Shown here: positions 1-64,000 of the stretch, piece by piece | Layout of the letters: each line of letters begins with the position of its first letter | Position numbering within the stretch: the stretch's first letter is position 1 | Source: Planctomycetota bacterium | GTDB taxonomy: Bacteria; Planctomycetota; UBA1135; UBA2386 | DNA: 64,000 bases | NCBI GenBank assembly: GCA_046290465.1 | Contig: JBKAGP010000001.1 | Location: 1,600,001-1,664,000 of the forward strand | Reading direction: 5' to 3' | Translations under genes and position numbers: made by a program | The notes under the pieces: generated by a model | Seen by the model: the letters and a program-made list of their open reading frames with translations, nothing else | Databases searched by the model: none | Told to the model about the DNA's origin: nothing

Positions 1-2
1 GC

Positions 3-488
3 ACCATCGCACTCGACTTCCCGCTCGACGCGCGGGTTGCCGGCGTAGTCGAGGGTGAAGCGATCACCGATGAGACCGCCAACCCGTATGGCGGCACGAT
101 CGCCCCGGACCTCGCATTGCTGCGCAGCTTCGTCAACCCGACGCCGGACCTGTTCACATGGCTCGACATCCTCAGCGGATCCCCCATTGCCAACCTTCTC
201 GAGAAGCCGAGTGAATGCACGCTGATCTACGGCGGCATGAACGTCGACTGCGTCATGGAGAGCCTCAACATCAAGATCGTCGCGTTCGACGAGGAACACG
301 AGCCTCTGCGCGCCGAAGTCAGCATCACGCTCAAAGAGCAGACGCGGGCGTTCGGGCCGATCATCGAAACAGCGACGCGACTGGGTGGGATCATCCGATC
401 CTACGGCCGCCCTGGGTGGGGCGACGACTACGTCAACGTCATCCCCGGCGTAGGCGCCATCACGAGCCTGGTCAGCATCTTCGAATGA
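3..488 (+). CDS. CIS tube-initiator-like protein (Afp7/Pvc7-like), 5' end outside window
   Basis: Frame open from window start; C-terminal pattern LIYGG..DCVMESLNIKIVAFDEEHEPLRAEVSITLKE is typical of CIS tube/initiator proteins; directly precedes LysM and baseplate genes. Confidence 0.7.
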   Translation, partial: TIALDFPLDARVAGVVEGEAITDETANPYGGTIAPDLALLRSFVNPTPDLFTWLDILSGSPIANLLEKPSECTLIYGGMNVDCVMESLNIKIVAFDEEHEPLRAEVSITLKEQTRAFGPIIETATRLGGIIRSYGRPGWGDDYVNVIPGVGAITSLVSIFE

Positions 489-504
489 ACAGGAGGGTTC
501 CCTA

Positions 505-819
505 GTGCCACTCGATCCCCGATCCCGATACCAAGGCCTGGACACCTACGAAGTCTCGATGGCGGATGAATCCGTCCGTCCGAGCGTGCCGATTCGGCGC
601 TCGCCCGCTGCATCGCCCGAACGTGCGCTCGAGCACGTGGTGATCGGCGGCGAAGACCTCGAGTACTTGGCCTGGCGCTACTACGGCGACAGCCGCCAGT
701 GGTGGCGGATCGCCGACGCCAATGGCCTGCAGTTCCCCACCGACGTCCGGTCCGGCACCACGGTCCGGATTCCGGGGCGCAGCGGCATCGGCGGGATCGT
801 TCGCACGAGGAAGTTCTGA
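505..819 (+). CDS. LysM / phage tail protein X-like baseplate protein
   Basis: EHVVIGGEDLEYLAWRYYGDSRQWWRIADAN...TVRIP motif. Confidence 0.85.
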   Translation: MPLDPRSRYQGLDTYEVSMADESVRPSVPIRRSPAASPERALEHVVIGGEDLEYLAWRYYGDSRQWWRIADANGLQFPTDVRSGTTVRIPGRSGIGGIVRTRKF

Positions 820-1940
820 TGGTCGACGAGTACGAACCGTTCACGCAGGTATCGATCGAAGGCGTCGACGTCTCGAGCAACGTCGTCGAGGTCGATATCG
901 AAGATCACGACGGGCTGATCGACAAGGTCGAGATCGTGCTGCTCGATCCCGGCGAGTTCACCAGTGAACTGCCGCGAGAAGGGCAGCGGGTGGTCGTGGA
1001 TCTGGGCTGGCAGGAGGAGCACGCAGTGCTCTTCGAAGGTGTCGTCTCGGAGGCATGCGTGCGCGCCCGCGGTGCCGGCCAGCAACAGGTTCAGTTGACG
1101 GCCTACGATCTCAGCTACCTGCTCAAGCGCCGCACTCCCACCCCCACCAACCACGTCGGCCCGCTGAGCACGATTCTGCGCGAGATCGTCGAACGGGACC
1201 CGAGCACCGGCATCGTGGTCGGCCAGATCGAGCCCGATCCGGATCCCGAGTTCGATGATCGACAACCGCTGCGGCAGACAGGGCAGAGCGATTGGGACCT
1301 GATCGCCGAGATGGCCGCTCGTTACCGCAGCCGCGCCTTCGTCGAGTACAACGAAGGCGCCAGCCGGTTCTACTTCCTGCCGGTCGCACGGCTCGTCGGG
1401 GTCGATCCTGTCGGCCGGCTGTCTTACTGCGGCAACAGTGGTCGTTTGATCGAGTTCGAATACGAACGCGTCGCATCGACGGCCGACCCGCAGCGCACCG
1501 CCGTCATCAGCGATCCCACGACTGGATCGACGCTGACCGAAGCCGCCGGCGAGCGCGCCGACGAACAGCCCGCCGAACTGTCGAGCCAGGCCATCGACGA
1601 GGGCGGCGACATGCTCAGCCAGGCGCTCGACACGACGTCACAGGCCGTGAACACCCCGACCCAGCAACGGCCGGCCGGCCTCGTCCAGGGGCTGCCGTCG
1701 GATCCCGGCCTCGCGACAAGTCTGGCGGTCGACGACGCCAGCCGCCTGCACGGCCTCCGTGGTCGCGGCAGAGCGGTCGGCTCGGTGTTGCTGCGCGCCA
1801 AGAGCATCGTCGAGATCGAAGGCGTGGCGAGCTGGGCCAGCGGCCCGTGGTACGTCCGGCAGGTCAACCACGTCGTGGCCAGGCCCGGTTCGAGACGCGA
1901 CCACACTACGTACCGCTGCATGTTCGAGGTAACGCGATGA
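819..1940 (+). CDS. Baseplate hub (phage late control D / gp27-like)
   Basis: ATG at 819 overlaps previous TGA; LFEGVV, QTGQSDWDLIAEMAARY, SGPWYVRQVNH motifs. Confidence 0.85.
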   Translation: MVDEYEPFTQVSIEGVDVSSNVVEVDIEDHDGLIDKVEIVLLDPGEFTSELPREGQRVVVDLGWQEEHAVLFEGVVSEACVRARGAGQQQVQLTAYDLSYLLKRRTPTPTNHVGPLSTILREIVERDPSTGIVVGQIEPDPDPEFDDRQPLRQTGQSDWDLIAEMAARYRSRAFVEYNEGASRFYFLPVARLVGVDPVGRLSYCGNSGRLIEFEYERVASTADPQRTAVISDPTTGSTLTEAAGERADEQPAELSSQAIDEGGDMLSQALDTTSQAVNTPTQQRPAGLVQGLPSDPGLATSLAVDDASRLHGLRGRGRAVGSVLLRAKSIVEIEGVASWASGPWYVRQVNHVVARPGSRRDHTTYRCMFEVTR

Positions 1941-2740
1941 TCCCGAGCGAACTCAGACGACACGTCGGCAAGTACTACGGCAAGTACAGCGGCGAGGTTA
2001 CGGACAACGAAGACGAAGGCCAGCGCGGCCTCATCCGCGTGAAGGTGCCGGCCGTCTTCGGCGACGAACTCGTCGCAACGGCCCGGCCTTGCCTGCCGAC
2101 CGCGCACTTCTTCGTGCCGGACGTGGGAGCACGCGTCTGGGTCGAGTTCGAAGCCGGCGATCCACGCCATCCGATCTGGGTCGGCACCTGGTACGCAGAG
2201 GACGAGCCTCCGGAGGAAAGCCGGCTGACGCCACCGAGCAACCGCGTGATCCACACGAACGCCGGCCACACGATCGAGATCTCCGACGAAGCCGGCGAGG
2301 AAAAGATCACCATCAAGCACAAGGAGAACGCCTTCTTGTCGATCGACCCGAACGGCAGCGTGACGATCTCCGACAGCGGCGGCTCGCACATCTACCTCAA
2401 CGCTGATGCGGCGGAGGCAACGATGATGAGCCAGCACGGCCACCTGGTCACGATGACCGACGGCGGGCTTGCGCTCGTCAACAAGGACGGCTCCGCCTTC
2501 GACCTGCAGGGTGACGTAGCCAGGATCACCGCGTCGAACATCGTGCTCGACGGCCAGAACGTCGCCATCGGCAACGGCGCCGGCCCGACCGACCAGGTCG
2601 TCAAGGCAACTCCGTTCAGCCAACTCTGGCAGATGTTCCTGACGCACACCCACGCGACCGCCATGGGACCGAGCGGCCCACCGCTGCCGCCGGTGCCCAT
2701 GGTCCCCGCCCAGCATTACTCCTCGGTGATGGTCAAGTGA
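1937..2740 (+). CDS. Baseplate spike (gpV/gp5-like) with C-terminal HxH apex motif
   Basis: YGKYSGEVTDNED..GLIRVKVP, FFVPDVGARVWVEFEAGDPRHPIWVG, terminal THTHATAMGPSGPP; ATGA overlap. Confidence 0.9.
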   Translation: MIPSELRRHVGKYYGKYSGEVTDNEDEGQRGLIRVKVPAVFGDELVATARPCLPTAHFFVPDVGARVWVEFEAGDPRHPIWVGTWYAEDEPPEESRLTPPSNRVIHTNAGHTIEISDEAGEEKITIKHKENAFLSIDPNGSVTISDSGGSHIYLNADAAEATMMSQHGHLVTMTDGGLALVNKDGSAFDLQGDVARITASNIVLDGQNVAIGNGAGPTDQVVKATPFSQLWQMFLTHTHATAMGPSGPPLPPVPMVPAQHYSSVMVK

Positions 2741-2800
2741 TCGCGATGCATCTCCATCCTTCGTCAACGAGCAGATCCGCGTTCTCGGATCTTCCAACGC

Positions 2801-3154
2801 ATGAGCAAGTGCAGCTTCCCGCCACTCCCGTCGCTAGCGATCCCGCTGCCGCCGATCCCCGGGCTTCCCTCGCTGCCAGCGCTGCCGTCACCGCCAGCCC
2901 TGCCGGCCCTGCCCGAACTGCCGTCACCGCCGCCGCTGCCAACCCTCGCGATTCCCGTGCCGCCGATCCCGGGGCTGCCTTCGCTGCCGGCCTTGCCGTC
3001 CCCGCCGGCACTTCCCGCCCTACCCGACCTGCCATCGCTCCCCCCTCTGCCGACGCCCGCGATCCCGCTGCCGCCGATCCCCGGCCTGCCATCGCTGCCT
3101 TCGCTACCGGCGCTACCTGCCCTGCCAGCGCTGCCGGCGTGTCCGCTCGACTGA
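2801..3154 (+). CDS. Pro/Leu-rich repeat protein (6 aa + 3 x 37 aa) with one Cys near each end
   Basis: ATG start, co-oriented in operon; repeat copies differ largely at third codon positions in this frame. Confidence 0.6.
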   Translation: MSKCSFPPLPSLAIPLPPIPGLPSLPALPSPPALPALPELPSPPPLPTLAIPVPPIPGLPSLPALPSPPALPALPDLPSLPPLPTPAIPLPPIPGLPSLPSLPALPALPALPACPLD

Positions 3155-3197
3155 GACGCGTACGCGCCGCCGCGCCGCGACTCCACGGAGGTCGATC

Positions 3198-3446
3198 ATG
3201 GCACTAGATATCGCCGCGATGCAGTCCACCCTGGAGGCGGCTCTCAAGACCAACTTCGAGAAGGCCGTCGAGGAGGAGTGGGACCGGGACCGGTCGGCGC
3301 AGGAACTCGCTGCGGCCATCGCAACCGCCGTCGATGCCTATGTGCGCGCGGCCGTTGTGAGCGGCGTTCGCACCGAGGTCCTGGACGTTCCCGGAACCAC
3401 CGTGATCGGCAGCGGAACCCAGGCGGGCTCCGTGTCCCTGAGTTGA
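3198..3446 (+). CDS. Small helical CIS-associated hypothetical protein
   Basis: GGAGG upstream; LAAAIATAVDAYVRAA segment; sits between spike and gp25. Confidence 0.7.
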   Translation: MALDIAAMQSTLEAALKTNFEKAVEEEWDRDRSAQELAAAIATAVDAYVRAAVVSGVRTEVLDVPGTTVIGSGTQAGSVSLS

Positions 3447-3458
3447 GGAGCCATCGAG

Positions 3459-3827
3459 ATGACCGACCCAATCAAAGGCCTGTCGCTGCCGTTTCGCATC
3501 GATCCGGCATCTGGCGGTGTGCAGTCCGCGACCGGGGACCAGAAGATCAAGATGAACCTGCGCTCGCTCCTCGGCACCCGACACGGTGAACGTCCGATGC
3601 TGCGCGACTTCGGGTCGCGCATCCACTCCCTCGTGCACGAGCTCAACGACCCGGCCCTGGCTCGTTCGATCACCAAGCACCTGCAGGAGTCCCTGCTCGG
3701 TTGGGAACGCCGTGTCTTCGTCACCGACACGGCCACGCAGTCCATTGAAGGGCAGCTGCACGTCGTCCTGCGCTACCGCTACGTCGACACCCAGGAAGAA
3801 CAGGAGGTGGCCATTCCGGTGGCCTGA
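3459..3827 (+). CDS. GPW/gp25 family baseplate protein
   Basis: GLSLPF..LLGTRHGERPMLRDFGS..WERRV motifs; GAGGAG upstream. Confidence 0.9.
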   Translation: MTDPIKGLSLPFRIDPASGGVQSATGDQKIKMNLRSLLGTRHGERPMLRDFGSRIHSLVHELNDPALARSITKHLQESLLGWERRVFVTDTATQSIEGQLHVVLRYRYVDTQEEQEVAIPVA

Positions 3828-3832
3828 GAGCG

Positions 3833-5437
3833 ATGAGCGACCATTTGGCGATCGACTACACAAACAAGGACTACAGCTCGCTGCGCGCCGCGCTGCTGCG
3901 TCTGGCTCGCTATCGACTGCCGGAATGGACAGACCACAGCCCAGCCGACCTCGGTGTCGTGCTGGTCGACCTGTTCGCCTACATGGGCGACGTGATCCTC
4001 TACTACCAAGACCGGATCGCGAACGAGAGTTTCCTGGCGACCGCACAGGAACGCGCCAGCGTGATGCACCTGCTGCGCCAGATCGGCTACGAGATGAAAC
4101 GCCCGGTCCCGGCGACCACCGAGCTCGAGTTGACGTTCACTCCGCCAGGCGGGCCGGCGGTCGTGGCCATCCCGCACGGCACGGCGTTCCGGGCGACGCA
4201 ACCGAGCGACGCCCGCCCCTACTTCGAATACATGGGACCGGACCTCACGGTCGACCTCAACAGCGACCAGGTCCGCCCTCAGGACGGTAGCGCGAACGTC
4301 ACCTACGCACTCCCCGTACACCAGAGTCGCACCGTCCCGACCGAGGTCCTCGGGAGCTCGACCGGCGAAGCGAACCAGCGCTTCCGCCTCACCCAGGCCC
4401 CCGCGATCCTCGAAAGCATCGCCGTCGAAGTCGATGAAGGTGCTGGCTGGGTGCGATGGGATCGTCGCGAGAGCCTGCTCTATCAGGTCGATCGCGACGG
4501 TCGCGTGGCCGTCTCCGCTGCCGATGCTCGCGACTGCTACTGCCAGTACGACGAAGACGGCAACGCGTGGGTGCACTTCGGCGATGGCGAGTACGGTCGC
4601 CGCCCACCGCTTGGCACGAACAACATCCGGGTCACTTATCGCGTCGGTGGCGGGTCCGTAGGCAACGTCCCCCCCGGCAGCATCACCGAGTCCGTGGCCG
4701 CGATCGCCAACCTGACCGCCGTGAGCAACCCGCTTTCGGCCGCGGGCGGCGAGGACGAGCAGAGCACCGCGGATGCGGCGCGGCTGGGGCCGCAGGTGTT
4801 CCGATCCACGGAGCGGGCGGTGACCGTGCAGGACTACGTCGCCCTGGCCTACCAGGCTGGCGGCGTCGAGAAGGCCCGCGCCCGCGCCCTCGGTTGGAAC
4901 CGCATCCAGCTCTACGTTGCGGCCACGGGCTCGAGCTGCGGCCCCGTTCCGGAGGGTCTGCGGCGCCAGTTGCTGGCCTGGTTCGAAGATCGTCGCATGG
5001 CGGGCACGTTCGTCGAGATCATGGATCCGACGTGCGTAGCCATCGACGTGACCATCGCAGTGACGATCGACCCGCACTTCCAACCCGAGTCGGTCCGGCA
5101 GCAGGTCGCGGATGCCGCGCACGCGATCCTCGCCTACGCCAACACGAGCTTCGGCCAGGTCCTCAGCCAGGCCGAACCACTGGCCGCCGCCAGAGCCGTC
5201 GCCGGGGTAGTGGCCGCGGACATCCTCCACTTCCGCCGCAACGACGAAGCCATCGACCAGCGGCAGTGGGACGATCGGCTCAGCGACGCATCTCTGCCCG
5301 AGTTCTCGGGGCTTCCGGACTTCTTGCAGGAGGCCTTGTTGAGCCAGCGGCGAACGAACGAGCGCATCGAACTCGGTGAGTTCGAGATCCCGGTTAGCGG
5401 AACCATCGAGGTCGAGGTCGAAGTGAAGCAGCCGTGA
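3833..5437 (+). CDS. Baseplate J/gp47-like wedge protein (Afp11-like)
   Basis: IDYTNKDYSSLR, PEWTDHSPADLGVVLV, FLATAQERASV, FGDGEYGRRP, RAVTVQDY. Confidence 0.92.
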   Translation: MSDHLAIDYTNKDYSSLRAALLRLARYRLPEWTDHSPADLGVVLVDLFAYMGDVILYYQDRIANESFLATAQERASVMHLLRQIGYEMKRPVPATTELELTFTPPGGPAVVAIPHGTAFRATQPSDARPYFEYMGPDLTVDLNSDQVRPQDGSANVTYALPVHQSRTVPTEVLGSSTGEANQRFRLTQAPAILESIAVEVDEGAGWVRWDRRESLLYQVDRDGRVAVSAADARDCYCQYDEDGNAWVHFGDGEYGRRPPLGTNNIRVTYRVGGGSVGNVPPGSITESVAAIANLTAVSNPLSAAGGEDEQSTADAARLGPQVFRSTERAVTVQDYVALAYQAGGVEKARARALGWNRIQLYVAATGSSCGPVPEGLRRQLLAWFEDRRMAGTFVEIMDPTCVAIDVTIAVTIDPHFQPESVRQQVADAAHAILAYANTSFGQVLSQAEPLAAARAVAGVVAADILHFRRNDEAIDQRQWDDRLSDASLPEFSGLPDFLQEALLSQRRTNERIELGEFEIPVSGTIEVEVEVKQP

Positions 5438-8400
5438 GGATCATCGACTTCCAAGCCGAGCCCGACATCGTGGGCCGCCGCGTGCGCATCAGCTGGACGT
5501 TCGTCCCCGAGGCGGGAGAGTCCATAGCAGATGCGCCGCAGGTACGGCTGCGGCGCAAACTCCACGACTTCGACTTCCCGACCATGCCGCCACCCGATCC
5601 GTGGCTGGTGTTCGACAGCGCCGCATTCCCGCCGGCTCCGGTGCCGGGCGCCATCCGCGTCACCTCCCTGCCGCGGTTGGAGGACCGGGATGGCGCGGAG
5701 CGCGAGGTCGCGGTTCCCGTATCCGTCGCGGTCCCCGTGGCGGGAACCGATCGCTGGCTCGAGGTCGCCCGGCGCACGATCGTCACCCGCTACGGCGCCG
5801 ACGGGTTGCCTGTCTGGCGGCGCATCGAAGTGCTCGACAACGGCCCCGAGCCGTTCAGCCTGCAACCGGGCACCACGTACTACTACCAGCTCACCGGCAA
5901 CCTCGGGAGCACACCTGCCAAAGACGTTCGAGACACCGCCGCAGTCGGCGAAGGGCATGCACTGGGCCGCATGCTCTACGACCGGCTGCCGCAGGTCCTG
6001 AAGCACGGCGACACGGCGCAACGACCCGATGCCTCCGGCACCGACACGGTCCCCGAGATGTCGCGCGGCCAAGGCCAGCTCCGTCGCTTTCTGGACAATT
6101 TCGGCGCGGGTCTCGACTCGATGCGATCGAGCGCCGACCACCTCGGCAGTCTCAAGCAGATCGACGACGTCGACGCGCGCTTCCTCGGTGCGATGGGTCG
6201 CTCGATCGGCTGGACGTTCGACCGCCGCGACGACATCCCGCTGCATCGCAATGAGCTCAAGAACGCCGTGCGGCTGTATCGCCGTGTCGGCTCGATCCCG
6301 GGCATGCGCGCGATCATCGAGCGCTATGCCGGCTGGAGCAGCCGGGCCAGCGAGTTCGCCCAGCAGGTCTGGCGCGCGAACAACGGCGCGAGCTACCACG
6401 TCCTGGCGTCCTGGCAGGTCGGCGGCGAATGGCAGGCGATCGACGCCGTCGCCACCCAGCTGGGTTTCGGCCCTGGCAACCGGACCGCGCTCGGCGCACC
6501 TGGCGCCGCCGCGACGCTCACCGGAACCGTGCTCGAACCGTTCGCACTGCCGCCGTCCGCAACGCTCGCGCTGGCGACGGACGGGCGCCCGACGCGCGCG
6601 GTCCGATTCACCGACAGCGACTTCGTGAATCCCGGTGCCACGACCGCTGCCGAACTTGCCGCCGTGCTCGATCGGCGGCTGCCAGACGTCATCGTGCGAG
6701 CCAACGCAGGAGCTCTCGAGATCGCCACCCGCCGGATCGGCATCGAGGCGCGGCTCGACGTCCGAGTCGAAGCTGCGGCACCGGTCAGCATCGCGGACGG
6801 CCCCGCGGAACGCCCTGCCACCTTCGTCGACCGCAACGGGCGCCTGCGAATCTTCGCGACGGCGGCCGTGGCGGACGAAACGGAGGGCATCGGGCAACAT
6901 GCGATCGCGGCCAGCCAGCGGCAAAGGGTGCGGATACTCTGCCACGCACATCGCGACTGGTGGGACGAGCAGGTGGTGGCCGGCGTGCCCGGACGGGGAC
7001 AGGCCTGCCCAGCCGCGGTGGAACTGCCCGACGGCAGGCTTTGGCTGGTGTGGGTCGACGCCGACGCGGACGACTCGCGGCTACGCGGCCAGCTCGGCGT
7101 CGACGCCCCGCAGCTGCCACCCAGGATCTCAGGCCAGCTGCAGGAACCGTTCGAACTCGCGGTCGGGAGCAGTCTGCGCATCGAGGGATCACTGCCGGTG
7201 GAGACCTATACGGTGCTGGCCGCCGACTTCGTCGACCCGACGCAGGCGACCGCTGTCGAGGTCGTCGCGGCGATGAACGCCCAGCTCGCCACGGTCACCG
7301 CCAGCGTGCAACCAGACGGCTCGATCGCGCTCCTCGGAACTGACGCCGGCCCGGATGCATGGCGAGGGATCGACCTTTCGCAGTCGACCTGTGCACGCGT
7401 GCTGGGACTCGCCGAGCCGGACCGCGCGGCGCAGGGGAGCTGGAGCCACGAGCCTCTGTGGTCCACGCCTTTCTTCGTCGCGGGATCGAACGCCCGGAGC
7501 CAGGCGGACTGCCACGCAGTGGTCGACCCGGCCGGCGGGGTACGCCTGTTCCGCAGCCGTCACCGGGATCGCCGCTGGCACGTCTGTGCCACCCACTGGG
7601 ACGATCGCCGCCTGTTGGTGACCGACAGCGGACTGGGCACCAACGCGGCGGGAGCCGGCTGGACCGCCGAGACGATCGCCGACGGCATGCCGAGCGACGA
7701 CTGCCGCGCCGTGGCGGTCGACTGCGACGGCGACGTCTGGGTCGCAACCGCAGCCGGTGTCGGTCGCCGCCGCCCCGATGGCACCTGGACCACGATCGAC
7801 CTCGGCTCGGGACTCGCGAGCGATGATCTGAGAGACTGCGCGTTCGACGCGAGCGGCGCCATCTGGCTCGCCGGCGCGATGGGCGCCGACCGGATCGACA
7901 CGGCCGGAGCGATCACCAACTTCGCATTGCCGGACGGCCTGCCGAGCCTCGACTGTCGCGCGATCGCCGTCGACTCCGAAGACCGAGTCTGGATCGCGAC
8001 GGCAGCGGGCCTGGCCACACGCTCGACCGACGGGGCCTGGAGCGTCATCGCGACTCCGGAACTGCCCGGCCTCGACGTCGTGCAGCTGGCGTTCGACGAG
8101 AGCGGCAGCGTCTGGGTCGCAACGACGAACGGCCTGGCCACCCGCGACGTGCGCGGCACTTGGACGCAACCCGAAACCGGCTGGACCGGCGCCGTGCTGC
8201 GCGACGTCGCGGTCGGACCCGATGGTGTGATCTGGGTTACCAGCGACCTGGGCCTGGCACAGCGCGAGACCGACGGTTCGTGGACGCGCTGGGACACCGC
8301 CAGCGGCCTGCCGAGCAACGACTGCCGACGCCTGTCCTTCACCGACGACGGCCAGCTCGAGGTCGCGACTCCCGCCGGACTGGCGGTCCGGACGGCGAAC

Positions 8401-9507
8401 GGCTGGCAGGTCATCAGCTCCGCCAGCGGCTTGCCGAGCGACGACGTTCGCGGCGCGCACGGCGCCTGGTCCGCACACCGCGAACTCGCGGGCGACGGCA
8501 CGTCCGCGCGGGAGCCGTTCGCCGTGGTCGACGACACCAATCAGGTCTGGCTGCTGTACTCCGAGGCCGAGGCCTTCGGCGACGCAGACGACCGCTGGTC
8601 CCTACGACAACGACGGTTCGACCCGGGGACCCGCGTCTGGAGCGCCGACCAGGCCGTCACGACGCTCCCGGCGGGCACGGTCGCCGACCGCGAACCGACT
8701 GCGTTGGCGCGCCCGGCCAACGGCCCGCTGGTGACGTTCGTCTCGACACGCCAAGGTGGCTCGCACCTGTGGCAGGTCGCGCTCTCCGCGACGGGCACTC
8801 CTGGCGCGCCCGGCCGCATCTTCGCCACATCCGCGCGTTCGCGGCATCCGGCGGCCGTCGCCCTTGCCGACGGAACCAGCTGGATTCTGCAGCGCAGCGA
8901 CACCAGCTTGCCACTCGCGCAGCTCGGTCGACGCAGCACGGCCGACTCCGTCTACTCGGATCTGCCGCGCAGTGAACTGCTTCCCGAAGGGTCAACGCTA
9001 CGGCACTTCGCGGGCACGGCGACGCCGGTACTCGCAGACGTCGACCGCAACGCAATGCATCGCGCCTGGGGCGACCTCGGCGCCTACACCTCCGTCAAAC
9101 CGGACGGCGGCCTCACCGCCCCCTACGAGGCCGACGACTACCACACCCGACACACCGTCGGACTGTACCTGCTCGCGCCGCCCGGCTCCGCCGGCCTGAC
9201 GAAGTCCAACATCGACCGCATGCGGGCACTCCTCGCCGAGGTGATCCCCGTCAACATGCGGGTCGTGTTGATCTTCGTCCCGGGGCTGCACGTCGAGCGG
9301 GTCTACGGCAACGGCATCGAGCCCACCGATGGCTACGCCGACGACTATCCCTTTGTCGACGTCTACGACGGCCCCACGGACACCGATGCCGTGGCCTTCG
9401 TCGACTGGTTCCTGCTGTTTTCCAACACCGCAGGCCACGTATCCGCGGATGCCGTCGATCCGGCGTCCCTGCGTGGTCGCACCTTCCGCCCAGGTCTCGG
9501 TCCATGA
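5434..9507 (+). CDS. Large baseplate/tail protein: FN3-like N-terminus, P2 gpI-like domain, beta-propeller repeats
   Basis: LYDRLP..LRRFL..RFLGAMGRSIGW..AVRLYRRVGS (gpI-like); repeated GLPSxDxRAIAVD..VWVAT propeller blades; GTGA overlap with baseplate J. Confidence 0.8.
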   Translation: MRIIDFQAEPDIVGRRVRISWTFVPEAGESIADAPQVRLRRKLHDFDFPTMPPPDPWLVFDSAAFPPAPVPGAIRVTSLPRLEDRDGAEREVAVPVSVAVPVAGTDRWLEVARRTIVTRYGADGLPVWRRIEVLDNGPEPFSLQPGTTYYYQLTGNLGSTPAKDVRDTAAVGEGHALGRMLYDRLPQVLKHGDTAQRPDASGTDTVPEMSRGQGQLRRFLDNFGAGLDSMRSSADHLGSLKQIDDVDARFLGAMGRSIGWTFDRRDDIPLHRNELKNAVRLYRRVGSIPGMRAIIERYAGWSSRASEFAQQVWRANNGASYHVLASWQVGGEWQAIDAVATQLGFGPGNRTALGAPGAAATLTGTVLEPFALPPSATLALATDGRPTRAVRFTDSDFVNPGATTAAELAAVLDRRLPDVIVRANAGALEIATRRIGIEARLDVRVEAAAPVSIADGPAERPATFVDRNGRLRIFATAAVADETEGIGQHAIAASQRQRVRILCHAHRDWWDEQVVAGVPGRGQACPAAVELPDGRLWLVWVDADADDSRLRGQLGVDAPQLPPRISGQLQEPFELAVGSSLRIEGSLPVETYTVLAADFVDPTQATAVEVVAAMNAQLATVTASVQPDGSIALLGTDAGPDAWRGIDLSQSTCARVLGLAEPDRAAQGSWSHEPLWSTPFFVAGSNARSQADCHAVVDPAGGVRLFRSRHRDRRWHVCATHWDDRRLLVTDSGLGTNAAGAGWTAETIADGMPSDDCRAVAVDCDGDVWVATAAGVGRRRPDGTWTTIDLGSGLASDDLRDCAFDASGAIWLAGAMGADRIDTAGAITNFALPDGLPSLDCRAIAVDSEDRVWIATAAGLATRSTDGAWSVIATPELPGLDVVQLAFDESGSVWVATTNGLATRDVRGTWTQPETGWTGAVLRDVAVGPDGVIWVTSDLGLAQRETDGSWTRWDTASGLPSNDCRRLSFTDDGQLEVATPAGLAVRTANGWQVISSASGLPSDDVRGAHGAWSAHRELAGDGTSAREPFAVVDDTNQVWLLYSEAEAFGDADDRWSLRQRRFDPGTRVWSADQAVTTLPAGTVADREPTALARPANGPLVTFVSTRQGGSHLWQVALSATGTPGAPGRIFATSARSRHPAAVALADGTSWILQRSDTSLPLAQLGRRSTADSVYSDLPRSELLPEGSTLRHFAGTATPVLADVDRNAMHRAWGDLGAYTSVKPDGGLTAPYEADDYHTRHTVGLYLLAPPGSAGLTKSNIDRMRALLAEVIPVNMRVVLIFVPGLHVERVYGNGIEPTDGYADDYPFVDVYDGPTDTDAVAFVDWFLLFSNTAGHVSADAVDPASLRGRTFRPGLGP

Positions 9508-10052
9508 TCCATCCCAGCGAGCAGCCGACATCCGGACTGCGTGGCAGCTACCGCGACATCCTCCGTGCCCCAGACGGACGCCCCATCTACGAAAGACCGT
9601 GGCGCCCCAACGCGATCGTGGCGGACTGTCGCCGCGTGCTGTCCGCCTTCGTCAACGGCACCGGCCCGGCTGCCCAAGGCATCCAAGGCCTGTGGATCGG
9701 GGCTGGCCTCGATGCCTGGGACAGCGTGCCCCCACCTCCGCCCACGGGCACCGAGACCGTGCTCGTCGACCCGAACCCGTTCCTAGTTCCGGTGGCCGCG
9801 ATGACCCTCGAGTTCCTGTCGCCGACCAACACGGTGTCGGCAACGCCAACGAACCGTCTGCAGATCTCGATCCCGATCGGACCGGGCCAGCCACCCTGGC
9901 CCGACGGCAACCACGCGACCGGCAATCTACGCGAGTTCGGCCTCGCAGCGCAGCTCGGCGGCAACCTCGTGCTCCTCAACTACGTCATCCACCCCGTCAT
10001 CGCCAAGGACCCCGCGAGCACGCTCGATCGGACGATCTGGCTGGAGTTCTGA
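9504..10052 (+). CDS. Putative tail-collar/fibre-associated protein
   Basis: GNLREFGL...HPVIAKD pattern resembling tail-collar proteins; ATGA overlap. Confidence 0.55.
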   Translation: MIHPSEQPTSGLRGSYRDILRAPDGRPIYERPWRPNAIVADCRRVLSAFVNGTGPAAQGIQGLWIGAGLDAWDSVPPPPPTGTETVLVDPNPFLVPVAAMTLEFLSPTNTVSATPTNRLQISIPIGPGQPPWPDGNHATGNLREFGLAAQLGGNLVLLNYVIHPVIAKDPASTLDRTIWLEF

Positions 10053-10072
10053 ACCACCTCGCCCCCTTCGTC

Positions 10073-12037
10073 ATGGCCATCATCTCCACGAACACGTTTG
10101 ACCCGCTGCAGCGCTACATCGGCGTGCGGTTGCAGCAGGGCGTCCCGATCGTCGATGCGGACTGGAACGAGTTCGACGACATCCACAAATTCGAACTGCG
10201 CGCCTACCTCAGATGGTTCGTCGGCGACGGCGTCCCCGAAGGCAACGACGCGTTCCGGCTGGTCGCGACCGACACCGCGGATGACTTCACGATCTCCGCG
10301 GGCGTTGCCGCCGGACCACCGGGCGACAACATCGTCACGGGCCTGCGGCACGTCGGACGCTGCATCGTCGATGGCAGGGACGTGCTGATCGAAACCGATA
10401 TCGCCTTCCGTGCCCAAAGTCTGCATGCGAGCCAGCCCAGCGCTGCCGCAGTGGCCGCGGCCTGGGGCGTGCCGACGGTTGCCGAGCTGCCGGCCGTCGA
10501 CGGGACGGTGCTCCTGTACGTCGACGTGTGGGAACGACTCGTCACCCCGAGCGAAGACCCCGGCCTCGTGTTTGCGGGTCTCGGAACGGAGAGCTGCGCA
10601 CGCCTGCGTCGGGAGTGGGTGCTGCGGTGGCGCGCAGCCACCGACGTGCCGCAGTCCGGAGACCCCGACCACCTGCAGGGCCACAGCTACTACGCCATCG
10701 CCCGCATCACCCGCCGCGCGGCCGACCCGGTCGTGCGCGAGGGCGACTGCGATGACCTCCGCGAACGCCGCCTGCTGACGCCGCCGGCAACCCTGATCGA
10801 AGACCTGCTGGATACGGACCCGATTCGCTACCGCCAGGGCCTCGACCGTCCAGCCATCTCCCTGCGAACGGCGATCAACGCGCTGCTTCGCGGCGAGCTT
10901 CCGGCGACCGACGAGTACGCTCTCGCTCCGGTGACCACGGCCCGCGACGACACTTCGTACTCGTGGTTCTTCAACGCTATCGGCGACCCGGTGGTGTTCT
11001 GGCACTCCGAGCGCTCCGGCGGACCGCGCCAGGTGTTCGCCGCAACCTGGCCGCAGGACGACCTCGCCGCCGTGACCGCGGCAGCTCCGGTGCAGGTGAC
11101 GACCGGCGCAACGGCGCACCGGTTGCCGCACGCGGTGCAGTTGCCGAACAACGACTACCTGGTCGTATACGAAACGGGATCGACCGACATCCATTATCGC
11201 CGCGCCGACCAGCTGAGCGGGCTGCCGGCAGCGACGGAGGAAGCGGTGCAGGCCACGGCAGACACGGACCGCCACCCGTTCGTCGTGCTCGCCGGCAACC
11301 AGGTCGTGTTCTTCTGGAACCGGAACGGCGCCCCGGACGAGTGGCTGTACCGCCGTCGCCAGTACGTGCCCTCGTGGAACGAGGCCGACGGCGCCTGGCT
11401 CGACGCCGCGCCTACCAGCCTGTCGGGCCTGCCGGCGGACAATGCCACCAGCACGGTCGGCGAGTTCCATGCGGTCGTCGACTCTTGGGACGCGATCTGG
11501 ACGGCCTTCCGAACGTCGACCGACACCATCGGCATCGTACGCCTCGACCCGGCGACGAACACACTCGAGAACTGGGGCAACCTCGAACTGGAAGGCAGCG
11601 TCGGTTCGACGAACGAAGAACCGTTCCTGATCCTGGACGGCGACCTCGGAGTCTGGATCGTCTGGCGCGACCAGAACGGCGTGCACCACGCGCGCTGGGA
11701 TCGTGCCACCGACACCTGGAGTGCGCCGTCGTTGGCGCCGGGATCGGGGCCAGGCGACAGCTCGCCGGTCGGGCTGCTCGATCACGAGAACGCGCTCTGG
11801 CTCGTATGGGTACAGGACGTCGCCGGTCATGAAAGCATCCTCACGATGCGACGCAATCCGACTACGGGGATCTGGGGGAGCGCACGTCAGGTCGTCACTG
11901 CAGAGGGCAGCGACGACACCCCGTACGCACTCCGCGGCCAGGCCGGCACCATCTGGTTGTTCTGGCGCAGCAACCGCGCCGGCTCCCTGCTGAACCACTA
12001 CGACCTCTACGCCAAACAATTCACGACCGCGATCTAA
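10073..12037 (+). CDS. DUF6519-like CIS fibre protein with C-terminal propeller-like repeats
   Basis: N-terminal FDPLQRYIGVRLQQGVPIVDADWNE; LYVDVWER; repeated W.FW.S.R blades; likely start ATG 10073. Confidence 0.8.
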   Translation: MAIISTNTFDPLQRYIGVRLQQGVPIVDADWNEFDDIHKFELRAYLRWFVGDGVPEGNDAFRLVATDTADDFTISAGVAAGPPGDNIVTGLRHVGRCIVDGRDVLIETDIAFRAQSLHASQPSAAAVAAAWGVPTVAELPAVDGTVLLYVDVWERLVTPSEDPGLVFAGLGTESCARLRREWVLRWRAATDVPQSGDPDHLQGHSYYAIARITRRAADPVVREGDCDDLRERRLLTPPATLIEDLLDTDPIRYRQGLDRPAISLRTAINALLRGELPATDEYALAPVTTARDDTSYSWFFNAIGDPVVFWHSERSGGPRQVFAATWPQDDLAAVTAAAPVQVTTGATAHRLPHAVQLPNNDYLVVYETGSTDIHYRRADQLSGLPAATEEAVQATADTDRHPFVVLAGNQVVFFWNRNGAPDEWLYRRRQYVPSWNEADGAWLDAAPTSLSGLPADNATSTVGEFHAVVDSWDAIWTAFRTSTDTIGIVRLDPATNTLENWGNLELEGSVGSTNEEPFLILDGDLGVWIVWRDQNGVHHARWDRATDTWSAPSLAPGSGPGDSSPVGLLDHENALWLVWVQDVAGHESILTMRRNPTTGIWGSARQVVTAEGSDDTPYALRGQAGTIWLFWRSNRAGSLLNHYDLYAKQFTTAI

Positions 12038-12072
12038 CGGGACGCGCTTCCCTTACCCAGCGAGACCATCTC

Positions 12073-14745
12073 ATGCCGAACCCAATGATTGCCCCGGTTG
12101 CCGACGGCCACGCCGTCGGGGATTCGAACACCGTATTCATCGACCTGATGCTGGTGGATGTCGACGACGAAGCATCGTTCACGATCGACTGTCCGACGAC
12201 GGCCTCGGTCTCGATCGAACGCGCGCCGACCAGCTGGGCGAGCACCGGCACGTCGCTGTTGTCCGCCGGAACGTGGAGCGGCTCGGCGGTGACGTTCGAA
12301 GGTTGGCAGGCGAGCATCAGCGTCGCCGGCACCGAGGCCACGATCACGGTCAGCCAGGTCACGACTTCGCCCACCTCGGACATGGTCCGCGTGCGGGTCT
12401 CGGAACTCGACGCCGCCGCGTGCACGGCAACGGAGGGCGGCAACGCGACGATCGAACGGGTGCTGGCCGACCCCAGTCTCACCGGCCTGGGTTCGAGCGG
12501 CCCCCCGCGCGAGAAGTCGACCGTCACGCTGCTCGGCACCGTCGACTACACCCAGTTCACGACGGGTAGCGCCTCGCTCTCCGCGCTGCCCCCCATCGGC
12601 GCGAACTGGTTGCGGGATCCATCGGATCCGCTGGCTTTCTCGCTGGGAGCGACCACGTTTGCCGGAGTCGGCGGCGCGCCGGCCCAGGCCGACTTTGTAG
12701 TCCCCGGGCTCTACGCGGACGTCGACACGGCCTTCGAACTGCGCGGCTACTGTGACCTCGACGCCTCGGGGACGTACGATCTCGGGGAACCGGAGAACAG
12801 CGAGCCATTCTCGCTCGAAGTCAGCCCGACCGACTTCCACATCCTACTCGTCATCGACCGATCCGGGAGCATGTCGGGCAGCCTCCCCGGGGTCACCCCC
12901 GGCGGCTCGACCAAATGGGAAGAGGCGAAGGCTGCCGCGCACCTGTGGACGGACTTCATGTTGGCGTTCCGAAGCGGCGACGGTCACCGCATGGGGATCG
13001 TGACGTTCGAACACGGAACCTGTGGCTGGGGCACCCAGTCCGCTTCGGGTGAAGTCGATCTGCGGATCCCGCCTCCGGGCGCCCTCGCCCCGCTATCCAC
13101 CTTCGACCTCGATGCGCTGGACCTCGGCGAGCCGGCATCGTGCACGCCGATCGGGGAATCGCTGGTCTTCGCAATGGACAAGCTGCTGGCCGAGTCGCCG
13201 AATCAGGACGAACGCCGCGTCATCGTTCTGCTGACCGACGGCTACCAAAACTCCGGGACGGTCACCATCAAGTCCACTCCACCGGCAAGCGGCGTCACCA
13301 CCTGGGCCAGCGAGCGCACCCAGGGTGCCCGGCAGATCATCAGCAACAACCTCGATCTCTACACCATCGCGGTCGGCCAGGAGACCGAAGAGGACCTACT
13401 CAATGACCTGCCCAACGACCCGGTCGGAGGTGCGGGCTTCTACCACCTGACCAACGACTCCTCCGACCTCCTCGAGACGTATGCGGCCATGCTCGGCAAC
13501 TCTCTGGATGCCGAGTCTCTGAGCCCGACCAACACGCCGGCCGAAACCGATCCGGGCTCGGCCACCGAGACCGCAGATGCGAAATACGTGCAGGTCAACC
13601 AGGGCGAGACGCGGCTGGCCGTCGCCATGGTTCGCAGCGATTCATCGTTCAAGGCACGGCTCGCCTATCGTGACCAGGGCAGCTCGGGGCCGTTCACGCC
13701 GATCGGATCGGGTCCGGACGTGGTGATCCACGAGCGACTCCGACACACGATGGCCATCATCAACCTGTCGGGCCTGTTCGCCGACCCAGCCGAGCCGGCC
13801 AAGGAATGGCGCCTGCAGCTACGCACCGATAGCGGCACGTCGCAGATCCTGGACGGCAAGGTCGTCGCGATGGTCGACCTGCACGTCAAGGCCCAGGTCT
13901 CGTTCGATCGCTCCTCGTACCGAACCGGCGAGCCGATCCAGCTGCAGTGCTCGCTGTCCGCAGGAGCGCGACCGCTCCCCGACGCGGAGGTCACGGTCGA
14001 GGTAGCCGCCCCGGGAGAAGGCCTGGGCACGTTCCTGGCCACCAACTCCGGGCGATACAAACCCGTGGACCAGGACGGGGATGTCAAGCCGCCCAAGCAG
14101 CTGATGTTCTCCACGCTGCTCAAGAGCCTGCAGCTGCCGGGACTGGCGGTGGTCAACCCGGTGTTCGCCGACGGCACCAACCGCCTGCACGACGACGGCG
14201 CGCACGGCGACGGCGCGGCCGACGACGGCGTGTATGCCAACAGCATCGCCGCGACCGACAAGGAGGGCACCTACCGGTTCCGCATCCGCGTCCGCGGTGA
14301 GGTCTCACCGAACAATCGTTTCGATCGACTCTTCGTGCGATCGACCTGGGTCGGAGTGCGAACCGACGTCGCAGCATCTCCTGTGACGATGGTCACGCTG
14401 CCGGCACCCGGACCCGGGCTCGTTGCCATCCAGGTCTTGGTGACACCGAAGAGCGCGACCGGCGAACTGGTCGGACCGTTCCGCGCCGACGAAGTCACCT
14501 TCCAGAGCAGCGCCGGCAGCTGGCAGGGACAGGTCGAGAGCCGCCTCGACGGCTCCTACTCCTACGTTTTGCACTACCCGGAAGGTCAACAACCGGTCGT
14601 GCAAGTCACGGTAGGCGACCAGCCACTCGGCCCACTCGTCGTCGGCGGCGAGGACAGCGGCGATCTGTGTGACCGCCACGGCTGCATCGGGCTCTTTTTC
14701 GTAGCAATACGCTGCCTCTTCCGCAAGCTCCTCAGAGGCAAGTAG
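12073..14745 (+). CDS. vWA-domain protein with choice-of-anchor-X-like motif
   Basis: MIDAS residues LVIDRSGSM / TPIG / LLTDG; LHDDGAHGDGAADDGVY; hydrophobic-basic C-terminus. Confidence 0.8.
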   Translation: MPNPMIAPVADGHAVGDSNTVFIDLMLVDVDDEASFTIDCPTTASVSIERAPTSWASTGTSLLSAGTWSGSAVTFEGWQASISVAGTEATITVSQVTTSPTSDMVRVRVSELDAAACTATEGGNATIERVLADPSLTGLGSSGPPREKSTVTLLGTVDYTQFTTGSASLSALPPIGANWLRDPSDPLAFSLGATTFAGVGGAPAQADFVVPGLYADVDTAFELRGYCDLDASGTYDLGEPENSEPFSLEVSPTDFHILLVIDRSGSMSGSLPGVTPGGSTKWEEAKAAAHLWTDFMLAFRSGDGHRMGIVTFEHGTCGWGTQSASGEVDLRIPPPGALAPLSTFDLDALDLGEPASCTPIGESLVFAMDKLLAESPNQDERRVIVLLTDGYQNSGTVTIKSTPPASGVTTWASERTQGARQIISNNLDLYTIAVGQETEEDLLNDLPNDPVGGAGFYHLTNDSSDLLETYAAMLGNSLDAESLSPTNTPAETDPGSATETADAKYVQVNQGETRLAVAMVRSDSSFKARLAYRDQGSSGPFTPIGSGPDVVIHERLRHTMAIINLSGLFADPAEPAKEWRLQLRTDSGTSQILDGKVVAMVDLHVKAQVSFDRSSYRTGEPIQLQCSLSAGARPLPDAEVTVEVAAPGEGLGTFLATNSGRYKPVDQDGDVKPPKQLMFSTLLKSLQLPGLAVVNPVFADGTNRLHDDGAHGDGAADDGVYANSIAATDKEGTYRFRIRVRGEVSPNNRFDRLFVRSTWVGVRTDVAASPVTMVTLPAPGPGLVAIQVLVTPKSATGELVGPFRADEVTFQSSAGSWQGQVESRLDGSYSYVLHYPEGQQPVVQVTVGDQPLGPLVVGGEDSGDLCDRHGCIGLFFVAIRCLFRKLLRGK

Positions 14746-14950
14746 AGAAACCCGTTCCGAGCCTCGGTTCCTTCGGTCAGTTCTTCACGCTCCTGCCGCT
14801 CCTTCCAGCGTTGCATCCCTATTGCTCCCATCTACGATGCAAGTAAGTGCGTCACGCATCGCGTGTAGGGAATCAGGAGTACCAGTGCGACCGCCGAAGC
14901 TTAGCGAAGGAGCGAGATCTCGGATCGGACACCGGGACTACCGTGTGTGG

Positions 14951-15931
14951 ATGGATCGTTTCATCACGAGCGATCCGGCCACCCTCGACCTGCTCGACGT
15001 CCTCGATCGCGTCGCCGATACCGACGCCTCCGTGTTGATCACCGGAGAGTCCGGCACCGGCAAGGAGTTGCTGGCCCGCGGCATCCACGAGGCCAGTTCG
15101 CGTTCCAAACACGCCTGGGTCGCGATGAACTGCGGCGCGGTTCCAGTGGGGCTGCACGAGTCGGAGCTGTTCGGACACGTGGCCGGCGCGTTCACCGGCG
15201 CTTCCCAGAGCAAGCCCGGCCGGTTCGCCACCGCGGACGGCGGCACGATCTTCCTCGACGAGGTCGGCGAGATGCCGAAGCCGATGCAGACCGGACTCCT
15301 GCGAGTGCTGCAGTCCGGCGAGTTCTCCCCCATCGGAGAGGCGAAGACGACGAACTGCGACGTCCGGGTCGTATCGGCGACGAACCGCGACCTGCCGGTG
15401 CTGGTATCCGACGGTAGATTCCGCCTCGACCTCTACCACCGACTCAACCTGATCGAGATCAAGGTCCCAGCGCTGCGCCATCGCCGCGCCGACATCCCCT
15501 TGCTTGCCAACCACTTCCTCGAAAAGTACGCGACCCGCTATCAGCGACGGGTCTCGATTGGCGAGAGCTTCTTCGATGCCCTGCTGGAGCGAACGCTTCC
15601 GGGAAATGCCCGCGAGCTGGAGAACATCGTCCGTCGCGCCGTGCTCGTGTGCCGCACGAGTTGCCTGGGGCGCAACGATCTCCCACCGGAGAAGCCCAGC
15701 CAGGCGGCGGAACCTGCCGACCCGCCCCCGACAGAGCGAACGTTCCACGAGGAGAAGGCAAAGGTCATCGCCGAGTTCGAACGCCAGTTCCTGACGTCCA
15801 TCCTGCGCAAGAACGCCGGCATCGTCAGGCATGCGGCAACGGCCTGTGGCCTCAGCGAGCGCAACTTCCACGCGAAGCTGGCGCAGTACAGGATCACGAG
15901 CAAGGACTTCCGCGGCGCCGGCACGCACTAA
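14951..15931 (+). CDS. Sigma54-dependent activator lacking an N-terminal sensory domain
   Basis: [38 protein letters not shown]-terminal HTH; start uncertain (14837 or 14951). Confidence 0.88.
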   Translation: MDRFITSDPATLDLLDVLDRVADTDASVLITGESGTGKELLARGIHEASSRSKHAWVAMNCGAVPVGLHESELFGHVAGAFTGASQSKPGRFATADGGTIFLDEVGEMPKPMQTGLLRVLQSGEFSPIGEAKTTNCDVRVVSATNRDLPVLVSDGRFRLDLYHRLNLIEIKVPALRHRRADIPLLANHFLEKYATRYQRRVSIGESFFDALLERTLPGNARELENIVRRAVLVCRTSCLGRNDLPPEKPSQAAEPADPPPTERTFHEEKAKVIAEFERQFLTSILRKNAGIVRHAATACGLSERNFHAKLAQYRITSKDFRGAGTH

Positions 15932-16437
15932 GCGCGCACGCTCGCTTCGATGGCAGCTGCCCGATTCGCACGGCGACCGCACCGATTGCAGGATCTCGGC
16001 GTGAGCGTACCACAAGGCAGCGTACTATCCGGTCTCTTGGCGATCTCTACGTGGCTTCGTTCGACCGAGCGATGCAGGACCGCTCCTTCGAGATCTACCA
16101 TCGAGTTCGTCGCCGGCATTCAACCGCTTGCCTCGTCGACTCCGTAGCGACGCGGGAGTAGCAGGCAGGCTGCGCCCGGACAAGCCACATCAGCGATGTC
16201 CGAAGAGCGTCAGGATCAGTGCGAATGGGACCATTCAGTCCGCACACGTGCTGGCCGCGTCACGAAACACCCAAACCGCGAGAAGCGGAGGAGAAGAAGC
16301 CCATGGGAGAGTGCTGTCGCGAGCATTGGCAACGGCCTTGGCACTTCCGCGTGACCGCCCATCAGGCGACCACCGTAGGTGACCCTGCGCGCGACCGATG
16401 GACCTGAACTCGCTCGCTGTCACAGACCGCCCTATGA

Positions 16438-16542
16438 GAGCCACTCCGGTTCGCCCAAGCGGAGCCACCGCCAGTTCGGCCAAACGGAGCCAGGCCAGTT
16501 CGGCAGAACGGAGCCACCCTGGTTCGGCCAAGCGGAGCCACC
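16438..16542 (+). repeat. IS21 left-end subterminal repeats (4 x 24-25 bp, GAGCCA...GTTCG...CG)
   Basis: Read directly; inverted copies at 17521-17544 and from about 17626 to the right end. Confidence 0.85.
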
Positions 16543-16635
16543 TGTGACGGGTTGAGCCGGAAGCGAGTCTGGAACTGGGTGAGCCCCCTGCCACCCGGGA
16601 TCTTCGAGGAATCACTTACCCCCTCGAGGAACCAG

Positions 16636-17149
16636 ATGGGCAGGAGGCTCAGCATGCATCGTCTACAAGATCTCGTCCGACTCCACCGCGAAGGCGTCCC
16701 CGGCCGCACGGCGGCCCGCCTTCTGAAGATGGGGCGCAACACGATCGCCCGCTACACGAAGGCGCTGTCGGCGGCCGGCCTGCTGAGCGGCGACCCGAGA
16801 GACCTACCAGCCATCGAGGAGCTTCGCGCCGCGGTCGACGAACACGCGCCGCCGAGCACGCCGCCGCAGCAGAAGTCATCGATCGAACGATGGCTGCCGA
16901 TCGTCGATGCAAAGTCCGACGAAGGCGTGCCGCCGACGGCGATCTTCGACTTCCTTCGGCTCGAGCACTCGGACTTCGCGGGCAGCCTGTCGGCGATCAA
17001 GCGCCGCTGCGCGGCCCTGCGCCGCGAACGCGGCGTGCAGCCAGGCGAGGTGACGATGCCCGTCGAGACGGCGGTCGGCGACGTCGCGCAAGTCGACTTC
17101 GGCTACGTCGGCAAGCTCTACGACCCCGAGTCGGGCAAGGAAAAGAAGG
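16636..17149 (+). pseudogene. istA: IstA transposase, N-terminal fragment
   Basis: MHRLQDLVRLHREG HTH; GDVAQVDFG (first catalytic Asp) followed by an abrupt break. Confidence 0.85.
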
Positions 17150-17521
17150 CACCGCGCGTGTCGCGCTGGCTACTCGGTGCTCTACGTCGCCGCGCACGAG
17201 ATGCTGACCAAGCTGCGCGCGTCGCGAGCCGACGGCAGCTACGACCGATGCCTCGCCAAGTTTGCGAGCCCCGACCTGCTGATCATCGACGATCTCGGGC
17301 TGCGACCGTTGGAGAACGACGAGCCCATCGACCTCTACGAGGTCATCCGGCAACGCTACGAGCGCGGCGCGATGATCGTCACGAGCAACCGTGCGCTCGA
17401 GGAATGGCCGCCGCTCTTCGTCGATGAGCTGCTCGCCAGCGCGGCGATGGACCGCGTGCAGCACCATGCCCACGTCGTCGTCATCGATGGGCGGTCTTTC
17501 CGCCAGCCGCGGAGCGCGTAG
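17150..17521 (+). pseudogene. istB: IstB ATPase, C-terminal fragment
   Basis: HRACRAGYSVLY, DLLIIDDLG, IVTSN, AAMDRVQHHA..GRSFR; Walker A missing. Confidence 0.85.
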
Positions 17522-17676
17522 TGGCTCCGTTTGGCCGAACTGGGCGTGATTCCTGCCGAACGCGATCAGGCTTCTGTGCCAATCCCGAAACGTCGCCTGT
17601 GCCAGTCCGAATCCGGCTTCGAGAGGTGGCTCCGAATGGCCGAACTGGGGTGGCTCCGATCAGGCGGTCCTTGACA

Positions 17677-18150
17677 CCGGTCTTCTCCGCGGCGATCAGC
17701 TGCGAGCCGCTGCCGCTGAAGGGCTCGTAGACGATGTCGCCCGGCGACGTGTGCTTGCGAATCGGGCGCTCGAACAGCTCCGTGGGCTTCGCGGTTGGGT
17801 GCTCGGCCCCGGTGCTGCGTGCCTTGCCGTCGAAGTCGACCTCCAAAACGGAGTCGTGGTCGTGAACACCGTCGTGCTCCGGCTGGTCGCCCTTGCGCCA
17901 TCCCATCACGCAGGGCTCATGGCGGAAATGCCAGTAGACGAGACCGAACACCGACGCCGGCTTCACCCAGATGATCTGCTGGTGGTCGAGGATGCCGAGC
18001 TCACGCCAGATGCGCTGAAGGTCGCCGCTGCGCTTGTGTGCGTGCCAGCAGTAGATGGCGGCCTTCGGGCCGAGCACGTCGAGCACGTTGGCGAACACCG
18101 CATGGAAGAACGCCTCCGGGTCCTTGATCGACACCCCGTCGTAGCGGTCC
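17677..18150 (-). pseudogene. N6/N4 DNA methyltransferase fragment cut by IS21
   Basis: QIIWVK, HPTAKP, VYEPFSGSGSQLIAAEKTG then IS end; no DPPY-containing N-terminus; left boundary approximate. Confidence 0.8.
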
Positions 18151-18360
18151 CATCGTAGCAGAAGCTGCCGCACGCAGAACAGTGGGCCCAACGTTTGCCA
18201 ACCCGCTGTGAACGAGAGCCCACGTCTCTAAACTCGGCGCAAGCCGTAGCTCCACCTGTTGACAGTGCTCCGAACGACCGAGATCGCAAGCTGGGCCGCG
18301 TACGCGTCAGCTCTCACCGCAGGCACGATTTTGTGCAAACCGCCCCCCGAGGCTGAAACC

Positions 18361-18876
18361 ATGGAGATGATGATCAAGGTCATCGGGCTCGTTGCTGGCA
18401 TCGCAACGGCCGGAGGCACCATCGCGGCCGCCTACTTCGTCCTCTTTCTTGGTAGGCGACAACGCGAAGACACGTGGCAACGTCACCTGTCCGAGATTCA
18501 CCAGCTCTTCTGGGATAAGGACCCCGACAACGCCAAAGTACGAATGTGGATCGCGGCGCCGACGCTCGGCTCACCACTCGGGGCCGAGCTCTACAACGCT
18601 CTTCACGTGAGGAGGCACACGCCGAAGAAGATCAGCGCCGAGGACTACGCTCGAATCGACAAGCTGGATCGGTTCTTGAATGCGTTCGTCAGGGTATTCG
18701 TTTTCATCGAGGAGACTCCTGGGCTCAAGCTGACGTCAGCCCACCTGATGCTGGAGTACTGGGCGGGACGCCTGATGGGGCTCGACGAAGAGGGCAAGTG
18801 CGTCCAAGAAGATCTCAACTGGTACATGCGCGAGTACTTCCCCTCGATCGCAAGAGGGCACAAGTTGCTGACCTAG
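18361..18876 (+). CDS. Hypothetical protein, one N-terminal TM segment plus helical domain
   Basis: Hydrophobic VIGLVAGIATAGGTIAAAYFVLFLG; start uncertain. Confidence 0.6.
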   Translation: MEMMIKVIGLVAGIATAGGTIAAAYFVLFLGRRQREDTWQRHLSEIHQLFWDKDPDNAKVRMWIAAPTLGSPLGAELYNALHVRRHTPKKISAEDYARIDKLDRFLNAFVRVFVFIEETPGLKLTSAHLMLEYWAGRLMGLDEEGKCVQEDLNWYMREYFPSIARGHKLLT

Positions 18877-18967
18877 CCAACGCCCCCTGCGTGCGGCTGT
18901 CGCATTCGTGGCCAAATGCGACGCGGATCAACTTGATGATCTCGCCAGAACGAGCGTGCATGTGGTC

Positions 18968-19264
18968 ATGCACCTCCAAGACGCCCTCGGGCAGTTCCAA
19001 GTCCAACTCCGCGCCGATGGGCGCTCGGAGCACACCCGCAAGCAGTACCAGCGCCACGTCAGGGCGCTGATCGCCTGGCTCGCCACAACAGCCCACAGCT
19101 CGGAGATCGAGGCTCTTGTCCCGGCCGTCATCGCCGAGTTCCTCGCCAGCGACGCGGCAACCGGCAGCGCGCGCGGAGGAGCCAAAAAGGCGTCGAGCGC
19201 CAACGCGATGCGCACGAGCATCCGCTGCCTCAGCCGCTGGGCGACCGCGACTGGCCGGTTTTGA
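18968..19264 (+). pseudogene. Tyrosine integrase N-terminal (SAM-like) fragment
   Basis: FQVQLRADGRSEHTRKQYQRHVRALIAWL..SANAMRTSIRCLSRW; stops before the catalytic domain. Confidence 0.7.
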
Positions 19265-19300
19265 ACCGTTCCCCGAGGAAGTTGTTGGCGAACCAACGAC

Positions 19301-19368
19301 TGGTAGCGGGGATGGGTGGTGATTTGAGTCGGGTGGTAAGGTGGGATCATTTGCGCTGGACAGCCTGA
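19301..19368 (+). repeat. Distal att site plus alternative recombinase tail 1
   Basis: Core identical to tRNA 3' end; continues in recombinase frame as VAGMGGDLSRVVRWDHLRWTA*. Confidence 0.8.
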
Positions 19369-19396
19369 GCTGTGAGACCGGCGCCACCGCACAGCA

Positions 19397-19927
19397 TCAA
19401 GTTGGTGGACGAACGGAATCAGAGACCGCACGTACCGTCATGTACCACCCGTTTAGCAGAAGCCCTCGCACCCAATGGACTAGAGCCATTCGCTTGCGAG
19501 CCTTCACTGCATGAGCAGCCACCTCAGGATCGCTATCCTGCGTTGCAACCGACTTCTGAGGGCACGCTTGGGTGTCACCAGCATCCGCTGGACCTTCGGT
19601 TTCACGGGCTCCCTCGGAACGCGAGGTAGATTCAACACCTTCACTGGCCGAGTCGGATTCACTCGACTCTGCCTGCTCATCGAGCGCTTCGTCCACAGCC
19701 TCGTGAACATCCGTCTCTAACTGCTCGTCAGGCGATAACGATTCTTCGGCATCAGCCCGCGTATGGACATGCTTCTGGACGATGTAGATGTGCGAAGCAT
19801 CGTCGAACGAATCTGCAACTTGCTCCAGAAGGCGACTGTTGTCACCAGGATCTCTAGACGTCAGAACCAGAGTGATTCGACGATTTTTCCTCGTTCGGCG
19901 ACGAGGCCTTTGCGGCTGCTCACTCAT
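19397..19927 (-). CDS. Hypothetical protein
   Basis: 176-aa ORF coupled to upstream gene by ATGA overlap. Confidence 0.5.
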   Translation of the reverse strand: MSEQPQRPRRRTRKNRRITLVLTSRDPGDNSRLLEQVADSFDDASHIYIVQKHVHTRADAEESLSPDEQLETDVHEAVDEALDEQAESSESDSASEGVESTSRSEGARETEGPADAGDTQACPQKSVATQDSDPEVAAHAVKARKRMALVHWVRGLLLNGWYMTVRAVSDSVRPPT

Positions 19928-20715
19928 CGTTTGACTCCCCGGGGAGAGCCCGCCTGGCTTTCTGAGTCGATTCGCCTCACACGAAGACCACTTCCTCCTG
20001 CAGCACGATGATAGGCGTCTGCGCGCCTTGTCATCTCAACGATAGCCTGACGCACTTCGTCGTCGGACAAGCCGTCCGGGACCTGCATCTCAAGCACTAG
20101 CTCATCGCCAAACTCCTCCGACTCCTCTAGGACAAGATCTAGCTCAGACTCCGGCCAGCCCTCCGGTCGAACCAACGGCCACAGATCGCCTAGGGCTTTC
20201 ACGGGTGCAGTGTCCACACCCCAACCACACGCACCATGAATCTGTCGGGCTGCGGCGATGTCGGCTTGCATCGTCTGGCGAATCGCCGCAGCAGCATCAC
20301 GCGAAGCGGCCCATGCGAAAGCAGCCTCCTCGGCGGCCACACCAACCGCCCTGAGCTGTGCCTCGATCTCGGACCGATTCCTGCCATAGCTGTCCCCGGC
20401 GCACAACTTGATAGCGCGGGCAGCTGCTTCAGCGGCCCTTCCGATAGAGGCGTCACGAATAACGCCAGTCCAATGGCCTGCATCAACCGGGGCGCGGAGC
20501 TTCTTGCGCAGTTGATAAGCACGGCTAATCGCCTGCTCAGCGGCCTCTGGGCCCGGATCGGCGCAGTAGCGCAAGCAAGACTCAAGCACGCCCGATGCAA
20601 GACTACGTACGCCTTGCGAATCAGCGAGTGACAACAGACGCATCACGCATCTCGTCGCAACGGCGACGACGCCCATTGCGGGAACCGACCCTAGGTCTTT
20701 GTACATGAACCCCAT
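19924..20715 (-). CDS. Hypothetical Ala-rich helical protein
   Basis: 263-aa ORF, LGDLWP..PEGWP segment; no family recognised. Confidence 0.55.
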   Translation of the reverse strand: MGFMYKDLGSVPAMGVVAVATRCVMRLLSLADSQGVRSLASGVLESCLRYCADPGPEAAEQAISRAYQLRKKLRAPVDAGHWTGVIRDASIGRAAEAAARAIKLCAGDSYGRNRSEIEAQLRAVGVAAEEAAFAWAASRDAAAAIRQTMQADIAAARQIHGACGWGVDTAPVKALGDLWPLVRPEGWPESELDLVLEESEEFGDELVLEMQVPDGLSDDEVRQAIVEMTRRADAYHRAAGGSGLRVRRIDSESQAGSPRGVKR

Positions 20716-20899
20716 CCTTGCTGTTGGCAGCGAGCCCGAAAAGCGGGCAGTCCGGTCATCCTAGCCCAAGAGCGCGAGCTTCACAGGCAGCCCAACCTGT
20801 ACGCGACGATCTCCTGCATGAGAGTCGCGGACCCAACAGTCGGTCCTTGGGAGGCGCCCGGTCCACGTACCTCGACAGCTTTGGCGGACCCAGCTTCGC

Positions 20900-20961
20900 T
20901 AGCGGGGATGGATGGCGACTTGAGTCGGGCTCGCTATCGGCGGATAGCATGGACGCCATAA
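20900..20961 (+). repeat. Second att-like copy plus alternative recombinase tail 2
   Basis: 20900-20929 matches 19304-19333 at 27/30; reads AGMDGDLSRARYRRIAWTP*. Confidence 0.75.
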
Positions 20962-21155
20962 CCCATCTCCTGCAAGAGTCTTCCACACACGCGAGACGAT
21001 CCAGCCCAGTTGCGACACAGGACGAAGCGCGGCGAGCCGCCATTCTGGCAGCATATCGGGGACCCGACTGCCAACGCGACACGCTCGGACAGCATCCGCC
21101 GCAGAGCAAGGAGCGGCACACCCGTTGCTTGGACGGCGCCGAAGGAACGGCAGCA

Positions 21156-22175
21156 ATGGAGACAGCAAACGACTACATCGCGGAGATCCTCCGCCAGATC
21201 GAACCCGATTCTGAAGTCCTCGCCGAGGCTCGGACGCGACGGGATCTCGTCGCAGCGAAGGCAATGTCACTTCGCGGGACCCTGCGACAGTACTCCTCCG
21301 GAAGCGTCGCCCACGGAAATGTAACAGCACCCATCAATGATGCAGATGGCGGCATCGTGCTAGACCGGCGCATTCACACCAAACTGGGACCGGAGGGCGA
21401 CAATGAAGGCCCAGAGAAGGTCATCGAGGAGCTGAAGGAACTCGTAGGACCCAAGATTCGGGCCAAGTACTCCAAAGCTCGCATTTCGACATCTCGACGA
21501 GGCCTCCTGGTCACATTTGGCAGCCCCCTTAGCGACCAAGACCCTTCGGTCGATATGATTGTCACGCTCACCCGCAAGAAGGGCGATGGTCTTTGGATTC
21601 CCAATCTAAAATCCAACACGTGGGACGCCTCCCATCCGGAGCAACACACAGATCTATTTACGTCCGGAACCACGACACTTCGCCAACAACGCTCGACGAT
21701 CACCCGACTCGCCAAGGTCTGGAATAAGCAGTTCACCAACCCAGCGCTCTCGTCGTTCAATGTTTCATCCCTGGCCTGGGAACTGATCACAAAGACAAAC
21801 TCCGACACAGCCGAGGCGCTCCAGGAGTTTTTTGCACTGTCCGCCCAGGCAATTGGCCAAAACAACACCAAGGATCCTGCGGGCGTATCCAGTTCCATCC
21901 GCCTGCTGCAAAGCCGGTCCATTGCGGTCAGAAGACTCCAATCAGCTGCACGTTCCCTTGAGAAGGCAATTTCCTCCAAGGATCCCAACGGAATACAAGA
22001 GTCGATGGCAGCCGTCTTCCACCATTACGTTGACCCGCCGGCTTCGAGCAAGGCTGCATGGGCGGCGGCCTTCAGAAACAAAGATAGCTCCGTTGGCGTT
22101 ACGGCTTCAGGCCTCGCAATTGGTACAGGCGAAACGCTGAAGTCCACCAGGTCTTTCGGAGGACCTGCAGAGTGA
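21156..22175 (+). CDS. cGAS/DncV-like nucleotidyltransferase (CD-NTase/SMODS)
   Basis: SGSVAHG..PINDADG (GS + DxD), third Asp in PSVDMIV, LWIP..W..SHP, RLAKVWN, SSF, DPAG; C-terminal tail ..RSFGGPAE. Confidence 0.82.
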   Translation: METANDYIAEILRQIEPDSEVLAEARTRRDLVAAKAMSLRGTLRQYSSGSVAHGNVTAPINDADGGIVLDRRIHTKLGPEGDNEGPEKVIEELKELVGPKIRAKYSKARISTSRRGLLVTFGSPLSDQDPSVDMIVTLTRKKGDGLWIPNLKSNTWDASHPEQHTDLFTSGTTTLRQQRSTITRLAKVWNKQFTNPALSSFNVSSLAWELITKTNSDTAEALQEFFALSAQAIGQNNTKDPAGVSSSIRLLQSRSIAVRRLQSAARSLEKAISSKDPNGIQESMAAVFHHYVDPPASSKAAWAAAFRNKDSSVGVTASGLAIGTGETLKSTRSFGGPAE

Positions 22176-22615
22176 AGTTTCGCCGGGTCTCGGGACCATG
22201 GTATGGACGCGACAGAGAGCGCATCTCTTTCGAAAGAGGCACTCGCAATTATGATCACATCAGCGCAAGGACCATTGCAAAGGTAGGCAGAGAATACAAG
22301 GTCACAATCTCTGTACCGCACTACCAATCACGCGGCGTCACGATCATGTTCCGCAAGAACTCCCCCGAGACGCCACGCGTGTTCGTTGACGGCAAGAAGG
22401 AAGAATCCCCTCACCGCTACGAGGACGCCACGCTATGCATGTGGCACCCAAAAGATCCTCCCGAGAAGCGCTGGACGCGCTCGGACGGCCTCCTCCACCT
22501 CCTCGGACACATTGAGGCCCACCTATTCAAAGAAGAATGGTGGCGCGAGTCGGGCGAATGGCTCGGCGCGGAAGCACACCACAACGGCGCCGAACGGAAG
22601 GAGATGCACAGTTGA
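22172..22615 (+). CDS. Stand-alone prokaryotic E2 (short type II CBASS-type)
   Basis: PRVFV..SPHRYEDATLCMWHP..W..HLFKEEWWRESGEWLGAEAHH; GTGA overlap with the cyclase. Confidence 0.8.
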   Translation: MKFRRVSGPWYGRDRERISFERGTRNYDHISARTIAKVGREYKVTISVPHYQSRGVTIMFRKNSPETPRVFVDGKKEESPHRYEDATLCMWHPKDPPEKRWTRSDGLLHLLGHIEAHLFKEEWWRESGEWLGAEAHHNGAERKEMHS

Positions 22616-23115
22616 CAGACATCCTAGAGTCAAGCATAACTCCGGCGATAATAGCCGGATCCGTTTCACTGATCGTGGCAATCGCAGCCAACCGGAAGTC
22701 ACTACAAGATCGCCAGCGCGCCCTAGTTGCTGAAGCATTCTCGGCGATTACCGAATACCGTGAATACCCCTATATTGTCTATCGGCGCGACAAGCTCAAG
22801 AAGGAAGAAGAACGCACTCGCATTTCGAGCGCTCTAAGCACTCTCCAATCCCGCATCAATAGCCTGCAAGCGCAACTATTCGTCGAGACGCCCTTCATAG
22901 CAGATTCCTACAAGAGCTTAGTCGCCGCCACGCGCAAGATCGCTGGCCCCGCCATCAAAATGGCGTGGGATTCCGAGCCTGCTGGATGTGACGCCGAAGT
23001 GAGCACATCAGCCTACGACACCACACAACTAGAGAAGCCGGCACAGCGGTTCCTAAAACAAGCGCGTCGAAACTTCGGGTGGGTTCCAAACTGGGTCTAC
23101 TTCTTGTGTGATTGA
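22612..23115 (+). CDS. Putative effector: single N-terminal TM plus helical domain
   Basis: TTG start overlapping E2 stop, AAGGAG at 22598-22603; TM ITPAIIAGSVSLIVAIAA; EYREYPYIVYRR segment. Confidence 0.65.
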   Translation: MTDILESSITPAIIAGSVSLIVAIAANRKSLQDRQRALVAEAFSAITEYREYPYIVYRRDKLKKEEERTRISSALSTLQSRINSLQAQLFVETPFIADSYKSLVAATRKIAGPAIKMAWDSEPAGCDAEVSTSAYDTTQLEKPAQRFLKQARRNFGWVPNWVYFLCD

Positions 23116-23135
23116 TCCTCGAACGTGCGGGGAGC

Positions 23136-23224
23136 ACCCCGCAGCTCCGTCGCCGTCAGCGTCGGTCACACCCGAAGGGAGCGGAGCGGATTGACCGATG
23201 CTGACGGCGATGGAGCTGTGGGGT
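23136..23224 (+). other. 33-bp-stem hairpin (candidate single-strand origin or structured RNA)
   Basis: Arms 23136-23168 and 23192-23224; the three deviations are all G-T; loop contains GAGCGGAGCG. Confidence 0.7.
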
Positions 23225-23292
23225 CCCCCGTAGCTCTTGAGCCGGAGGCCGAGGGAGCTTGACAGCTCGCCTACCACCACGATCCTCGACGC

Positions 23293-24054
23293 GTGCAGGA
23301 CGAATCGCGCGTAGCCGCCTGGGGCCGGGGTCGAGACGAGGAGCTTGTCCAACTGGCACTCGCTGTCTTCAGCAGCGCCGACGAGACGATCGCCATCTTC
23401 GGCGGGGAACCGGCCCCATCGACGCCACCTGACGGGTCGCACCTCTCGTTCTACCGCGACCACCGGCGCCTCATGCGCCTCATGAGTCAGATGGCAGAAC
23501 CTCCGCACAAGCCGCAGGACAAGACGGACGCCGTCCGCTTCCTGATCGAGATCTGGATGCGCTGCGTCTACGCCTACCTGATCACCCCCGGAATGCTCCT
23601 CCGTGCCGCGCGCCAGGGCGAACCAAAGGCGCTGGATGATCTGCTTCGCCTCGACAAGGCGGCCATCTGCGAGCCACGAGTTGCCAAGCAACTCGTCGCC
23701 ATCTTCGACCGCGGGCGACCAGCTCTCAAGAAGCGCATCGCCGCAGCTCTGAAGGGCAGACCGACGCTCCCGCCACGCAGGACGCTGAAAGCTCGGATGG
23801 CAGGCCTGGTCATCGCGATCATCAACGAGGACGAGAGGTTCGTTTCTCGCGGTGTCGAGGCACCGACGCCGAGCGAGTTGCGCGACCTCTTCGACGCCAT
23901 CGCCCAGGACGCGGACCAGCAGCAGCCATGCGATAGCGACCTCCCTGAAGGTGACGACGCGTGGCGAAAGGCAGTTCAGCGAGCTCGCTCCGAACTGCGC
24001 CCGTTCGTGCGCCTCGCGATCGACCACCCGCTCCGGACAAGAGTCGCACCGTAG
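23293..24054 (+). CDS. Hypothetical protein of the element backbone
   Basis: 253-aa ORF with high-GC codon usage, co-oriented with rep and recombinase. Confidence 0.6.
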   Translation: MQDESRVAAWGRGRDEELVQLALAVFSSADETIAIFGGEPAPSTPPDGSHLSFYRDHRRLMRLMSQMAEPPHKPQDKTDAVRFLIEIWMRCVYAYLITPGMLLRAARQGEPKALDDLLRLDKAAICEPRVAKQLVAIFDRGRPALKKRIAAALKGRPTLPPRRTLKARMAGLVIAIINEDERFVSRGVEAPTPSELRDLFDAIAQDADQQQPCDSDLPEGDDAWRKAVQRARSELRPFVRLAIDHPLRTRVAP

Positions 24055-24352
24055 TTGTCCGGACGCATGTGGCGGCCATGGGGAACGTCGCCCCCATGAC
24101 GCACAACATGCGAAGGCGGCAGCGCGCAGGCGCCGCAACCCGTCCGGGCGACTCAGCCCGGGCGGTTGCGGCTCCTACCGCTGCCGGTTCCACGACCTGG
24201 GCCATCCTGGCCACGACCCTCGACGGGCCAACGGTCTGCATCCACAGCATCCGCCGGATCCTGACGTCGATGCTCTCCCGCCGCCTCGGGCGCCTGGCGA
24301 GCCTGCGACCGTTCGCACGCCCGCGACGCGGCGCACCGACCGCTGCAGCCAC

Positions 24353-24376
24353 ACCCCCCTCTGCTAACAGGGGGGT
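24353..24376 (+). promoter_or_regulatory. Putative oriT/dso nick-site hairpin ACCCCCCTCTGCTAACAGGGGGGT
   Basis: 8-bp stem with GCTAAC in the loop, 6 bp before the rep ATG; resembles MOBT/Rep_trans nick sites. Confidence 0.75.
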
Positions 24377-24382
24377 TGAAAC

Positions 24383-25437
24383 ATGATCGCCACAGAACGG
24401 GGCGACGGCGGATTCGAGGATCTCGGGCTCACCCAGATCCGCATCTCGCTCGACGCGCTCACGGTTTCGCTCACCGAGTCCGAGGTCAGCGAGATGTTCG
24501 GCAAGATGATCGAGGCCGTCAGACGAACGGGATGCAACACCCTGCCAACGATGGGGCGGCCCTGGCGCGACTTCCGCAAGACGCAGCGCTACGGGCTCTC
24601 GACGCTCAACGAAGGCGCGCAGTGGTACCGCAAGTACGATCCGCAGCAGCTCGCGCCCACCCTCGGCAGCGACTACGAGTCCTGGGAGGTCATGGGCCCC
24701 GCAGCGCGCATCCTCGCCGACGTGCTGAAGTCGGCGCCCGTGCATGTCGGGCGCGCTTCACGCCTCGACGTCGCATTCGACTTCGCGTGCGAACCTGACC
24801 TGTGGCCCGCCGCAATCGAGGACGCGATCTCCTTCCACTGCGAGCACCACGGCTTCCACATCCACTACCAGGGCGAACGGGAGAAGCGCACCGTCTACGT
24901 CGGCTCGCCCAAGTCGGAGCGGCGCGTTCGCATCTACCGGCACGACCTCGCGCACGGTGGCGGCCTCCCGATCCTGCGCGTGGAGGTAGAACTCCGGCGC
25001 AAACACGCGGCCGAAGCCTGGAGACGTTGGTGGCCGGGCGGCGGACCAGCCATCGGCCTCTGCGCGGGTCACATCGAGCAGATGACCGGACGCGCCGTCT
25101 TCGTGGACGAACTCACCTACCCCGCGCCCGCCCCTGGCCGCGACGTCGATCTGATCGAGACCTCGGCACACGGCACCACCCAGTACGGAGGCGCCTTCGA
25201 GGCCCTTCTCCGCGCGGGCGTCGATCTGACCGCCCTCGTCCGCGACGTGCGCGAGCTGCAGCTCTCGGCGAGCGGAAAGCGGGTCCGTGAGCACAAGATG
25301 CGGCGCCTGCTCGCATCCGTTCGCGGCCTCACGCCCGAGCAGATCGCCTCAGCGATCCTGGGCTCGATCCGCGCGCGCATCCGCCAGCGCTTGCCATCCA
25401 ATCCGACCGGACCTAGCGTCCGGCCCGGAGACCCTGC

Positions 25438-25441
<4 letters not shown>
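24383..25441 (+). CDS. Rep_trans / MOBT-family rolling-circle initiator or relaxase
   Basis: SRLDVAFD, TVYVGSPKS..RIY, RVEVELR motifs. Confidence 0.8.
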
Positions 25442-27216
<1,775 letters not shown>

Positions 27217-27269
27217 ATGGGTGAGCGAAGAACGATAGCGACCAGCCCCGAAGAAGCAAGGCTTCGAAG

Positions 27270-30170
27270 TCAGTTCTGCGAACGCAATTGCTCAAACTCG
27301 ACGCGCTGCTTGGCCGGGCAGTCGACCGCCGCGAACAGCGCCGCATGCTTCTCCGCCTCCGCCAGGACCGCCGGGCGCGTCGTCGGGTCGCGCAGGCTGC
27401 AGCGCATCCAGTCCAGCAGGCGCGCGCGGAAGTGCGGGTCCTCGGTCGAGGTCGCGCGCATCGTGCGTTCGAACACGGCGGCGGCGCGCTTGGGTTCGTT
27501 GGCGACCAGCGTCGCCGCGATGCGGGACGACAGGTCGAGGGCGTCGGGTTCGGCCGCCGCCTCCGAAGAACGCGCCTCCAGCAGGCCCAGCGCCTCCTTC
27601 GGCTTGTTCAGCGCCAGCTGCGCCTCGGCGGCGAGCAGGCGCAGGCGGTCCCGGTAGACCACGTCGGCGGGCGCCGGTTCGTTGAGCCATGCGGTGGCGC
27701 GGCGCACGACCTCCTGGTTCTTGCCGGCGGCGAGGTCGACGGCGAGGCGAAGCATCCGGTGCTGCGGGCCGTCGAGGCGCTGCGCGATGTCGACCGTGTC
27801 GAGCGCGCCGAAGGCGGTGCGAACGTGACGCGCCTCCTCCTTGTGCTCCTCGGCCTTCCAGTCGGTGCGCATCGGCAGCAGCGACGCGGCGCCGATCACG
27901 CAGCGCATCGCGCGGCGGGCGCGCTCGGCGGTCGCGGCGTCGGTGCTGGAGACGTCCTTGGCCAGTTCGTGGGCGCGGTGCGTCTGCAGCACCAGGCGCA
28001 GACCCTTGCGCTTGCCGTTGTGCAGCAGCGGCTCGCAGGCGGCCAGCCACTCGCCGCTGCCGGCGCGCTGGTCGGCGGCGATCGTCGCCAGCGCCCGCAG
28101 CAGCGGGTCGATGCGGAACTCGTGCTCCTTCTTGATCGGGTCGCCGAGCTGGCCGAGCACGAACTTGATCGCGCCGATCGCGCGCTCGGGCATGCCCTGC
28201 TCGCGGCCGAGCTCGGTCATGCAGTCCACTACCGCGTCGAGCGTGCCGGCGTCCTGCTCGAGCAGCAGGCGGGAGCGCAGCCGGGTGATCGTCTCCGGCA
28301 GCCACGTGTGGCGGCGGGTGTCGTTGGAGTCGCGCAGGCGGACCAGCGACTTCGCCGCCTGCTTGCGCAGGCCGGCCTCGGTGTCGTCGAGCGACTCCTG
28401 CAGCGCGTTCAGCCAGTCGTCCGCGAGCTCCCCGTCCGAACGCCACGCGTCCAGGTAGATCAGGCAGGTCGAACGGAACTTGGTGTCGAGCTTGTCGTCG
28501 GCCGCCAGCTTGCGCAGCACGGAGAACGCCTCGGGCACGTACTGCTTGCGGCCGTCGAGCGTCTGCGCCAGCAGCAGGCCGCGGCCGCGCAGGTCGCGGT
28601 CGGGCGCGCTGCGGCAGCTCTGGTCGATCAGCGCGACCCAGTCGCTCTTGTCGGCGGCGTCGGGACCCGGCGCCAGCCAGCGCGGCTCAGTGCGCGACGC
28701 CAGCGTGTCGAGGATCACCTGCAGCTGCAGCTGGTTGGCGGTCGCGTCGGCGAACAGCGCGCGCGCCCGTTCGACCAGCGCCTGGCGGGCCTGGTCCGAC
28801 GGGAACCGCCGCAGGCCGCGCAGCGCCGCCACCTGGCCCTCGCGCGACTGGCCGGCGAGCTGCGCGAGCAGCAGCTGGCGGATCTCGCCGGCGAGCTCGG
28901 CCTCCTCGGGCCGGATCAGGTAGGCCGCGACCTCGAGCAGCAGCGCGCGGCGGCGCTGCACGTCGGGCTGCTGCGACTCGGGCACCAGCTTGAGGCGGTC
29001 GAGCAGCGCGCGGAAGAACGCGTGGCGCGGCGTCGCCGCCCCCTCCACCACCGGCGAACGGGCCAGCGACTCCTGCAGCGCCTCGAGGCAGGCGTCGAGC
29101 ACCGCGGGGCCGTCCGAGGTCGTGCGTTCCTGGACCGCCGCCCAGTCGATGCCGGCGCGCCGGCCGACGTGCACGCTGACGAACTCGCGCGCCGCGTCGA
29201 CACGCATGCTCTCCATCTTGTCGATCAGCTGCTGGTAGGCGCGCGGGCCGAGCCGGGCCGAGCGCTGCGCCAGGTCGACGTAGCTGCGGGTGCCGAACTC
29301 GGCCTGCCAGGTGTCGAACTCGGCCTTGGTGCGGATCGTCGCATCGGGGTAGACCAGCAGGTCGAGCGCCTTCTGCGCGGCGGCGCGCACGACCGCTTCG
29401 GGCGCCTCGAGCTGGCCGGCGATGGTCGGCGCCAGCAGCGTGTTCTGCATGTCGGCGAGGCAGCGCAGCACGTGCGAACGGTCGACCGGCTCGAGCGCGT
29501 GCATCAGCGTCGAGGCCGCCGAGCCGAGTTCGCGCACCGGCACGCGCTGCAGCGCACGCCGCGCGGCCGCCCGGACCGGCGCGGCCTCGTCGTCGTCGAC
29601 GACCGGCGCGTTGGCCCACAGCGGCGCGCAGGCACCGAGGTAGCCGGTCAGCAGTTCGCGGCGCAGGTCCTTGTCGGCGCCGCCGAACTGCGTCGTGACG
29701 CTGCCGAGCAGGTGGCCCTGCAGGGCCGTCAGGATGCTGATGCGCACCCTGTCGGGATCGTCGGCGAGGCGCAGCCGGTCGTGCAGCAGCCGGTGGGCCT
29801 CGGCGCGCGGCATCGCCAGCAGCTGGGCGATCGCGCTCTCGCGCTCGGTCCGGCCGTCGGGGCCGGAGCGGTCGAGCATCGCGCGCAGCTTCTCGAGTTC
29901 GGTATCCCGGGCCTTGCCGTCCTGCTGGTCGGCGGCGGTGTCCGAAGAGGCTTCGGATGCGGCGGCGTCGGACGGGGTCGCGGTAGACGTCGTGGCGGTG
30001 GGCGTCGTGGCGGTAGACGTCGTGGCGGTTGACGTCGTGGCGGCGGCGGACGCGACACCATCCGAACGGGCCGGCTCCGAGGCGGCAACCGGTCGCAGCA
30101 GGCCGGCAAGGATCACGCACCAAAGGCACGCGTCCACCAGTCTCCGGATGCCCAAGCTGCTGCCCTTCAT
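27270..30170 (-). CDS. Exported HEAT/TPR-like repeat protein
   Basis: Signal-peptide-like N-terminus, helical repeats, Thr-rich linker. Confidence 0.7.
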   Translation of the reverse strand: MKGSSLGIRRLVDACLWCVILAGLLRPVAASEPARSDGVASAAATTSTATTSTATTPTATTSTATPSDAAASEASSDTAADQQDGKARDTELEKLRAMLDRSGPDGRTERESAIAQLLAMPRAEAHRLLHDRLRLADDPDRVRISILTALQGHLLGSVTTQFGGADKDLRRELLTGYLGACAPLWANAPVVDDDEAAPVRAAARRALQRVPVRELGSAASTLMHALEPVDRSHVLRCLADMQNTLLAPTIAGQLEAPEAVVRAAAQKALDLLVYPDATIRTKAEFDTWQAEFGTRSYVDLAQRSARLGPRAYQQLIDKMESMRVDAAREFVSVHVGRRAGIDWAAVQERTTSDGPAVLDACLEALQESLARSPVVEGAATPRHAFFRALLDRLKLVPESQQPDVQRRRALLLEVAAYLIRPEEAELAGEIRQLLLAQLAGQSREGQVAALRGLRRFPSDQARQALVERARALFADATANQLQLQVILDTLASRTEPRWLAPGPDAADKSDWVALIDQSCRSAPDRDLRGRGLLLAQTLDGRKQYVPEAFSVLRKLAADDKLDTKFRSTCLIYLDAWRSDGELADDWLNALQESLDDTEAGLRKQAAKSLVRLRDSNDTRRHTWLPETITRLRSRLLLEQDAGTLDAVVDCMTELGREQGMPERAIGAIKFVLGQLGDPIKKEHEFRIDPLLRALATIAADQRAGSGEWLAACEPLLHNGKRKGLRLVLQTHRAHELAKDVSSTDAATAERARRAMRCVIGAASLLPMRTDWKAEEHKEEARHVRTAFGALDTVDIAQRLDGPQHRMLRLAVDLAAGKNQEVVRRATAWLNEPAPADVVYRDRLRLLAAEAQLALNKPKEALGLLEARSSEAAAEPDALDLSSRIAATLVANEPKRAAAVFERTMRATSTEDPHFRARLLDWMRCSLRDPTTRPAVLAEAEKHAALFAAVDCPAKQRVEFEQLRSQN
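29980..30039. repeat. 4 x 15-bp tandem repeat (Thr-rich linker)
   Basis: GCGGTAGACGTCGTG variants. Confidence 0.85.
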
Positions 30171-30362
30171 CTACGCCGTTCCGCCTACCTTGTCGCCGCG
30201 CGAGGTTCGACGGCCACTCCCGCGCGAGTCGCCGCCCGACCGCATCCTACCAGAGGTCGCGGGGGGAAGAAGCATCGGCATTCCGGTGCCCGCCACCGAA
30301 GCGGCTCGCGCAAGCGCCGACGGCCGCACCACGTTGCGCGACCTACGGCGATCCCTGCGGGG

Positions 30363-31574
30363 TCACGAGATCTTCCAGCGCGCCGCCCGGGATTTTCCGA
30401 CCTGGACCACGTACTCGCCGGGGCCGACCTCGGCCTTCACGTCGGCGACCACCTCGCCGTCGACGCGCACGCCGCGGCCCTGGATCAGCCGGCGGGCCTC
30501 GCTGCTCGAGCCGCACAGCTTGGAGGCGGCGAGGCCGGTCGGCAGCTGGATGCCGCCGGCGTCGGTGCGGCGGGTGTCCGCGCCGGGGCTCCACTCGGGC
30601 AGGTCGTCGGGCACGCCCCCCTCCTGGTGCACGCGGTCGTACTCGGCGCGTGCGGCGGTGGCGGCGTCGGCGCCGTGGTAGCCCTCGACGATCGCCGCGG
30701 CGAGCGCGAACTTCGCGTCGAGCGGCTTCTGCAGCAGCTCTTGCATGCGCGCGGCCGGCACGTCGGTCAGCAGCGTGAAGTACTTCTCGAGCAGGTCGTT
30801 CGGCACCTTCATCAGCTTCGAGAACTGCTTCGACGCCGACTCGGCGACGCCGACGTAGTTGTCGAGCGACTTCGACATCTTCTGGCTGCCGTCGAGGCCC
30901 TCGATCAGCGGCATCGTCAGGCAGACCTGCGCCGGCTGCCCTTCCTGGCCCTGCAGGTCGCGGCCGACCAGCAGGTTGAACAGCTGGTCGGTGCCACCGA
31001 TCTCGACGTCGGCCTTCAGCTCGACCGAGTCCCAGCCCTGCAGCAGCGGGTAGAGGAACTCGTGCACGCTGATCGGCAGGCCGCCCTTGTAGCGCTTGGT
31101 GAAGTCGTCGCGTTCGAGCATGCGCGCGACGGTGTAGCGGCTGGCGAGGCCGACGCAGTCCATGAACGTCTGGCCGAGGAACCACTCGCCGTTCTCGCGC
31201 TCCTCGATGCCGTCGACGTCGAGCACCGCGCCGATCTGCTGGCGGTAGGTCTGCTTGTTGGCCTCGACCTGCTCGCGGGTCAGCGCCGGCCGCGTCTTGT
31301 TGCGGCCGGTCGGGTCGCCGACCATCGCGGTCGCAGTCCCCCACAGCACGATCACCGTGTGGCCGAGGCGCTGGAAGTCGCGCAGCTTGCGCAGCGGCAC
31401 GGTGTGGCCGAGGTGGATGTCCGGCGAGCTCGGGTCGATGCCGAACTTCACGCGCAGCGGCGTGCCGGTCTCGCGGCTCTGCTCGAGGCGCTGCTTCAGG
31501 TCGTCCTCGTCGACCAGGTCGACGGCGCCGCGGCGGATGACGGCCAACTGTTCTTCGACGGGAGGGAACTGCAC
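30363..31574 (-). CDS. tyrS: Tyrosine--tRNA ligase
   Basis: GIDPSSPDIHLGH, GGTDQLFN, KMSKS, S4-like C-terminus; start codon approximate. Confidence 0.97.
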   Translation of the reverse strand: MQFPPVEEQLAVIRRGAVDLVDEDDLKQRLEQSRETGTPLRVKFGIDPSSPDIHLGHTVPLRKLRDFQRLGHTVIVLWGTATAMVGDPTGRNKTRPALTREQVEANKQTYRQQIGAVLDVDGIEERENGEWFLGQTFMDCVGLASRYTVARMLERDDFTKRYKGGLPISVHEFLYPLLQGWDSVELKADVEIGGTDQLFNLLVGRDLQGQEGQPAQVCLTMPLIEGLDGSQKMSKSLDNYVGVAESASKQFSKLMKVPNDLLEKYFTLLTDVPAARMQELLQKPLDAKFALAAAIVEGYHGADAATAARAEYDRVHQEGGVPDDLPEWSPGADTRRTDAGGIQLPTGLAASKLCGSSSEARRLIQGRGVRVDGEVVADVKAEVGPGEYVVQVGKSRAARWKIS

Positions 31575-31874
31575 CGCGGCAGGTCTACCCCCCGCAACTT
31601 CTGCAAGCAAGCGCAGCCGAGCCGGCGGCGAGAAGGTGTGCCGGCGACCCGATCAGGTGCCCTCTCTGGTTGCTCCCAGAAACCTGACGCAGGGTCGCCG
31701 GCTCACGGACCGCCGGGTGCGATCGGCGGCCGTGCCTCCCTACGTGCGCGGACGGCGGATCGTTCACGGAGGGACGTCGAAAGCGCGCGGTCGGGGCGCA
31801 ATGGACAGCCAGCGTCCATGGCCGAACCGCGTCCGGACGCGCAGCGTCCATCGGCAGGCCGCGTCGCTCCGGGA

Positions 31875-33422
31875 CTACGGGTCCCGGTGGCGGGGATCGC
31901 CTGCCTTATCGCCTGCCTTATCGCCTGCCGAATCGTCGGCCGGATCGTCGGCCGGATCGTCGGCAGGGTCTTCGGCCGGATCATCGGCCGGGTCGTCGCC
32001 CCGCTGGGCCGCCGCCGAACTGCCGGCGCGCAGCTTGCGACGCAGGGTGGCGCGGTTCATGTCGAGCGCGCGCGCCAGCAGCGTCGGCTTGCCGCCGTAG
32101 CGGGCCAGCAGCAACTGCAGCAGGTGCCGTTCGAGTTCGCCGTGCAGCGTCGCGTAGTCGACGTCGTCCTCGAGGCGCCGCTCGACCCACTCGTGCAGCG
32201 CCGCGACCATGCGCCCTTCCTGGGCGCCCGCGTCGGCGCCGGCGCGGCGACGGATCGCGTCGGGCAGGTGCTCGGGCAGGATCAGCGGGCCGCCGCAGAC
32301 GGCCATCGCGCGCTCGAGCGCGTTGCGCAGTTCGCGCACGTTGCCGGGCCAGTCGTGCGCCTCGAGCGCCGCCATCGCGCGGTCGGAGATCCGCAGCTCG
32401 CGAGCGCCCGCGGCCCGCGACAGCAGGTAGGCGCTGAGCGTGCGCAGGTCGCTGCGGCGGTCGACCAGCGCCGGCATCGGCACTTCGAGCACCCGCAGGC
32501 GGTACAGCAGGTCCTCGCGAAAGCGGCCCTCGGCGACGGCGTCGTCGAGGTCGACGTGGGTCGCGGCGACGATGCGCAGGTCGACGTACCGCTCGTCGCG
32601 CGCGCCGATCGGCACGTAGACCTGGTCCTCGACCACGCGCAGCAGCTTGACCTGCAGTTCGAGCGGCAGTTCGCCGATCTCGTCCAGGAACAGCGTGCCG
32701 CCCGAGGCGCGCTCGACGTAGCCGACGCGCTCGGTGTCGGCGCCGGTGAAGGCGCCCTTCTGGTGGCCGAACAGCTCGGACTCGAGCAGCGTCGGCGGCA
32801 GGCTGCCGCACGACAGCGTCACGAACGGCCCCGCGTGGCGGGCGCTGTGGCGGTGCACGATCTCGGCGGTCAGCGACTTGCCGATGCCGGTCGGGCCGGT
32901 GATCAGCACCGGCACGTCGGAGCTGCAGGCGTGCGCGATCGCCGCGAACGCCGGCTGCATCGACGGCGCCGAGCCGATCAGCACCGGCATGTGGCCGTCG
33001 TCGCCGGCCCGCTCCGCGACCTCGGCGGCCGCGCGCGTCGGCAGCTCCTCGGCCGCGCGCGCTTCGAGCAGCGAACGCATGGTGGTCGCGAGTTCGGCCA
33101 GGTCGAGCGGCTTGACCAGGTAGGCGGTCGCGCCGCGCTTCTTGGCCTCGACGGCGTTCTCGAGGCTGCCGTGCGCGGTCACGATCAGCACCGGCAGCGA
33201 CGCGTCGAGCTCGCGCACGGTGTGCAGCAGCTGCAGGCCGTTGAGGTCGGGCAGGCCGATGTCGAGCACCACCAGGTCGGGCCGGGCGCTGCGCAGCTCG
33301 CGCGCGCCCTTGGCTGCCGATGCCGCGGTGACCGTTCGGTAGCCGAGCCGGCGGCCCAGTTCGGCGATCGCGTGGGCGACGTTGGCCTCGTCCTCGACGA
33401 TCAGGATCGTCCCGGCGCTCAC
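31875..33422 (-). CDS. Sigma54-dependent response regulator (NtrC family)
   Basis: REC (ILIVEDE, LDIGLPD), GPTGIGK, GAFTGA, WPGNVRELRN, HTH; DDPA repeats at C-terminus. Confidence 0.92.
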   Translation of the reverse strand: MSAGTILIVEDEANVAHAIAELGRRLGYRTVTAASAAKGARELRSARPDLVVLDIGLPDLNGLQLLHTVRELDASLPVLIVTAHGSLENAVEAKKRGATAYLVKPLDLAELATTMRSLLEARAAEELPTRAAAEVAERAGDDGHMPVLIGSAPSMQPAFAAIAHACSSDVPVLITGPTGIGKSLTAEIVHRHSARHAGPFVTLSCGSLPPTLLESELFGHQKGAFTGADTERVGYVERASGGTLFLDEIGELPLELQVKLLRVVEDQVYVPIGARDERYVDLRIVAATHVDLDDAVAEGRFREDLLYRLRVLEVPMPALVDRRSDLRTLSAYLLSRAAGARELRISDRAMAALEAHDWPGNVRELRNALERAMAVCGGPLILPEHLPDAIRRRAGADAGAQEGRMVAALHEWVERRLEDDVDYATLHGELERHLLQLLLARYGGKPTLLARALDMNRATLRRKLRAGSSAAAQRGDDPADDPAEDPADDPADDPADDSAGDKAGDKAGDPRHRDP

Positions 33423-34837
33423 GGCGCCACCTCTGCATTCTGCGTCATGTCTGGTCGGAGCTGCGCGCGCGGCAGGCGCACCGTCACCCTGCCGCCGGCG
33501 GCGTGGTTGGCGGCGGTCAGCTCGCCACCGTGCGCGACGACGACCTCGCGCGCAACCGCGAGCCCGATTCCCATGCCGCCCTCCTTCTCGCTGAAGAAGA
33601 ACTCGCCGAAGCGGCGCAGCGCCTCGTCGCTGAAGCCCGCGCCCGAGTCCTCGAACTCGAACACGACCTCGTCGCCGACACCGAGCGCGCGCACGGTCAG
33701 CTCGCCGCCCTCGGGCATCGCCTGCACGGCGTTGACGATCAGGTTGTCGAGCACGTGCCCGATGCGGTCGCGGTCGCAGGTGACGACCAGGTCGCCGCGG
33801 CGTTCGTGGACGACGCGCACGTCGGCGTGCTGGCAGCGGCCATCGTTGGCCAGCAGCACCTCGTCGAGCAGCAGGCCGAGGTCGGCGCTGCGGCGCGCCG
33901 GCGGCTCGGGCCGGGTCAGGTACATCCACTGGTTGAGCATGCGCTCGATGCGCGCGGCCTCGGCCAGCACCACGTCGGCCGGGCCGGGGTCGGCGGCGTC
34001 GCCGCGCCACAGCTGCGCGTGCATCTTGATCGCGGCGACCGGGTTGTGGACCTGGTGTGCGAGCGAAGCGGTCATGCGCCCGAGCACCGCCAGCTTCTCG
34101 GCCTCGATGCGCCGGGCGCGCTCGCGCTGCAGGCCCTCGCGGGTGTCGACCAGGGCGCGCGCGACGTCGCCGATCTCGTCACGACGCCCGGCCTCGGGCA
34201 GCTGCAGCGGCTCGGCGGCCTCGATGCGCGGCAGCTGCGCGGCGAGGTTACGCAGCGGCCGCACCAGCCCGCGCAGCACCAGCACCGCGATCAGCAGGCC
34301 GACCGACCAGGCGCCGATCAAGACCGGCACGATGCGCGAGTCCCAGACCGTATCGGCGACGCGGCGGACCAGCAGCAGGTCGCCGCGGGCCAGCGGCCGG
34401 GCGACCACCTCGAGCTGTTCGTCGAGTGCGTGCACGTCGCCGTCCGCGGGAACCGCGCGCAGCCGCGGCGCACCGACGTCGTCCGGCGGGGTCGGCACGA
34501 TCCGTTCGCCGACGCGGAAGTGCACGTCGAAGTTCGAGACCCGACGCAGGTCTTGCGCCAGCTTCTCCGACAGCGGCAGGCTCGCCTGCTCGACGAACGC
34601 GGCGTGCGCCGTCGCGAGCCGCACCATGCGTTCGCGTTCTTCGGCGGCCAACTGCGAACGCAGGGCGACTGCGATCGCGACGGTCACGATCAGCATCAGC
34701 AGCAGCCACGGCACACCGATGCGCCAGTACAGGCCGGTGCCACGGCCGCGCACGTGGGCGGCGGGATCGGGAGACCGGGACGGACGGTCGGAAGACTCGG
34801 AGGAGCGGTCGCGCGGCAAGGCTGACGAAGGGATCAC
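33419..34837 (-). CDS. HAMP-domain sensor histidine kinase
   Basis: Two TM segments, DEIG HAMP, LAHQVHNP H-box, NLIVNA, DSGAG, GMGIGL; start uncertain. Confidence 0.9.
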   Translation of the reverse strand: MIPSSALPRDRSSESSDRPSRSPDPAAHVRGRGTGLYWRIGVPWLLLMLIVTVAIAVALRSQLAAEERERMVRLATAHAAFVEQASLPLSEKLAQDLRRVSNFDVHFRVGERIVPTPPDDVGAPRLRAVPADGDVHALDEQLEVVARPLARGDLLLVRRVADTVWDSRIVPVLIGAWSVGLLIAVLVLRGLVRPLRNLAAQLPRIEAAEPLQLPEAGRRDEIGDVARALVDTREGLQRERARRIEAEKLAVLGRMTASLAHQVHNPVAAIKMHAQLWRGDAADPGPADVVLAEAARIERMLNQWMYLTRPEPPARRSADLGLLLDEVLLANDGRCQHADVRVVHERRGDLVVTCDRDRIGHVLDNLIVNAVQAMPEGGELTVRALGVGDEVVFEFEDSGAGFSDEALRRFGEFFFSEKEGGMGIGLAVAREVVVAHGGELTAANHAAGGRVTVRLPRAQLRPDMTQNAEVAP

Positions 34838-34987
34838 AACGGCGGCGGTCGGCGGTCGGTTCGCCTGCAAACGGGTCCGCTGCAGTATCCCCACTCGCGG
34901 ACGATTGGTGACCCGTCGAGGCGGACGAATGGACAGCGATGGCCCACCGCTGCGGGCGGGCGGCGGCCGCGCCCCGGGGAGCCGCGA

Positions 34988-35004
34988 TCGGCACGGCGAT
35001 TGCC
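34988..35004 (+). promoter_or_regulatory. Candidate sigma54 promoter (-24/-12)
   Basis: TCGGCACGGCGATTGCC: GG-N10-GC with GGCAC and TTGC boxes, upstream of 35124. Confidence 0.55.
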
Positions 35005-35123
35005 GCAAAGGCCGTGACCCCTGCGATGCCGCGCGGCCTGCTGCCAGGCACGGCAGCTGCGCCGGCGTGCCGGCCGGCCCCTGAGCGAGCTGCCGCATCC
35101 CGATTCCGAAGCAGACCGATCCG

Positions 35124-36347
35124 ATGACCCGACCCACCACCGTCCTTTGGCCCCAACCGGCATCTCTGCTGGCTTCTCTGCTGGCACCCCTGCTGGCACC
35201 CCTGCTGGCCACGCTCGCCGCGACCACGACCGGCCTCGCCCAGGACCAGCCGGCCTGGTCGAAGGCCCAACAGAAGGGCCTCGAGTTCCTCGCCACCAAG
35301 CAGAAGGACGGCGTGTTCTCGGTGCAGACGCGGCGCGGCGCGTTCCCCGACCCGGGCTTCACGTCGCTGGCGATCGCTGCGCTGCAGAGCAAGCCGAAGT
35401 CGCTGCGCAGCGAGGCCGAACAGGCGATCATCGACGGCGGCCTGCGCTGGGTGCTGAAGAACCAGAACGACGACGGCTCGTTCGGTCGCAACGTGCCCAA
35501 CTACACCACCTGTGCGGCGGTGATGGCGCTGTCGCGCTGGCACGACCAGGAGGCGGCGGCGGACGCGCTGAAGAAGGCGCAGAAGTACGTGCTGATGATC
35601 CAGAAGTGCGAGCAGAACGGCACCGAGCGTTCGGACGCCGAGTACGGCGGCGTCGGCTACGGCAGCAAGGGCGAGCGCAGCGACCTGAGCAACATGCAGT
35701 TTGCGATGAACGCGCTGCGGCAGACCGGCCTCGAGGTCGATCACGAGGCGTTCCAGCGCGCGGTGGTGTTCTTGCAGCGGCTGCAGAACCGCAAGCAGAG
35801 CAACGACCTCGACGGCAAGCTGAAGGTGTCGACCGCCGAGCAGGAGACCGGCACCATGAACGTCGGCGACGACGGCGGCGCGGTCTGCTATCCCGGCGAG
35901 TCGCCGGCCGGCTACGTCGTGCACCCCGATGGCAGCGCCACCCCGCGCAGCTACGGCTCGATGACCTACGCGCTGCTCAAGACCTACACGTTGTGCGGCG
36001 TCGACCAGAAGGACCCGCGGGTGCAGGCCGCCGTGAAGTGGATCGGCGAGAACTGGACCGTCACCGAGAACCCCGGCGCCGACCCGCGCCTCGGCGACAA
36101 GGCGCGCTACCAGGGCCTGTTCTACTACTACATGCTGATGGCGCAGGCGCTCGACACCGTCGGCATCGACGAGCTCGCGGCCGGCAAGGACCGGAAGGTC
36201 CGCTGGCGCGCCGAACTGAAGCAGCAGGTCGAGTCGATCCAGCGCGACGACGGCTCGTGGCTCAACGCCAAGAACTCGCGCTGGTACGAAGGCCTCGACA
36301 TCCTCTGCACCTGCTACGCGCTGCTCGCCCTCGAGCACTGCAGCTGA
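35124..36347 (+). CDS. Exported prenyltransferase/squalene-oxidase repeat protein
   Basis: QKDG, QNDDGSF, QRDDGSW repeats; DLSNMQFA; signal peptide. Confidence 0.85.
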   Translation: MTRPTTVLWPQPASLLASLLAPLLAPLLATLAATTTGLAQDQPAWSKAQQKGLEFLATKQKDGVFSVQTRRGAFPDPGFTSLAIAALQSKPKSLRSEAEQAIIDGGLRWVLKNQNDDGSFGRNVPNYTTCAAVMALSRWHDQEAAADALKKAQKYVLMIQKCEQNGTERSDAEYGGVGYGSKGERSDLSNMQFAMNALRQTGLEVDHEAFQRAVVFLQRLQNRKQSNDLDGKLKVSTAEQETGTMNVGDDGGAVCYPGESPAGYVVHPDGSATPRSYGSMTYALLKTYTLCGVDQKDPRVQAAVKWIGENWTVTENPGADPRLGDKARYQGLFYYYMLMAQALDTVGIDELAAGKDRKVRWRAELKQQVESIQRDDGSWLNAKNSRWYEGLDILCTCYALLALEHCS

Positions 36348-36583
36348 CCCGCAGCGCGACCGCACCGACCGGTTCAGTGCACTTCCGCCTCCGGCGGAAG
36401 TGCGCAACTTGAACCGGGTTCGGTATGCGGCGGTTCGCGCACGGCCCCGTTCGGCAGCTGGCACCTCCCACCCGGCGGCTCGGTCACCCAGCGCCGCGGG
36501 CAGCCCGCACCACGGTCACCCCGCACTACGGCCAGACAGCACCACGGCCAGCCAGCACGACGGTCAGCCCGCGACCCGGCCCG

Positions 36584-37663
36584 CTACTGCTTGCTCTGCC
36601 ACCAGGCGAGCCAGCCGTCGCGGTCGCCGACGGCGATCTTGACGCCGGCGATCTGGTGCAGGGCGGCCATCGCGACCTGGGCCTGGTCGGCGCGGCCGAA
36701 GCGCACTTGGTCGATCAGCAGCGAGCAGGCCTCGCGGCGCTTCGACGATGGCACCAGCAGCGCGCTCAGGTAGGCGCTGGCGAAGTTCTTCGGGGTGAAG
36801 TCCTCGAGCGCGGCCTTCAGGCCGGCGATCGGCTGGGCGGCGAGGATCTCGTGGCCCTTCGGCCACTGCGTGTAGCTGACCGCGCCGGCGGTCACGCGCT
36901 GCACCGGCGCGCGCATTTCGTCGAACGTCACGTAGCCCGGCATCAGGTCGACGCGGACCAGCACCGAACGGCGCACCGCGTCGCCGACGTCGGCGCCGAT
37001 CTCGATCGGCAGGCGCAGCGCCCGGGTGCCGCTGAGCTCGAACGGCTCGGGCAGCCACAGGAACTCCTTGGTCTGCGACAGACGCGAGCTGCCGTCGACA
37101 TACTCGTCGTCGATGGTCACCGCGACCGAGAACCCGATCGGGTCGCGCTGGCCGAGCGCGCCGAGCCGCACCGGTGCGGCCATCGCCGGCACCTCGAGTT
37201 CGAGCCGCAGCGGCTCCCCGAGCACCGGCGTAGTCGGCTCGTCCTGGCCCTCCGGCACGTCGCCGGTCAGCCGCAGCGAGCCCTTCTGCTGCACGTGGTG
37301 CGTGAAGCCGATGCCGCGCGCGATCGCGCGGTAGCCCTCGAGGTGCTGCTTGAAGGCGTCGGGCACGCTCGGGCGGTCGTAGCTGTCGACGAGGCTGTCG
37401 AGCAGGGCGACGTCGCCGTCGTCGGCCGCGTCCTGCAGGCGGCGCAGAATGCCGCTGTAGAACTCGACCAGCACCCGGTTGTTGCCGCCGCCCAGCTCCG
37501 GCAGCGGGATCGCGACCGGCTGGGCGAACGACAGGCTCTCGACGTCGTTCTCCGGGTCGACCGGCTCGTACGTCGTGACGCAGGCGGCGAGCGACGACAG
37601 CAGCAGCGCGGCGGGCCAGGCCCGCCGCGAACGACCGCGCGTCGTCGTCGCCGGGCGAAGCAT
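36584..37663 (-). CDS. Hypothetical lipoprotein
   Basis: LLLSSLAAC lipobox; TAATG overlap with rpsA. Confidence 0.7.
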   Translation of the reverse strand: MLRPATTTRGRSRRAWPAALLLSSLAACVTTYEPVDPENDVESLSFAQPVAIPLPELGGGNNRVLVEFYSGILRRLQDAADDGDVALLDSLVDSYDRPSVPDAFKQHLEGYRAIARGIGFTHHVQQKGSLRLTGDVPEGQDEPTTPVLGEPLRLELEVPAMAAPVRLGALGQRDPIGFSVAVTIDDEYVDGSSRLSQTKEFLWLPEPFELSGTRALRLPIEIGADVGDAVRRSVLVRVDLMPGYVTFDEMRAPVQRVTAGAVSYTQWPKGHEILAAQPIAGLKAALEDFTPKNFASAYLSALLVPSSKRREACSLLIDQVRFGRADQAQVAMAALHQIAGVKIAVGDRDGWLAWWQSKQ

Positions 37664-39468
37664 TACTCTTCGCCCTTCTCGTCGTCCTTCTCGGCGGCTT
37701 CGCGCTCGCTGACGCGCTGGCCGATACCCTTGAGCTGGTCGGCGAGCGAACCCAGCGCCGGGTGCGCCGGCTCCGGCGTCGGCTCCGGCGCGGGGGCCGC
37801 TTCCGCGCCCTCTTCGCCTTCCTCGAAGTGCGCCTGGATCAGCGTCAGGCCGATCTTCCGCTCGTCGGTGTCGATCTTGATGATGCGGACCTCGACGCGC
37901 TGGCCGACCTTGACCACGTCCTCCGGGTTCTCGACCTTGTGGTCCGCCAGCTCCGAGATGTGCAGCAGACCCTCGAGGCCCTGCTCCAGCTCGACGAAGA
38001 CGCCGAAGTTGGTGATCTTGGTGACCGTGCCGGGCACCGAGTCGCCGATGTGGTAGCGAGCCGGGATGTCGCCGCTCCACGGGTCGGCCTGCAGTTGCTT
38101 GAGGCCGAGCGCGATGCGCTTCTTCTCCTGGTCGACCGAGAGCACCACGCACTCGATCTCGTCGCCCTTCTTCACCACCTCGTTCGGGTTGGTGATCTTG
38201 CGGGTCCACGACATGTCCGTGATGTGCAGCAGGCCGTCGATGCCTTCCTGCAGCTCGATGAACGCGCCGTAGTTGGTCAGGTTGCGCACCTTGCCGCGGA
38301 TGACCGTGCCCGGCGGGTAGTTCTCCGCCACCATGTCCCACGGGTTGACCTCGGTCTGCTTCATGCCGAGCGAGATCGTCTGCTTCTCGGTGTCGATCTC
38401 GAGCACGACGACCTCGACCTGGTCGCCCTGCTTGACGACCTCGTTCGGGTGGTTGACGCGCTTGGTCCACGACATCTCGGAGATGTGCACCAGGCCTTCG
38501 ACGCCGTCCTCGAGCTTGACGAACGCGCCGTAGCTCATCAGGTTGACGACCTCGCCGTTGATGCGCTGACCGATCGGGTACTTCTCGGTGATGTTGTCCC
38601 ACGGCGAAGCAGTCTTCTGCTTCATGCCGAGCGCGATGCGCTCACGCTCGCGGTCGATCTTGAGGACCTTGACCTCGACCTCGTCGTCGAGCTTGACCAT
38701 CTCCGACGGGTGGTTGACGCGGCCCCACGACATGTCCGTGATGTGCAGCAGACCGTCGATGCCGCCGAGGTCGACGAACACGCCGAAGTCGGCGATGTTC
38801 TTGACCACGCCGGTGCGGACCTGGCCTTCCTCGAGCTCCTTGAGCAGGGCTTCCTTCTTCGCCTCGCGCTCCTCTTCGATCAGCTTGCGGCGCGAGATGA
38901 CGATGTTCATCCGCTCCTCGTCGATCTTGATGATGCGCGCCTCGATCTCCTTGCCGATCCAGTCGCCGATGTCGCCCGCACGGCGAATGTTGACCTGCGA
39001 CGCCGGCAGGAACACCGGCACGCCGATGTCGACCAGCAGGCCGCCCTTGATCTTGCGCAGCGCCAGACCCTTGACGGTGTCGCCTTCGCTGTGGGTCTGG
39101 ATGATGTTCTCCCAGCCCCGGATGCGGTCGGCCTTCCGCTTGCTCAGCAGGATGTAGCCTTCGGCGTCGTTGATCGCCTCGACGAGGCACTCGACCTCGG
39201 CGCCCGGCTGGACCTCCAGCGGGTCGGGGAACTCGTCGATCGAGATCTGGCCTTCGGCCTTGTAGCTGACGTCGACGACGACGGTGCCGTCTTCCTGCAC
39301 CTTGATCACCTTGCCGCGCACGATCTTGTGCGGCGTCAGCTCGGCGACGGTCTTGCCGATGGCGGTGTCGATCTCGTCCAGCGTGGTGGAACCGAGAGCT
39401 TCGGTGGTGAGCCGCGACAACTCGTCGTCGGGCAGGGCGAACTTCTTGATCAGGCTCTTGCCGGTCAT
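37663..39468 (-). CDS. rpsA: 30S ribosomal protein S1
   Basis: Multiple S1 repeats (FGVFVDLGGIDGLLHITDMSW etc.). Confidence 0.98.
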   Translation of the reverse strand: MTGKSLIKKFALPDDELSRLTTEALGSTTLDEIDTAIGKTVAELTPHKIVRGKVIKVQEDGTVVVDVSYKAEGQISIDEFPDPLEVQPGAEVECLVEAINDAEGYILLSKRKADRIRGWENIIQTHSEGDTVKGLALRKIKGGLLVDIGVPVFLPASQVNIRRAGDIGDWIGKEIEARIIKIDEERMNIVISRRKLIEEEREAKKEALLKELEEGQVRTGVVKNIADFGVFVDLGGIDGLLHITDMSWGRVNHPSEMVKLDDEVEVKVLKIDRERERIALGMKQKTASPWDNITEKYPIGQRINGEVVNLMSYGAFVKLEDGVEGLVHISEMSWTKRVNHPNEVVKQGDQVEVVVLEIDTEKQTISLGMKQTEVNPWDMVAENYPPGTVIRGKVRNLTNYGAFIELQEGIDGLLHITDMSWTRKITNPNEVVKKGDEIECVVLSVDQEKKRIALGLKQLQADPWSGDIPARYHIGDSVPGTVTKITNFGVFVELEQGLEGLLHISELADHKVENPEDVVKVGQRVEVRIIKIDTDERKIGLTLIQAHFEEGEEGAEAAPAPEPTPEPAHPALGSLADQLKGIGQRVSEREAAEKDDEKGEE

Positions 39469-39662
39469 CAAAGAATCGGGGTTAGGAGTGAGATTGAAAC
39501 GGGGAACGAATCAATGAGGAACGAAGTGCCGCGCAGCGAACCTGCTGCACGACGATCACATTCCGGCGAACGGACCATCCGGCCGCCGGTCGCCCCCGAA
39601 GGGGCCGGTCGCCCCCGAAGGGACAATGCCCCTCAAGGGGGCCGAGCTGTCTCGGGAACGGC

Positions 39663-40502
39663 TCACGCCTTTCCGTCGACGGGTTGCGAACGCGTCGGCG
39701 GGGCCGACGTGGACGCGTTGGGTTGTGATTTCGCGGGTTGTGATTTCGCGGGTTGTGATTTCGCGGGTTGCGATTTCGCGGGTTGCGATTTCGAACTGGT
39801 TGGATCGACCGTGCCGGCCGGAGAACTGGAGGCGTCGGCGTCCGTAGGCCCGGCGTCACCGAGCTCACAGCGCGCGAGTTCGGCGACCCGCCGCCGCAGC
39901 GCCTCGACGCCGCCTTCGGCCAGCACCTGCTCGGGCGTCCACGGCTCGCCGACGCGCACCGTGATCTTGGTCGGCCGCGGGAACCAGGCCTTGCGCGGGT
40001 AGGCGCGGAACGAGCCGTCGATGCCGATCGGCACGACCGTCGCCTTCGACCGTCTCACCAGGAACTGGACGCCGCTCTTGAACGGCATCACGCGACCGTC
40101 GGGGCTGCGCGTTCCTTCGGGGAAGATGCCGACGACCTCGCCCGCCTTGAGGCAGTTGCCGATCAGCCGCATGGCCTCCTTCGACGGCGCGTCGCGGTCG
40201 ATCAGCGTGACGCCGACCTGCCGCAGCCACCAGCGCAGCGGCGCGAACGAGGCCAGCCCCGCCTGCGCCAGGAAGTTGACCGGGCGGCGCGCGGAGCTGC
40301 CGACCAGCGGCGGGTCGAGGTAGCTGCAGTGGTTGGCGACCAGCAGCACCGGCCCCTCCGAGGGGATGTGCTCGCTGCCGCCGCGGCCGACGCGGAACCA
40401 CAGCTTGCAGAGCACCTGCACGGCCCACTTCGACACCGTGTACCAGAAGGCACTGCGCTGCACCATCTGCGGTCGATCCGACTTCTTGTGGGCGTCGCTC
40501 AC
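39663..40502 (-). CDS. plsC: Lysophospholipid acyltransferase
   Basis: NHCSYLD and FPEGTRS; lies between cmk and rpsA. Confidence 0.88.
   Translation of the reverse strand: MSDAHKKSDRPQMVQRSAFWYTVSKWAVQVLCKLWFRVGRGGSEHIPSEGPVLLVANHCSYLDPPLVGSSARRPVNFLAQAGLASFAPLRWWLRQVGVTLIDRDAPSKEAMRLIGNCLKAGEVVGIFPEGTRSPDGRVMPFKSGVQFLVRRSKATVVPIGIDGSFRAYPRKAWFPRPTKITVRVGEPWTPEQVLAEGGVEALRRRVAELARCELGDAGPTDADASSSPAGTVDPTSSKSQPAKSQPAKSQPAKSQPAKSQPNASTSAPPTRSQPVDGKA
39721..39794. repeat. About 5 x 15-bp tandem repeat (KSQPA tail of PlsC)
   Basis: GGTTGYGATTTCGCG units. Confidence 0.9.
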
Positions 40503-41221
40503 AGCGCCTCCCGCCCGGCGCCGCGCACGTAGTCCATCAGTTGCTGGATCACGGTGGCGGTCGTCATGCCGGTGGTGTCGATGTAGAGCGCGTCGTCGGC
40601 CCGCTTCAGCGGCGCGTCCGAACGCGTCGAGTCGAGCCGGTCGCGCACCAGGATCTCCTGCAGCACGTCCTGCTCGCTGACCTCGCGACCCTGCCGGGCA
40701 AAGTCTTGGCAGCGACGGCGCGCACGTTCGCTCGGCGCGGCGTCGAGGTAGACCTTCCACCGCGCGCGCGGGAACACCACCGAGCCCATGTCGCGGCCTT
40801 CGGCGACGACCGGCCCCTGCCTCGCGACCTGCCGCTGCAGTTCGCCCATGCGCGCGCGCACGAACGGCAGCGCGGACACGGCCGAGACCTGCGACTCGAC
40901 CTCGCGCGTGCGCAGGTGCGACGTCACGTCGCGACCGTTGAGCAGCACCTTGCCTTGCTGCAGCTGCAGTTCGGCACCGCGCAGCGCGTCGCGCATGCGG
41001 CCATGGCCCTGGTCCGGCTCACCGGCACACTCGGACGGCGCGGAGCCGAGTTCGAGGAAGTGCCACGTGATCGCGCGATACATCGCGCCGGTGTCCAGGA
41101 AGGCGTAGCCCAGGCGCTCGGCGAGCAGCCGCGCGATCGTGCTCTTGCCGGCTCCCGACGGCCCGTCGATCGCGACGACATCGGTCGGAGCGTTCGCAGG
41201 GAGATCGTCGGTGGCGGCCAA
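40499..41221 (-). CDS. cmk: Cytidylate kinase
   Basis: AIDGPSGAGKST, DTGAMYR, EGRDMGSVVFP; start approximate. Confidence 0.95.
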   Translation of the reverse strand: MAATDDLPANAPTDVVAIDGPSGAGKSTIARLLAERLGYAFLDTGAMYRAITWHFLELGSAPSECAGEPDQGHGRMRDALRGAELQLQQGKVLLNGRDVTSHLRTREVESQVSAVSALPFVRARMGELQRQVARQGPVVAEGRDMGSVVFPRARWKVYLDAAPSERARRRCQDFARQGREVSEQDVLQEILVRDRLDSTRSDAPLKRADDALYIDTTGMTTATVIQQLMDYVRGAGREAL

Positions 41222-41453
41222 AGCGGGACGGCGGGAAGGAGGCGGCGGGAAGGAGCGGTTGGGGAGAGCTTGTGGAGTGCCAGCAGAGCTGGCGTCTTGG
41301 TATGTCGATCCGGATTGGCAAAGAGCGGCCCGGACAGGCCGCAGGCGCACGTCCGGAACCGGCGCGCAGGCGCACACCGGCGAAAATTCGGGCCGCGCAG
41401 TGTAGCGACCCACCGGCCCGGGTGGCAATGCGGAAAGAGGCATTCACCCAGGC

Positions 41454-42257
41454 TTACGGCGACCACGGGCAGGCCTCGGCGGCCGCGACCGGAGCCGGCT
41501 CGGCGCCGCTGGCGAACCGGACCGGCTCGCAGCTCCCGGGCCCGACGACGAGCCCGACGGAGCGCTCGTCGAACGCCGGCAGGACCCGGTACTCGGCCGC
41601 GCCGACGTGGCCCTGCGCGTGGCGGTGGATGTGGCCGAACACCAGCCGCCCGACGCCGTCCGCAACTGCCGCTGCCACCGCACGCTCCGACGGCAGGAAG
41701 CGGGTCTGGTCGCCGCTGGCGATCACCTCGCCGCTGCGCCGGCGGGCCCGTTCGGCTGCCCGTTCGGCCAGCGCCAGCGGCAGCCGGCGCGCCAGCCCGC
41801 GGGTCAACGGGTGCCGCAGCCAGCGCTTGGCGCGCTGGTACGGCAGGTCGTTCTGGCACAGCTCGTCGCCGTGCAGCATCAGCGTGTCGACCCCGCCCAC
41901 CGTCGCGCGGTAGCCGCCGTGCACCAGCTCGGCCCGGCTGGCCCGGGCGAACTCGTCGCCGAGCAGGAAGTCGCGGTTGCCGACCAGCACGACGATGCGC
42001 AGGCCCGCGGCGGCGGCGGCCGCGAAGCGGGCGGCGACGTCGCGCCAGACCCCCACGCGGATCTGCGCTCGGCTGACGTAGCTGTCGTAGAGATCCCCGA
42101 GCACGAACAGCGCGTCGGCACGTTCGCGCGCGTGCGCGATCGCGGCGTCGAGCGCGTCGACGACGGCACCGCCGTCGGCGCCGACGTGCAGGTCCGAGAT
42201 CAGCACCGCGCGCTCGGCGGCGGCGCCGGCCCGGATCGCGGTGCCGAGCACGTTCAC
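41454..42257 (-). CDS. lpxH: UDP-2,3-diacylglucosamine diphosphatase-like metallophosphoesterase
   Basis: SDLH, GDLYD, GNRDF, HGD, GHIH. Confidence 0.75.
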   Translation of the reverse strand: MNVLGTAIRAGAAAERAVLISDLHVGADGGAVVDALDAAIAHARERADALFVLGDLYDSYVSRAQIRVGVWRDVAARFAAAAAAGLRIVVLVGNRDFLLGDEFARASRAELVHGGYRATVGGVDTLMLHGDELCQNDLPYQRAKRWLRHPLTRGLARRLPLALAERAAERARRRSGEVIASGDQTRFLPSERAVAAAVADGVGRLVFGHIHRHAQGHVGAAEYRVLPAFDERSVGLVVGPGSCEPVRFASGAEPAPVAAAEACPWSP

Positions 42258-42263
42258 CCCCTG

Positions 42264-42320
42264 ACCTCGATCAACGAAGCACCTCGATCAACCCTGCACC
42301 TCGATCAACCCTGCACCTCG
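42264..42320. repeat. 17-bp tandem repeat copying the stop-codon region of the upstream gene
   Basis: ACCTCGATCAACCCTGC, about 3 copies plus a partial. Confidence 0.8.
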
Positions 42321-44405
42321 ACGAACACGACCCCGAACGGATCGAGCAACACCGTGCAGCGGTCGGCGCGGCCGTGGTTGCGGCCGCCGAGTTCGCGCAG
42401 GTCGCGCTCGCGCGGGAAGATCAGCTCGACCTCGAGCGGACCGTCGGCGCCGAGCTGCCGCAGCAGCTGCGGCCGTTCGAGCGCGTTGAGGCGGATGCCG
42501 AGCACGCGCCGGCCGTCGCGCAGCTGCAGGGGCGCCCGTTCGACGATCGTCGGCAGCGACTTGCCCTGCACCTCGCACGGCGGCATTACGCCGGCGCGCT
42601 GCAGCGCGGCGCGCACGCGGCGACGCAGCTCGCGGGCCGGACCGATGCGCTGCGGGTCGAGACGCCACTCCGGGTAGTCGCAGACCGGCACGTTGAGGTA
42701 GTAGGCGCGGCCGCGGCGCACGGCGTTCTCGACGAACGTGTCGCTGACCTTGCCGTGCAGGCCGACCGAACCGCGCAGGCCGCGGTCGACCTCGGGCAGG
42801 CCGGAGGCGCGCGCCGTCGAGTCGCCCTCGCGCACCAGCAGGTCGTCCCACGCGAGCGAACGGACGGTGATGCCGAACAGCCGGTCGAGCACGCCGGCCT
42901 CGCGGCGCAGCAGGTGGTCGTCGTAGAGCCCGGTCGAGTGGTCGGCGACGACCGTGCCGCCCTGCTCGGTGTAGAGCGTCAGCGCGCGCGCGGTGCGCTC
43001 GGGGATCGACAGCATCGCCGGCAGCACCACGCAGCGCGGCTTCTCGATCAACAGCCGTTCGGCGAGCGCCGCCGACGCCACGAACGTCGGCTGCTGGCCG
43101 AGGTCCTGCAGCAGCCGGATCCAGCCGAGCCGGGCCGCCTGGCTGGTGCTGTGGGTCTGCTCGTACGAACCGAGCCGCCGCACCCAGGTCATGCCGTCGC
43201 GCGCCGAGTCGATCATCCACCACGCCCGCACCGACTCGTGCGACTCCACCACCCAGACGTCACCCGGCACCGCGACCGCGCCGGCGACCTCGTCGAGCTG
43301 GCCGCCCAGCTGCGCGAAGCCGCGCTGCACCGCGCGGCCGAACGTGGTCGGCTCGCCCTTCTCGTCGACGACGGTACGGTCGTTCCACACCACCACGCCG
43401 GCGCTGCCGCGGCAGGCCATCGCGGCGAGCCGCGCCCGCACGTAGTCCGACAGCGGCACCTTGCTCGCAGCCGACTCGGCGGCCGGCGGCGCCAGCGTCT
43501 CGTAGCGGTGCACGGACTGCGGCAGCAGGCCGCGCGCGAGTTCGATCGAGCCGCCGATGTCGTACGGCTCGGCCAGCGTGTGGCCCTGCAGCAGACGGTG
43601 GTAGTCGTGGCCGCCAAACGGTCCGGGCACCGCCAGGCCGGTCAGGCCGACCGGCACGCCCGGCACCGCGCGCGCGACCCGCTGCCGGATCTCGGCCACC
43701 GCGTCGGCGAACTGCTGGTCGACGAAGTCGAGCCACAGCGACCACGCGCGCAGGTCGGCCGGCAGCAGCCGGTCGCCGAGTTCGCGCGTGCGCACCTGGT
43801 CGGTGCCCAGCGGCACCGCGTCGTCGAAGCTCGCGTAGCTGGTGCCGAGCGCCCCGTTGAGGCTGTCGATGTCGGCGAAGCGGCCGCGGCAGAACGCGCG
43901 GAACGCCGCCATGCAGTGCTCGCACCGGCAGGTGTCGAGCGGCGCGTTGTGGCGCGTCGACGACGCCTCGTCGGCCAGCGCGACGAACAGCAGCCCTTCG
44001 GGCCCGACGCGGCGCGCCTCCTTGGCCGCCTTGGCGGCAGCATCGGCGACCACGCCCGGCGTCGCGAAGCACGTCGGCCGGACCAGCTGCGCCGGGTCGC
44101 GGGTGCGCTCGAACTGCTGCACCACCGGCCGCCACTGCGCGTCGCGCAGCTCGAGCAGGCCCTTGCCAATCGGCTGGTCGAGGTAGAAGCGCAGCCCCTG
44201 CGAACGCAGCGGCGTCGGGTCTCCCCCGCGGCCGAGCTGCACGGCGGTGTAGCCGCTGCTGCGCGCCAGCTTCGGCCCCGCGTCGGCGTCGCTGCACCAC
44301 AGCACCTTCTCGAAGCGCTGCGGCGGCGCGACCCGCTGCTCCTCTTGCTGGGCGACCAGCAACGATCCGGCCAGTACGACCAGCCAGGAGAGCAGCGACG
44401 CGCGG

Positions 44406-44419
<14 letters not shown>
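42305..44419 (-). CDS. Exported GH42/beta-galactosidase-like protein
   Basis: CRCEHC..FRAF..IDSLNGALGT.Y.SFD motif; trimerisation-like domain; signal peptide. Confidence 0.6.
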
Positions 44420-45759
<1,340 letters not shown>

Positions 45760-45767
<8 letters not shown>

Positions 45768-46434
45768 CGCGCCCCTCCCCGAAGCCGGCCTCATCACCGA
45801 ACCCGTCGTCGTCGTCGTCGAGATCGTCGAAGTCGTCGTCACCGAGCGGCAGCGCGTCGTCGTCCTGGCGCAGGCGGGTCTCGCCGAACGAGACCACCTG
45901 GTCGCCGCCGGCGCGCTGCGCGAACTCGAGCGCGGTCTCCGCCTGCGACAGCAAAGAGTCGAAGAACAGCGTGCCCTGGTCGTCGCACGCGGTCAGGCCG
46001 AGGCTGATCGACAGCATCAGTTCGCGACCGTCGACGGTGACGTCCATCTCGGAAAACACCTGGTGCAGGCGCTGCGCGACGACCCGGGTCTGGCCCAGAT
46101 CGGTGTGCGGCAGCACCAGCAGGTAGCGGTCGTCGTTGGTCGTGCCGAGCAGGTCCGAACCGCGGGTCTTCTCGCGCACCAGGCGGGCGATGCCCTGCTT
46201 GACGGCGGTGCGCAGCTGCGCGCCGTGCAGGTCGGCGAGCTGCGCGAGCCGGTCGACCTGCATCAGCACGACCCCCATCGGGATGCCGTGCCGGCGGGCG
46301 CGGGCGAACTCGTTCTTCATCAGGTGCAGGATCTGCGCCTGGGAGAACAGCGAACTGCTGAGGAAGCCGTCGCCTTCGACGGCTGGTGCGCGGCCCCCTC
46401 CCGGACGGCCTTTGCGGAAGCCTGGTCTCGTCAT
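45760..46434 (-). CDS. Stand-alone degenerate GGDEF-domain protein
   Basis: EFARARRH..VLMQVD, RGSD I-site, NDDRY in place of GGDEF, SISLG, A..AL..A. Confidence 0.8.
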
Positions 46435-46512
46435 CGTGATGTCCGACGCAAGCTAGTGCCTGCACCGCCGCCAAGCTACGGAGCGGTGGCAGTACGCCGC
46501 CTGGCTCGGGGC

Positions 46513-46552
46513 AAAAAAATACGGGCCTCAGCCGGTCAGAACTGAGGCCCGT
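46513..46552 (-). terminator. Intrinsic terminator
   Basis: 11-bp perfect stem ACGGGCCTCAG/CTGAGGCCCGT followed on the minus strand by a 7-T run. Confidence 0.8.
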
Positions 46553-47188
46553 GAATGCGGGTCAGGCTACGCAATGGAGAGGGCGGTTAGGGAGGGGGGA
46601 TACTGGTCTCCACCACACAGCCACGACCCGACGGTGTCTGCTGGATCGAGATCGGGTCAGGATCTCGAAGCGCTCCCAATGGTCAGTCAGGAGCAAGCGA
46701 ACCAAACAGTCAGAGAGCATTTCGCTGCGGGAGTGCCACGAGTGGCGCTTCCGCCCGGTCCTCCTCGGATGCGACCAGGCTAGTCACTTCCGGCTCGGGC
46801 CAGGAGCGCGATCATGCCCAGGTGTCCACTGGATTTCAACACCCACCCAACGCGTTTTTCGACACCGAGTATCAGGCTGGGACGGCCTTGCAGGCCTGTC
46901 GATCCTGGACATAACATTCTTGTGCGTAGCAACTTCCGCCTTGCCATCGGTTCCAGGGGCGCGCTCGGGCGGCGAACGCCGCCGACAACTTTCCGCCCAA
47001 AAAGCCAACACTCCACAATCTGCCAACGGCCCCACTATCTGCCAACGGTTAGGTCGGCCCAGCTCCGACGACGGCCCCGGAAAGTTGGGGCGTGCGCGGC
47101 ACGAGGCCAAGCGAAACCGCGGTTTCGAGGCCGCTGGCGGCGTTTGCGCCAGCCCGCTCCCGGGACGGTTGGCCGCCAGCGCGACGCG

Positions 47189-47650
47189 CTACTTGGCGCG
47201 AGGCTCGGCGCCGACCAGTTCGAGCGACTTGTCGAGCAGCCAGTCGATGTCCCACGCGGGGAACTTGTACTCGAGCAACAGCAGCCCGATCACGACCACG
47301 ATCGCGAAGATCACGCCGAAGATCAGCTGCGCGACCATGCGCGCGACGAAGCCCTTGGCGCGGTGCGTGACCGACGGCCCCTTCGCGACCCGCCCGCCAC
47401 GCAGGATCCAGTCGCGCTGCGCGGCGAGACCCTGCTGCACCAGGCGCTGGCCTTCGACCTCTTCCGACAGGATCGCCTGGGTGATCACCTGCCAGGGATA
47501 CTCCGCCTCGTTCTGCTGGGCGGTGATCTTCAGCTGCGCCATCTTTGGCTTGCTGACGGCGCCGGCCATCAGGCGCAGGCTCGCCTCGCTGACGGCCTTG
47601 AGGGCCTGATCGCCCTCGTTGAGGTCCGGTTGCTGCGGCGTTTCGGACAT
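47189..47650 (-). CDS. Hypothetical membrane protein
   Basis: C-terminal TM LIFGVIFAIVVVIGLLLL. Confidence 0.7.
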   Translation of the reverse strand: MSETPQQPDLNEGDQALKAVSEASLRLMAGAVSKPKMAQLKITAQQNEAEYPWQVITQAILSEEVEGQRLVQQGLAAQRDWILRGGRVAKGPSVTHRAKGFVARMVAQLIFGVIFAIVVVIGLLLLEYKFPAWDIDWLLDKSLELVGAEPRAK

Positions 47651-47704
47651 GGCGAGACTCGGCGCCCGCCGCAGGGGCGGGCAGCTATCCGGGGAGCAGC
47701 AGGG

Positions 47705-48016
47705 TTACTGCTTCTGGGCCTTCGTGAAGGCGCGGTTGCGGCCGCGGACCGCCTTGACCAGCGGGAACGAGACCGTCTTGTCGCCCTTCTGCAGGGTGAT
47801 GACGCCGCGCTTGATGACCTTGGTCGACAGCTTCAGCGTCATGACCGTGCCTTCCGGCGTCAGGATGCGGACCGGCTGCAGGTTCGGCTTGAACTTGCGC
47901 TTGCTGCGGCCCGTGACGCGACGACCGACACCGCCGTCCTTCTTGGCAAGACCGCGGCGCTTGACCTTGTTTCCAACTCGGGTGCGACGACCGGTGACTG
48001 CGCAGACTCTGGACAT
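47705..48016 (-). CDS. rpmB: 50S ribosomal protein L28
   Basis: MSRVCAVTG..GN..RRGLAKKDGGVG..SKRKFKPNLQ. Confidence 0.95.
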   Translation of the reverse strand: MSRVCAVTGRRTRVGNKVKRRGLAKKDGGVGRRVTGRSKRKFKPNLQPVRILTPEGTVMTLKLSTKVIKRGVITLQKGDKTVSFPLVKAVRGRNRAFTKAQKQ

Positions 48017-48129
48017 AGCGGGTTCGGGGTTTCGAAGGGGCGAAGAAGATAGCCAGCAGATCCCAGGACGCAAGCCCCGAGCCCGGTCTTCTTGTCGGCC
48101 TTCTCGACGGCGCGACGCGGTCCGGCCGA

Positions 48130-49569
48130 TCAGCGCGGGCTGGCGGCCCGGTAGGCCTGGTAGCGCCGCAGGCGGTCGCGGTACTCGGCCTCCTGGTCGC
48201 CGCCCTGCTTCAGGGCGGTCTCCTGCAGCTCGATCGCGTCGCCGGTGCGCCCGACCAGGAACATCGCCAGCGCGGCCGTGTCGAACTCGAAGTAGTCCAT
48301 GGTCGCCCGCCCCTTCAGCATCAACTCGACCAGGCCGACCGCGAACCAGTCGTAGCGGCCCATCGTCGGCAGCTGGGTCAGCAGGTGCCAGGCGTCGTTG
48401 TTGAGCTCGTGGAACGCGTCCCGGCTCTTCAGGTAGCCTGCCAGCTGGCTCGCCGCAGCCTCCCGGTCCTCGCCGCACCGCAAGGTCACGACGTAGCGCG
48501 CAGCCGCCACCAGCCGTTCGTCGGCGCCGAGTTCGGCGGCGCGCCGCACCGCGCTCTCGGCCAGGTCCCGGTGGATCATCGGGGTCTGGTCGTGGGCCAG
48601 CAGCGTCGCGAAGTCGAGGCAGCCGTCGGCGGTCGCGACCACCAGCTTGCGGCAGCGCATCGCCTGCCGGCCGGCGGCGCGGCCATCGCCGGCGGCCACC
48701 TGCGCCCGCAGCAGCGCCAGCTGCACGAACGGATCGCGCGGCGCCGACTTCGCGGCCCGTTCGAGCGCTGGCCGCAGGTCGGCCACCACCGCGGGGCGGC
48801 GCGGGTCCCCGCGCATCGCGAGGTCGGCGAACACCGCCAGCGCGCGCGGCTCGTCGGCCATCTGCCGGATGCTGCGCCGGCGCAGCCGGGTGGCCGCGGC
48901 GAGGTCGTTGGCCTTGGTCGCGTAGGTCAGGTAGAGCAGGCCCGACAGCAGGCCGTCCCGCGGCGACCGCTCGACCAGCGGCGCCAGCAGCGCGACGGTC
49001 GGCCCGCCGGCGAGGTCGTCGTAGCCCTCGACCAGCTGCAGCCGCCAGGCGCGCGCCTCCTCCTCGTGGCGGCGATCGGTATTGCCGGCCAGTTCGCGGT
49101 GCAGCAGGTCCGCGACGCCACAGCCGGGCGCCCCGGCGAACACCACCACGCCCATGTCGTCGACCGCGACCAGGTTGCGATGGTGCACCGGCGGCACGCG
49201 CAGCCAGGCCTTCTCGGTGCGGCCGTGGTCGTCGAGCACGACGCTGCCGTCGACGAGCTCGCCGATCGCCGGCAGCTCGCGGTCACCGACCACCACCACG
49301 ACGCGCAGCCCGAGGCCGCCCCACTGCCGGCCGAGACGCTGCAGGTATTCGACGTCCCCGGCCAGGAGGTGCGGCAGCTGCCCGTAGAACGCGACCAGCG
49401 TCAACCGCGTCGCGGCTTCGTTGCCGTGCAGCTCGACCGGCTCGCCGCGCAGCCACTCGGCCCAGCTCGCCTTCGGAGCCGCCATGTCCAGCCGGACCTG
49501 GGAGCTGGCGACGCCCAGCAACAGCAGGGCGCCGGCGGCCAGGCGCACGATGGTCGGCAGCAGCTTCAA
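48130..49569 (-). CDS. Exported protein, redoxin-like N-terminus and TPR-like C-terminus
   Basis: Signal peptide; LNNDAW..DTAALAMF..AIELQETA; start uncertain. Confidence 0.6.
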   Translation of the reverse strand: MKLLPTIVRLAAGALLLLGVASSQVRLDMAAPKASWAEWLRGEPVELHGNEAATRLTLVAFYGQLPHLLAGDVEYLQRLGRQWGGLGLRVVVVVGDRELPAIGELVDGSVVLDDHGRTEKAWLRVPPVHHRNLVAVDDMGVVVFAGAPGCGVADLLHRELAGNTDRRHEEEARAWRLQLVEGYDDLAGGPTVALLAPLVERSPRDGLLSGLLYLTYATKANDLAAATRLRRRSIRQMADEPRALAVFADLAMRGDPRRPAVVADLRPALERAAKSAPRDPFVQLALLRAQVAAGDGRAAGRQAMRCRKLVVATADGCLDFATLLAHDQTPMIHRDLAESAVRRAAELGADERLVAAARYVVTLRCGEDREAAASQLAGYLKSRDAFHELNNDAWHLLTQLPTMGRYDWFAVGLVELMLKGRATMDYFEFDTAALAMFLVGRTGDAIELQETALKQGGDQEAEYRDRLRRYQAYRAASPR

Positions 49570-49573
49570 CGGG

Positions 49574-50230
49574 TCAACGCGGCGGTTTGGCGTGCAGGCC
49601 GTCCGCTCCCCGCGCCGGACGTTCGGCACGGGCGGCGGCGAACAGGTCGAGAGCACGCATCTTACCAACGACGTCGCCGACGACACGGTTCAGCCCCCGG
49701 GACAAGGCCCCCACCGCGGCATCCGGCCCGACCGCCGCCGCGGCGTCCGCCGCGATCGGCTCGACGCAGGTGAACTCGTCCTGGAACACCAGCCGGTCGC
49801 CCTGCTGCAGCCACAGCTCGAGCCGCACCCGGGCCTCCAGGCCCTGCCCGGTCGACGCCTCGACGAAGTCGACGATGCGGCCGTGCAGCGACCAGGTCTC
49901 GAGGCCTGCGTCGGCGCTGCCCTTGACCAGGTCGCAGACCCGCGCCCGCGACAGGCCGAGCACCAGCGCGTCGGTGACCAGCCGGTCGAGCGGCGCGACC
50001 CAGCGCGCCAGCGGCCGTGGCTCGAGCCGCACGCCCTGCTGCCGCAGCAGCCGGTCCGAGTCGAGCGCGGTGCCGAGCTGCAGGTCGTGCACGCGCAGCG
50101 TGCCGGCGCGCATCGGGTCGGCCTCGGCGACGGCGGGCAGCTGCAGGCGGTAGAACTGCTCGGTCGGCACCTCGACGCTGCCGCAGGCGGCCAGCGCGAG
50201 CAGCAGGAGCGGGACGGTGTGCTTGTTCAT
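49574..50230 (-). CDS. ABC transport auxiliary lipoprotein (PqiC-like)
   Basis: LALAAC lipobox, FYRL, ARWVAP; downstream of MCE gene. Confidence 0.8.
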   Translation of the reverse strand: MNKHTVPLLLLALAACGSVEVPTEQFYRLQLPAVAEADPMRAGTLRVHDLQLGTALDSDRLLRQQGVRLEPRPLARWVAPLDRLVTDALVLGLSRARVCDLVKGSADAGLETWSLHGRIVDFVEASTGQGLEARVRLELWLQQGDRLVFQDEFTCVEPIAADAAAAVGPDAAVGALSRGLNRVVGDVVGKMRALDLFAAARAERPARGADGLHAKPPR

Positions 50231-50257
50231 GTCGGTTCGTGCAAGGGGTCCAGAGGC

Positions 50258-51151
50258 CTACCGGCCGGACTGCGGCGCCGCGGCGTGGCGCACTCCGAAC
50301 AGCAGGCTGTCGGGTGCGAGCTTGAGCTGGCGCAGCAGCCCGCGCATGTCGTCGAGCGTGGTGCGCAGGCCGGCGAACGTCTGCAGCGCCGGGCCGCGCA
50401 TGCTGGCGACGACGGCGGTCGACTCGCGCAGCAGCGCGTGCGCGTCGGACTCGAGCCGCCGCAGCGCGGCGACGGTCTCGGCGACGGCCTCGGCCGAACC
50501 GGTGGCCGCGTCGGCGGTCGCCTCGGCGGCCTGCACCGCACGGCGCGCGTCGGCGACCAGCGCGTGGATCTCGGGCACCGTGCCGTCGGCAAAGCTGCGG
50601 CTGGCGCGTTCGAGGTTGCCGAGGATGCTCGCGACCTGCTGCTGGTTGCCGGCGCCGAGCACGGCGTCGGCGTTGGCCAGCACGCCGTCCAGGCGCGTCA
50701 GCACCTGCGCTGCCTGCGCGACGACCTCGGGCAGGCTCGCCTTCAGCGAGTTGAGCGGGTCCTCCTTGGGCTCGATGAACGACTCGGGCGGCAGCGACGT
50801 GCCGTCCGACGCGTAGCCCTCGAGCTCGACGGTGACCTGGCCGGTGACCAGCAGCCGATCCATGCGCGCGCGGGTGACGTCCTGGATGTTGGCGCGGGTC
50901 GGGTCGACGCGCAGCTCGACCAGCGTGCGGCCGTCCTGGAAGCGCATGTCGGCGACAACGCCGATCGGCACGCCCTGGAAGTTGACCTTCGAGCCGACCA
51001 CCATGCCCTTCACGTTCTCGTCGAACATGATCCAGTAGGTGGCGCGGTCGCCGTTGAAGCTGCTCCGCACGATGAACACCAGCAGCGACACGAACAGGGC
51101 CCCCGCGCCGAGCACGTACAGTCCCAACCGGAAGCGCCTGCTGTTCTCCAT
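50258..51151 (-). CDS. mlaD: MCE/MlaD family protein
   Basis: N-terminal TM; FDENVKGMVVGSKVNFQGVPIGVV. Confidence 0.85.
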   Translation of the reverse strand: MENSRRFRLGLYVLGAGALFVSLLVFIVRSSFNGDRATYWIMFDENVKGMVVGSKVNFQGVPIGVVADMRFQDGRTLVELRVDPTRANIQDVTRARMDRLLVTGQVTVELEGYASDGTSLPPESFIEPKEDPLNSLKASLPEVVAQAAQVLTRLDGVLANADAVLGAGNQQQVASILGNLERASRSFADGTVPEIHALVADARRAVQAAEATADAATGSAEAVAETVAALRRLESDAHALLRESTAVVASMRGPALQTFAGLRTTLDDMRGLLRQLKLAPDSLLFGVRHAAAPQSGR

Positions 51152-51153
51152 TC

Positions 51154-51978
51154 CTAGACCTCGATGTGGCGGATCACGTCCATGCCATCGCCATCTTCGG
51201 CAGGCAGGCGGCGTTCGATGAAGTCGCGCAGGCGCGGATTCGGGTCGTTCCAGACCGCGTCGCGCTCGCCGAGCGCGGCGACCCGGCCGTCGAGCAGCAC
51301 CACGATGCGGTCGGCGATCGCGTGCGCCGAGGGCAGGTCGTGCGTGACCACGACCATGGTGATTCCGAACACCTTGTTGAGCTTGACGATGACGTTGTCG
51401 ACTTCTGCAGCGGTGATCGGGTCGAGGCCCGCCGACGGCTCGTCGAAGTAGACGATGTCCGGATCGAGCGCGATCGCGCGCGCGATCGCGGCCCGCTTCT
51501 TCATGCCGCCCGACAGCGAGCTCGGCAGCAGCTGCTCGGCGTGCAGCAGGCCGACCATGTCGAGCTTCATGCGGGCGGTATCGAGGATCACCGACTCGCA
51601 CAGGTCGGTGTTCTCGCGCAGCGGCAGCGCGACGTTCTCGAGCACGGTCAGGCTGCCGAGCAGCGCGCCGCCCTGGAACGACAGCCCAGTGCGCAGCCGC
51701 AGGTGGTGCAGCAGATCGGCCGGCGCCGAGTAGAGGTCGTGGCCCTGCACGCTGATCGAGCCGAGGTCCGGCGGCAGCAGCCCGCACAGGTTGCGCAGCA
51801 GGGTCGTCTTGCCGCAGCCCGACGGCCCCATGATCACGAACACCTCGCCCTGCCGGATCGCCAGGTCGACGCCGTCGAGCACGGTCCGTTCGCCAAAGCG
51901 CGTCGTCAGCGCCAGCGCCCGGACCAGGTCCTGGGTGCGGCGCCGCGAGCCGTCGAGGTCCATGCGCATGCGTGCCAT
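51154..51978 (-). CDS. mlaF: MlaF-like ABC ATPase
   Basis: GPSGCGKT, LSGGMKKR, FDEPSAGLDP. Confidence 0.9.
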   Translation of the reverse strand: MARMRMDLDGSRRRTQDLVRALALTTRFGERTVLDGVDLAIRQGEVFVIMGPSGCGKTTLLRNLCGLLPPDLGSISVQGHDLYSAPADLLHHLRLRTGLSFQGGALLGSLTVLENVALPLRENTDLCESVILDTARMKLDMVGLLHAEQLLPSSLSGGMKKRAAIARAIALDPDIVYFDEPSAGLDPITAAEVDNVIVKLNKVFGITMVVVTHDLPSAHAIADRIVVLLDGRVAALGERDAVWNDPNPRLRDFIERRLPAEDGDGMDVIRHIEV

Positions 51979-52005
51979 CAGTCCTGCATCCTCAGTCCAA
52001 CATCC

Positions 52006-53088
52006 TCAGGCCAGCATCCTCTGACAGGTGACGAAGATCGCGTCGACCACGATCACCAGGAAGATGCCGAGCACGACCGCGTTGGTGGTCGCGCGACCGA
52101 CGCCTTCGCTGCCGCCCTTGACCCGCAGGCCGAGCGCGCAGCCGACCACGCCGACCGCGGCGCCGAACGTGCACGCCTTGCTCAACGCGACGGCGAAGTC
52201 CGACAGGTGCAGCGCCTGGCGCAGCTGCTGCGCGAACGCGTCGAGCTCGATGCCGGCAACGCCCCACGCGAACAGCGCGCCACCGCACATGCCGACGACG
52301 TCGAACACGACGCTGAGGGTCACCGACGCGAACGCGCAGGCGACCACCTTGGGCGCCACCAGGAACGCCAGCGGCCGGATGCCCATCTGCTCGAGCGCGG
52401 CGATCTCCTCGCTGACGACCATCGAACCGAGCTGCGCGGCGTTGCGCGAGCCGGAGCGCGCCGCCAGCACGATCGCGGTCATCAGCGGGCCGATCTCGGC
52501 CAGCACCGACACGCCGACCATGTCGGCGATGTAGATCTCGGCCCCCCAGACGCGCAGCTGCACGTAGGCCTGCATGGCCAGGATCAGCCCGAGCAGGAAC
52601 GCGATCAGCGTCACGATCGGCAGCGCGCCGGCGGCGCAGTGGTCGACCTCGATCGCGGTCCGGTCCATGCGCAGGAAGCGCCGCCGGAACGGCCCCACCA
52701 CCAGCTCGCCGAACGCGTCGATCGCGGTCGAGGCGACCCCGAGCGCGCCGTCGACCATCGGTTCGACGACACCGCCGAGCCGGGTCACCGGGTCGGGCCG
52801 CGCCGCGCGCGGCTGGTCGGCGACCAGCCGCTCGATCGACACCAGCGAGAAGTAGTCGAGCATCGACTGGCTGACGCCGCGCAGCTTGACCTCGCAGCCG
52901 TGGTCCCGGGCGCGGCGCATGCCGGCGACGACCCCGCCGAGGCCGGCCGAGTCGAACGACTCGACCGCCTCCAGGTCGACGTAGACCCGCCCCGGTCGGC
53001 CGCGCAGGGCGCGGTCCAGGTCGTTCACGAGGGACGTCACGTTGGAGCGGTCCAACGTGGCCCCGGCGGTGATCGTGGGGTGCGACAC
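52006..53088 (-). CDS. mlaE: MlaE permease with N-terminal STAS domain
   Basis: DSAGLG (STAS); EIGPLMTAIVLAARSGS; VGRATTNAVV. Confidence 0.9.
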   Translation of the reverse strand: MSHPTITAGATLDRSNVTSLVNDLDRALRGRPGRVYVDLEAVESFDSAGLGGVVAGMRRARDHGCEVKLRGVSQSMLDYFSLVSIERLVADQPRAARPDPVTRLGGVVEPMVDGALGVASTAIDAFGELVVGPFRRRFLRMDRTAIEVDHCAAGALPIVTLIAFLLGLILAMQAYVQLRVWGAEIYIADMVGVSVLAEIGPLMTAIVLAARSGSRNAAQLGSMVVSEEIAALEQMGIRPLAFLVAPKVVACAFASVTLSVVFDVVGMCGGALFAWGVAGIELDAFAQQLRQALHLSDFAVALSKACTFGAAVGVVGCALGLRVKGGSEGVGRATTNAVVLGIFLVIVVDAIFVTCQRMLA

Positions 53089-53279
53089 GGGGGGATGGGG
53101 TTCCTTCGTCCGGTGCTATCGACCGGACGTTCGGCCGCCCTTGACCGTCGAAAGACGGATCCACGGCCCTTGTGCCCTTCCGCTCCGTGTCGAAAGTCGC
53201 AACAATGAGCCGGTCGCAACCTCTCCCTCGCGCGCTCCGTCCCGAGCCAGCCCGGTCGTCCGACCGGGTGTCCCGCAAC

Positions 53280-56200
53280 ATGAAGCCAACGACCCCTCTG
53301 TGGTGCGCCGCCGTCCTGGTGGCCGCCTGTGCCAGCATCACCCCTCCCACCTCGGCCGAGTCGCAGCAGCTCGAGTCGATCCGCAAGCTGATGGCGAGCG
53401 ACCTCGACGCCGCCGCCAACGCCGCCGAGGACCTGCTGCAGGAGAAGCCGACGCTGCGTGAGGCCCGCCTGCTGCTGGCCGAGTGCTCGCTGCAGATGGC
53501 CAACGAACCCGGCCGCTCGGGCAAGCAGTTCCTGCTGATGGACGCGGCCCGCAACTTCGACGAGGCGCTCGACTCGGCCGAGGACGAGCCGTTCGCGCGG
53601 GAGTGGCGTTTGTGCGCCGAGGCCCACTACGCGCTCGGCGAGTTCGACAAGGGCAGCGTGGCGGCCAACCGTTCGGCCAACGGCTTCGCCAAGAAGCCGG
53701 GCCTCGACAACAAGAAGGAGTACGCGACGTCGCGCCTGGTCGGCGCGCGCTGCAACTACCGCATCTTCGTCGAGGAGCGCCAGGCCGAGATCGAGTCCGG
53801 CGACAAGGACCAGAACGGCCTCGTCAAGCCGAGCAAGCGCATCATGACACTGGCCCAGGTCGTCGCCGCCGGCTTCCAGAACGCGCAGCACGACTATCCG
53901 GCCGAGGCCGCGACCACCGTCGCCGACGTGCACAAGTGGCTCGGCCAGACCAGCGAGGTCCAGCGGACCTACGAGGCGGCGGTGAGCAACTGGCCCGCCG
54001 AGACCGGCATCCACGACGCCTACATCGACTGGATGACGCAGAACGGCCAGCACGACGCGCTGGTCGGCGCCTACCGCCGCTTCGTGCGCGAACAGCCGGA
54101 CGCGCCGGTGCTGCGCTGGTTCGAGGGCCGCGCGATCTACCGCCGCGCCGACCAGCTGCGCACCCAGGGCAACTTCCAGGGCGCGATCGCGATCTACCAG
54201 AAGTCGCGCGACGTGTTCGGTGAGTACATCGCCGTGATGCCCAACCACCGCACCTCGTCGGCCCAGTGGCAGGCGCTGTGCGACCTCTCGATCGCGCGCT
54301 GCGCGGCGGACTCCGGCGATCTCGAGAAGGCCACCGAAGTGATGTTCCGCGCCGCCGAGACCGCGCCGGCGACGACCACCTACGTCGACGGCAACCCGCA
54401 GCTGGTCGACGCGTTCGGCAACCACTTCACCGGCGTCGCGTTCGCGATCCACGTCGCGCTGACGCAGGCGCCCGAGAACGCGCTGCAGCGCACGCTAGCG
54501 TTCAACGAGCAGGTGGTGCAGAAGTATCCCGACCGCTGGGGCTTCCTCTACAACAACGCGGCGCTGGCCGCGCGCGACCTCGGCGTGCAGGTCCAGAACG
54601 ACGGCGACGACAAGGCGGCGATGGAGCTGTGGGAGCGCAGCTACCGCTACTACGAGAAGGCGGTGGCGCTGTCGCCGACCGACGCCCGCATCGTCAACGA
54701 CTGCGGCCTGATGCTGATCTACCACCTCGACCGCGACTTCGACCGCGCCCGCGAGTGCTTCGACAAGGCGATCGAGATCGGCACCGCGCAGCTCGCCGAG
54801 CTGTCCGACGACACGCCGGCGCGCGAACGCGAACTGCTCGAGGAAGCCGTCGGGGACGCGTGGCAGAACATCGCCGTGCTGATGCGCGAGCACGAGAAGA
54901 AGCCGTTCGCGGACTACAAGCAGTTCTGCGAGCAGGCGGTCAAGTACTAGCCCTACCAGCGCCGTGAAGCCGCGTCGCTGCTGCGCAACGAGGGCAAGAG
55001 CAACCTCGGCTCGACCGCGCGCGCGCAGCTGCAGAACCGCCTGTCCGGCTCGTCGAAGGGCCAGGGCGGCGCCGCCGAAGCGTTGAAGAAGGCGCAACCG
55101 AAGGTCGACGAAGCGATCGGCAACGAGGACTTCGACGCGGCCCTCAACGTGCTCGACAAGCTGTCGAAGGACTGCAAGGAGTACGCCCCCTACCACTTCC
55201 TGAAGGGCAAGGTCACCTGGATGCTCGCCAACCAGGCGCGCGACAACAACCGCAAGGGCACCGAGTTCTTCTACCAGGACGCGGTGGTCGCGCTGACCCG
55301 CGCGGTCGAGCTGGACGCCGAGCCGAACGAGCCGCGGCAGATGCTGGCGCAGGCCCTCTACGACGCCGGCAACACCGAGAAGGCGACCGAGGCGATCTCG
55401 TCGCTGCTGCTGCACATGCAGTCGCAGGGCGGCGGCTCCGAGGCGGAGAACCTGGCCGCGCACACGGTGCGCGCCAACGCCGCCGGCCGTGCCTACGCGC
55501 AGAAGAAGAGCGGCGGCAGCGACGACCCGACGCTGCTGACCGCGGCGCGCACGTCGATGCGCTGGCTCGAGCAGAAGGGCAAGCTCGACGAGAAGCTGCT
55601 GGCGCTGTGGTCGGCGACCGAGGCCTGGGCCGGCGCGCCGGCCGAGGCGGTCAACGTCTACATCCGCGCTGCCGAGCGCGCCCCCGACGACTTCAACCTG
55701 CTCGAGCAGGTGATCAACACCGCCGCCAACCAGAAGCAGCTGCCGCTCGCCGTCGAGGCGCTCGGCAAGCGCGACGACGCCGGCACGATCTGGTACCGCG
55801 GCAAGGCGCAGTTCTGGCTGGCCGGTGCCGAGCGCCAGTCCGGCAAGGCCGACGAAGCGCTGCAGACGCTCGACGCGTCGCGCAAGAGCTTCGAGCTGTC
55901 GATGCAGAAGAACGCCGGCTACGCCGACAGCTGCAAGCAGTGGATCGCGATGGTCGTCGGCAAGAAGGGCTGCATCACGCTCAACGTCAAGGACGACCGC
56001 GACGCCGCCCAGAAGCTGCTGCTCGAGGCCGCGCAGATGCGGCCCGACATGATCAACCAGGACCTCGGCCTGACCGAGACGATCAAGGGCGGCATCCTGC
56101 GACTGGTCGACTTCTTCTACCGCAAGAACGACCTGAAGCGCGTCGAGCAGATCAGCCGCGCCGCCTCCGACGCCGCCAACAGCGACGTCGACCTGCTCAA

Positions 56201-56660
56201 CAACTCGGGCCTGTTCGCGCGCGACTACGGCAACATCCTCGAGCGGCAGGGCAACAGCGAGGCCGCCCAGGAGATGTACGAGCAGAGCTACAAGGCCTAC
56301 ACGCGGGCCCAGCAGCTCGATCCGAGCAACGTGCGGCTGCGCAACGACTGCGCGCTGATCGCGATCTACCACCTCGAGCGCGACTGGGACCTGGTCAAGA
56401 AGCTGCTCGACGGGGCGATCGAGGACGGCAACAACACGCTCGAGAACAGCCCGCCCGACAACGAGGAGCTCAAGCAACAGCTCGAGGAGGCGGTCGGCGA
56501 CTGCTACGAGAACCTGGCGCTGTGGCACCTCAAGCACAGCAAGGACGCCGAGGCCGCCAAGGCCGCCGCGAAGAAGAGCCAGGACTACCACCCAGGCGCC
56601 CGTCGCCCCGGCGCGGCGCGCCACCTGCGCGCTGCGGAACGCCTCTTGCAAGGCAAGTAG
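53280..56660 (+). pseudogene. Large TPR lipoprotein interrupted by one in-frame TAG (54948-54950)
   Basis: Lipobox LVAAC; ORFs 53280-54950 and 55083-56660 share a frame and the interval is open with coding-like codons. Confidence 0.7.
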
Positions 56661-56662
56661 GC

Positions 56663-58279
56663 ATGACCGTCGCCATCCGCCTGCTGGCCCCGCTGTTCCT
56701 GCTCGCCGGCCTCGCCTCCCAGGGCGAGGCCGAGCCGTCGCCCGTTGTCGTAACGCAGCAGGAACAGAACGAGCTGCGCCAGACGGCGTTCGCGGCCGAG
56801 AACGCGGGCCGCTTCAGCGACGCGGCGGACGCGTTTCTGAAGCTCTCGAAGGCCGCTCCGGACCGCATCGACTGGGTCGTGGCGGCCGGCCGCTGCCTCG
56901 GCCGCAGCGGCCGCTTCGGCGACGCCGTCGACGTGCTCGACGCGGCCCGCAAGCGCTTCGAAGGCTCGGTCGAGATCAACTCGATGCTGGCCCGCACGCT
57001 GCTGCTGCAGACCGAGCGCGACGTCGGCATGGTGCACCCCGAGGTGCTGTGGGCCGAGGCCGCCGACATCGCCGCCGACGTGCTGCGCCGCGATCCCAAC
57101 CACGCCGACACCCGGCTGCTGCTGGCACAGTCCTACTACCTGCTCGGCCGCTGGGACGACGCGCAGCGCGAGGCCGACGAGGCGGTGCGACGGCACCCCC
57201 GCCGCGCCGGCGCGCACGTGCTGGTCGGCCGCCTCGCGACCGACCGCTTCCGGCTGCACCTCGGCGAACTCGAGCGGGTCGGCACGGACGAACAGGCCCG
57301 CGCCGACGTGATCAAGAAGCTGCACACGCAGCGCACCAAGGCGCAGGAGTCGTTCGCCAAGGCGATCGAACTCGACCCGAGCCGGGCCCACCCGCACGTC
57401 GCACTCAGCAAGCTGGCGACGCTCGACGGCAAGGCGGAGCTGGCCCGTCGGCACCTGACCGACGCGCTGGCGATCGACCCGGAGACTTCGGTCGATCACG
57501 TGCTGCTGACCAAGGGCAAGGACTGGCAGCAGCGCCGCGACTTCTACCGGGGGCTGCGCGAACGGTTCGAACGCAACACATCGCTGCCGGCCGCGGTGCG
57601 CACCCGCAAGGCCTCGGTGCTGACCTTCCACGAGGCGCGCGCGCTGCTCGAGGGCCTGCAGTTCGCGGACGCGCTGGCGGCGTTCCAGGCGGTGCAGCAG
57701 GGCGACCCGGAGGCTGACAACGCCGACTACTACCTGTTCCTCTGCTCCTACTACCTGAAGGACTACGACCGCGCCGAGAACTACGCGGCCGGGTATGCGC
57801 GCCGCAGCGCGCCCGGCTTCGCCGACGTGCTGCGCGAGCTGCCGACCGAGCAGCGCGTGCAGATCGCCGCGATGGTCCAGTACCTCGGCGACCGCGCCTA
57901 CCAGCAGAAGCGCATCGAGAACAGCCGCGACCTCAACCACGTCACGGCTTGCCTGAAGGACTCGGCCGACGCCTGGAACAACCACGCGTTCCTGTGCCGC
58001 GAGACCGGCAAGTTCGAGCGCGCGCTGACGTCGTACCAGTACGCGATCCAGCGCGAGCCGGACTCCCCACAGCTGTGGAACGACGGCGGCGTGGTGCTGC
58101 AGTACCACCTCGCGTCGCCCGAGAACCTGGCCAAGGCCCGCACCATGTACGAGAAGGCCATCGAGCTTGCGGCCAAGGTGCTGGCCGATCCGAAGGCGAC
58201 CGAGCAGCAGCAGGCGTTCGCCCGGGAGGCCGTCAAGAACGCGCGCCTGAACCTGGCCGAGATCGACAAGCAGGCCTAG
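56663..58279 (+). CDS. Exported TPR protein
   Basis: Signal peptide; TPR repeats (AIELDP, AIQREPDSPQLWND). Confidence 0.8.
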   Translation: MTVAIRLLAPLFLLAGLASQGEAEPSPVVVTQQEQNELRQTAFAAENAGRFSDAADAFLKLSKAAPDRIDWVVAAGRCLGRSGRFGDAVDVLDAARKRFEGSVEINSMLARTLLLQTERDVGMVHPEVLWAEAADIAADVLRRDPNHADTRLLLAQSYYLLGRWDDAQREADEAVRRHPRRAGAHVLVGRLATDRFRLHLGELERVGTDEQARADVIKKLHTQRTKAQESFAKAIELDPSRAHPHVALSKLATLDGKAELARRHLTDALAIDPETSVDHVLLTKGKDWQQRRDFYRGLRERFERNTSLPAAVRTRKASVLTFHEARALLEGLQFADALAAFQAVQQGDPEADNADYYLFLCSYYLKDYDRAENYAAGYARRSAPGFADVLRELPTEQRVQIAAMVQYLGDRAYQQKRIENSRDLNHVTACLKDSADAWNNHAFLCRETGKFERALTSYQYAIQREPDSPQLWNDGGVVLQYHLASPENLAKARTMYEKAIELAAKVLADPKATEQQQAFAREAVKNARLNLAEIDKQA

Positions 58280-58290
58280 GCCCGTTCTGC

Positions 58291-59022
58291 TCAGCCGCGG
58301 AGCCGGGTCGCCAGGTTGCCGTAGCTGCGGTAGTCGGTGACGTCCGGCGGCCCGGGCGCGTAGCGCCAGGTCAGCGCGGTGACGTCGTCGCGCGGCAGCG
58401 CGATCAGCGAACTCGATACGGTGCCGTAGTCCGCGCCGTGCTTGCAGACGACGTGGAAGCCGACGCCGCCGCGATCGCGCACACACTCGGCGAGCGCATC
58501 GAGCCGCTGGTCGGCCGTCAGGTCCGCCGCCAGCGCCGGGTCGAGGCCGCGCGGCGACCAGCTGCCGGCCTCGTGCTCGTTGGTCAGCGCGACGACCGGC
58601 TCGGGCCACTCGACGCAGCGCACGGAGCCGGCGACGTGGCGGATCACGAAGATCCGTTCGGCGTCGGCCGCGACCAGCTGGAACGACGAGTGCCGCTGCT
58701 GCTCGACGCGCGCCAGCACCGCGTCGACGCCGTGCCGCAGGTCCTCGTGGTCGAGCACCAGGTGCGGCAGATGGCCGCGCGACGGCGCACCGACGACGTT
58801 CTCCTGGCCGTAGACGTTGGTCAGGCCGGCGAACCTGCCGACATCGTCGACCGCCAGCCAGGTGCCGCCGGCGACCCGGTCGCGCGGCGACAGGATGCGG
58901 CGCCGTTCACCGTACCAGATTCCGGGCGGCGAAGCCTTGCGGTCGGTGCGCTCGTCGCGGTTGGCGGCGACGAACAGCGCATGCTCCTGGGTCAGACCTC
59001 GAAGGACGATCAACGAACACAT
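58291..59022 (-). CDS. NRDE/TANGO2 family protein
   Basis: MCSL..AANRDE, GGTWL, SRG, YGTVSS. Confidence 0.92.
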   Translation of the reverse strand: MCSLIVLRGLTQEHALFVAANRDERTDRKASPPGIWYGERRRILSPRDRVAGGTWLAVDDVGRFAGLTNVYGQENVVGAPSRGHLPHLVLDHEDLRHGVDAVLARVEQQRHSSFQLVAADAERIFVIRHVAGSVRCVEWPEPVVALTNEHEAGSWSPRGLDPALAADLTADQRLDALAECVRDRGGVGFHVVCKHGADYGTVSSSLIALPRDDVTALTWRYAPGPPDVTDYRSYGNLATRLRG

Positions 59023-59027
59023 GGCGA

Positions 59028-60275
59028 TCAGGGGGCGAGCCGGCGCTCCACGCGCCGCAGCAACAACATCCCCGTTCCGGCCACGCCGCACAACAGCGCC
59101 GCGGTCCCGAACGCGATCCGGAAGTCGGTGCCGTCGGCGCGCGCGGCGACGGTCGTGCCGAGCAGCGGCCCGAAGGCGAGGCCCAGCTGGATGCAGCTCT
59201 GCACCAGCGAGAACGCCAGCGTGCGGTTCTCGTCGGCGACGCGCTTGCTGACCGACGAGTAGGCCAGCGTCAGCGACCCGGCCATCAGGCAGGCGACCAC
59301 CATGCGCAGCACCAGGAACTGGTCGATCGACGTCACCAGCGCCATCAGCCCCTGCGCGACGCACAGCCCGAACGCCAGCAGGATCAGGCTGCGCAGCGGT
59401 CCGCGACGGTCGGCCATGCGCCCCCACATCGGCGTGAAGAACCACTGCCCGATCGCCAGCACGCCGAACGCGACGGCGATGGTCCGATCGAGCGCCAGCG
59501 CCTCGGTGTTGCTCCACGCCGCGATCCAGCGCTGCGGGCCCAGTTCGCGCACGAACAGCGACAGCATCGGCTCGAGCATGTTCTGGCCGAGCCGCAGCAC
59601 CAGCAGCAACAGCAGCAGCACCGCGAACACGCGGTTGCCGAGCAGGTCGCCGACCCCGCGCCGGAAGGCGCCGAAGAACGACTGCTGGCGCGCCTTCGCC
59701 GACGGCGGCGACTCGACCGCGCTGACGTAGACCCGCAGCGCGGCCAGCGCCGACAGCGTCGACGCGACCCAGAACAGCGCGCTGCGCCCGAACAGGCTGG
59801 TGATCTCGGCGCCGACGTAGGGACCGACGAACGAGCCCATCGCCATCGCGACCTGCAGCCTCGCGATGATCCGACCGTGCACGTACTTGGGCAGATGGCC
59901 GGACACCAGCGCCATCGCCGGTGCGACGTAGCCGGCGAACATGCCTTGCAGCACACGCGCCCCGACCAGCCACATCGGCGTCGGCGCCAGCGGCATCAGC
60001 GCGGTGGTGATCGCGATCGCCAGGTTGGCGCGCACGGCCATGCGCTTCTTGCCGTAGCGGTCCCCCATCGCGCCCCAGATCGGCCCCATGCAGGCCGCCG
60101 ACAGCGGCCCGACGCCGTAGATCACGCTCGCCCAGAACGCGACCTCCTGGGGGTCCCGGATGCCGAACTCCTCCTCGACGTACAGCGCGAGCACCGGCAG
60201 GAACGCCATCAGGCCCATCGCGGTCGAGAACAGCGCCAGCCAGACCGCCCAGAAGTTGCGTCGCCCGGGATGCAA
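59028..60275 (-). CDS. MFS transporter (DHA1/MdtG-like)
   Basis: Multiple TM segments; WGAMGDRYGKK and WGRMADRRG motif A. Confidence 0.9.
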   Translation of the reverse strand: MHPGRRNFWAVWLALFSTAMGLMAFLPVLALYVEEEFGIRDPQEVAFWASVIYGVGPLSAACMGPIWGAMGDRYGKKRMAVRANLAIAITTALMPLAPTPMWLVGARVLQGMFAGYVAPAMALVSGHLPKYVHGRIIARLQVAMAMGSFVGPYVGAEITSLFGRSALFWVASTLSALAALRVYVSAVESPPSAKARQQSFFGAFRRGVGDLLGNRVFAVLLLLLLVLRLGQNMLEPMLSLFVRELGPQRWIAAWSNTEALALDRTIAVAFGVLAIGQWFFTPMWGRMADRRGPLRSLILLAFGLCVAQGLMALVTSIDQFLVLRMVVACLMAGSLTLAYSSVSKRVADENRTLAFSLVQSCIQLGLAFGPLLGTTVAARADGTDFRIAFGTAALLCGVAGTGMLLLRRVERRLAP

Positions 60276-60331
60276 GACCCGCTTCTAGTCGCCGGCACCC
60301 GCCGACGACAGCGAAGAATCGGCGGGCGGTC

Positions 60332-62404
60332 TCAGCGCCTGGCGCGGAAGCGGATCACGATGCGCTCCTTCGGCGCGGCACGATCGGGCGTCGGCTCGGG
60401 CTCGGGCGTCAGCCGGAGCTCGGGTTGGCCACCGGGTTGGCCACCGGGTTGGCCACCGGGTCGACCCGCCTGCTGGCCCGCCTGCTGGCCCTCCTGCTGG
60501 TCGGCCGGCCCACCGGTGCGCGGCCGGCCGGCCCCGCCAGCGCCGCCGCCGAGGCCGAGGCCCGCCAGCATGCCGAAGTCCTTCGGCAACGACACGGTCA
60601 CCTCGCCATTGCTCGGCTGGACCGGCGCCTGCTGCCGCAGCCGCGCGAGCAGCCGGGCGATGTCCTTGCGCGTGCCCTCGACCAGCCACTGGCGCTCGGG
60701 CTGAAAAGGACCGCCGCTGCCGCCCGCCCTGCCAGCAGTACTGCCGGCGGTGCTGCCGGTCGCGCCGCCGCGGCCGCCGCCACCAGGCAGCGCCGGCGGC
60801 GGGATCCGCACCAACCGCAGGCCGCCGAGCACCAGCTCGTCTGCCGGCACCTTGCGCCCTTCGCCGGCCGTCGCCTGGCGCTGCTGCGCGCCCCCGGGCT
60901 GCTCCTCGTCGAGCCGCTCCTCGAGCCGTTCGAGCACGCGCTCGAGGCCGAGCGTCAGCTCCGCCTCGCGACGGAACCACGCCCCGAGCGCGACGTCGTC
61001 CGCCGCGCGGGTCGAGCCGAGCAGGAACCCGTCGCTGCCGGCCTGCGCGGACTTCGTCTTCTTCTTCTTCGCGCCGGTGGTGCCGGTCGAGCGCGGCTTC
61101 GACGACTTCTCGGCCGGTTCGAGCCGCTGGCCCTCCTGGGCCTCCAGGGTCGAAGCCGGGATGTCGAACGTCACCGAGGCGAGCCGTTCGACGCCCCACG
61201 TCCCGCGCGACGGCGCGGTGCGGCCACCCGGACCGGGCACGACGTCGCCCGGACCGCGATGCTGCGGACTGCGCGAGCCCGGCCCCGCGGGGCCAGCGGT
61301 CGCCGGGCCGGATGGTCCACCCGTCGTCGGCCCGGCCGGGCCGGGAGCCGTCGGGCCGCCCGGACCGGAAGGAGCCGGACCAAAAGGAGCCCGACCACCC
61401 GAGGAAGGCGCCGGCGCCGACGGCGCCGACGGTCGACCACCGCGGCGCGTGCGCGCCTTCGGTTCGGCCTGCTTCACGCCCTTGTCGACGTCGCCGTTGC
61501 CGTCGCGACGCCCGCGTGCCCGCCCAGCGGCCTCGACCTCGCGGTCCGCGGCACCGACACCCTGCCGGCGGCGGTCCTGTCGCGGTTGCTGCATCCGCGC
61601 CGCCTCGTCGCCGACCTTGGCCATCTTGGCCTCGTCGCCCTTCGTGGCGGCCCGCTTGTCGTCGGCGGATCGATCGCCCGACTCCGCGCGTTCCAGCTCG
61701 GCCCCCGGAGCCCCGACGACCGGAGCCCCGACCACTGGAGCCTCGCCCACCTTCGCCCCCTCGACGAGCGGCTTCTCGTTGGCCTGCTCGGCGGGCACCG
61801 GCGCTGCGTCGGGCTGGCCGAGGTGGCGCCCGGCCTCCCCCTCGCCAGGAACGGCCCGGTTGCCTTCCCGTTTGCTCTCCCGGGCGCCGACCTCGGACTC
61901 CTCGCTCTCGAGCATCCGGCGCACGCCCCTGCGGGACGATGCCCGGTCCTTGGCGGCCTCGGGCGCACCTTCGGGGTCCGGAGCCTTGGCAGGTCGTTCC
62001 TCGACCTGCGCCGCCGTCGCGTCATGTTCTGGCGCCAGCGGCACGCTCCAGCTGTCCACCCACACGGCGATCGCCAGCAGCGCTGCGGCCGAGGCCAGCG
62101 CCAACACGAACGGCCACGTCGAGCGCGGCCGCGGCCCGGCTCCGGCGGCCCGCGTCGCCAGCGTCGCCATCACGCGATCGGCCAGCGCGACGTCCTCGAT
62201 CGGCTGCTGCAGGGCATCACGGATGTCCGCGACCATCGTCTCGTACTCGTCGACCTGCTGCCGCAGCTGCGGGCTGACCCGCAGCTCGGCCTCGAAGCGC
62301 TCGCGGTCGCGCGCGCTCATGCTGCCGTCGACCCAGTCGCAAATGCGCTCGTCGACGTCGGGCACGCCCGCGAACGGGTCCGGTTCGGCGTCGAAGCGGC
62401 TCAT
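60332..62404 (-). CDS. Putative anti-sigma factor with long low-complexity region
   Basis: WVDGSMS..RERFEAEL, one TM; ATGA overlap with sigma gene. Confidence 0.7.
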   Translation of the reverse strand: MSRFDAEPDPFAGVPDVDERICDWVDGSMSARDRERFEAELRVSPQLRQQVDEYETMVADIRDALQQPIEDVALADRVMATLATRAAGAGPRPRSTWPFVLALASAAALLAIAVWVDSWSVPLAPEHDATAAQVEERPAKAPDPEGAPEAAKDRASSRRGVRRMLESEESEVGARESKREGNRAVPGEGEAGRHLGQPDAAPVPAEQANEKPLVEGAKVGEAPVVGAPVVGAPGAELERAESGDRSADDKRAATKGDEAKMAKVGDEAARMQQPRQDRRRQGVGAADREVEAAGRARGRRDGNGDVDKGVKQAEPKARTRRGGRPSAPSAPAPSSGGRAPFGPAPSGPGGPTAPGPAGPTTGGPSGPATAGPAGPGSRSPQHRGPGDVVPGPGGRTAPSRGTWGVERLASVTFDIPASTLEAQEGQRLEPAEKSSKPRSTGTTGAKKKKTKSAQAGSDGFLLGSTRAADDVALGAWFRREAELTLGLERVLERLEERLDEEQPGGAQQRQATAGEGRKVPADELVLGGLRLVRIPPPALPGGGGRGGATGSTAGSTAGRAGGSGGPFQPERQWLVEGTRKDIARLLARLRQQAPVQPSNGEVTVSLPKDFGMLAGLGLGGGAGGAGRPRTGGPADQQEGQQAGQQAGRPGGQPGGQPGGQPELRLTPEPEPTPDRAAPKERIVIRFRARR

Positions 62405-63132
62405 GGGCGGTATTCCTTCAGCTTGTGCTGCAGCAGCAGCCGGCCGCGGTGGATGCGCGAGCGAACGGTACCGGGCGGCAGGTTCAGCGCCTCGGCGATC
62501 TCCTCGTACGACAGCGACTCCATGTCGCGCAGCACCACCGCCTCGCGGAACTCGTCGGGCAGCTCCTGCACGCACTGGCGCACCTTCTTCAGGAACTCGC
62601 TGCGGTGCACCTTGTCGGCGGGATCGCGCTCGTTGGCCTCGGGCGTGATGTAGAGGTCGTCGGTGCCGTGCATCGGCGCGTCGATCGACAGGGTGCGCTT
62701 GTCGCGCTTCAGCGCGCGGCGTCGCCGGTATTCGCTGATGGCGACGTTCATCGAGATGGTGTGCAGCCAGGCGGCGAAGCGGACCTGGCCGTCGAACCCG
62801 GGCAGGCCCTTGTGCACGCGCAGAAAGACCTCCTGGCTGAGGTCCTCTGCCATCGCTCGGTCGCACTTCAGGACGGACACCATCACACGCATCACCCGGT
62901 TCTGGAACATCTCGACGAGCGTCCGGAACGCGTGCGGGTCACCCTGCTGCGCCTGCAGCATCGGCTCCCGCGCGGGGTCCCGTTCGTCGTCGTCACCGCC
63001 GGTTCGGGCTCCACGCAGCTGGATCGGCTGCGGCGAGGCCTTGGTCGGCGAACCGAGCGCCAGACGCGGCGGCCCCTCGTCGGTTCCTTCCTGCAGCGGC
63101 TTTTTCTCGGCGGTCACGAGACTCCGAACCAT
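62401..63132 (-). CDS. ECF RNA polymerase sigma factor
   Basis: AEDLSQEVF, FAAWLHTI, LSYEEIAEAL..GTVRSRIHRGR; start uncertain. Confidence 0.93.
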   Translation of the reverse strand: MVRSLVTAEKKPLQEGTDEGPPRLALGSPTKASPQPIQLRGARTGGDDDERDPAREPMLQAQQGDPHAFRTLVEMFQNRVMRVMVSVLKCDRAMAEDLSQEVFLRVHKGLPGFDGQVRFAAWLHTISMNVAISEYRRRRALKRDKRTLSIDAPMHGTDDLYITPEANERDPADKVHRSEFLKKVRQCVQELPDEFREAVVLRDMESLSYEEIAEALNLPPGTVRSRIHRGRLLLQHKLKEYRP

Positions 63133-63279
63133 ATCGACCGGGCCGGCCTGCGGCGACCGCCCTCCGCAGGTCCACGACGGACGCCGGGGAGAACTCCCAC
63201 CGTCGGCGCGGACGTTGCCTGGACCGCGCCGCGTCGCGAGAATCGCGGCATCCCCCCCCGCGCCCGGAGCCCGAACCCC

Positions 63280-63576
63280 ATGGCCAGAACCGTCTTCACC
63301 TTCCCCTGCCCGTGTTGCGACAAGATGGTCGAGGTCGATACCCGGACCGGCAAGGCCCGCGCCGTGCGCGCCGAGGAGCAGCAGGGCGGCAAGAACCTCG
63401 ACGACCTGTTCGACGCGCACAAGCACGAGTCCGAGCGCCTCGACGACCTGTTCTCGTCGGCCAGGAACAGCGAGAGCCGGCAGGACGACGAACTGGCGAA
63501 GAAGCTGAAGCGCGCGCGCGACGAGGCCCGCAAGAACCCGGACGAGAAGCCGCGCAACCCGTTCGACCTCGACTGA
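63280..63576 (+). CDS. Small hypothetical protein with CPCC motif
   Basis: MARTVFTFPCPCCDKMVEVD..RNPFDLD. Confidence 0.7.
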   Translation: MARTVFTFPCPCCDKMVEVDTRTGKARAVRAEEQQGGKNLDDLFDAHKHESERLDDLFSSARNSESRQDDELAKKLKRARDEARKNPDEKPRNPFDLD

Positions 63577-63606
63577 CGGACGCGGCGAGGCCCGCCTCGG
63601 ATCGGA

Positions 63607-64000
63607 TCAGCCGAAGCCGAGCAGGCTGCCGATCTGGTAGATCGCGACCGCGGCGAGCCAGGCCAGCACGGTCATGTAGACGAACACGAACACCGGCCAC
63701 CGCCACGAGTGCGTCTCGCGCCGGATCGCCGCCAGGGTCGCCGCACACTGGCTGCACAGCGCGAAGAACACCATCACCGCCAGCGCGATCAGGCCGTTCA
63801 TCGACGGCTTGCCGTCGGGCCCCTCGGCGCTGCGCAGCGCCTCCTGCAGCGACGGGTCCGGCGCGTCCGGGTCGGCGTCGACCTCGCCGAGGCTGTAGAG
63901 CGTGCCGAGCGTCGGGATCACCAGCTCGCGCGCCGGAAACGCCGCCAGCACGCCGACGGTCATGCGCCAGTCGAAGCCGGCGGGCTCGAACACCGGCTGC
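63607..64000 (-). CDS. feoB: Ferrous iron transporter B, C-terminal part
   Basis: FEPAGFDW, FPARE, QCAATLAAIRRET.SWRWP. Confidence 0.92.
   Translation of the reverse strand, partial: QPVFEPAGFDWRMTVGVLAAFPARELVIPTLGTLYSLGEVDADPDAPDPSLQEALRSAEGPDGKPSMNGLIALAVMVFFALCSQCAATLAAIRRETHSWRWPVFVFVYMTVLAWLAAVAIYQIGSLLGFG

Follow-up and report, generated by a model that had tools for sequence, protein, structure and literature searches.

The genes and sites at the tRNA-fMet 3′ end

The window, meaning the whole stretch of DNA analysed here, comprises 64,000 nucleotides from a Planctomycetota bacterium (contig JBKAGP010000001.1, positions 1,600,001 to 1,664,000 of the forward strand), and all coordinates refer to it unless another locus is named. 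At the tRNA-fMet gene we observe two left-hand junctions, each continued by a short coding tail, followed by a set of mobile-element genes that ends in a large serine integrase, itself running into the tRNA on the opposite strand:

19283..19300, plus strand: neighbour of tRNA-fMet before insertion, forming the left arm of the outer junction; matches the flanks of relatives
19301..19312, plus strand: outer att core, 12 bp, a copy of the tRNA 3′ end including CCA; predicted crossover dinucleotide GA at 19311-19312
19312..19368, plus strand: attP arm of the outer junction with its 18-codon tail cassette, MGGDLSRVVRWDHLRWTA and a stop (19366-19368); DNA motif at 19322-19330
19397..19927, minus strand: outer-module ORF, 176 aa, family not found
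19924..20715, minus strand: outer-module ORF, 263 aa, hypothetical; Atlas neighbours are unnamed Planctomycetota proteins (score 0.90)
20881..20899, plus strand: left arm of the inner junction; a 12-bp block agrees with the outer left arm at 10 of 12 positions, at equal distance from the core
20900..20908, plus strand: inner att core, 9 bp, matching the tRNA 3′ end without CCA
20908..20961, plus strand: attP arm of the inner junction with its 17-codon tail cassette, MDGDLSRARYRRIAWTP and a stop (20959-20961); DNA motif at 20918-20926
21156..22175, plus strand: CD-NTase (CBASS cyclase), 339 aa; SMODS over cut-off, PADLOC cyclase E 7e-115
22172..22615, plus strand: CBASS E2, stand-alone; PADLOC E2, E 7e-42
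22612..23115, plus strand: CBASS 1TM effector, putative start codon; PADLOC 1TM effector, E 8e-22
23131..23229, no strand: long inverted repeat with 38-bp arms, conserved in L045
23293..24054, plus strand: 253-aa core gene of the element family, known domain absent; tblastn matches in relatives
24096..24386, plus strand: small conserved ORF before rep; similar ORFs in 5 of 10 listed loci, chosen by eye
24383..25441, plus strand: Rep_trans-like replication initiator or relaxase; PF02486 E 9e-6, 25.9 bits, below the 29.6 cut-off
25438..27183, plus strand: large serine integrase, 581 aa; PF00239, PF07508, PF13408; last 10 codons are tRNA antisense
27079..27135, minus strand (that of the tRNA): hairpin and U tract in the integrase coding end, z -6.5
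27132..27151, plus strand: right junction, with the integrase-side arm motif (27132-27140), which mirrors both left copies, and the core (27140-27151)
27140..27216, minus strand: tRNA-fMet (CAT), the only initiator-type gene among the three tRNA-Met genes of the genome

The element between the inner site and the tRNA, about 6.2 kb long, holds the CBASS genes, the inverted repeat, the 253-aa gene, the small ORF, the Rep_trans-like gene and the integrase. A CD-NTase, a single E2 and an effector in one operon make up E2-CBASS (type II short) as defined in the accessible parts of PMC12948482 and PMC11153139, and the element carries these defence genes into a fixed tRNA site. The near-perfect inverted repeat (z -11.7) is conserved upstream of the 253-aa gene in L045 (1636-1739), a metagenome locus with an integrase 83% identical, a shared flank, and different cargo and Rep; it may represent a replication origin or a regulatory or RNA hairpin. 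The 253-aa gene has tblastn matches upstream of the integrase in L045, L037, L038, L043 and L050, and only unnamed clusters as its Atlas neighbours. The small ORF, for which a Pfam match is absent, is a candidate directionality factor. The Rep_trans-like gene reaches phrog_453 in PHROGs at E 0.001; it is without a match among the fetched loci, whereas the Rep of L045 matches about 20 family loci, which suggests that the replication gene has been swapped while the genes flanking it were kept. With regard to the definition of an integrative mobilizable element, the unit has its own recombinase and a Rep_trans match below the cut-off, and the scanned ORFs include no conjugation families. The hairpin at the integrase end recurs at z <= -3.6 in 12 of 16 homologous loci (against mononucleotide shuffles) and is probably a terminator that the element brings for the tRNA. 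A promoter scan returned 0 sites and Rfam the tRNA alone. For the two minus-strand ORFs between the sites, no family was found in Pfam, PADLOC, PHROGs or the Atlas, the 176-aa ORF having nothing over the cut-off in the first three; the resemblance of the 263-aa product to Imm5 (Atlas score 0.85) is only a lead.

Where does the island begin? The 30 nt at 19283-19312 are 93% identical to the tRNA flank in five same-genus loci (L004, L006, L009, L010 and L014), and the 18-base flank is also present in L045. Since the 18 bases left of the outer core are thus a tRNA flank in those five loci, the outer site is taken as the true edge of the serine-integrase island; the flank itself is possibly the end of an older, different element. 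The idea that it preserves the ancestral empty site was rejected, as L002 and L003 have tRNA-Gln beside tRNA-Met and another flank; in the window genome tRNA-Gln and tRNA-fMet lie 62.5 kb apart. A further cassette with the outer flank as its right end was likewise rejected, as the corresponding left junction is absent within about 19-20 kb in L129 and L130.

Farther left, an N-terminal tyrosine integrase fragment (18908-19264) is cut just left of the outer flank and has a 77% identical paralog at genome positions 3,972,940-3,973,267. Compared with two near-identical genomic copies, an IS21-like element (16415-17676) has lost about 1.4 kb internally; it abuts a DNA methylase fragment (17481-18191). 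Large repeat-bearing ORFs (5434-14745; 1357, 902 and 890 aa), presumably with a vWA-like motif, occupy a long variable region between tRNA-Gln and tRNA-fMet.

Att sites and their dyad axis

The original prediction, made from the letters of the window alone, described 20900-20929 as a repeat of 19304-19333 at 27 of 30 positions, and both this match and the peptides and stops read from the two copies proved correct. Neither 30-mer has a further match at up to 8 mismatches in the 6,594,045-base genome, and a degenerate version of it matches twice in the window as against 0 times in 100 shuffles. The copies are not dispersed repeats, being att junctions tied to an integrase and a tRNA in a genome without other copies. 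As had been proposed, the inner copy comprises 9 bp of the tRNA 3′ end and ends at the discriminator base; the outer copy has 12 bp in common with it, CCA included. Excision is predicted to yield 7839 bp from the outer site, 6243 bp from the inner site (the circle size originally calculated) and 1596 bp for the module alone. None of the joints of these three circles is among the 15 joints listed, out of 17, from assembled contigs of four runs, one of them possibly the source of this DNA, which is evidence in neither direction, as contigs drop rare variants.

The position of strand exchange can be approached through the symmetry of the arms. A 9-bp motif lies at positions 10-18 outward from the GA at 27150-27151 and is mirrored at 10-18 in both left copies, which score 10 and 9 of 20 at this axis. 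Over 11 real or reconstructed attP junctions the dyad scores sum to 110 at the GA/GG axis and to 29-65 at 16 other offsets; seven of the 11 junctions score 9-15 of 20 at the GA axis, and four natural attP-type junctions in which integrase and arm occur together (L103, L114, L032 and L039) score 5-8 of 20. The motif covaries between the arms in L037, L043, L040/L110 and L103. Short sites with dyad arms about a central dinucleotide, where the cut is predicted, are what a large serine integrase is expected to use, and we infer that GA (27150-27151) is the crossover dinucleotide. At 10-18 the motif sits nearer the centre than in phage large serine integrases. The tRNA arm offers a T-loop motif at 5-13, as compared with 10-18 in the attP arms, with 6 of 9 positions alike; the left attB arm lacks the motif. 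According to the available part of PMC11722253, the attB motif is closer to the centre than the attP motif by 5 bp, to which the offset of the tRNA-arm motif in the window may correspond.

A crossover at AG (27144-27145), prompted by 22 diverging homologs whose junctions lie there, six bases left of GA, was dropped after the dyad scan and the finding of other mobile DNA at that position in G718 and G472, although AG is a possible cut position. In these two complete genomes other mobile DNA separates the AG junctions from an intact tRNA, so these junctions were assigned to other elements. Several family members (L108, G472 C1 near 6,848,950, and P0270-P0272) have a foreign sequence in common after the integrase end, which suggests that a second element family inserts at AG of this tRNA end.

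On sequence grounds, then, the 30 bp are mostly a DNA site, consisting of the core and of the 9-bp motif mirrored in the integrase 3′ end. The original prediction had taken the synonymous nature of two of the three differences as a sign of selection on the peptide. Two of the three are indeed synonymous, and selection on the peptide holds up, but not by this inference: because the stretch is mostly core and binding motif, its two synonymous changes say little, and three differences are without statistical weight.

Between the inner and outer left arms 12 of 20 positions agree; of 661,844 genomic AG sites, 0.11% do as well, and the 10/12 block within the inner arm was chosen post hoc. More extended homology of the inner left arm to the flanks of relatives is not significant, and the arm holds no integrase remnant, the window having a single integrase match within 14001-29000.

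The integrase family and its stored tails

The integrase has the catalytic, recombinase and zinc-ribbon domains and the coiled coil of a large serine integrase, together with the invariant S11 and four Cys, and the top Foldseek matches of a homolog model are phage large serine integrases (SPbeta SprA, phiC31, LI and Bxb1). As the crossover is predicted to fall inside its coding sequence, recombination would give the protein two alternative C-termini. Of 138 close homologs examined, 17 were left out because their alignment ended before the junction; among the remaining 121, 71 end in a tRNA-antisense tail, 28 continue from the core residues into another tail, and 22 diverge earlier. The class of 28 is loose and includes short, possibly cut ends, and P0123 was moved into it by hand from the tRNA-antisense class. 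Endings antisense to tRNA-Met occur in distant relatives too (viral contigs and Paracoccus records). Two Paracoccus regions have no left junction within 20 kb. The element is uncommon: at E 1e-60 it occurs in 3 of the 401 genomes searched from the phylum, and at 1e-25 in 10 of 339 from the order (own genome counted), and the closest named integrase carriers are mostly Planctomycetota. Starting from P0061, a region search yielded 3 proteins without adding any tail, and phage records contained generic serine integrases only. Database entries of this family mostly represent the integrated, tRNA-tailed form, so those who mine them for genome-editing tools may be assaying the wrong protein.

Comparison of the sequences beyond the 30 bp indicates that the parked tail is a selected peptide, and it is these codons that carry the argument. 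The outer tail of the window and the inner tail of L045 are identical at 50 of 63 nt up to the stop and at 12 of 60 beyond it. Past the DNA motif the pair has pS 0.75 and pN 0.18 (Fisher p=0.004, with a single DNA pair and 10 differences behind the test); for the 18 codons as a whole dN/dS is 0.33 (p=0.06), as against 3.1 and 9.0 in the other two frames. The coding constraint that the original prediction proposed to seek by dN/dS is therefore observed as a synonymous excess in this frame only, in one pair. Within the window, the outer and inner tails are identical at 13 of 33 nt with the peptide pattern kept, a similarity that, with free gaps, only 1 of 60,000 random genomic read-throughs equals. 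Natural proteins carry such tails as well: P0274, an integrase C-terminal fragment, has one of this type fused at its end, and P0139 has a related tail in frame. L045 (14-138) has two att sites 66 bp apart, and its outer tail reads in frame via the inner site into the conserved tail, for 41 aa in total.

These observations bear on the reading that the repeats are DNA sites only and the peptides accidental. Its appeal is that the first 30 bp are core and binding motif and that tails vary widely in sequence and length across the family; since the homology extends 36 nt beyond the motif and ends at the stop, with the synonymous excess confined to this frame, and since P0274 and P0139 carry related in-frame tails, this reading is largely refuted and hardly credible.

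What might the tail do? Two AlphaFold models show the related tails as a helix or strand, with low confidence (pLDDT under 50 or about 55), so a stable fold is not supported. Tails ending in AA make up 6 of 28 attP-type and 0 of 22 other junction tails (p=0.024), as compared with about 2% of host reading frames, and AA ends also occur in two DNA-level cases, L032 and L042. The eight AA-tail integrases share 22-63% identity and are scattered on the tree, with at least 4 changes forced and two long branches. A C-terminal AA is a ClpX signal; the host tmRNA tag ends in LAA, and ClpX is present. By analogy, the AA-ending tails of relatives are possibly a degradation tag. The tails of the window end in TA and TP, not AA, so the degron is a lead at the level of the family that the window itself does not support. 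That the tail alters integrase activity, as in the phage Mx8, would be as likely by analogy. A degenerate 28-mer of the tail pattern has no copy in 90 other family genomes, a degenerate pattern found nothing in viral contigs, and looser patterns matched at control level in 5 family genomes.

Probable accretion, predicted excision and known parallels

We consider the island to be probably a composite, formed by repeated insertion at the tRNA-fMet 3′ end, with the 1.6-kb module as an integrase-less remnant that has kept its junction. The active unit would be the 6.2-kb integrative element, with its serine integrase, Rep, two conserved small genes and CBASS cargo. Its attP would lie within the last codons of its own integrase gene, such that insertion cuts the gene there; the integrated gene would then end in 10 residues from tRNA antisense, while its true tail would be set aside at the left junction. 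Upon excision, the tRNA-derived tail would be replaced by the tail stored at a junction; that tail would most likely belong to the integrase of the free circle and tune its activity or turnover. Each arriving element would leave a junction of the left type, and the outer module would be the CIME-like remnant of another family member, with junction and tail retained. Excision at the outer site, which would restore a tRNA with its CCA, is the likelier route, although the inner site may be usable. Both the order of arrival and a working excision reaction are matters that we infer.

Tandem accretion was one of the two options originally raised, and arrays in relatives (G716, G719 and G718) bear it out. 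In G716 a second integrase sits at the tRNA, and 13.3 kb ahead of it lies an integrase remnant bearing an attP-type junction; in G719 such a remnant with its junction lies 16.2 kb ahead of a distant recombinase, again at the tRNA; and in G718 and G472 other elements are stacked at the same tRNA site. The conserved tail type is outer in the window and inner in L045, with different cargo and Rep. Like a CIME, the outer module lacks integrase and transfer genes; cores lie at both of its ends, which form no dyad (2 of 20). Against accretion, an integrase remnant expected left of the inner core is absent, which calls for either a deletion or the end of an intervening element; the stacked sites of L045, 66 bp apart and in frame, are explained only awkwardly by decay; and the selection test, the AlphaFold models of the related tails, the TA/TP endings of the window tails and the low dyad scores of the four natural attP-type junctions all weigh on the same side.

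The absence of that remnant would be accounted for if a second element had entered a secondary site of the first and recombination between the integrase genes had then deleted the middle, leaving two left junctions and a chimeric integrase. The inner left arm does resemble a real target arm, and 22 of the 121 homologs have other sequence directly after the first core bases. In G718 and G472, however, the tRNA to the right of such junctions is intact and unrelated mobile genes intervene, so that the junctions look like stacked elements rather than secondary sites, and we hold this nested history to be very unlikely.

The other option originally raised was a nested element that leaves with or without the 1.6-kb module. 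In such a two-level system both left junctions would function, the integrase would gain a different tail each time, and the module would move as a cassette through junction-to-junction recombination. Each tail is intact and has its stop, and the mirrored motif is kept in both; the 10/12 block of the outer left arm recurs in the inner one; and the independent element L045 also has two stacked sites, separated by a 66-bp in-frame spacer, with the 10 bases that precede its inner GA exactly reverse-complementary to the 10 that follow its outer GA. A PDB entry, according to its accessible part, describes a phiC31 attL x attL synapse with an RDF fusion. Yet the L045 spacer holds no cargo, the ends of the window module form no dyad, the degenerate 28-mer is absent from the 90 other family genomes, and tails selected in former elements would explain the coding signal equally well. 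Moreover, excision at the inner site would strip the encoded CCA from the sole initiator tRNA. CCA ends 43 of the 58 tRNA calls in the genome (most of the others look spurious, and one tRNA-Leu looks real without it) and is encoded on this tRNA in 27 of 28 relatives' loci; PF01743 proteins are present, so CCA repair may be possible. This two-level system seems unlikely, although accretion and an element that leaves with or without the module are compatible, as an accreted remnant can retain a usable junction. Quite unlikely, in our estimate, is an extension of it, a serine integrase with a library of stored tails, in which the choice of junction at excision would decide the cargo as well as the C-terminal regulatory peptide of the circle form. 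If so, that peptide would either promote integration or act as a ClpXP tag, recombination itself would write directionality or copy control, and integrase-less modules would be exchanged as cassettes.

Integrases with att in their own gene, tail exchange, and tandem and CIME accretion are all known already; what is added here is evidence that the parked tail is selected. A close parallel is formed by the Dehalococcoides ssrA islands (PMC3146451, McMurdie 2011), for which the available part of the paper describes a serine integrase, DsiB, whose 3′ end overlaps its own att, tandem islands with direct repeats of the target's 3′ end between them, and 15 islands that lack an integration module; its authors suggest that the gene is perhaps complete only on the circle or beside an adjacent island. 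Insofar as that part of the paper goes, the two systems are alike in the att overlap, the tandem islands and the integrase-less islands. They differ in that the DsiB islands target tmRNA and carry a six-gene dsiAB module, whereas the window has tRNA-fMet, no DsiA, ParB or Mom, and a Rep_trans-like gene, and in that DsiB ends are divergent whereas the parked tail of the window is under purifying selection. The window element works like these islands without being a member.

Other systems share single traits, again as given in the accessible portions of the papers. The rumA-targeting serine integrases of streptococcal ICEs (PMC4701971, Ambroset 2016) have att in the gene and C-termini that differ between the integrated and excised forms; those elements are conjugative and target a protein gene rather than a tRNA, and stacked tails are not described there. 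In Mx8, attP lies inside int, and integration replaces the C-terminus and changes activity (PMC6070905, PMC4701971), but Mx8 Int is the tyrosine integrase of a phage, and 112 residues become 13 where the window exchanges 17-18 for 10. CIME accretion (PMC5704250, Guedon 2017) proceeds by insertion, decay to an integrase-less att-flanked unit and arrival of a newcomer at the target-proximal site, with composite excision patterns; the example uses tyrosine integrases and stores no peptide in an att arm, unlike the serine integrase and tail of the window. In phage BPs, att lies within a gene and an ssrA-like tag is present on the free form only, being lost on integration (PMC4557955, PMC3694055); the split gene is the repressor, and the parallel is to the AA-ending tails of relatives rather than to the window tails. 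The phage large serine integrases SPbeta SprA, phiC31, LI and Bxb1 have the same domain set and short core with dyad arms, but not the att within the gene or the tRNA target, and for the window the RDF is only a candidate. A literature search, chiefly of open-access papers, found no description of this tRNA-fMet serine-integrase family or of selected stacked tails, and the accessible parts of PMC11476347 and PMC10083194 contain nothing pertinent. The role of the swapped tail in serine integrases is left open in the available parts of PMC3146451 and PMC4701971; the locus and its relatives supply naturally paired forms, just 10 to 18 residues apart, with which a self-encoded switch could be tested simply.

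The tRNA end in G718 has further features of its own. On C1, at about 5,470,000-5,542,300 (L139, L151-L153), the sequence flanking a left junction copies the present flank of the tRNA, 72 kb distant, at 28 of 31 positions, and a second, convergent serine recombinase adjoins the tRNA.

Follow-up and report, generated by a model that had tools for sequence, protein, structure and literature searches.

A probable type II-short CBASS locus with a catalogued 1TM protein in the effector position

Three overlapping genes at 21156..23115 of a 64,000-nucleotide stretch of DNA (the window) combine a cyclase and a lone E2 with a small membrane protein, raising the question of which defence system they form and whether the third gene encodes a new kind of effector. 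A sequence-only reading had called this third gene unrecognised and proposed an undescribed effector family. We compared the three proteins and their relatives with defence-system profiles, predicted structures and genomic neighbourhoods.

Identity of the three genes

The cassette comprises a CD-NTase (cGAS/DncV-like cyclase) gene (21156..22175, 339 aa), a gene for a stand-alone E2 of the UBC fold (22172..22615, 147 aa, GTG start) and the gene for a candidate CBASS "1TM" effector, hereafter gene 3 (22612..23115, 167 aa, TTG start), all on the plus strand. The genes are coupled through GTGA at the cyclase/E2 junction and TTGA at the E2/gene 3 junction, as the sequence-only reading had described, and a purine-rich stretch lies about 9–11 nt ahead of each of the three starts. 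Judged from the alignment, TTG is the best-supported start of gene 3, because homologues align from the transmembrane (TM) helix onward and the E2-to-1TM junction overlaps by ATGA, GTGA or TTGA in 84/129 related loci. The public gene call for gene 3 (P0004) places the start at residue 22 and so cuts away most of the TM helix; such clipped calls of this copy hide the 1TM family.

The cassette is indeed more AT-rich than its surroundings, its GC content being 56% where the window has 69% and the genome 70%, and its third-position GC is 59–69% compared with 85–90% in the adjoining rep and recombinase genes. A consensus scan found no sigma-70 promoter and no plus-strand terminator. A long, near-perfect inverted repeat of 89 nt (23136..23224, no strand assigned) begins 20 nt past the 1TM stop; its predicted stability was −94 kcal/mol (z = −10), a value reached by 0/200 shuffles, and it matched no Rfam family at gathering score. 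This repeat may be a terminator, or a replication or transfer hairpin of the element.

PADLOC profiles matched the cyclase (PDLC00777, E = 2e-115), the E2 (PDLC00867, E = 7e-42) and gene 3 (CBASS "Effector 1TM", PDLC00666, E = 8.8e-22, profile positions 22–155 of 174; PDLC00665, E = 7.9e-15). The operon has three genes, and the flanking ORFs gave no PADLOC match to an E1 or a JAB protein. With each gene of the cassette assigned by PADLOC to a CBASS role (cyclase, E2 and 1TM effector), the locus is very probably an E2-CBASS (type II-short) in which gene 3 is the effector. The two 1TM profiles matched not only gene 3 but also 104/104 of its aligned relatives, and PADLOC and DefenseFinder both list "1TM" by name among CBASS effectors. 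Gene 3 thus belongs to a known effector family, and we rejected the proposal of an undescribed one. The class is named in the DefenseFinder rule text (PMC9090908) and in a passage of a CapV paper (PMC12480259), and a figure legend in bioRxiv 10.1101/2022.04.27.489752 attributes it to Millman et al. 2020. The system is therefore already catalogued, ordinary for defence-finding software and not the discovery of a new effector family. The literature searched, which included few subscription papers and main texts only, held no functional or structural study of the 1TM family; one may exist. The family seems experimentally untouched, so the way in which it binds a ligand could yet prove new.

The cyclase carries a Pfam SMODS domain above cut-off. 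Residues S48-G49-S50, D62, D64, D133, S159, H164, R332 and G335 were invariant across 40 aligned homologues (out of 120 listed from 582 found), in agreement with the nucleotidyltransferase signature (GS, DxD and D) that had been noticed earlier. The nearest solved sequences were 6p8u, 6p82 and 6p8j (E ~2e-19), which are labelled "nucleotidyltransferase" and which we take to be P. aeruginosa CdnD, followed by entries labelled CdnD and CdnC. Judged by these closest solved sequences, not by a reference clade tree, the cyclase appears to resemble CdnD/CdnC-type enzymes more than clade G. In 6p8u, T-D-P-E-I-H is the stretch aligned with the lid motif S159-H-P-E-Q-H164. A serine at this lid position corresponds to a purine donor, and because S159 occupies it, the S159/H164 pair points to a purine cyclic di- or trinucleotide as the probable product. 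The spacing of S159 and H164 also equals that of the GTP-contacting S167 and Y172 reported for SmCdnG (PMC12948482).

The C-terminal tail of the cyclase, KSTRSFG335 followed by GPAE, has its likely E2 processing site after G335, given the invariance of R332 and G335 in the 40 aligned homologues, and a loose form of the tail pattern was present in 119/120 homologues. Residues 298–335 are, by eye, compatible with the C-terminal helix and three-stranded sheet that binds E2. Cyclase and E2 lie in one frame in 5 fetched loci, with TR[SA][YH]GG at the junction in 4/5; by analogy, these fusions look like a ubiquitin precursor fusion. The cyclase is at most 46% identical to 57 GTDB relatives. It formed a long branch with no supported sister in a quick tree, so we name no donor.

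The E2 was modelled by AF2 with a pLDDT of 88. The Serratia marcescens CBASS E2 was the top match in both fold searches (8hsb_B, Z 9.7, rmsd 5.2 over 133 residues; 8yjy_B, TM 0.59), with other UBC-fold proteins ranked behind it, and the E2 family profile had no match among PDB sequences. The PHRY..LC motif noted previously is present: H81, C89 and H117 were invariant in 124/124 aligned sequences, and H137 was 99% conserved. A lysine (K143) is present in the tail of this copy, and a tail lysine in 66/108 family members. Two near-invariant histidines flanking the cysteine, together with a tail histidine, recall H87/C101/H152 of SmE2 and argue for a Serratia-like E2, a correspondence made by pattern and not by alignment. 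In Serratia, C101 and H87 are reported to cleave the cyclase after Gly and link to it, H152 to regulate, and K159 to take the isopeptide (bioRxiv 10.1101/2022.05.25.493364). This chemistry may differ here, because the E2 family has no sequence-level PDB match and the tail lysine occurs in 66/108 members.

The 1TM protein

Gene 3 matched no Pfam or NCBIfam family at cut-off, and a Pfam search over 104 family members revealed no shared family. The family contains at least 390 clusters at 50% identity, and 104 of the 150 clusters listed were aligned. A single hydrophobic stretch was found at residues 8–26 (Kyte-Doolittle mean 2.03). The AF2 model (pLDDT 94, pTM 0.84) is all-helical, with helices at residues 2–50 (running from the TM segment through to the conserved motif described below), 61–92, 94–120 and 138–155; it contains no strand of three or more residues, and a beta-sheet sensor domain, as in Cap15 with its 2TM and beta-barrel plan or Cam1 with TM and CARF, is absent from it. 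The protein thus follows the plan of an N-terminal TM helix (about 8–26), an Arg-rich juxtamembrane helix and a helical bundle. In these respects the sequence-only reading was correct, both in describing a 167-aa protein with one N-terminal TM helix and a helical body and in seeing none of the characterised sensor domains.

Near-invariant residues of the family are R34, A42, Y49, E51, R58, R59, Q79, E92, L103, G112 and W119, several of them within the motif Y49-x-E51-F/Y-P-Y-x-x-R-R58-R59 (Y-x-E-F-P-Y-x-x-R-R-R). Arginine and aromatic residues are conserved, residues of a catalytic type are not, and no lysine is conserved. The TM helix is rich in small residues and has no obvious charged pore residue. 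Because basic residues follow the TM segment, the positive-inside rule suggests that the body of the protein is cytoplasmic, not periplasmic.

Among the fold matches of the model, the best were Tar/NarX-like four-helix sensors from histidine kinases and chemoreceptors; at Z 9.7, with an rmsd of 3.1 over 114 residues and 7% identity, they scored level with unrelated bundles and fall within the range expected for any helical bundle. A fold search of the PDB and BFVD gave no match at E ≤ 0.001, no entry for CARF, SAVED, STING or Csx23 was among the 50 VIA fold matches listed, and the family profile found nothing under E = 0.03 among PDB sequences. When two copies of 1TM were modelled as a complex in the presence of c-di-AMP, both runs scored 0.00, which is uninformative either way.

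Linkage, distribution and the mobile island

We assessed how constantly the three genes occur together. A cyclase search identified 290 metagenome loci, of which the best 80 were examined; once 20 with under 1 kb of downstream sequence were set aside, E2 and then 1TM followed in 60/60. A DNA pattern for the 1TM motif gave 71 GTDB loci; after removal of 3 chance matches and of 3 loci with less than 1.7 kb upstream, E2 and cyclase preceded 1TM in 61/65. The four exceptions were a copy with a frameshift, next to a transposase, one that is short at the N terminus, one with a cyclase on the opposite strand, and an intact orphan (L141). These results support the linkage of gene 3 to cyclase and E2 homologues, with the reservation that the counts include many close kin and so do not record independent events.

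With a profile, 12 1TM loci were detected in 11 of 401 genomes sampled from the phylum to which an actinobacterial match belongs; one of the 11 is the centre genome. A cyclase accompanied 1TM in 12/12 of these loci and an E2 match in 11/12, and the cyclases belonged to four profiles (PDLC00777, 00779, 00823 and 00798). In locus L178 the 1TM gene stands first, ahead of an unrelated cyclase. A swappable effector would give this pattern, in which 1TM joins cyclases of four profile families and in one case precedes the cyclase.

Among the matches listed for ORFs downstream of the module (88 distinct loci with enough DNA), a CBASS effector profile was found in 0/54. Several of these 54 ORFs are restriction or Hma genes. 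The recurring neighbours lie upstream and are ImmA/IrrE, HTH and sigma-like regulators, with ImmA/IrrE at 39 related loci; none of these regulators is present at the window locus.

These data bear on the possibility that the gene 3 product does not receive the nucleotide but serves the cyclase as an anchor in the membrane, as a sensor or as an acceptor of conjugation, with the signal acting on something else. Such a role would fit the translational coupling of E2 to gene 3 noted above, the resemblance of a TM helix plus helical bundle to sensor domains, and the reported conjugation of a B. cereus type II cyclase to the membrane-associated PspA (PMC11153139). However, no second effector appeared in the 54 downstream ORFs among the matches listed, the recurring neighbours are regulators, gene 3 has no conserved lysine to accept conjugation, and 1TM pairs with unrelated cyclase families and precedes one of them in L178. 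We therefore regard this role as unlikely.

Named matches are mostly from Actinomycetota and Dehalococcoidia; the family is mainly one of Actinomycetota and Chloroflexota. Searching plasmids for TyrRS gave no clue to taxonomy. In the window's own phylum, a real match was found in 0/400 other sampled genomes; one weak match covered the TM end only, within a 1739-aa frame. No relative was found in viral contigs searched with the cyclase or in annotated phages searched with gene 3, a single-protein locus scan with the cyclase returned nothing, and a word-based search with gene 3 returned its own record only.

The mobile setting of a short, E2-only type II CBASS with gene 3 in the effector slot, as proposed from the sequence alone, was borne out by the PADLOC calls and by the flanking DNA. 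The cassette lies downstream of a tRNA-Met(CAT) gene (27140..27216, minus strand; ARAGORN, Rfam), together with a 253-aa ORF (23293..24054, plus strand) with no Pfam, NCBIfam or PADLOC match at cut-off, a Rep_trans-like replication initiator (24383..25441, plus strand; PF02486, E = 9e-6, below gathering score) and a large serine recombinase (25438..27183, plus strand) with Resolvase, Recombinase and Zn-ribbon domains above cut-off. The 3' half of the tRNA, on its reverse strand, encodes the C-terminus of the recombinase. The 12-nt 3' end of tRNA-Met recurs at 19301–19312, where, preceded by host flank, it forms the left junction (att, 19283..19312, plus strand); this junction matches the DNA just past tRNA-Met at 28/30 nt in 3/9 relatives' loci examined (L167, L169 and L170). 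On the strength of this recurrence and of the relatives' post-tRNA DNA, the cassette is, by its sequence boundaries, on a serine-recombinase island of about 7.9 kb at tRNA-Met, at about 19313–27152. A second att-like copy (20900..20929, plus strand) lies 256 nt upstream of the cyclase start and is identical to 19304–19333 at 27/30 positions. On both genome strands, TAGCGGGGATGG occurs only at these two places. The second copy points to an inner unit of 6.2 kb or to an insertion in tandem.

Proposed mechanism and known systems

We propose, with a probability of about 0.6, a mechanism in which the E2 processes the cyclase, the cyclase produces a purine cyclic nucleotide, and the 1TM protein binds this nucleotide and then damages the membrane. 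By analogy with Serratia, the E2 (C89/H81) would clip the cyclase after G335 and stay joined to it through a thioester or an isopeptide bond, and chaining of the cyclase, driven by infection, would switch on synthesis. A purine cyclic di- or trinucleotide would then be made on infection. The 1TM protein may form an inner-membrane oligomer with its N terminus out and C terminus in, as suggested by Csx23, Cam1 and Cap15, and the nucleotide would be held in the cytoplasmic helical bundle by a Tyr/Arg cluster (Y49, E51, Y54, R58, R59 and W119). Helix 1 runs on from the TM helix without a break, so binding would move the TM helices; the membrane would be depolarised and the infected cell arrested. 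The single model helix (residues 2–50) that joins the TM segment to the motif speaks for this mechanism in the prediction. Against it stand the TM helix, which lacks an obvious charged pore residue; the 4/65 1TM loci without an adjacent E2–cyclase pair, including the intact orphan; and the apparently CdnD/CdnC-like cyclase, since most studied E2-CBASS cyclases (74%) are reported to be of clade G (PMC12948482).

Panoptes-style inhibitory signalling, in which a constitutive nucleotide silences a toxic 1TM protein until phage depletes the nucleotide, is improbable. Systems of this kind with membrane effectors have been described (PMC12657218, PMC12657230). The intact orphan 1TM gene (L141) counts against it. 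Small TM-plus-helix proteins such as KilB can be toxic alone, which counts in favour of inhibition. However, the locus encodes a full CD-NTase with a putative E2-processed tail, described in Serratia as an activation device (bioRxiv 10.1101/2022.05.25.493364). It is also doubtful that gene 3, once bound to a nucleotide, blocks a host membrane machine rather than opening the membrane: one small-residue TM helix is thin pore material and a look-alike architecture is found in KilB (Atlas 0.91) and mycobacteriophage Redi gp32 (TM 0.55), but KilB homology is not established, the presence of the family in Actinomycetota, Chloroflexota and this unrelated phylum fits host-independent action, and the single-TM proteins Csx23 and Cam1 are reported to act on the membrane itself (PMC11014256, PMC10808066).

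We give even odds to 1TM being a cyclic-nucleotide receptor of an all-helical fold new for that job. The bundle would extend without interruption from the single TM helix, in the manner of a chemoreceptor sensor pointing into the cytoplasm, the purine cyclic nucleotide would be read through Y-x-E-F-P-Y-x-x-R-R-R, and 1TM would perhaps derive from plasmid or prophage TM-plus-helix cargo proteins (KilB, Redi gp32). If this is true, 1TM would be the smallest membrane effector of CBASS and would predominate in this actinobacterial branch of E2-CBASS, and knowing its ligand would add a new nucleotide-receptor fold. As a named class of at least 390 clusters whose model lacks every characterised sensor domain, it offers a ready test case.

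The closest known system is CBASS type II-short with a "1TM" effector (PDLC00777 + PDLC00867 + PDLC00666/00665), which has the same three-gene content and an identical architecture. Compared with the catalogued loci, this copy is divergent in its cyclase (at most 46% identity to the 57 GTDB relatives), and, compared with the 39 related loci, it has no upstream ImmA/IrrE regulator. With the CBASS TM effectors Cap13–Cap16, as described in PMC10419184, gene 3 shares a membrane-located CBASS effector slot.

KilB of the Streptomyces plasmid pIJ101 (PF27072), the top named Atlas family for gene 3 (score 0.91, 160–172 shared features), is similar in size and has a TM helix, an Arg-rich juxtamembrane helix and a helical body; the Y-E-F-P-Y-R-R-R motif is absent from it. 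Alignment of the two with hhalign covered residues 6–51 only, that is, the TM and adjacent helix, with a probability of 45% (reversed control 15%; 30 block shuffles at most 10%), and the best E-value in the cross-HMM search (pIJ101 and 120 homologues) was 0.008; homology to KilB was not established. Kinship with Redi gp32 was likewise set aside, the likeness being one of architecture alone (TM 0.55, gene assigned by length; hhalign probability 1.7%).

The type III CRISPR proteins Csx23 and Cam1 (PMC11014256, PMC10808066) resemble gene 3 in their reported N-terminal TM helix, small cytoplasmic proposed cyclic-nucleotide sensor and membrane action. They differ from it in that Cam1 is described with a CARF domain and Csx23 with its own cA4-binding fold, whereas the soluble part of 1TM is an all-helical bundle in the model; the PDB profile search gave no sequence link of the 1TM family to either protein.

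The S. marcescens SmCdnG–SmE2 pair (PDB 8HSB/8YJY; PMC12948482) shares with this locus a lone E2 of the same fold with the His/Cys/His pattern, a conserved Gly near the cyclase C terminus and natural cyclase–E2 fusions. Unlike SmE2, to which it is 16–19% identical in structural alignments, the E2 here belongs to a family in which the tail lysine is not conserved, and unlike SmCdnG, the cyclase is shorter (339 aa) and apparently nearer the CdnD/CdnC type than clade G, with an effector of a different family. The locus could test whether the E2 chemistry of clade G holds for a CdnD-like cyclase.

Left end of the island and adjoining DNA

At the left end of the serine-recombinase island, two att-like copies (window 19304-19333 and 20900-20929) lie 1.6 kb apart and bracket two orphan minus-strand ORFs of no family (19397-19927 and 19924-20715), an arrangement that suggests that insertion at tRNA-Met was tandem or nested. 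A little outside the island, 16415-18191 holds part of a DNA methylase and the remnant of a transposase whose inverted ends are repeated; the genome has a closer, full relative of the methylase (84% identity over 190 aa) at another location. Between the remnant and the island's left junction lies a 205-aa ORF of no family with a hydrophobic stretch (18259-18876).

Sequences flanking the cassette

A near-perfect hairpin of 89 nt (23136-23224; -94 kcal/mol, z=-10), present as a single copy genome-wide, lies between the stop codon of the single-TM (1TM) gene and the following island gene. This hairpin may be a terminator, or a replication or transfer origin of the Rep_trans element. On the upstream side, an ImmA/IrrE peptidase gene preceded related cassettes at 39 loci, and HTH and sigma-like genes were likewise recurrent; regulator genes lie upstream of the cyclase, for example, in loci L083, L085, L042, L063, L080 and L147. 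The window cassette has no upstream ImmA/IrrE, HTH or sigma-like gene.

The 1TM gene in other orders and its viral fold matches

At L178:2-2280 (minus strand), the 1TM gene comes first, followed by a cyclase of another family (PADLOC profile PDLC00798) and a cut ORF, which looked E2/Cap2-like by eye and had no PADLOC match at 1e-10. At L149:2658-5961, the 1TM gene and cyclase occupy opposite strands with HTH and ImmA genes between them and no E2; L141:2788-3375 is an intact orphan 1TM gene. When the 1TM model was compared with viral folds, phage Redi gene 32 (L161:6263-6820, gene assigned by length; TM 0.55, E=0.07) ranked first and the HP1 int-C1 region protein second. Redi gene 32 lies between the lysis genes and integrase, adjoining a HicA-like toxin. 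The resemblance is one of architecture only.

Natural cyclase-E2 fusions

Natural in-frame cyclase-E2 fusions were found at L111:1357-2853, L156:1328-2824, L131 and L135:3209-4705, and L064:2968-4485. Because four of these retained the Gly processing motif at the cyclase-E2 junction, E2 may be able to release itself from the fused protein by cleavage, in the manner of a ubiquitin precursor.
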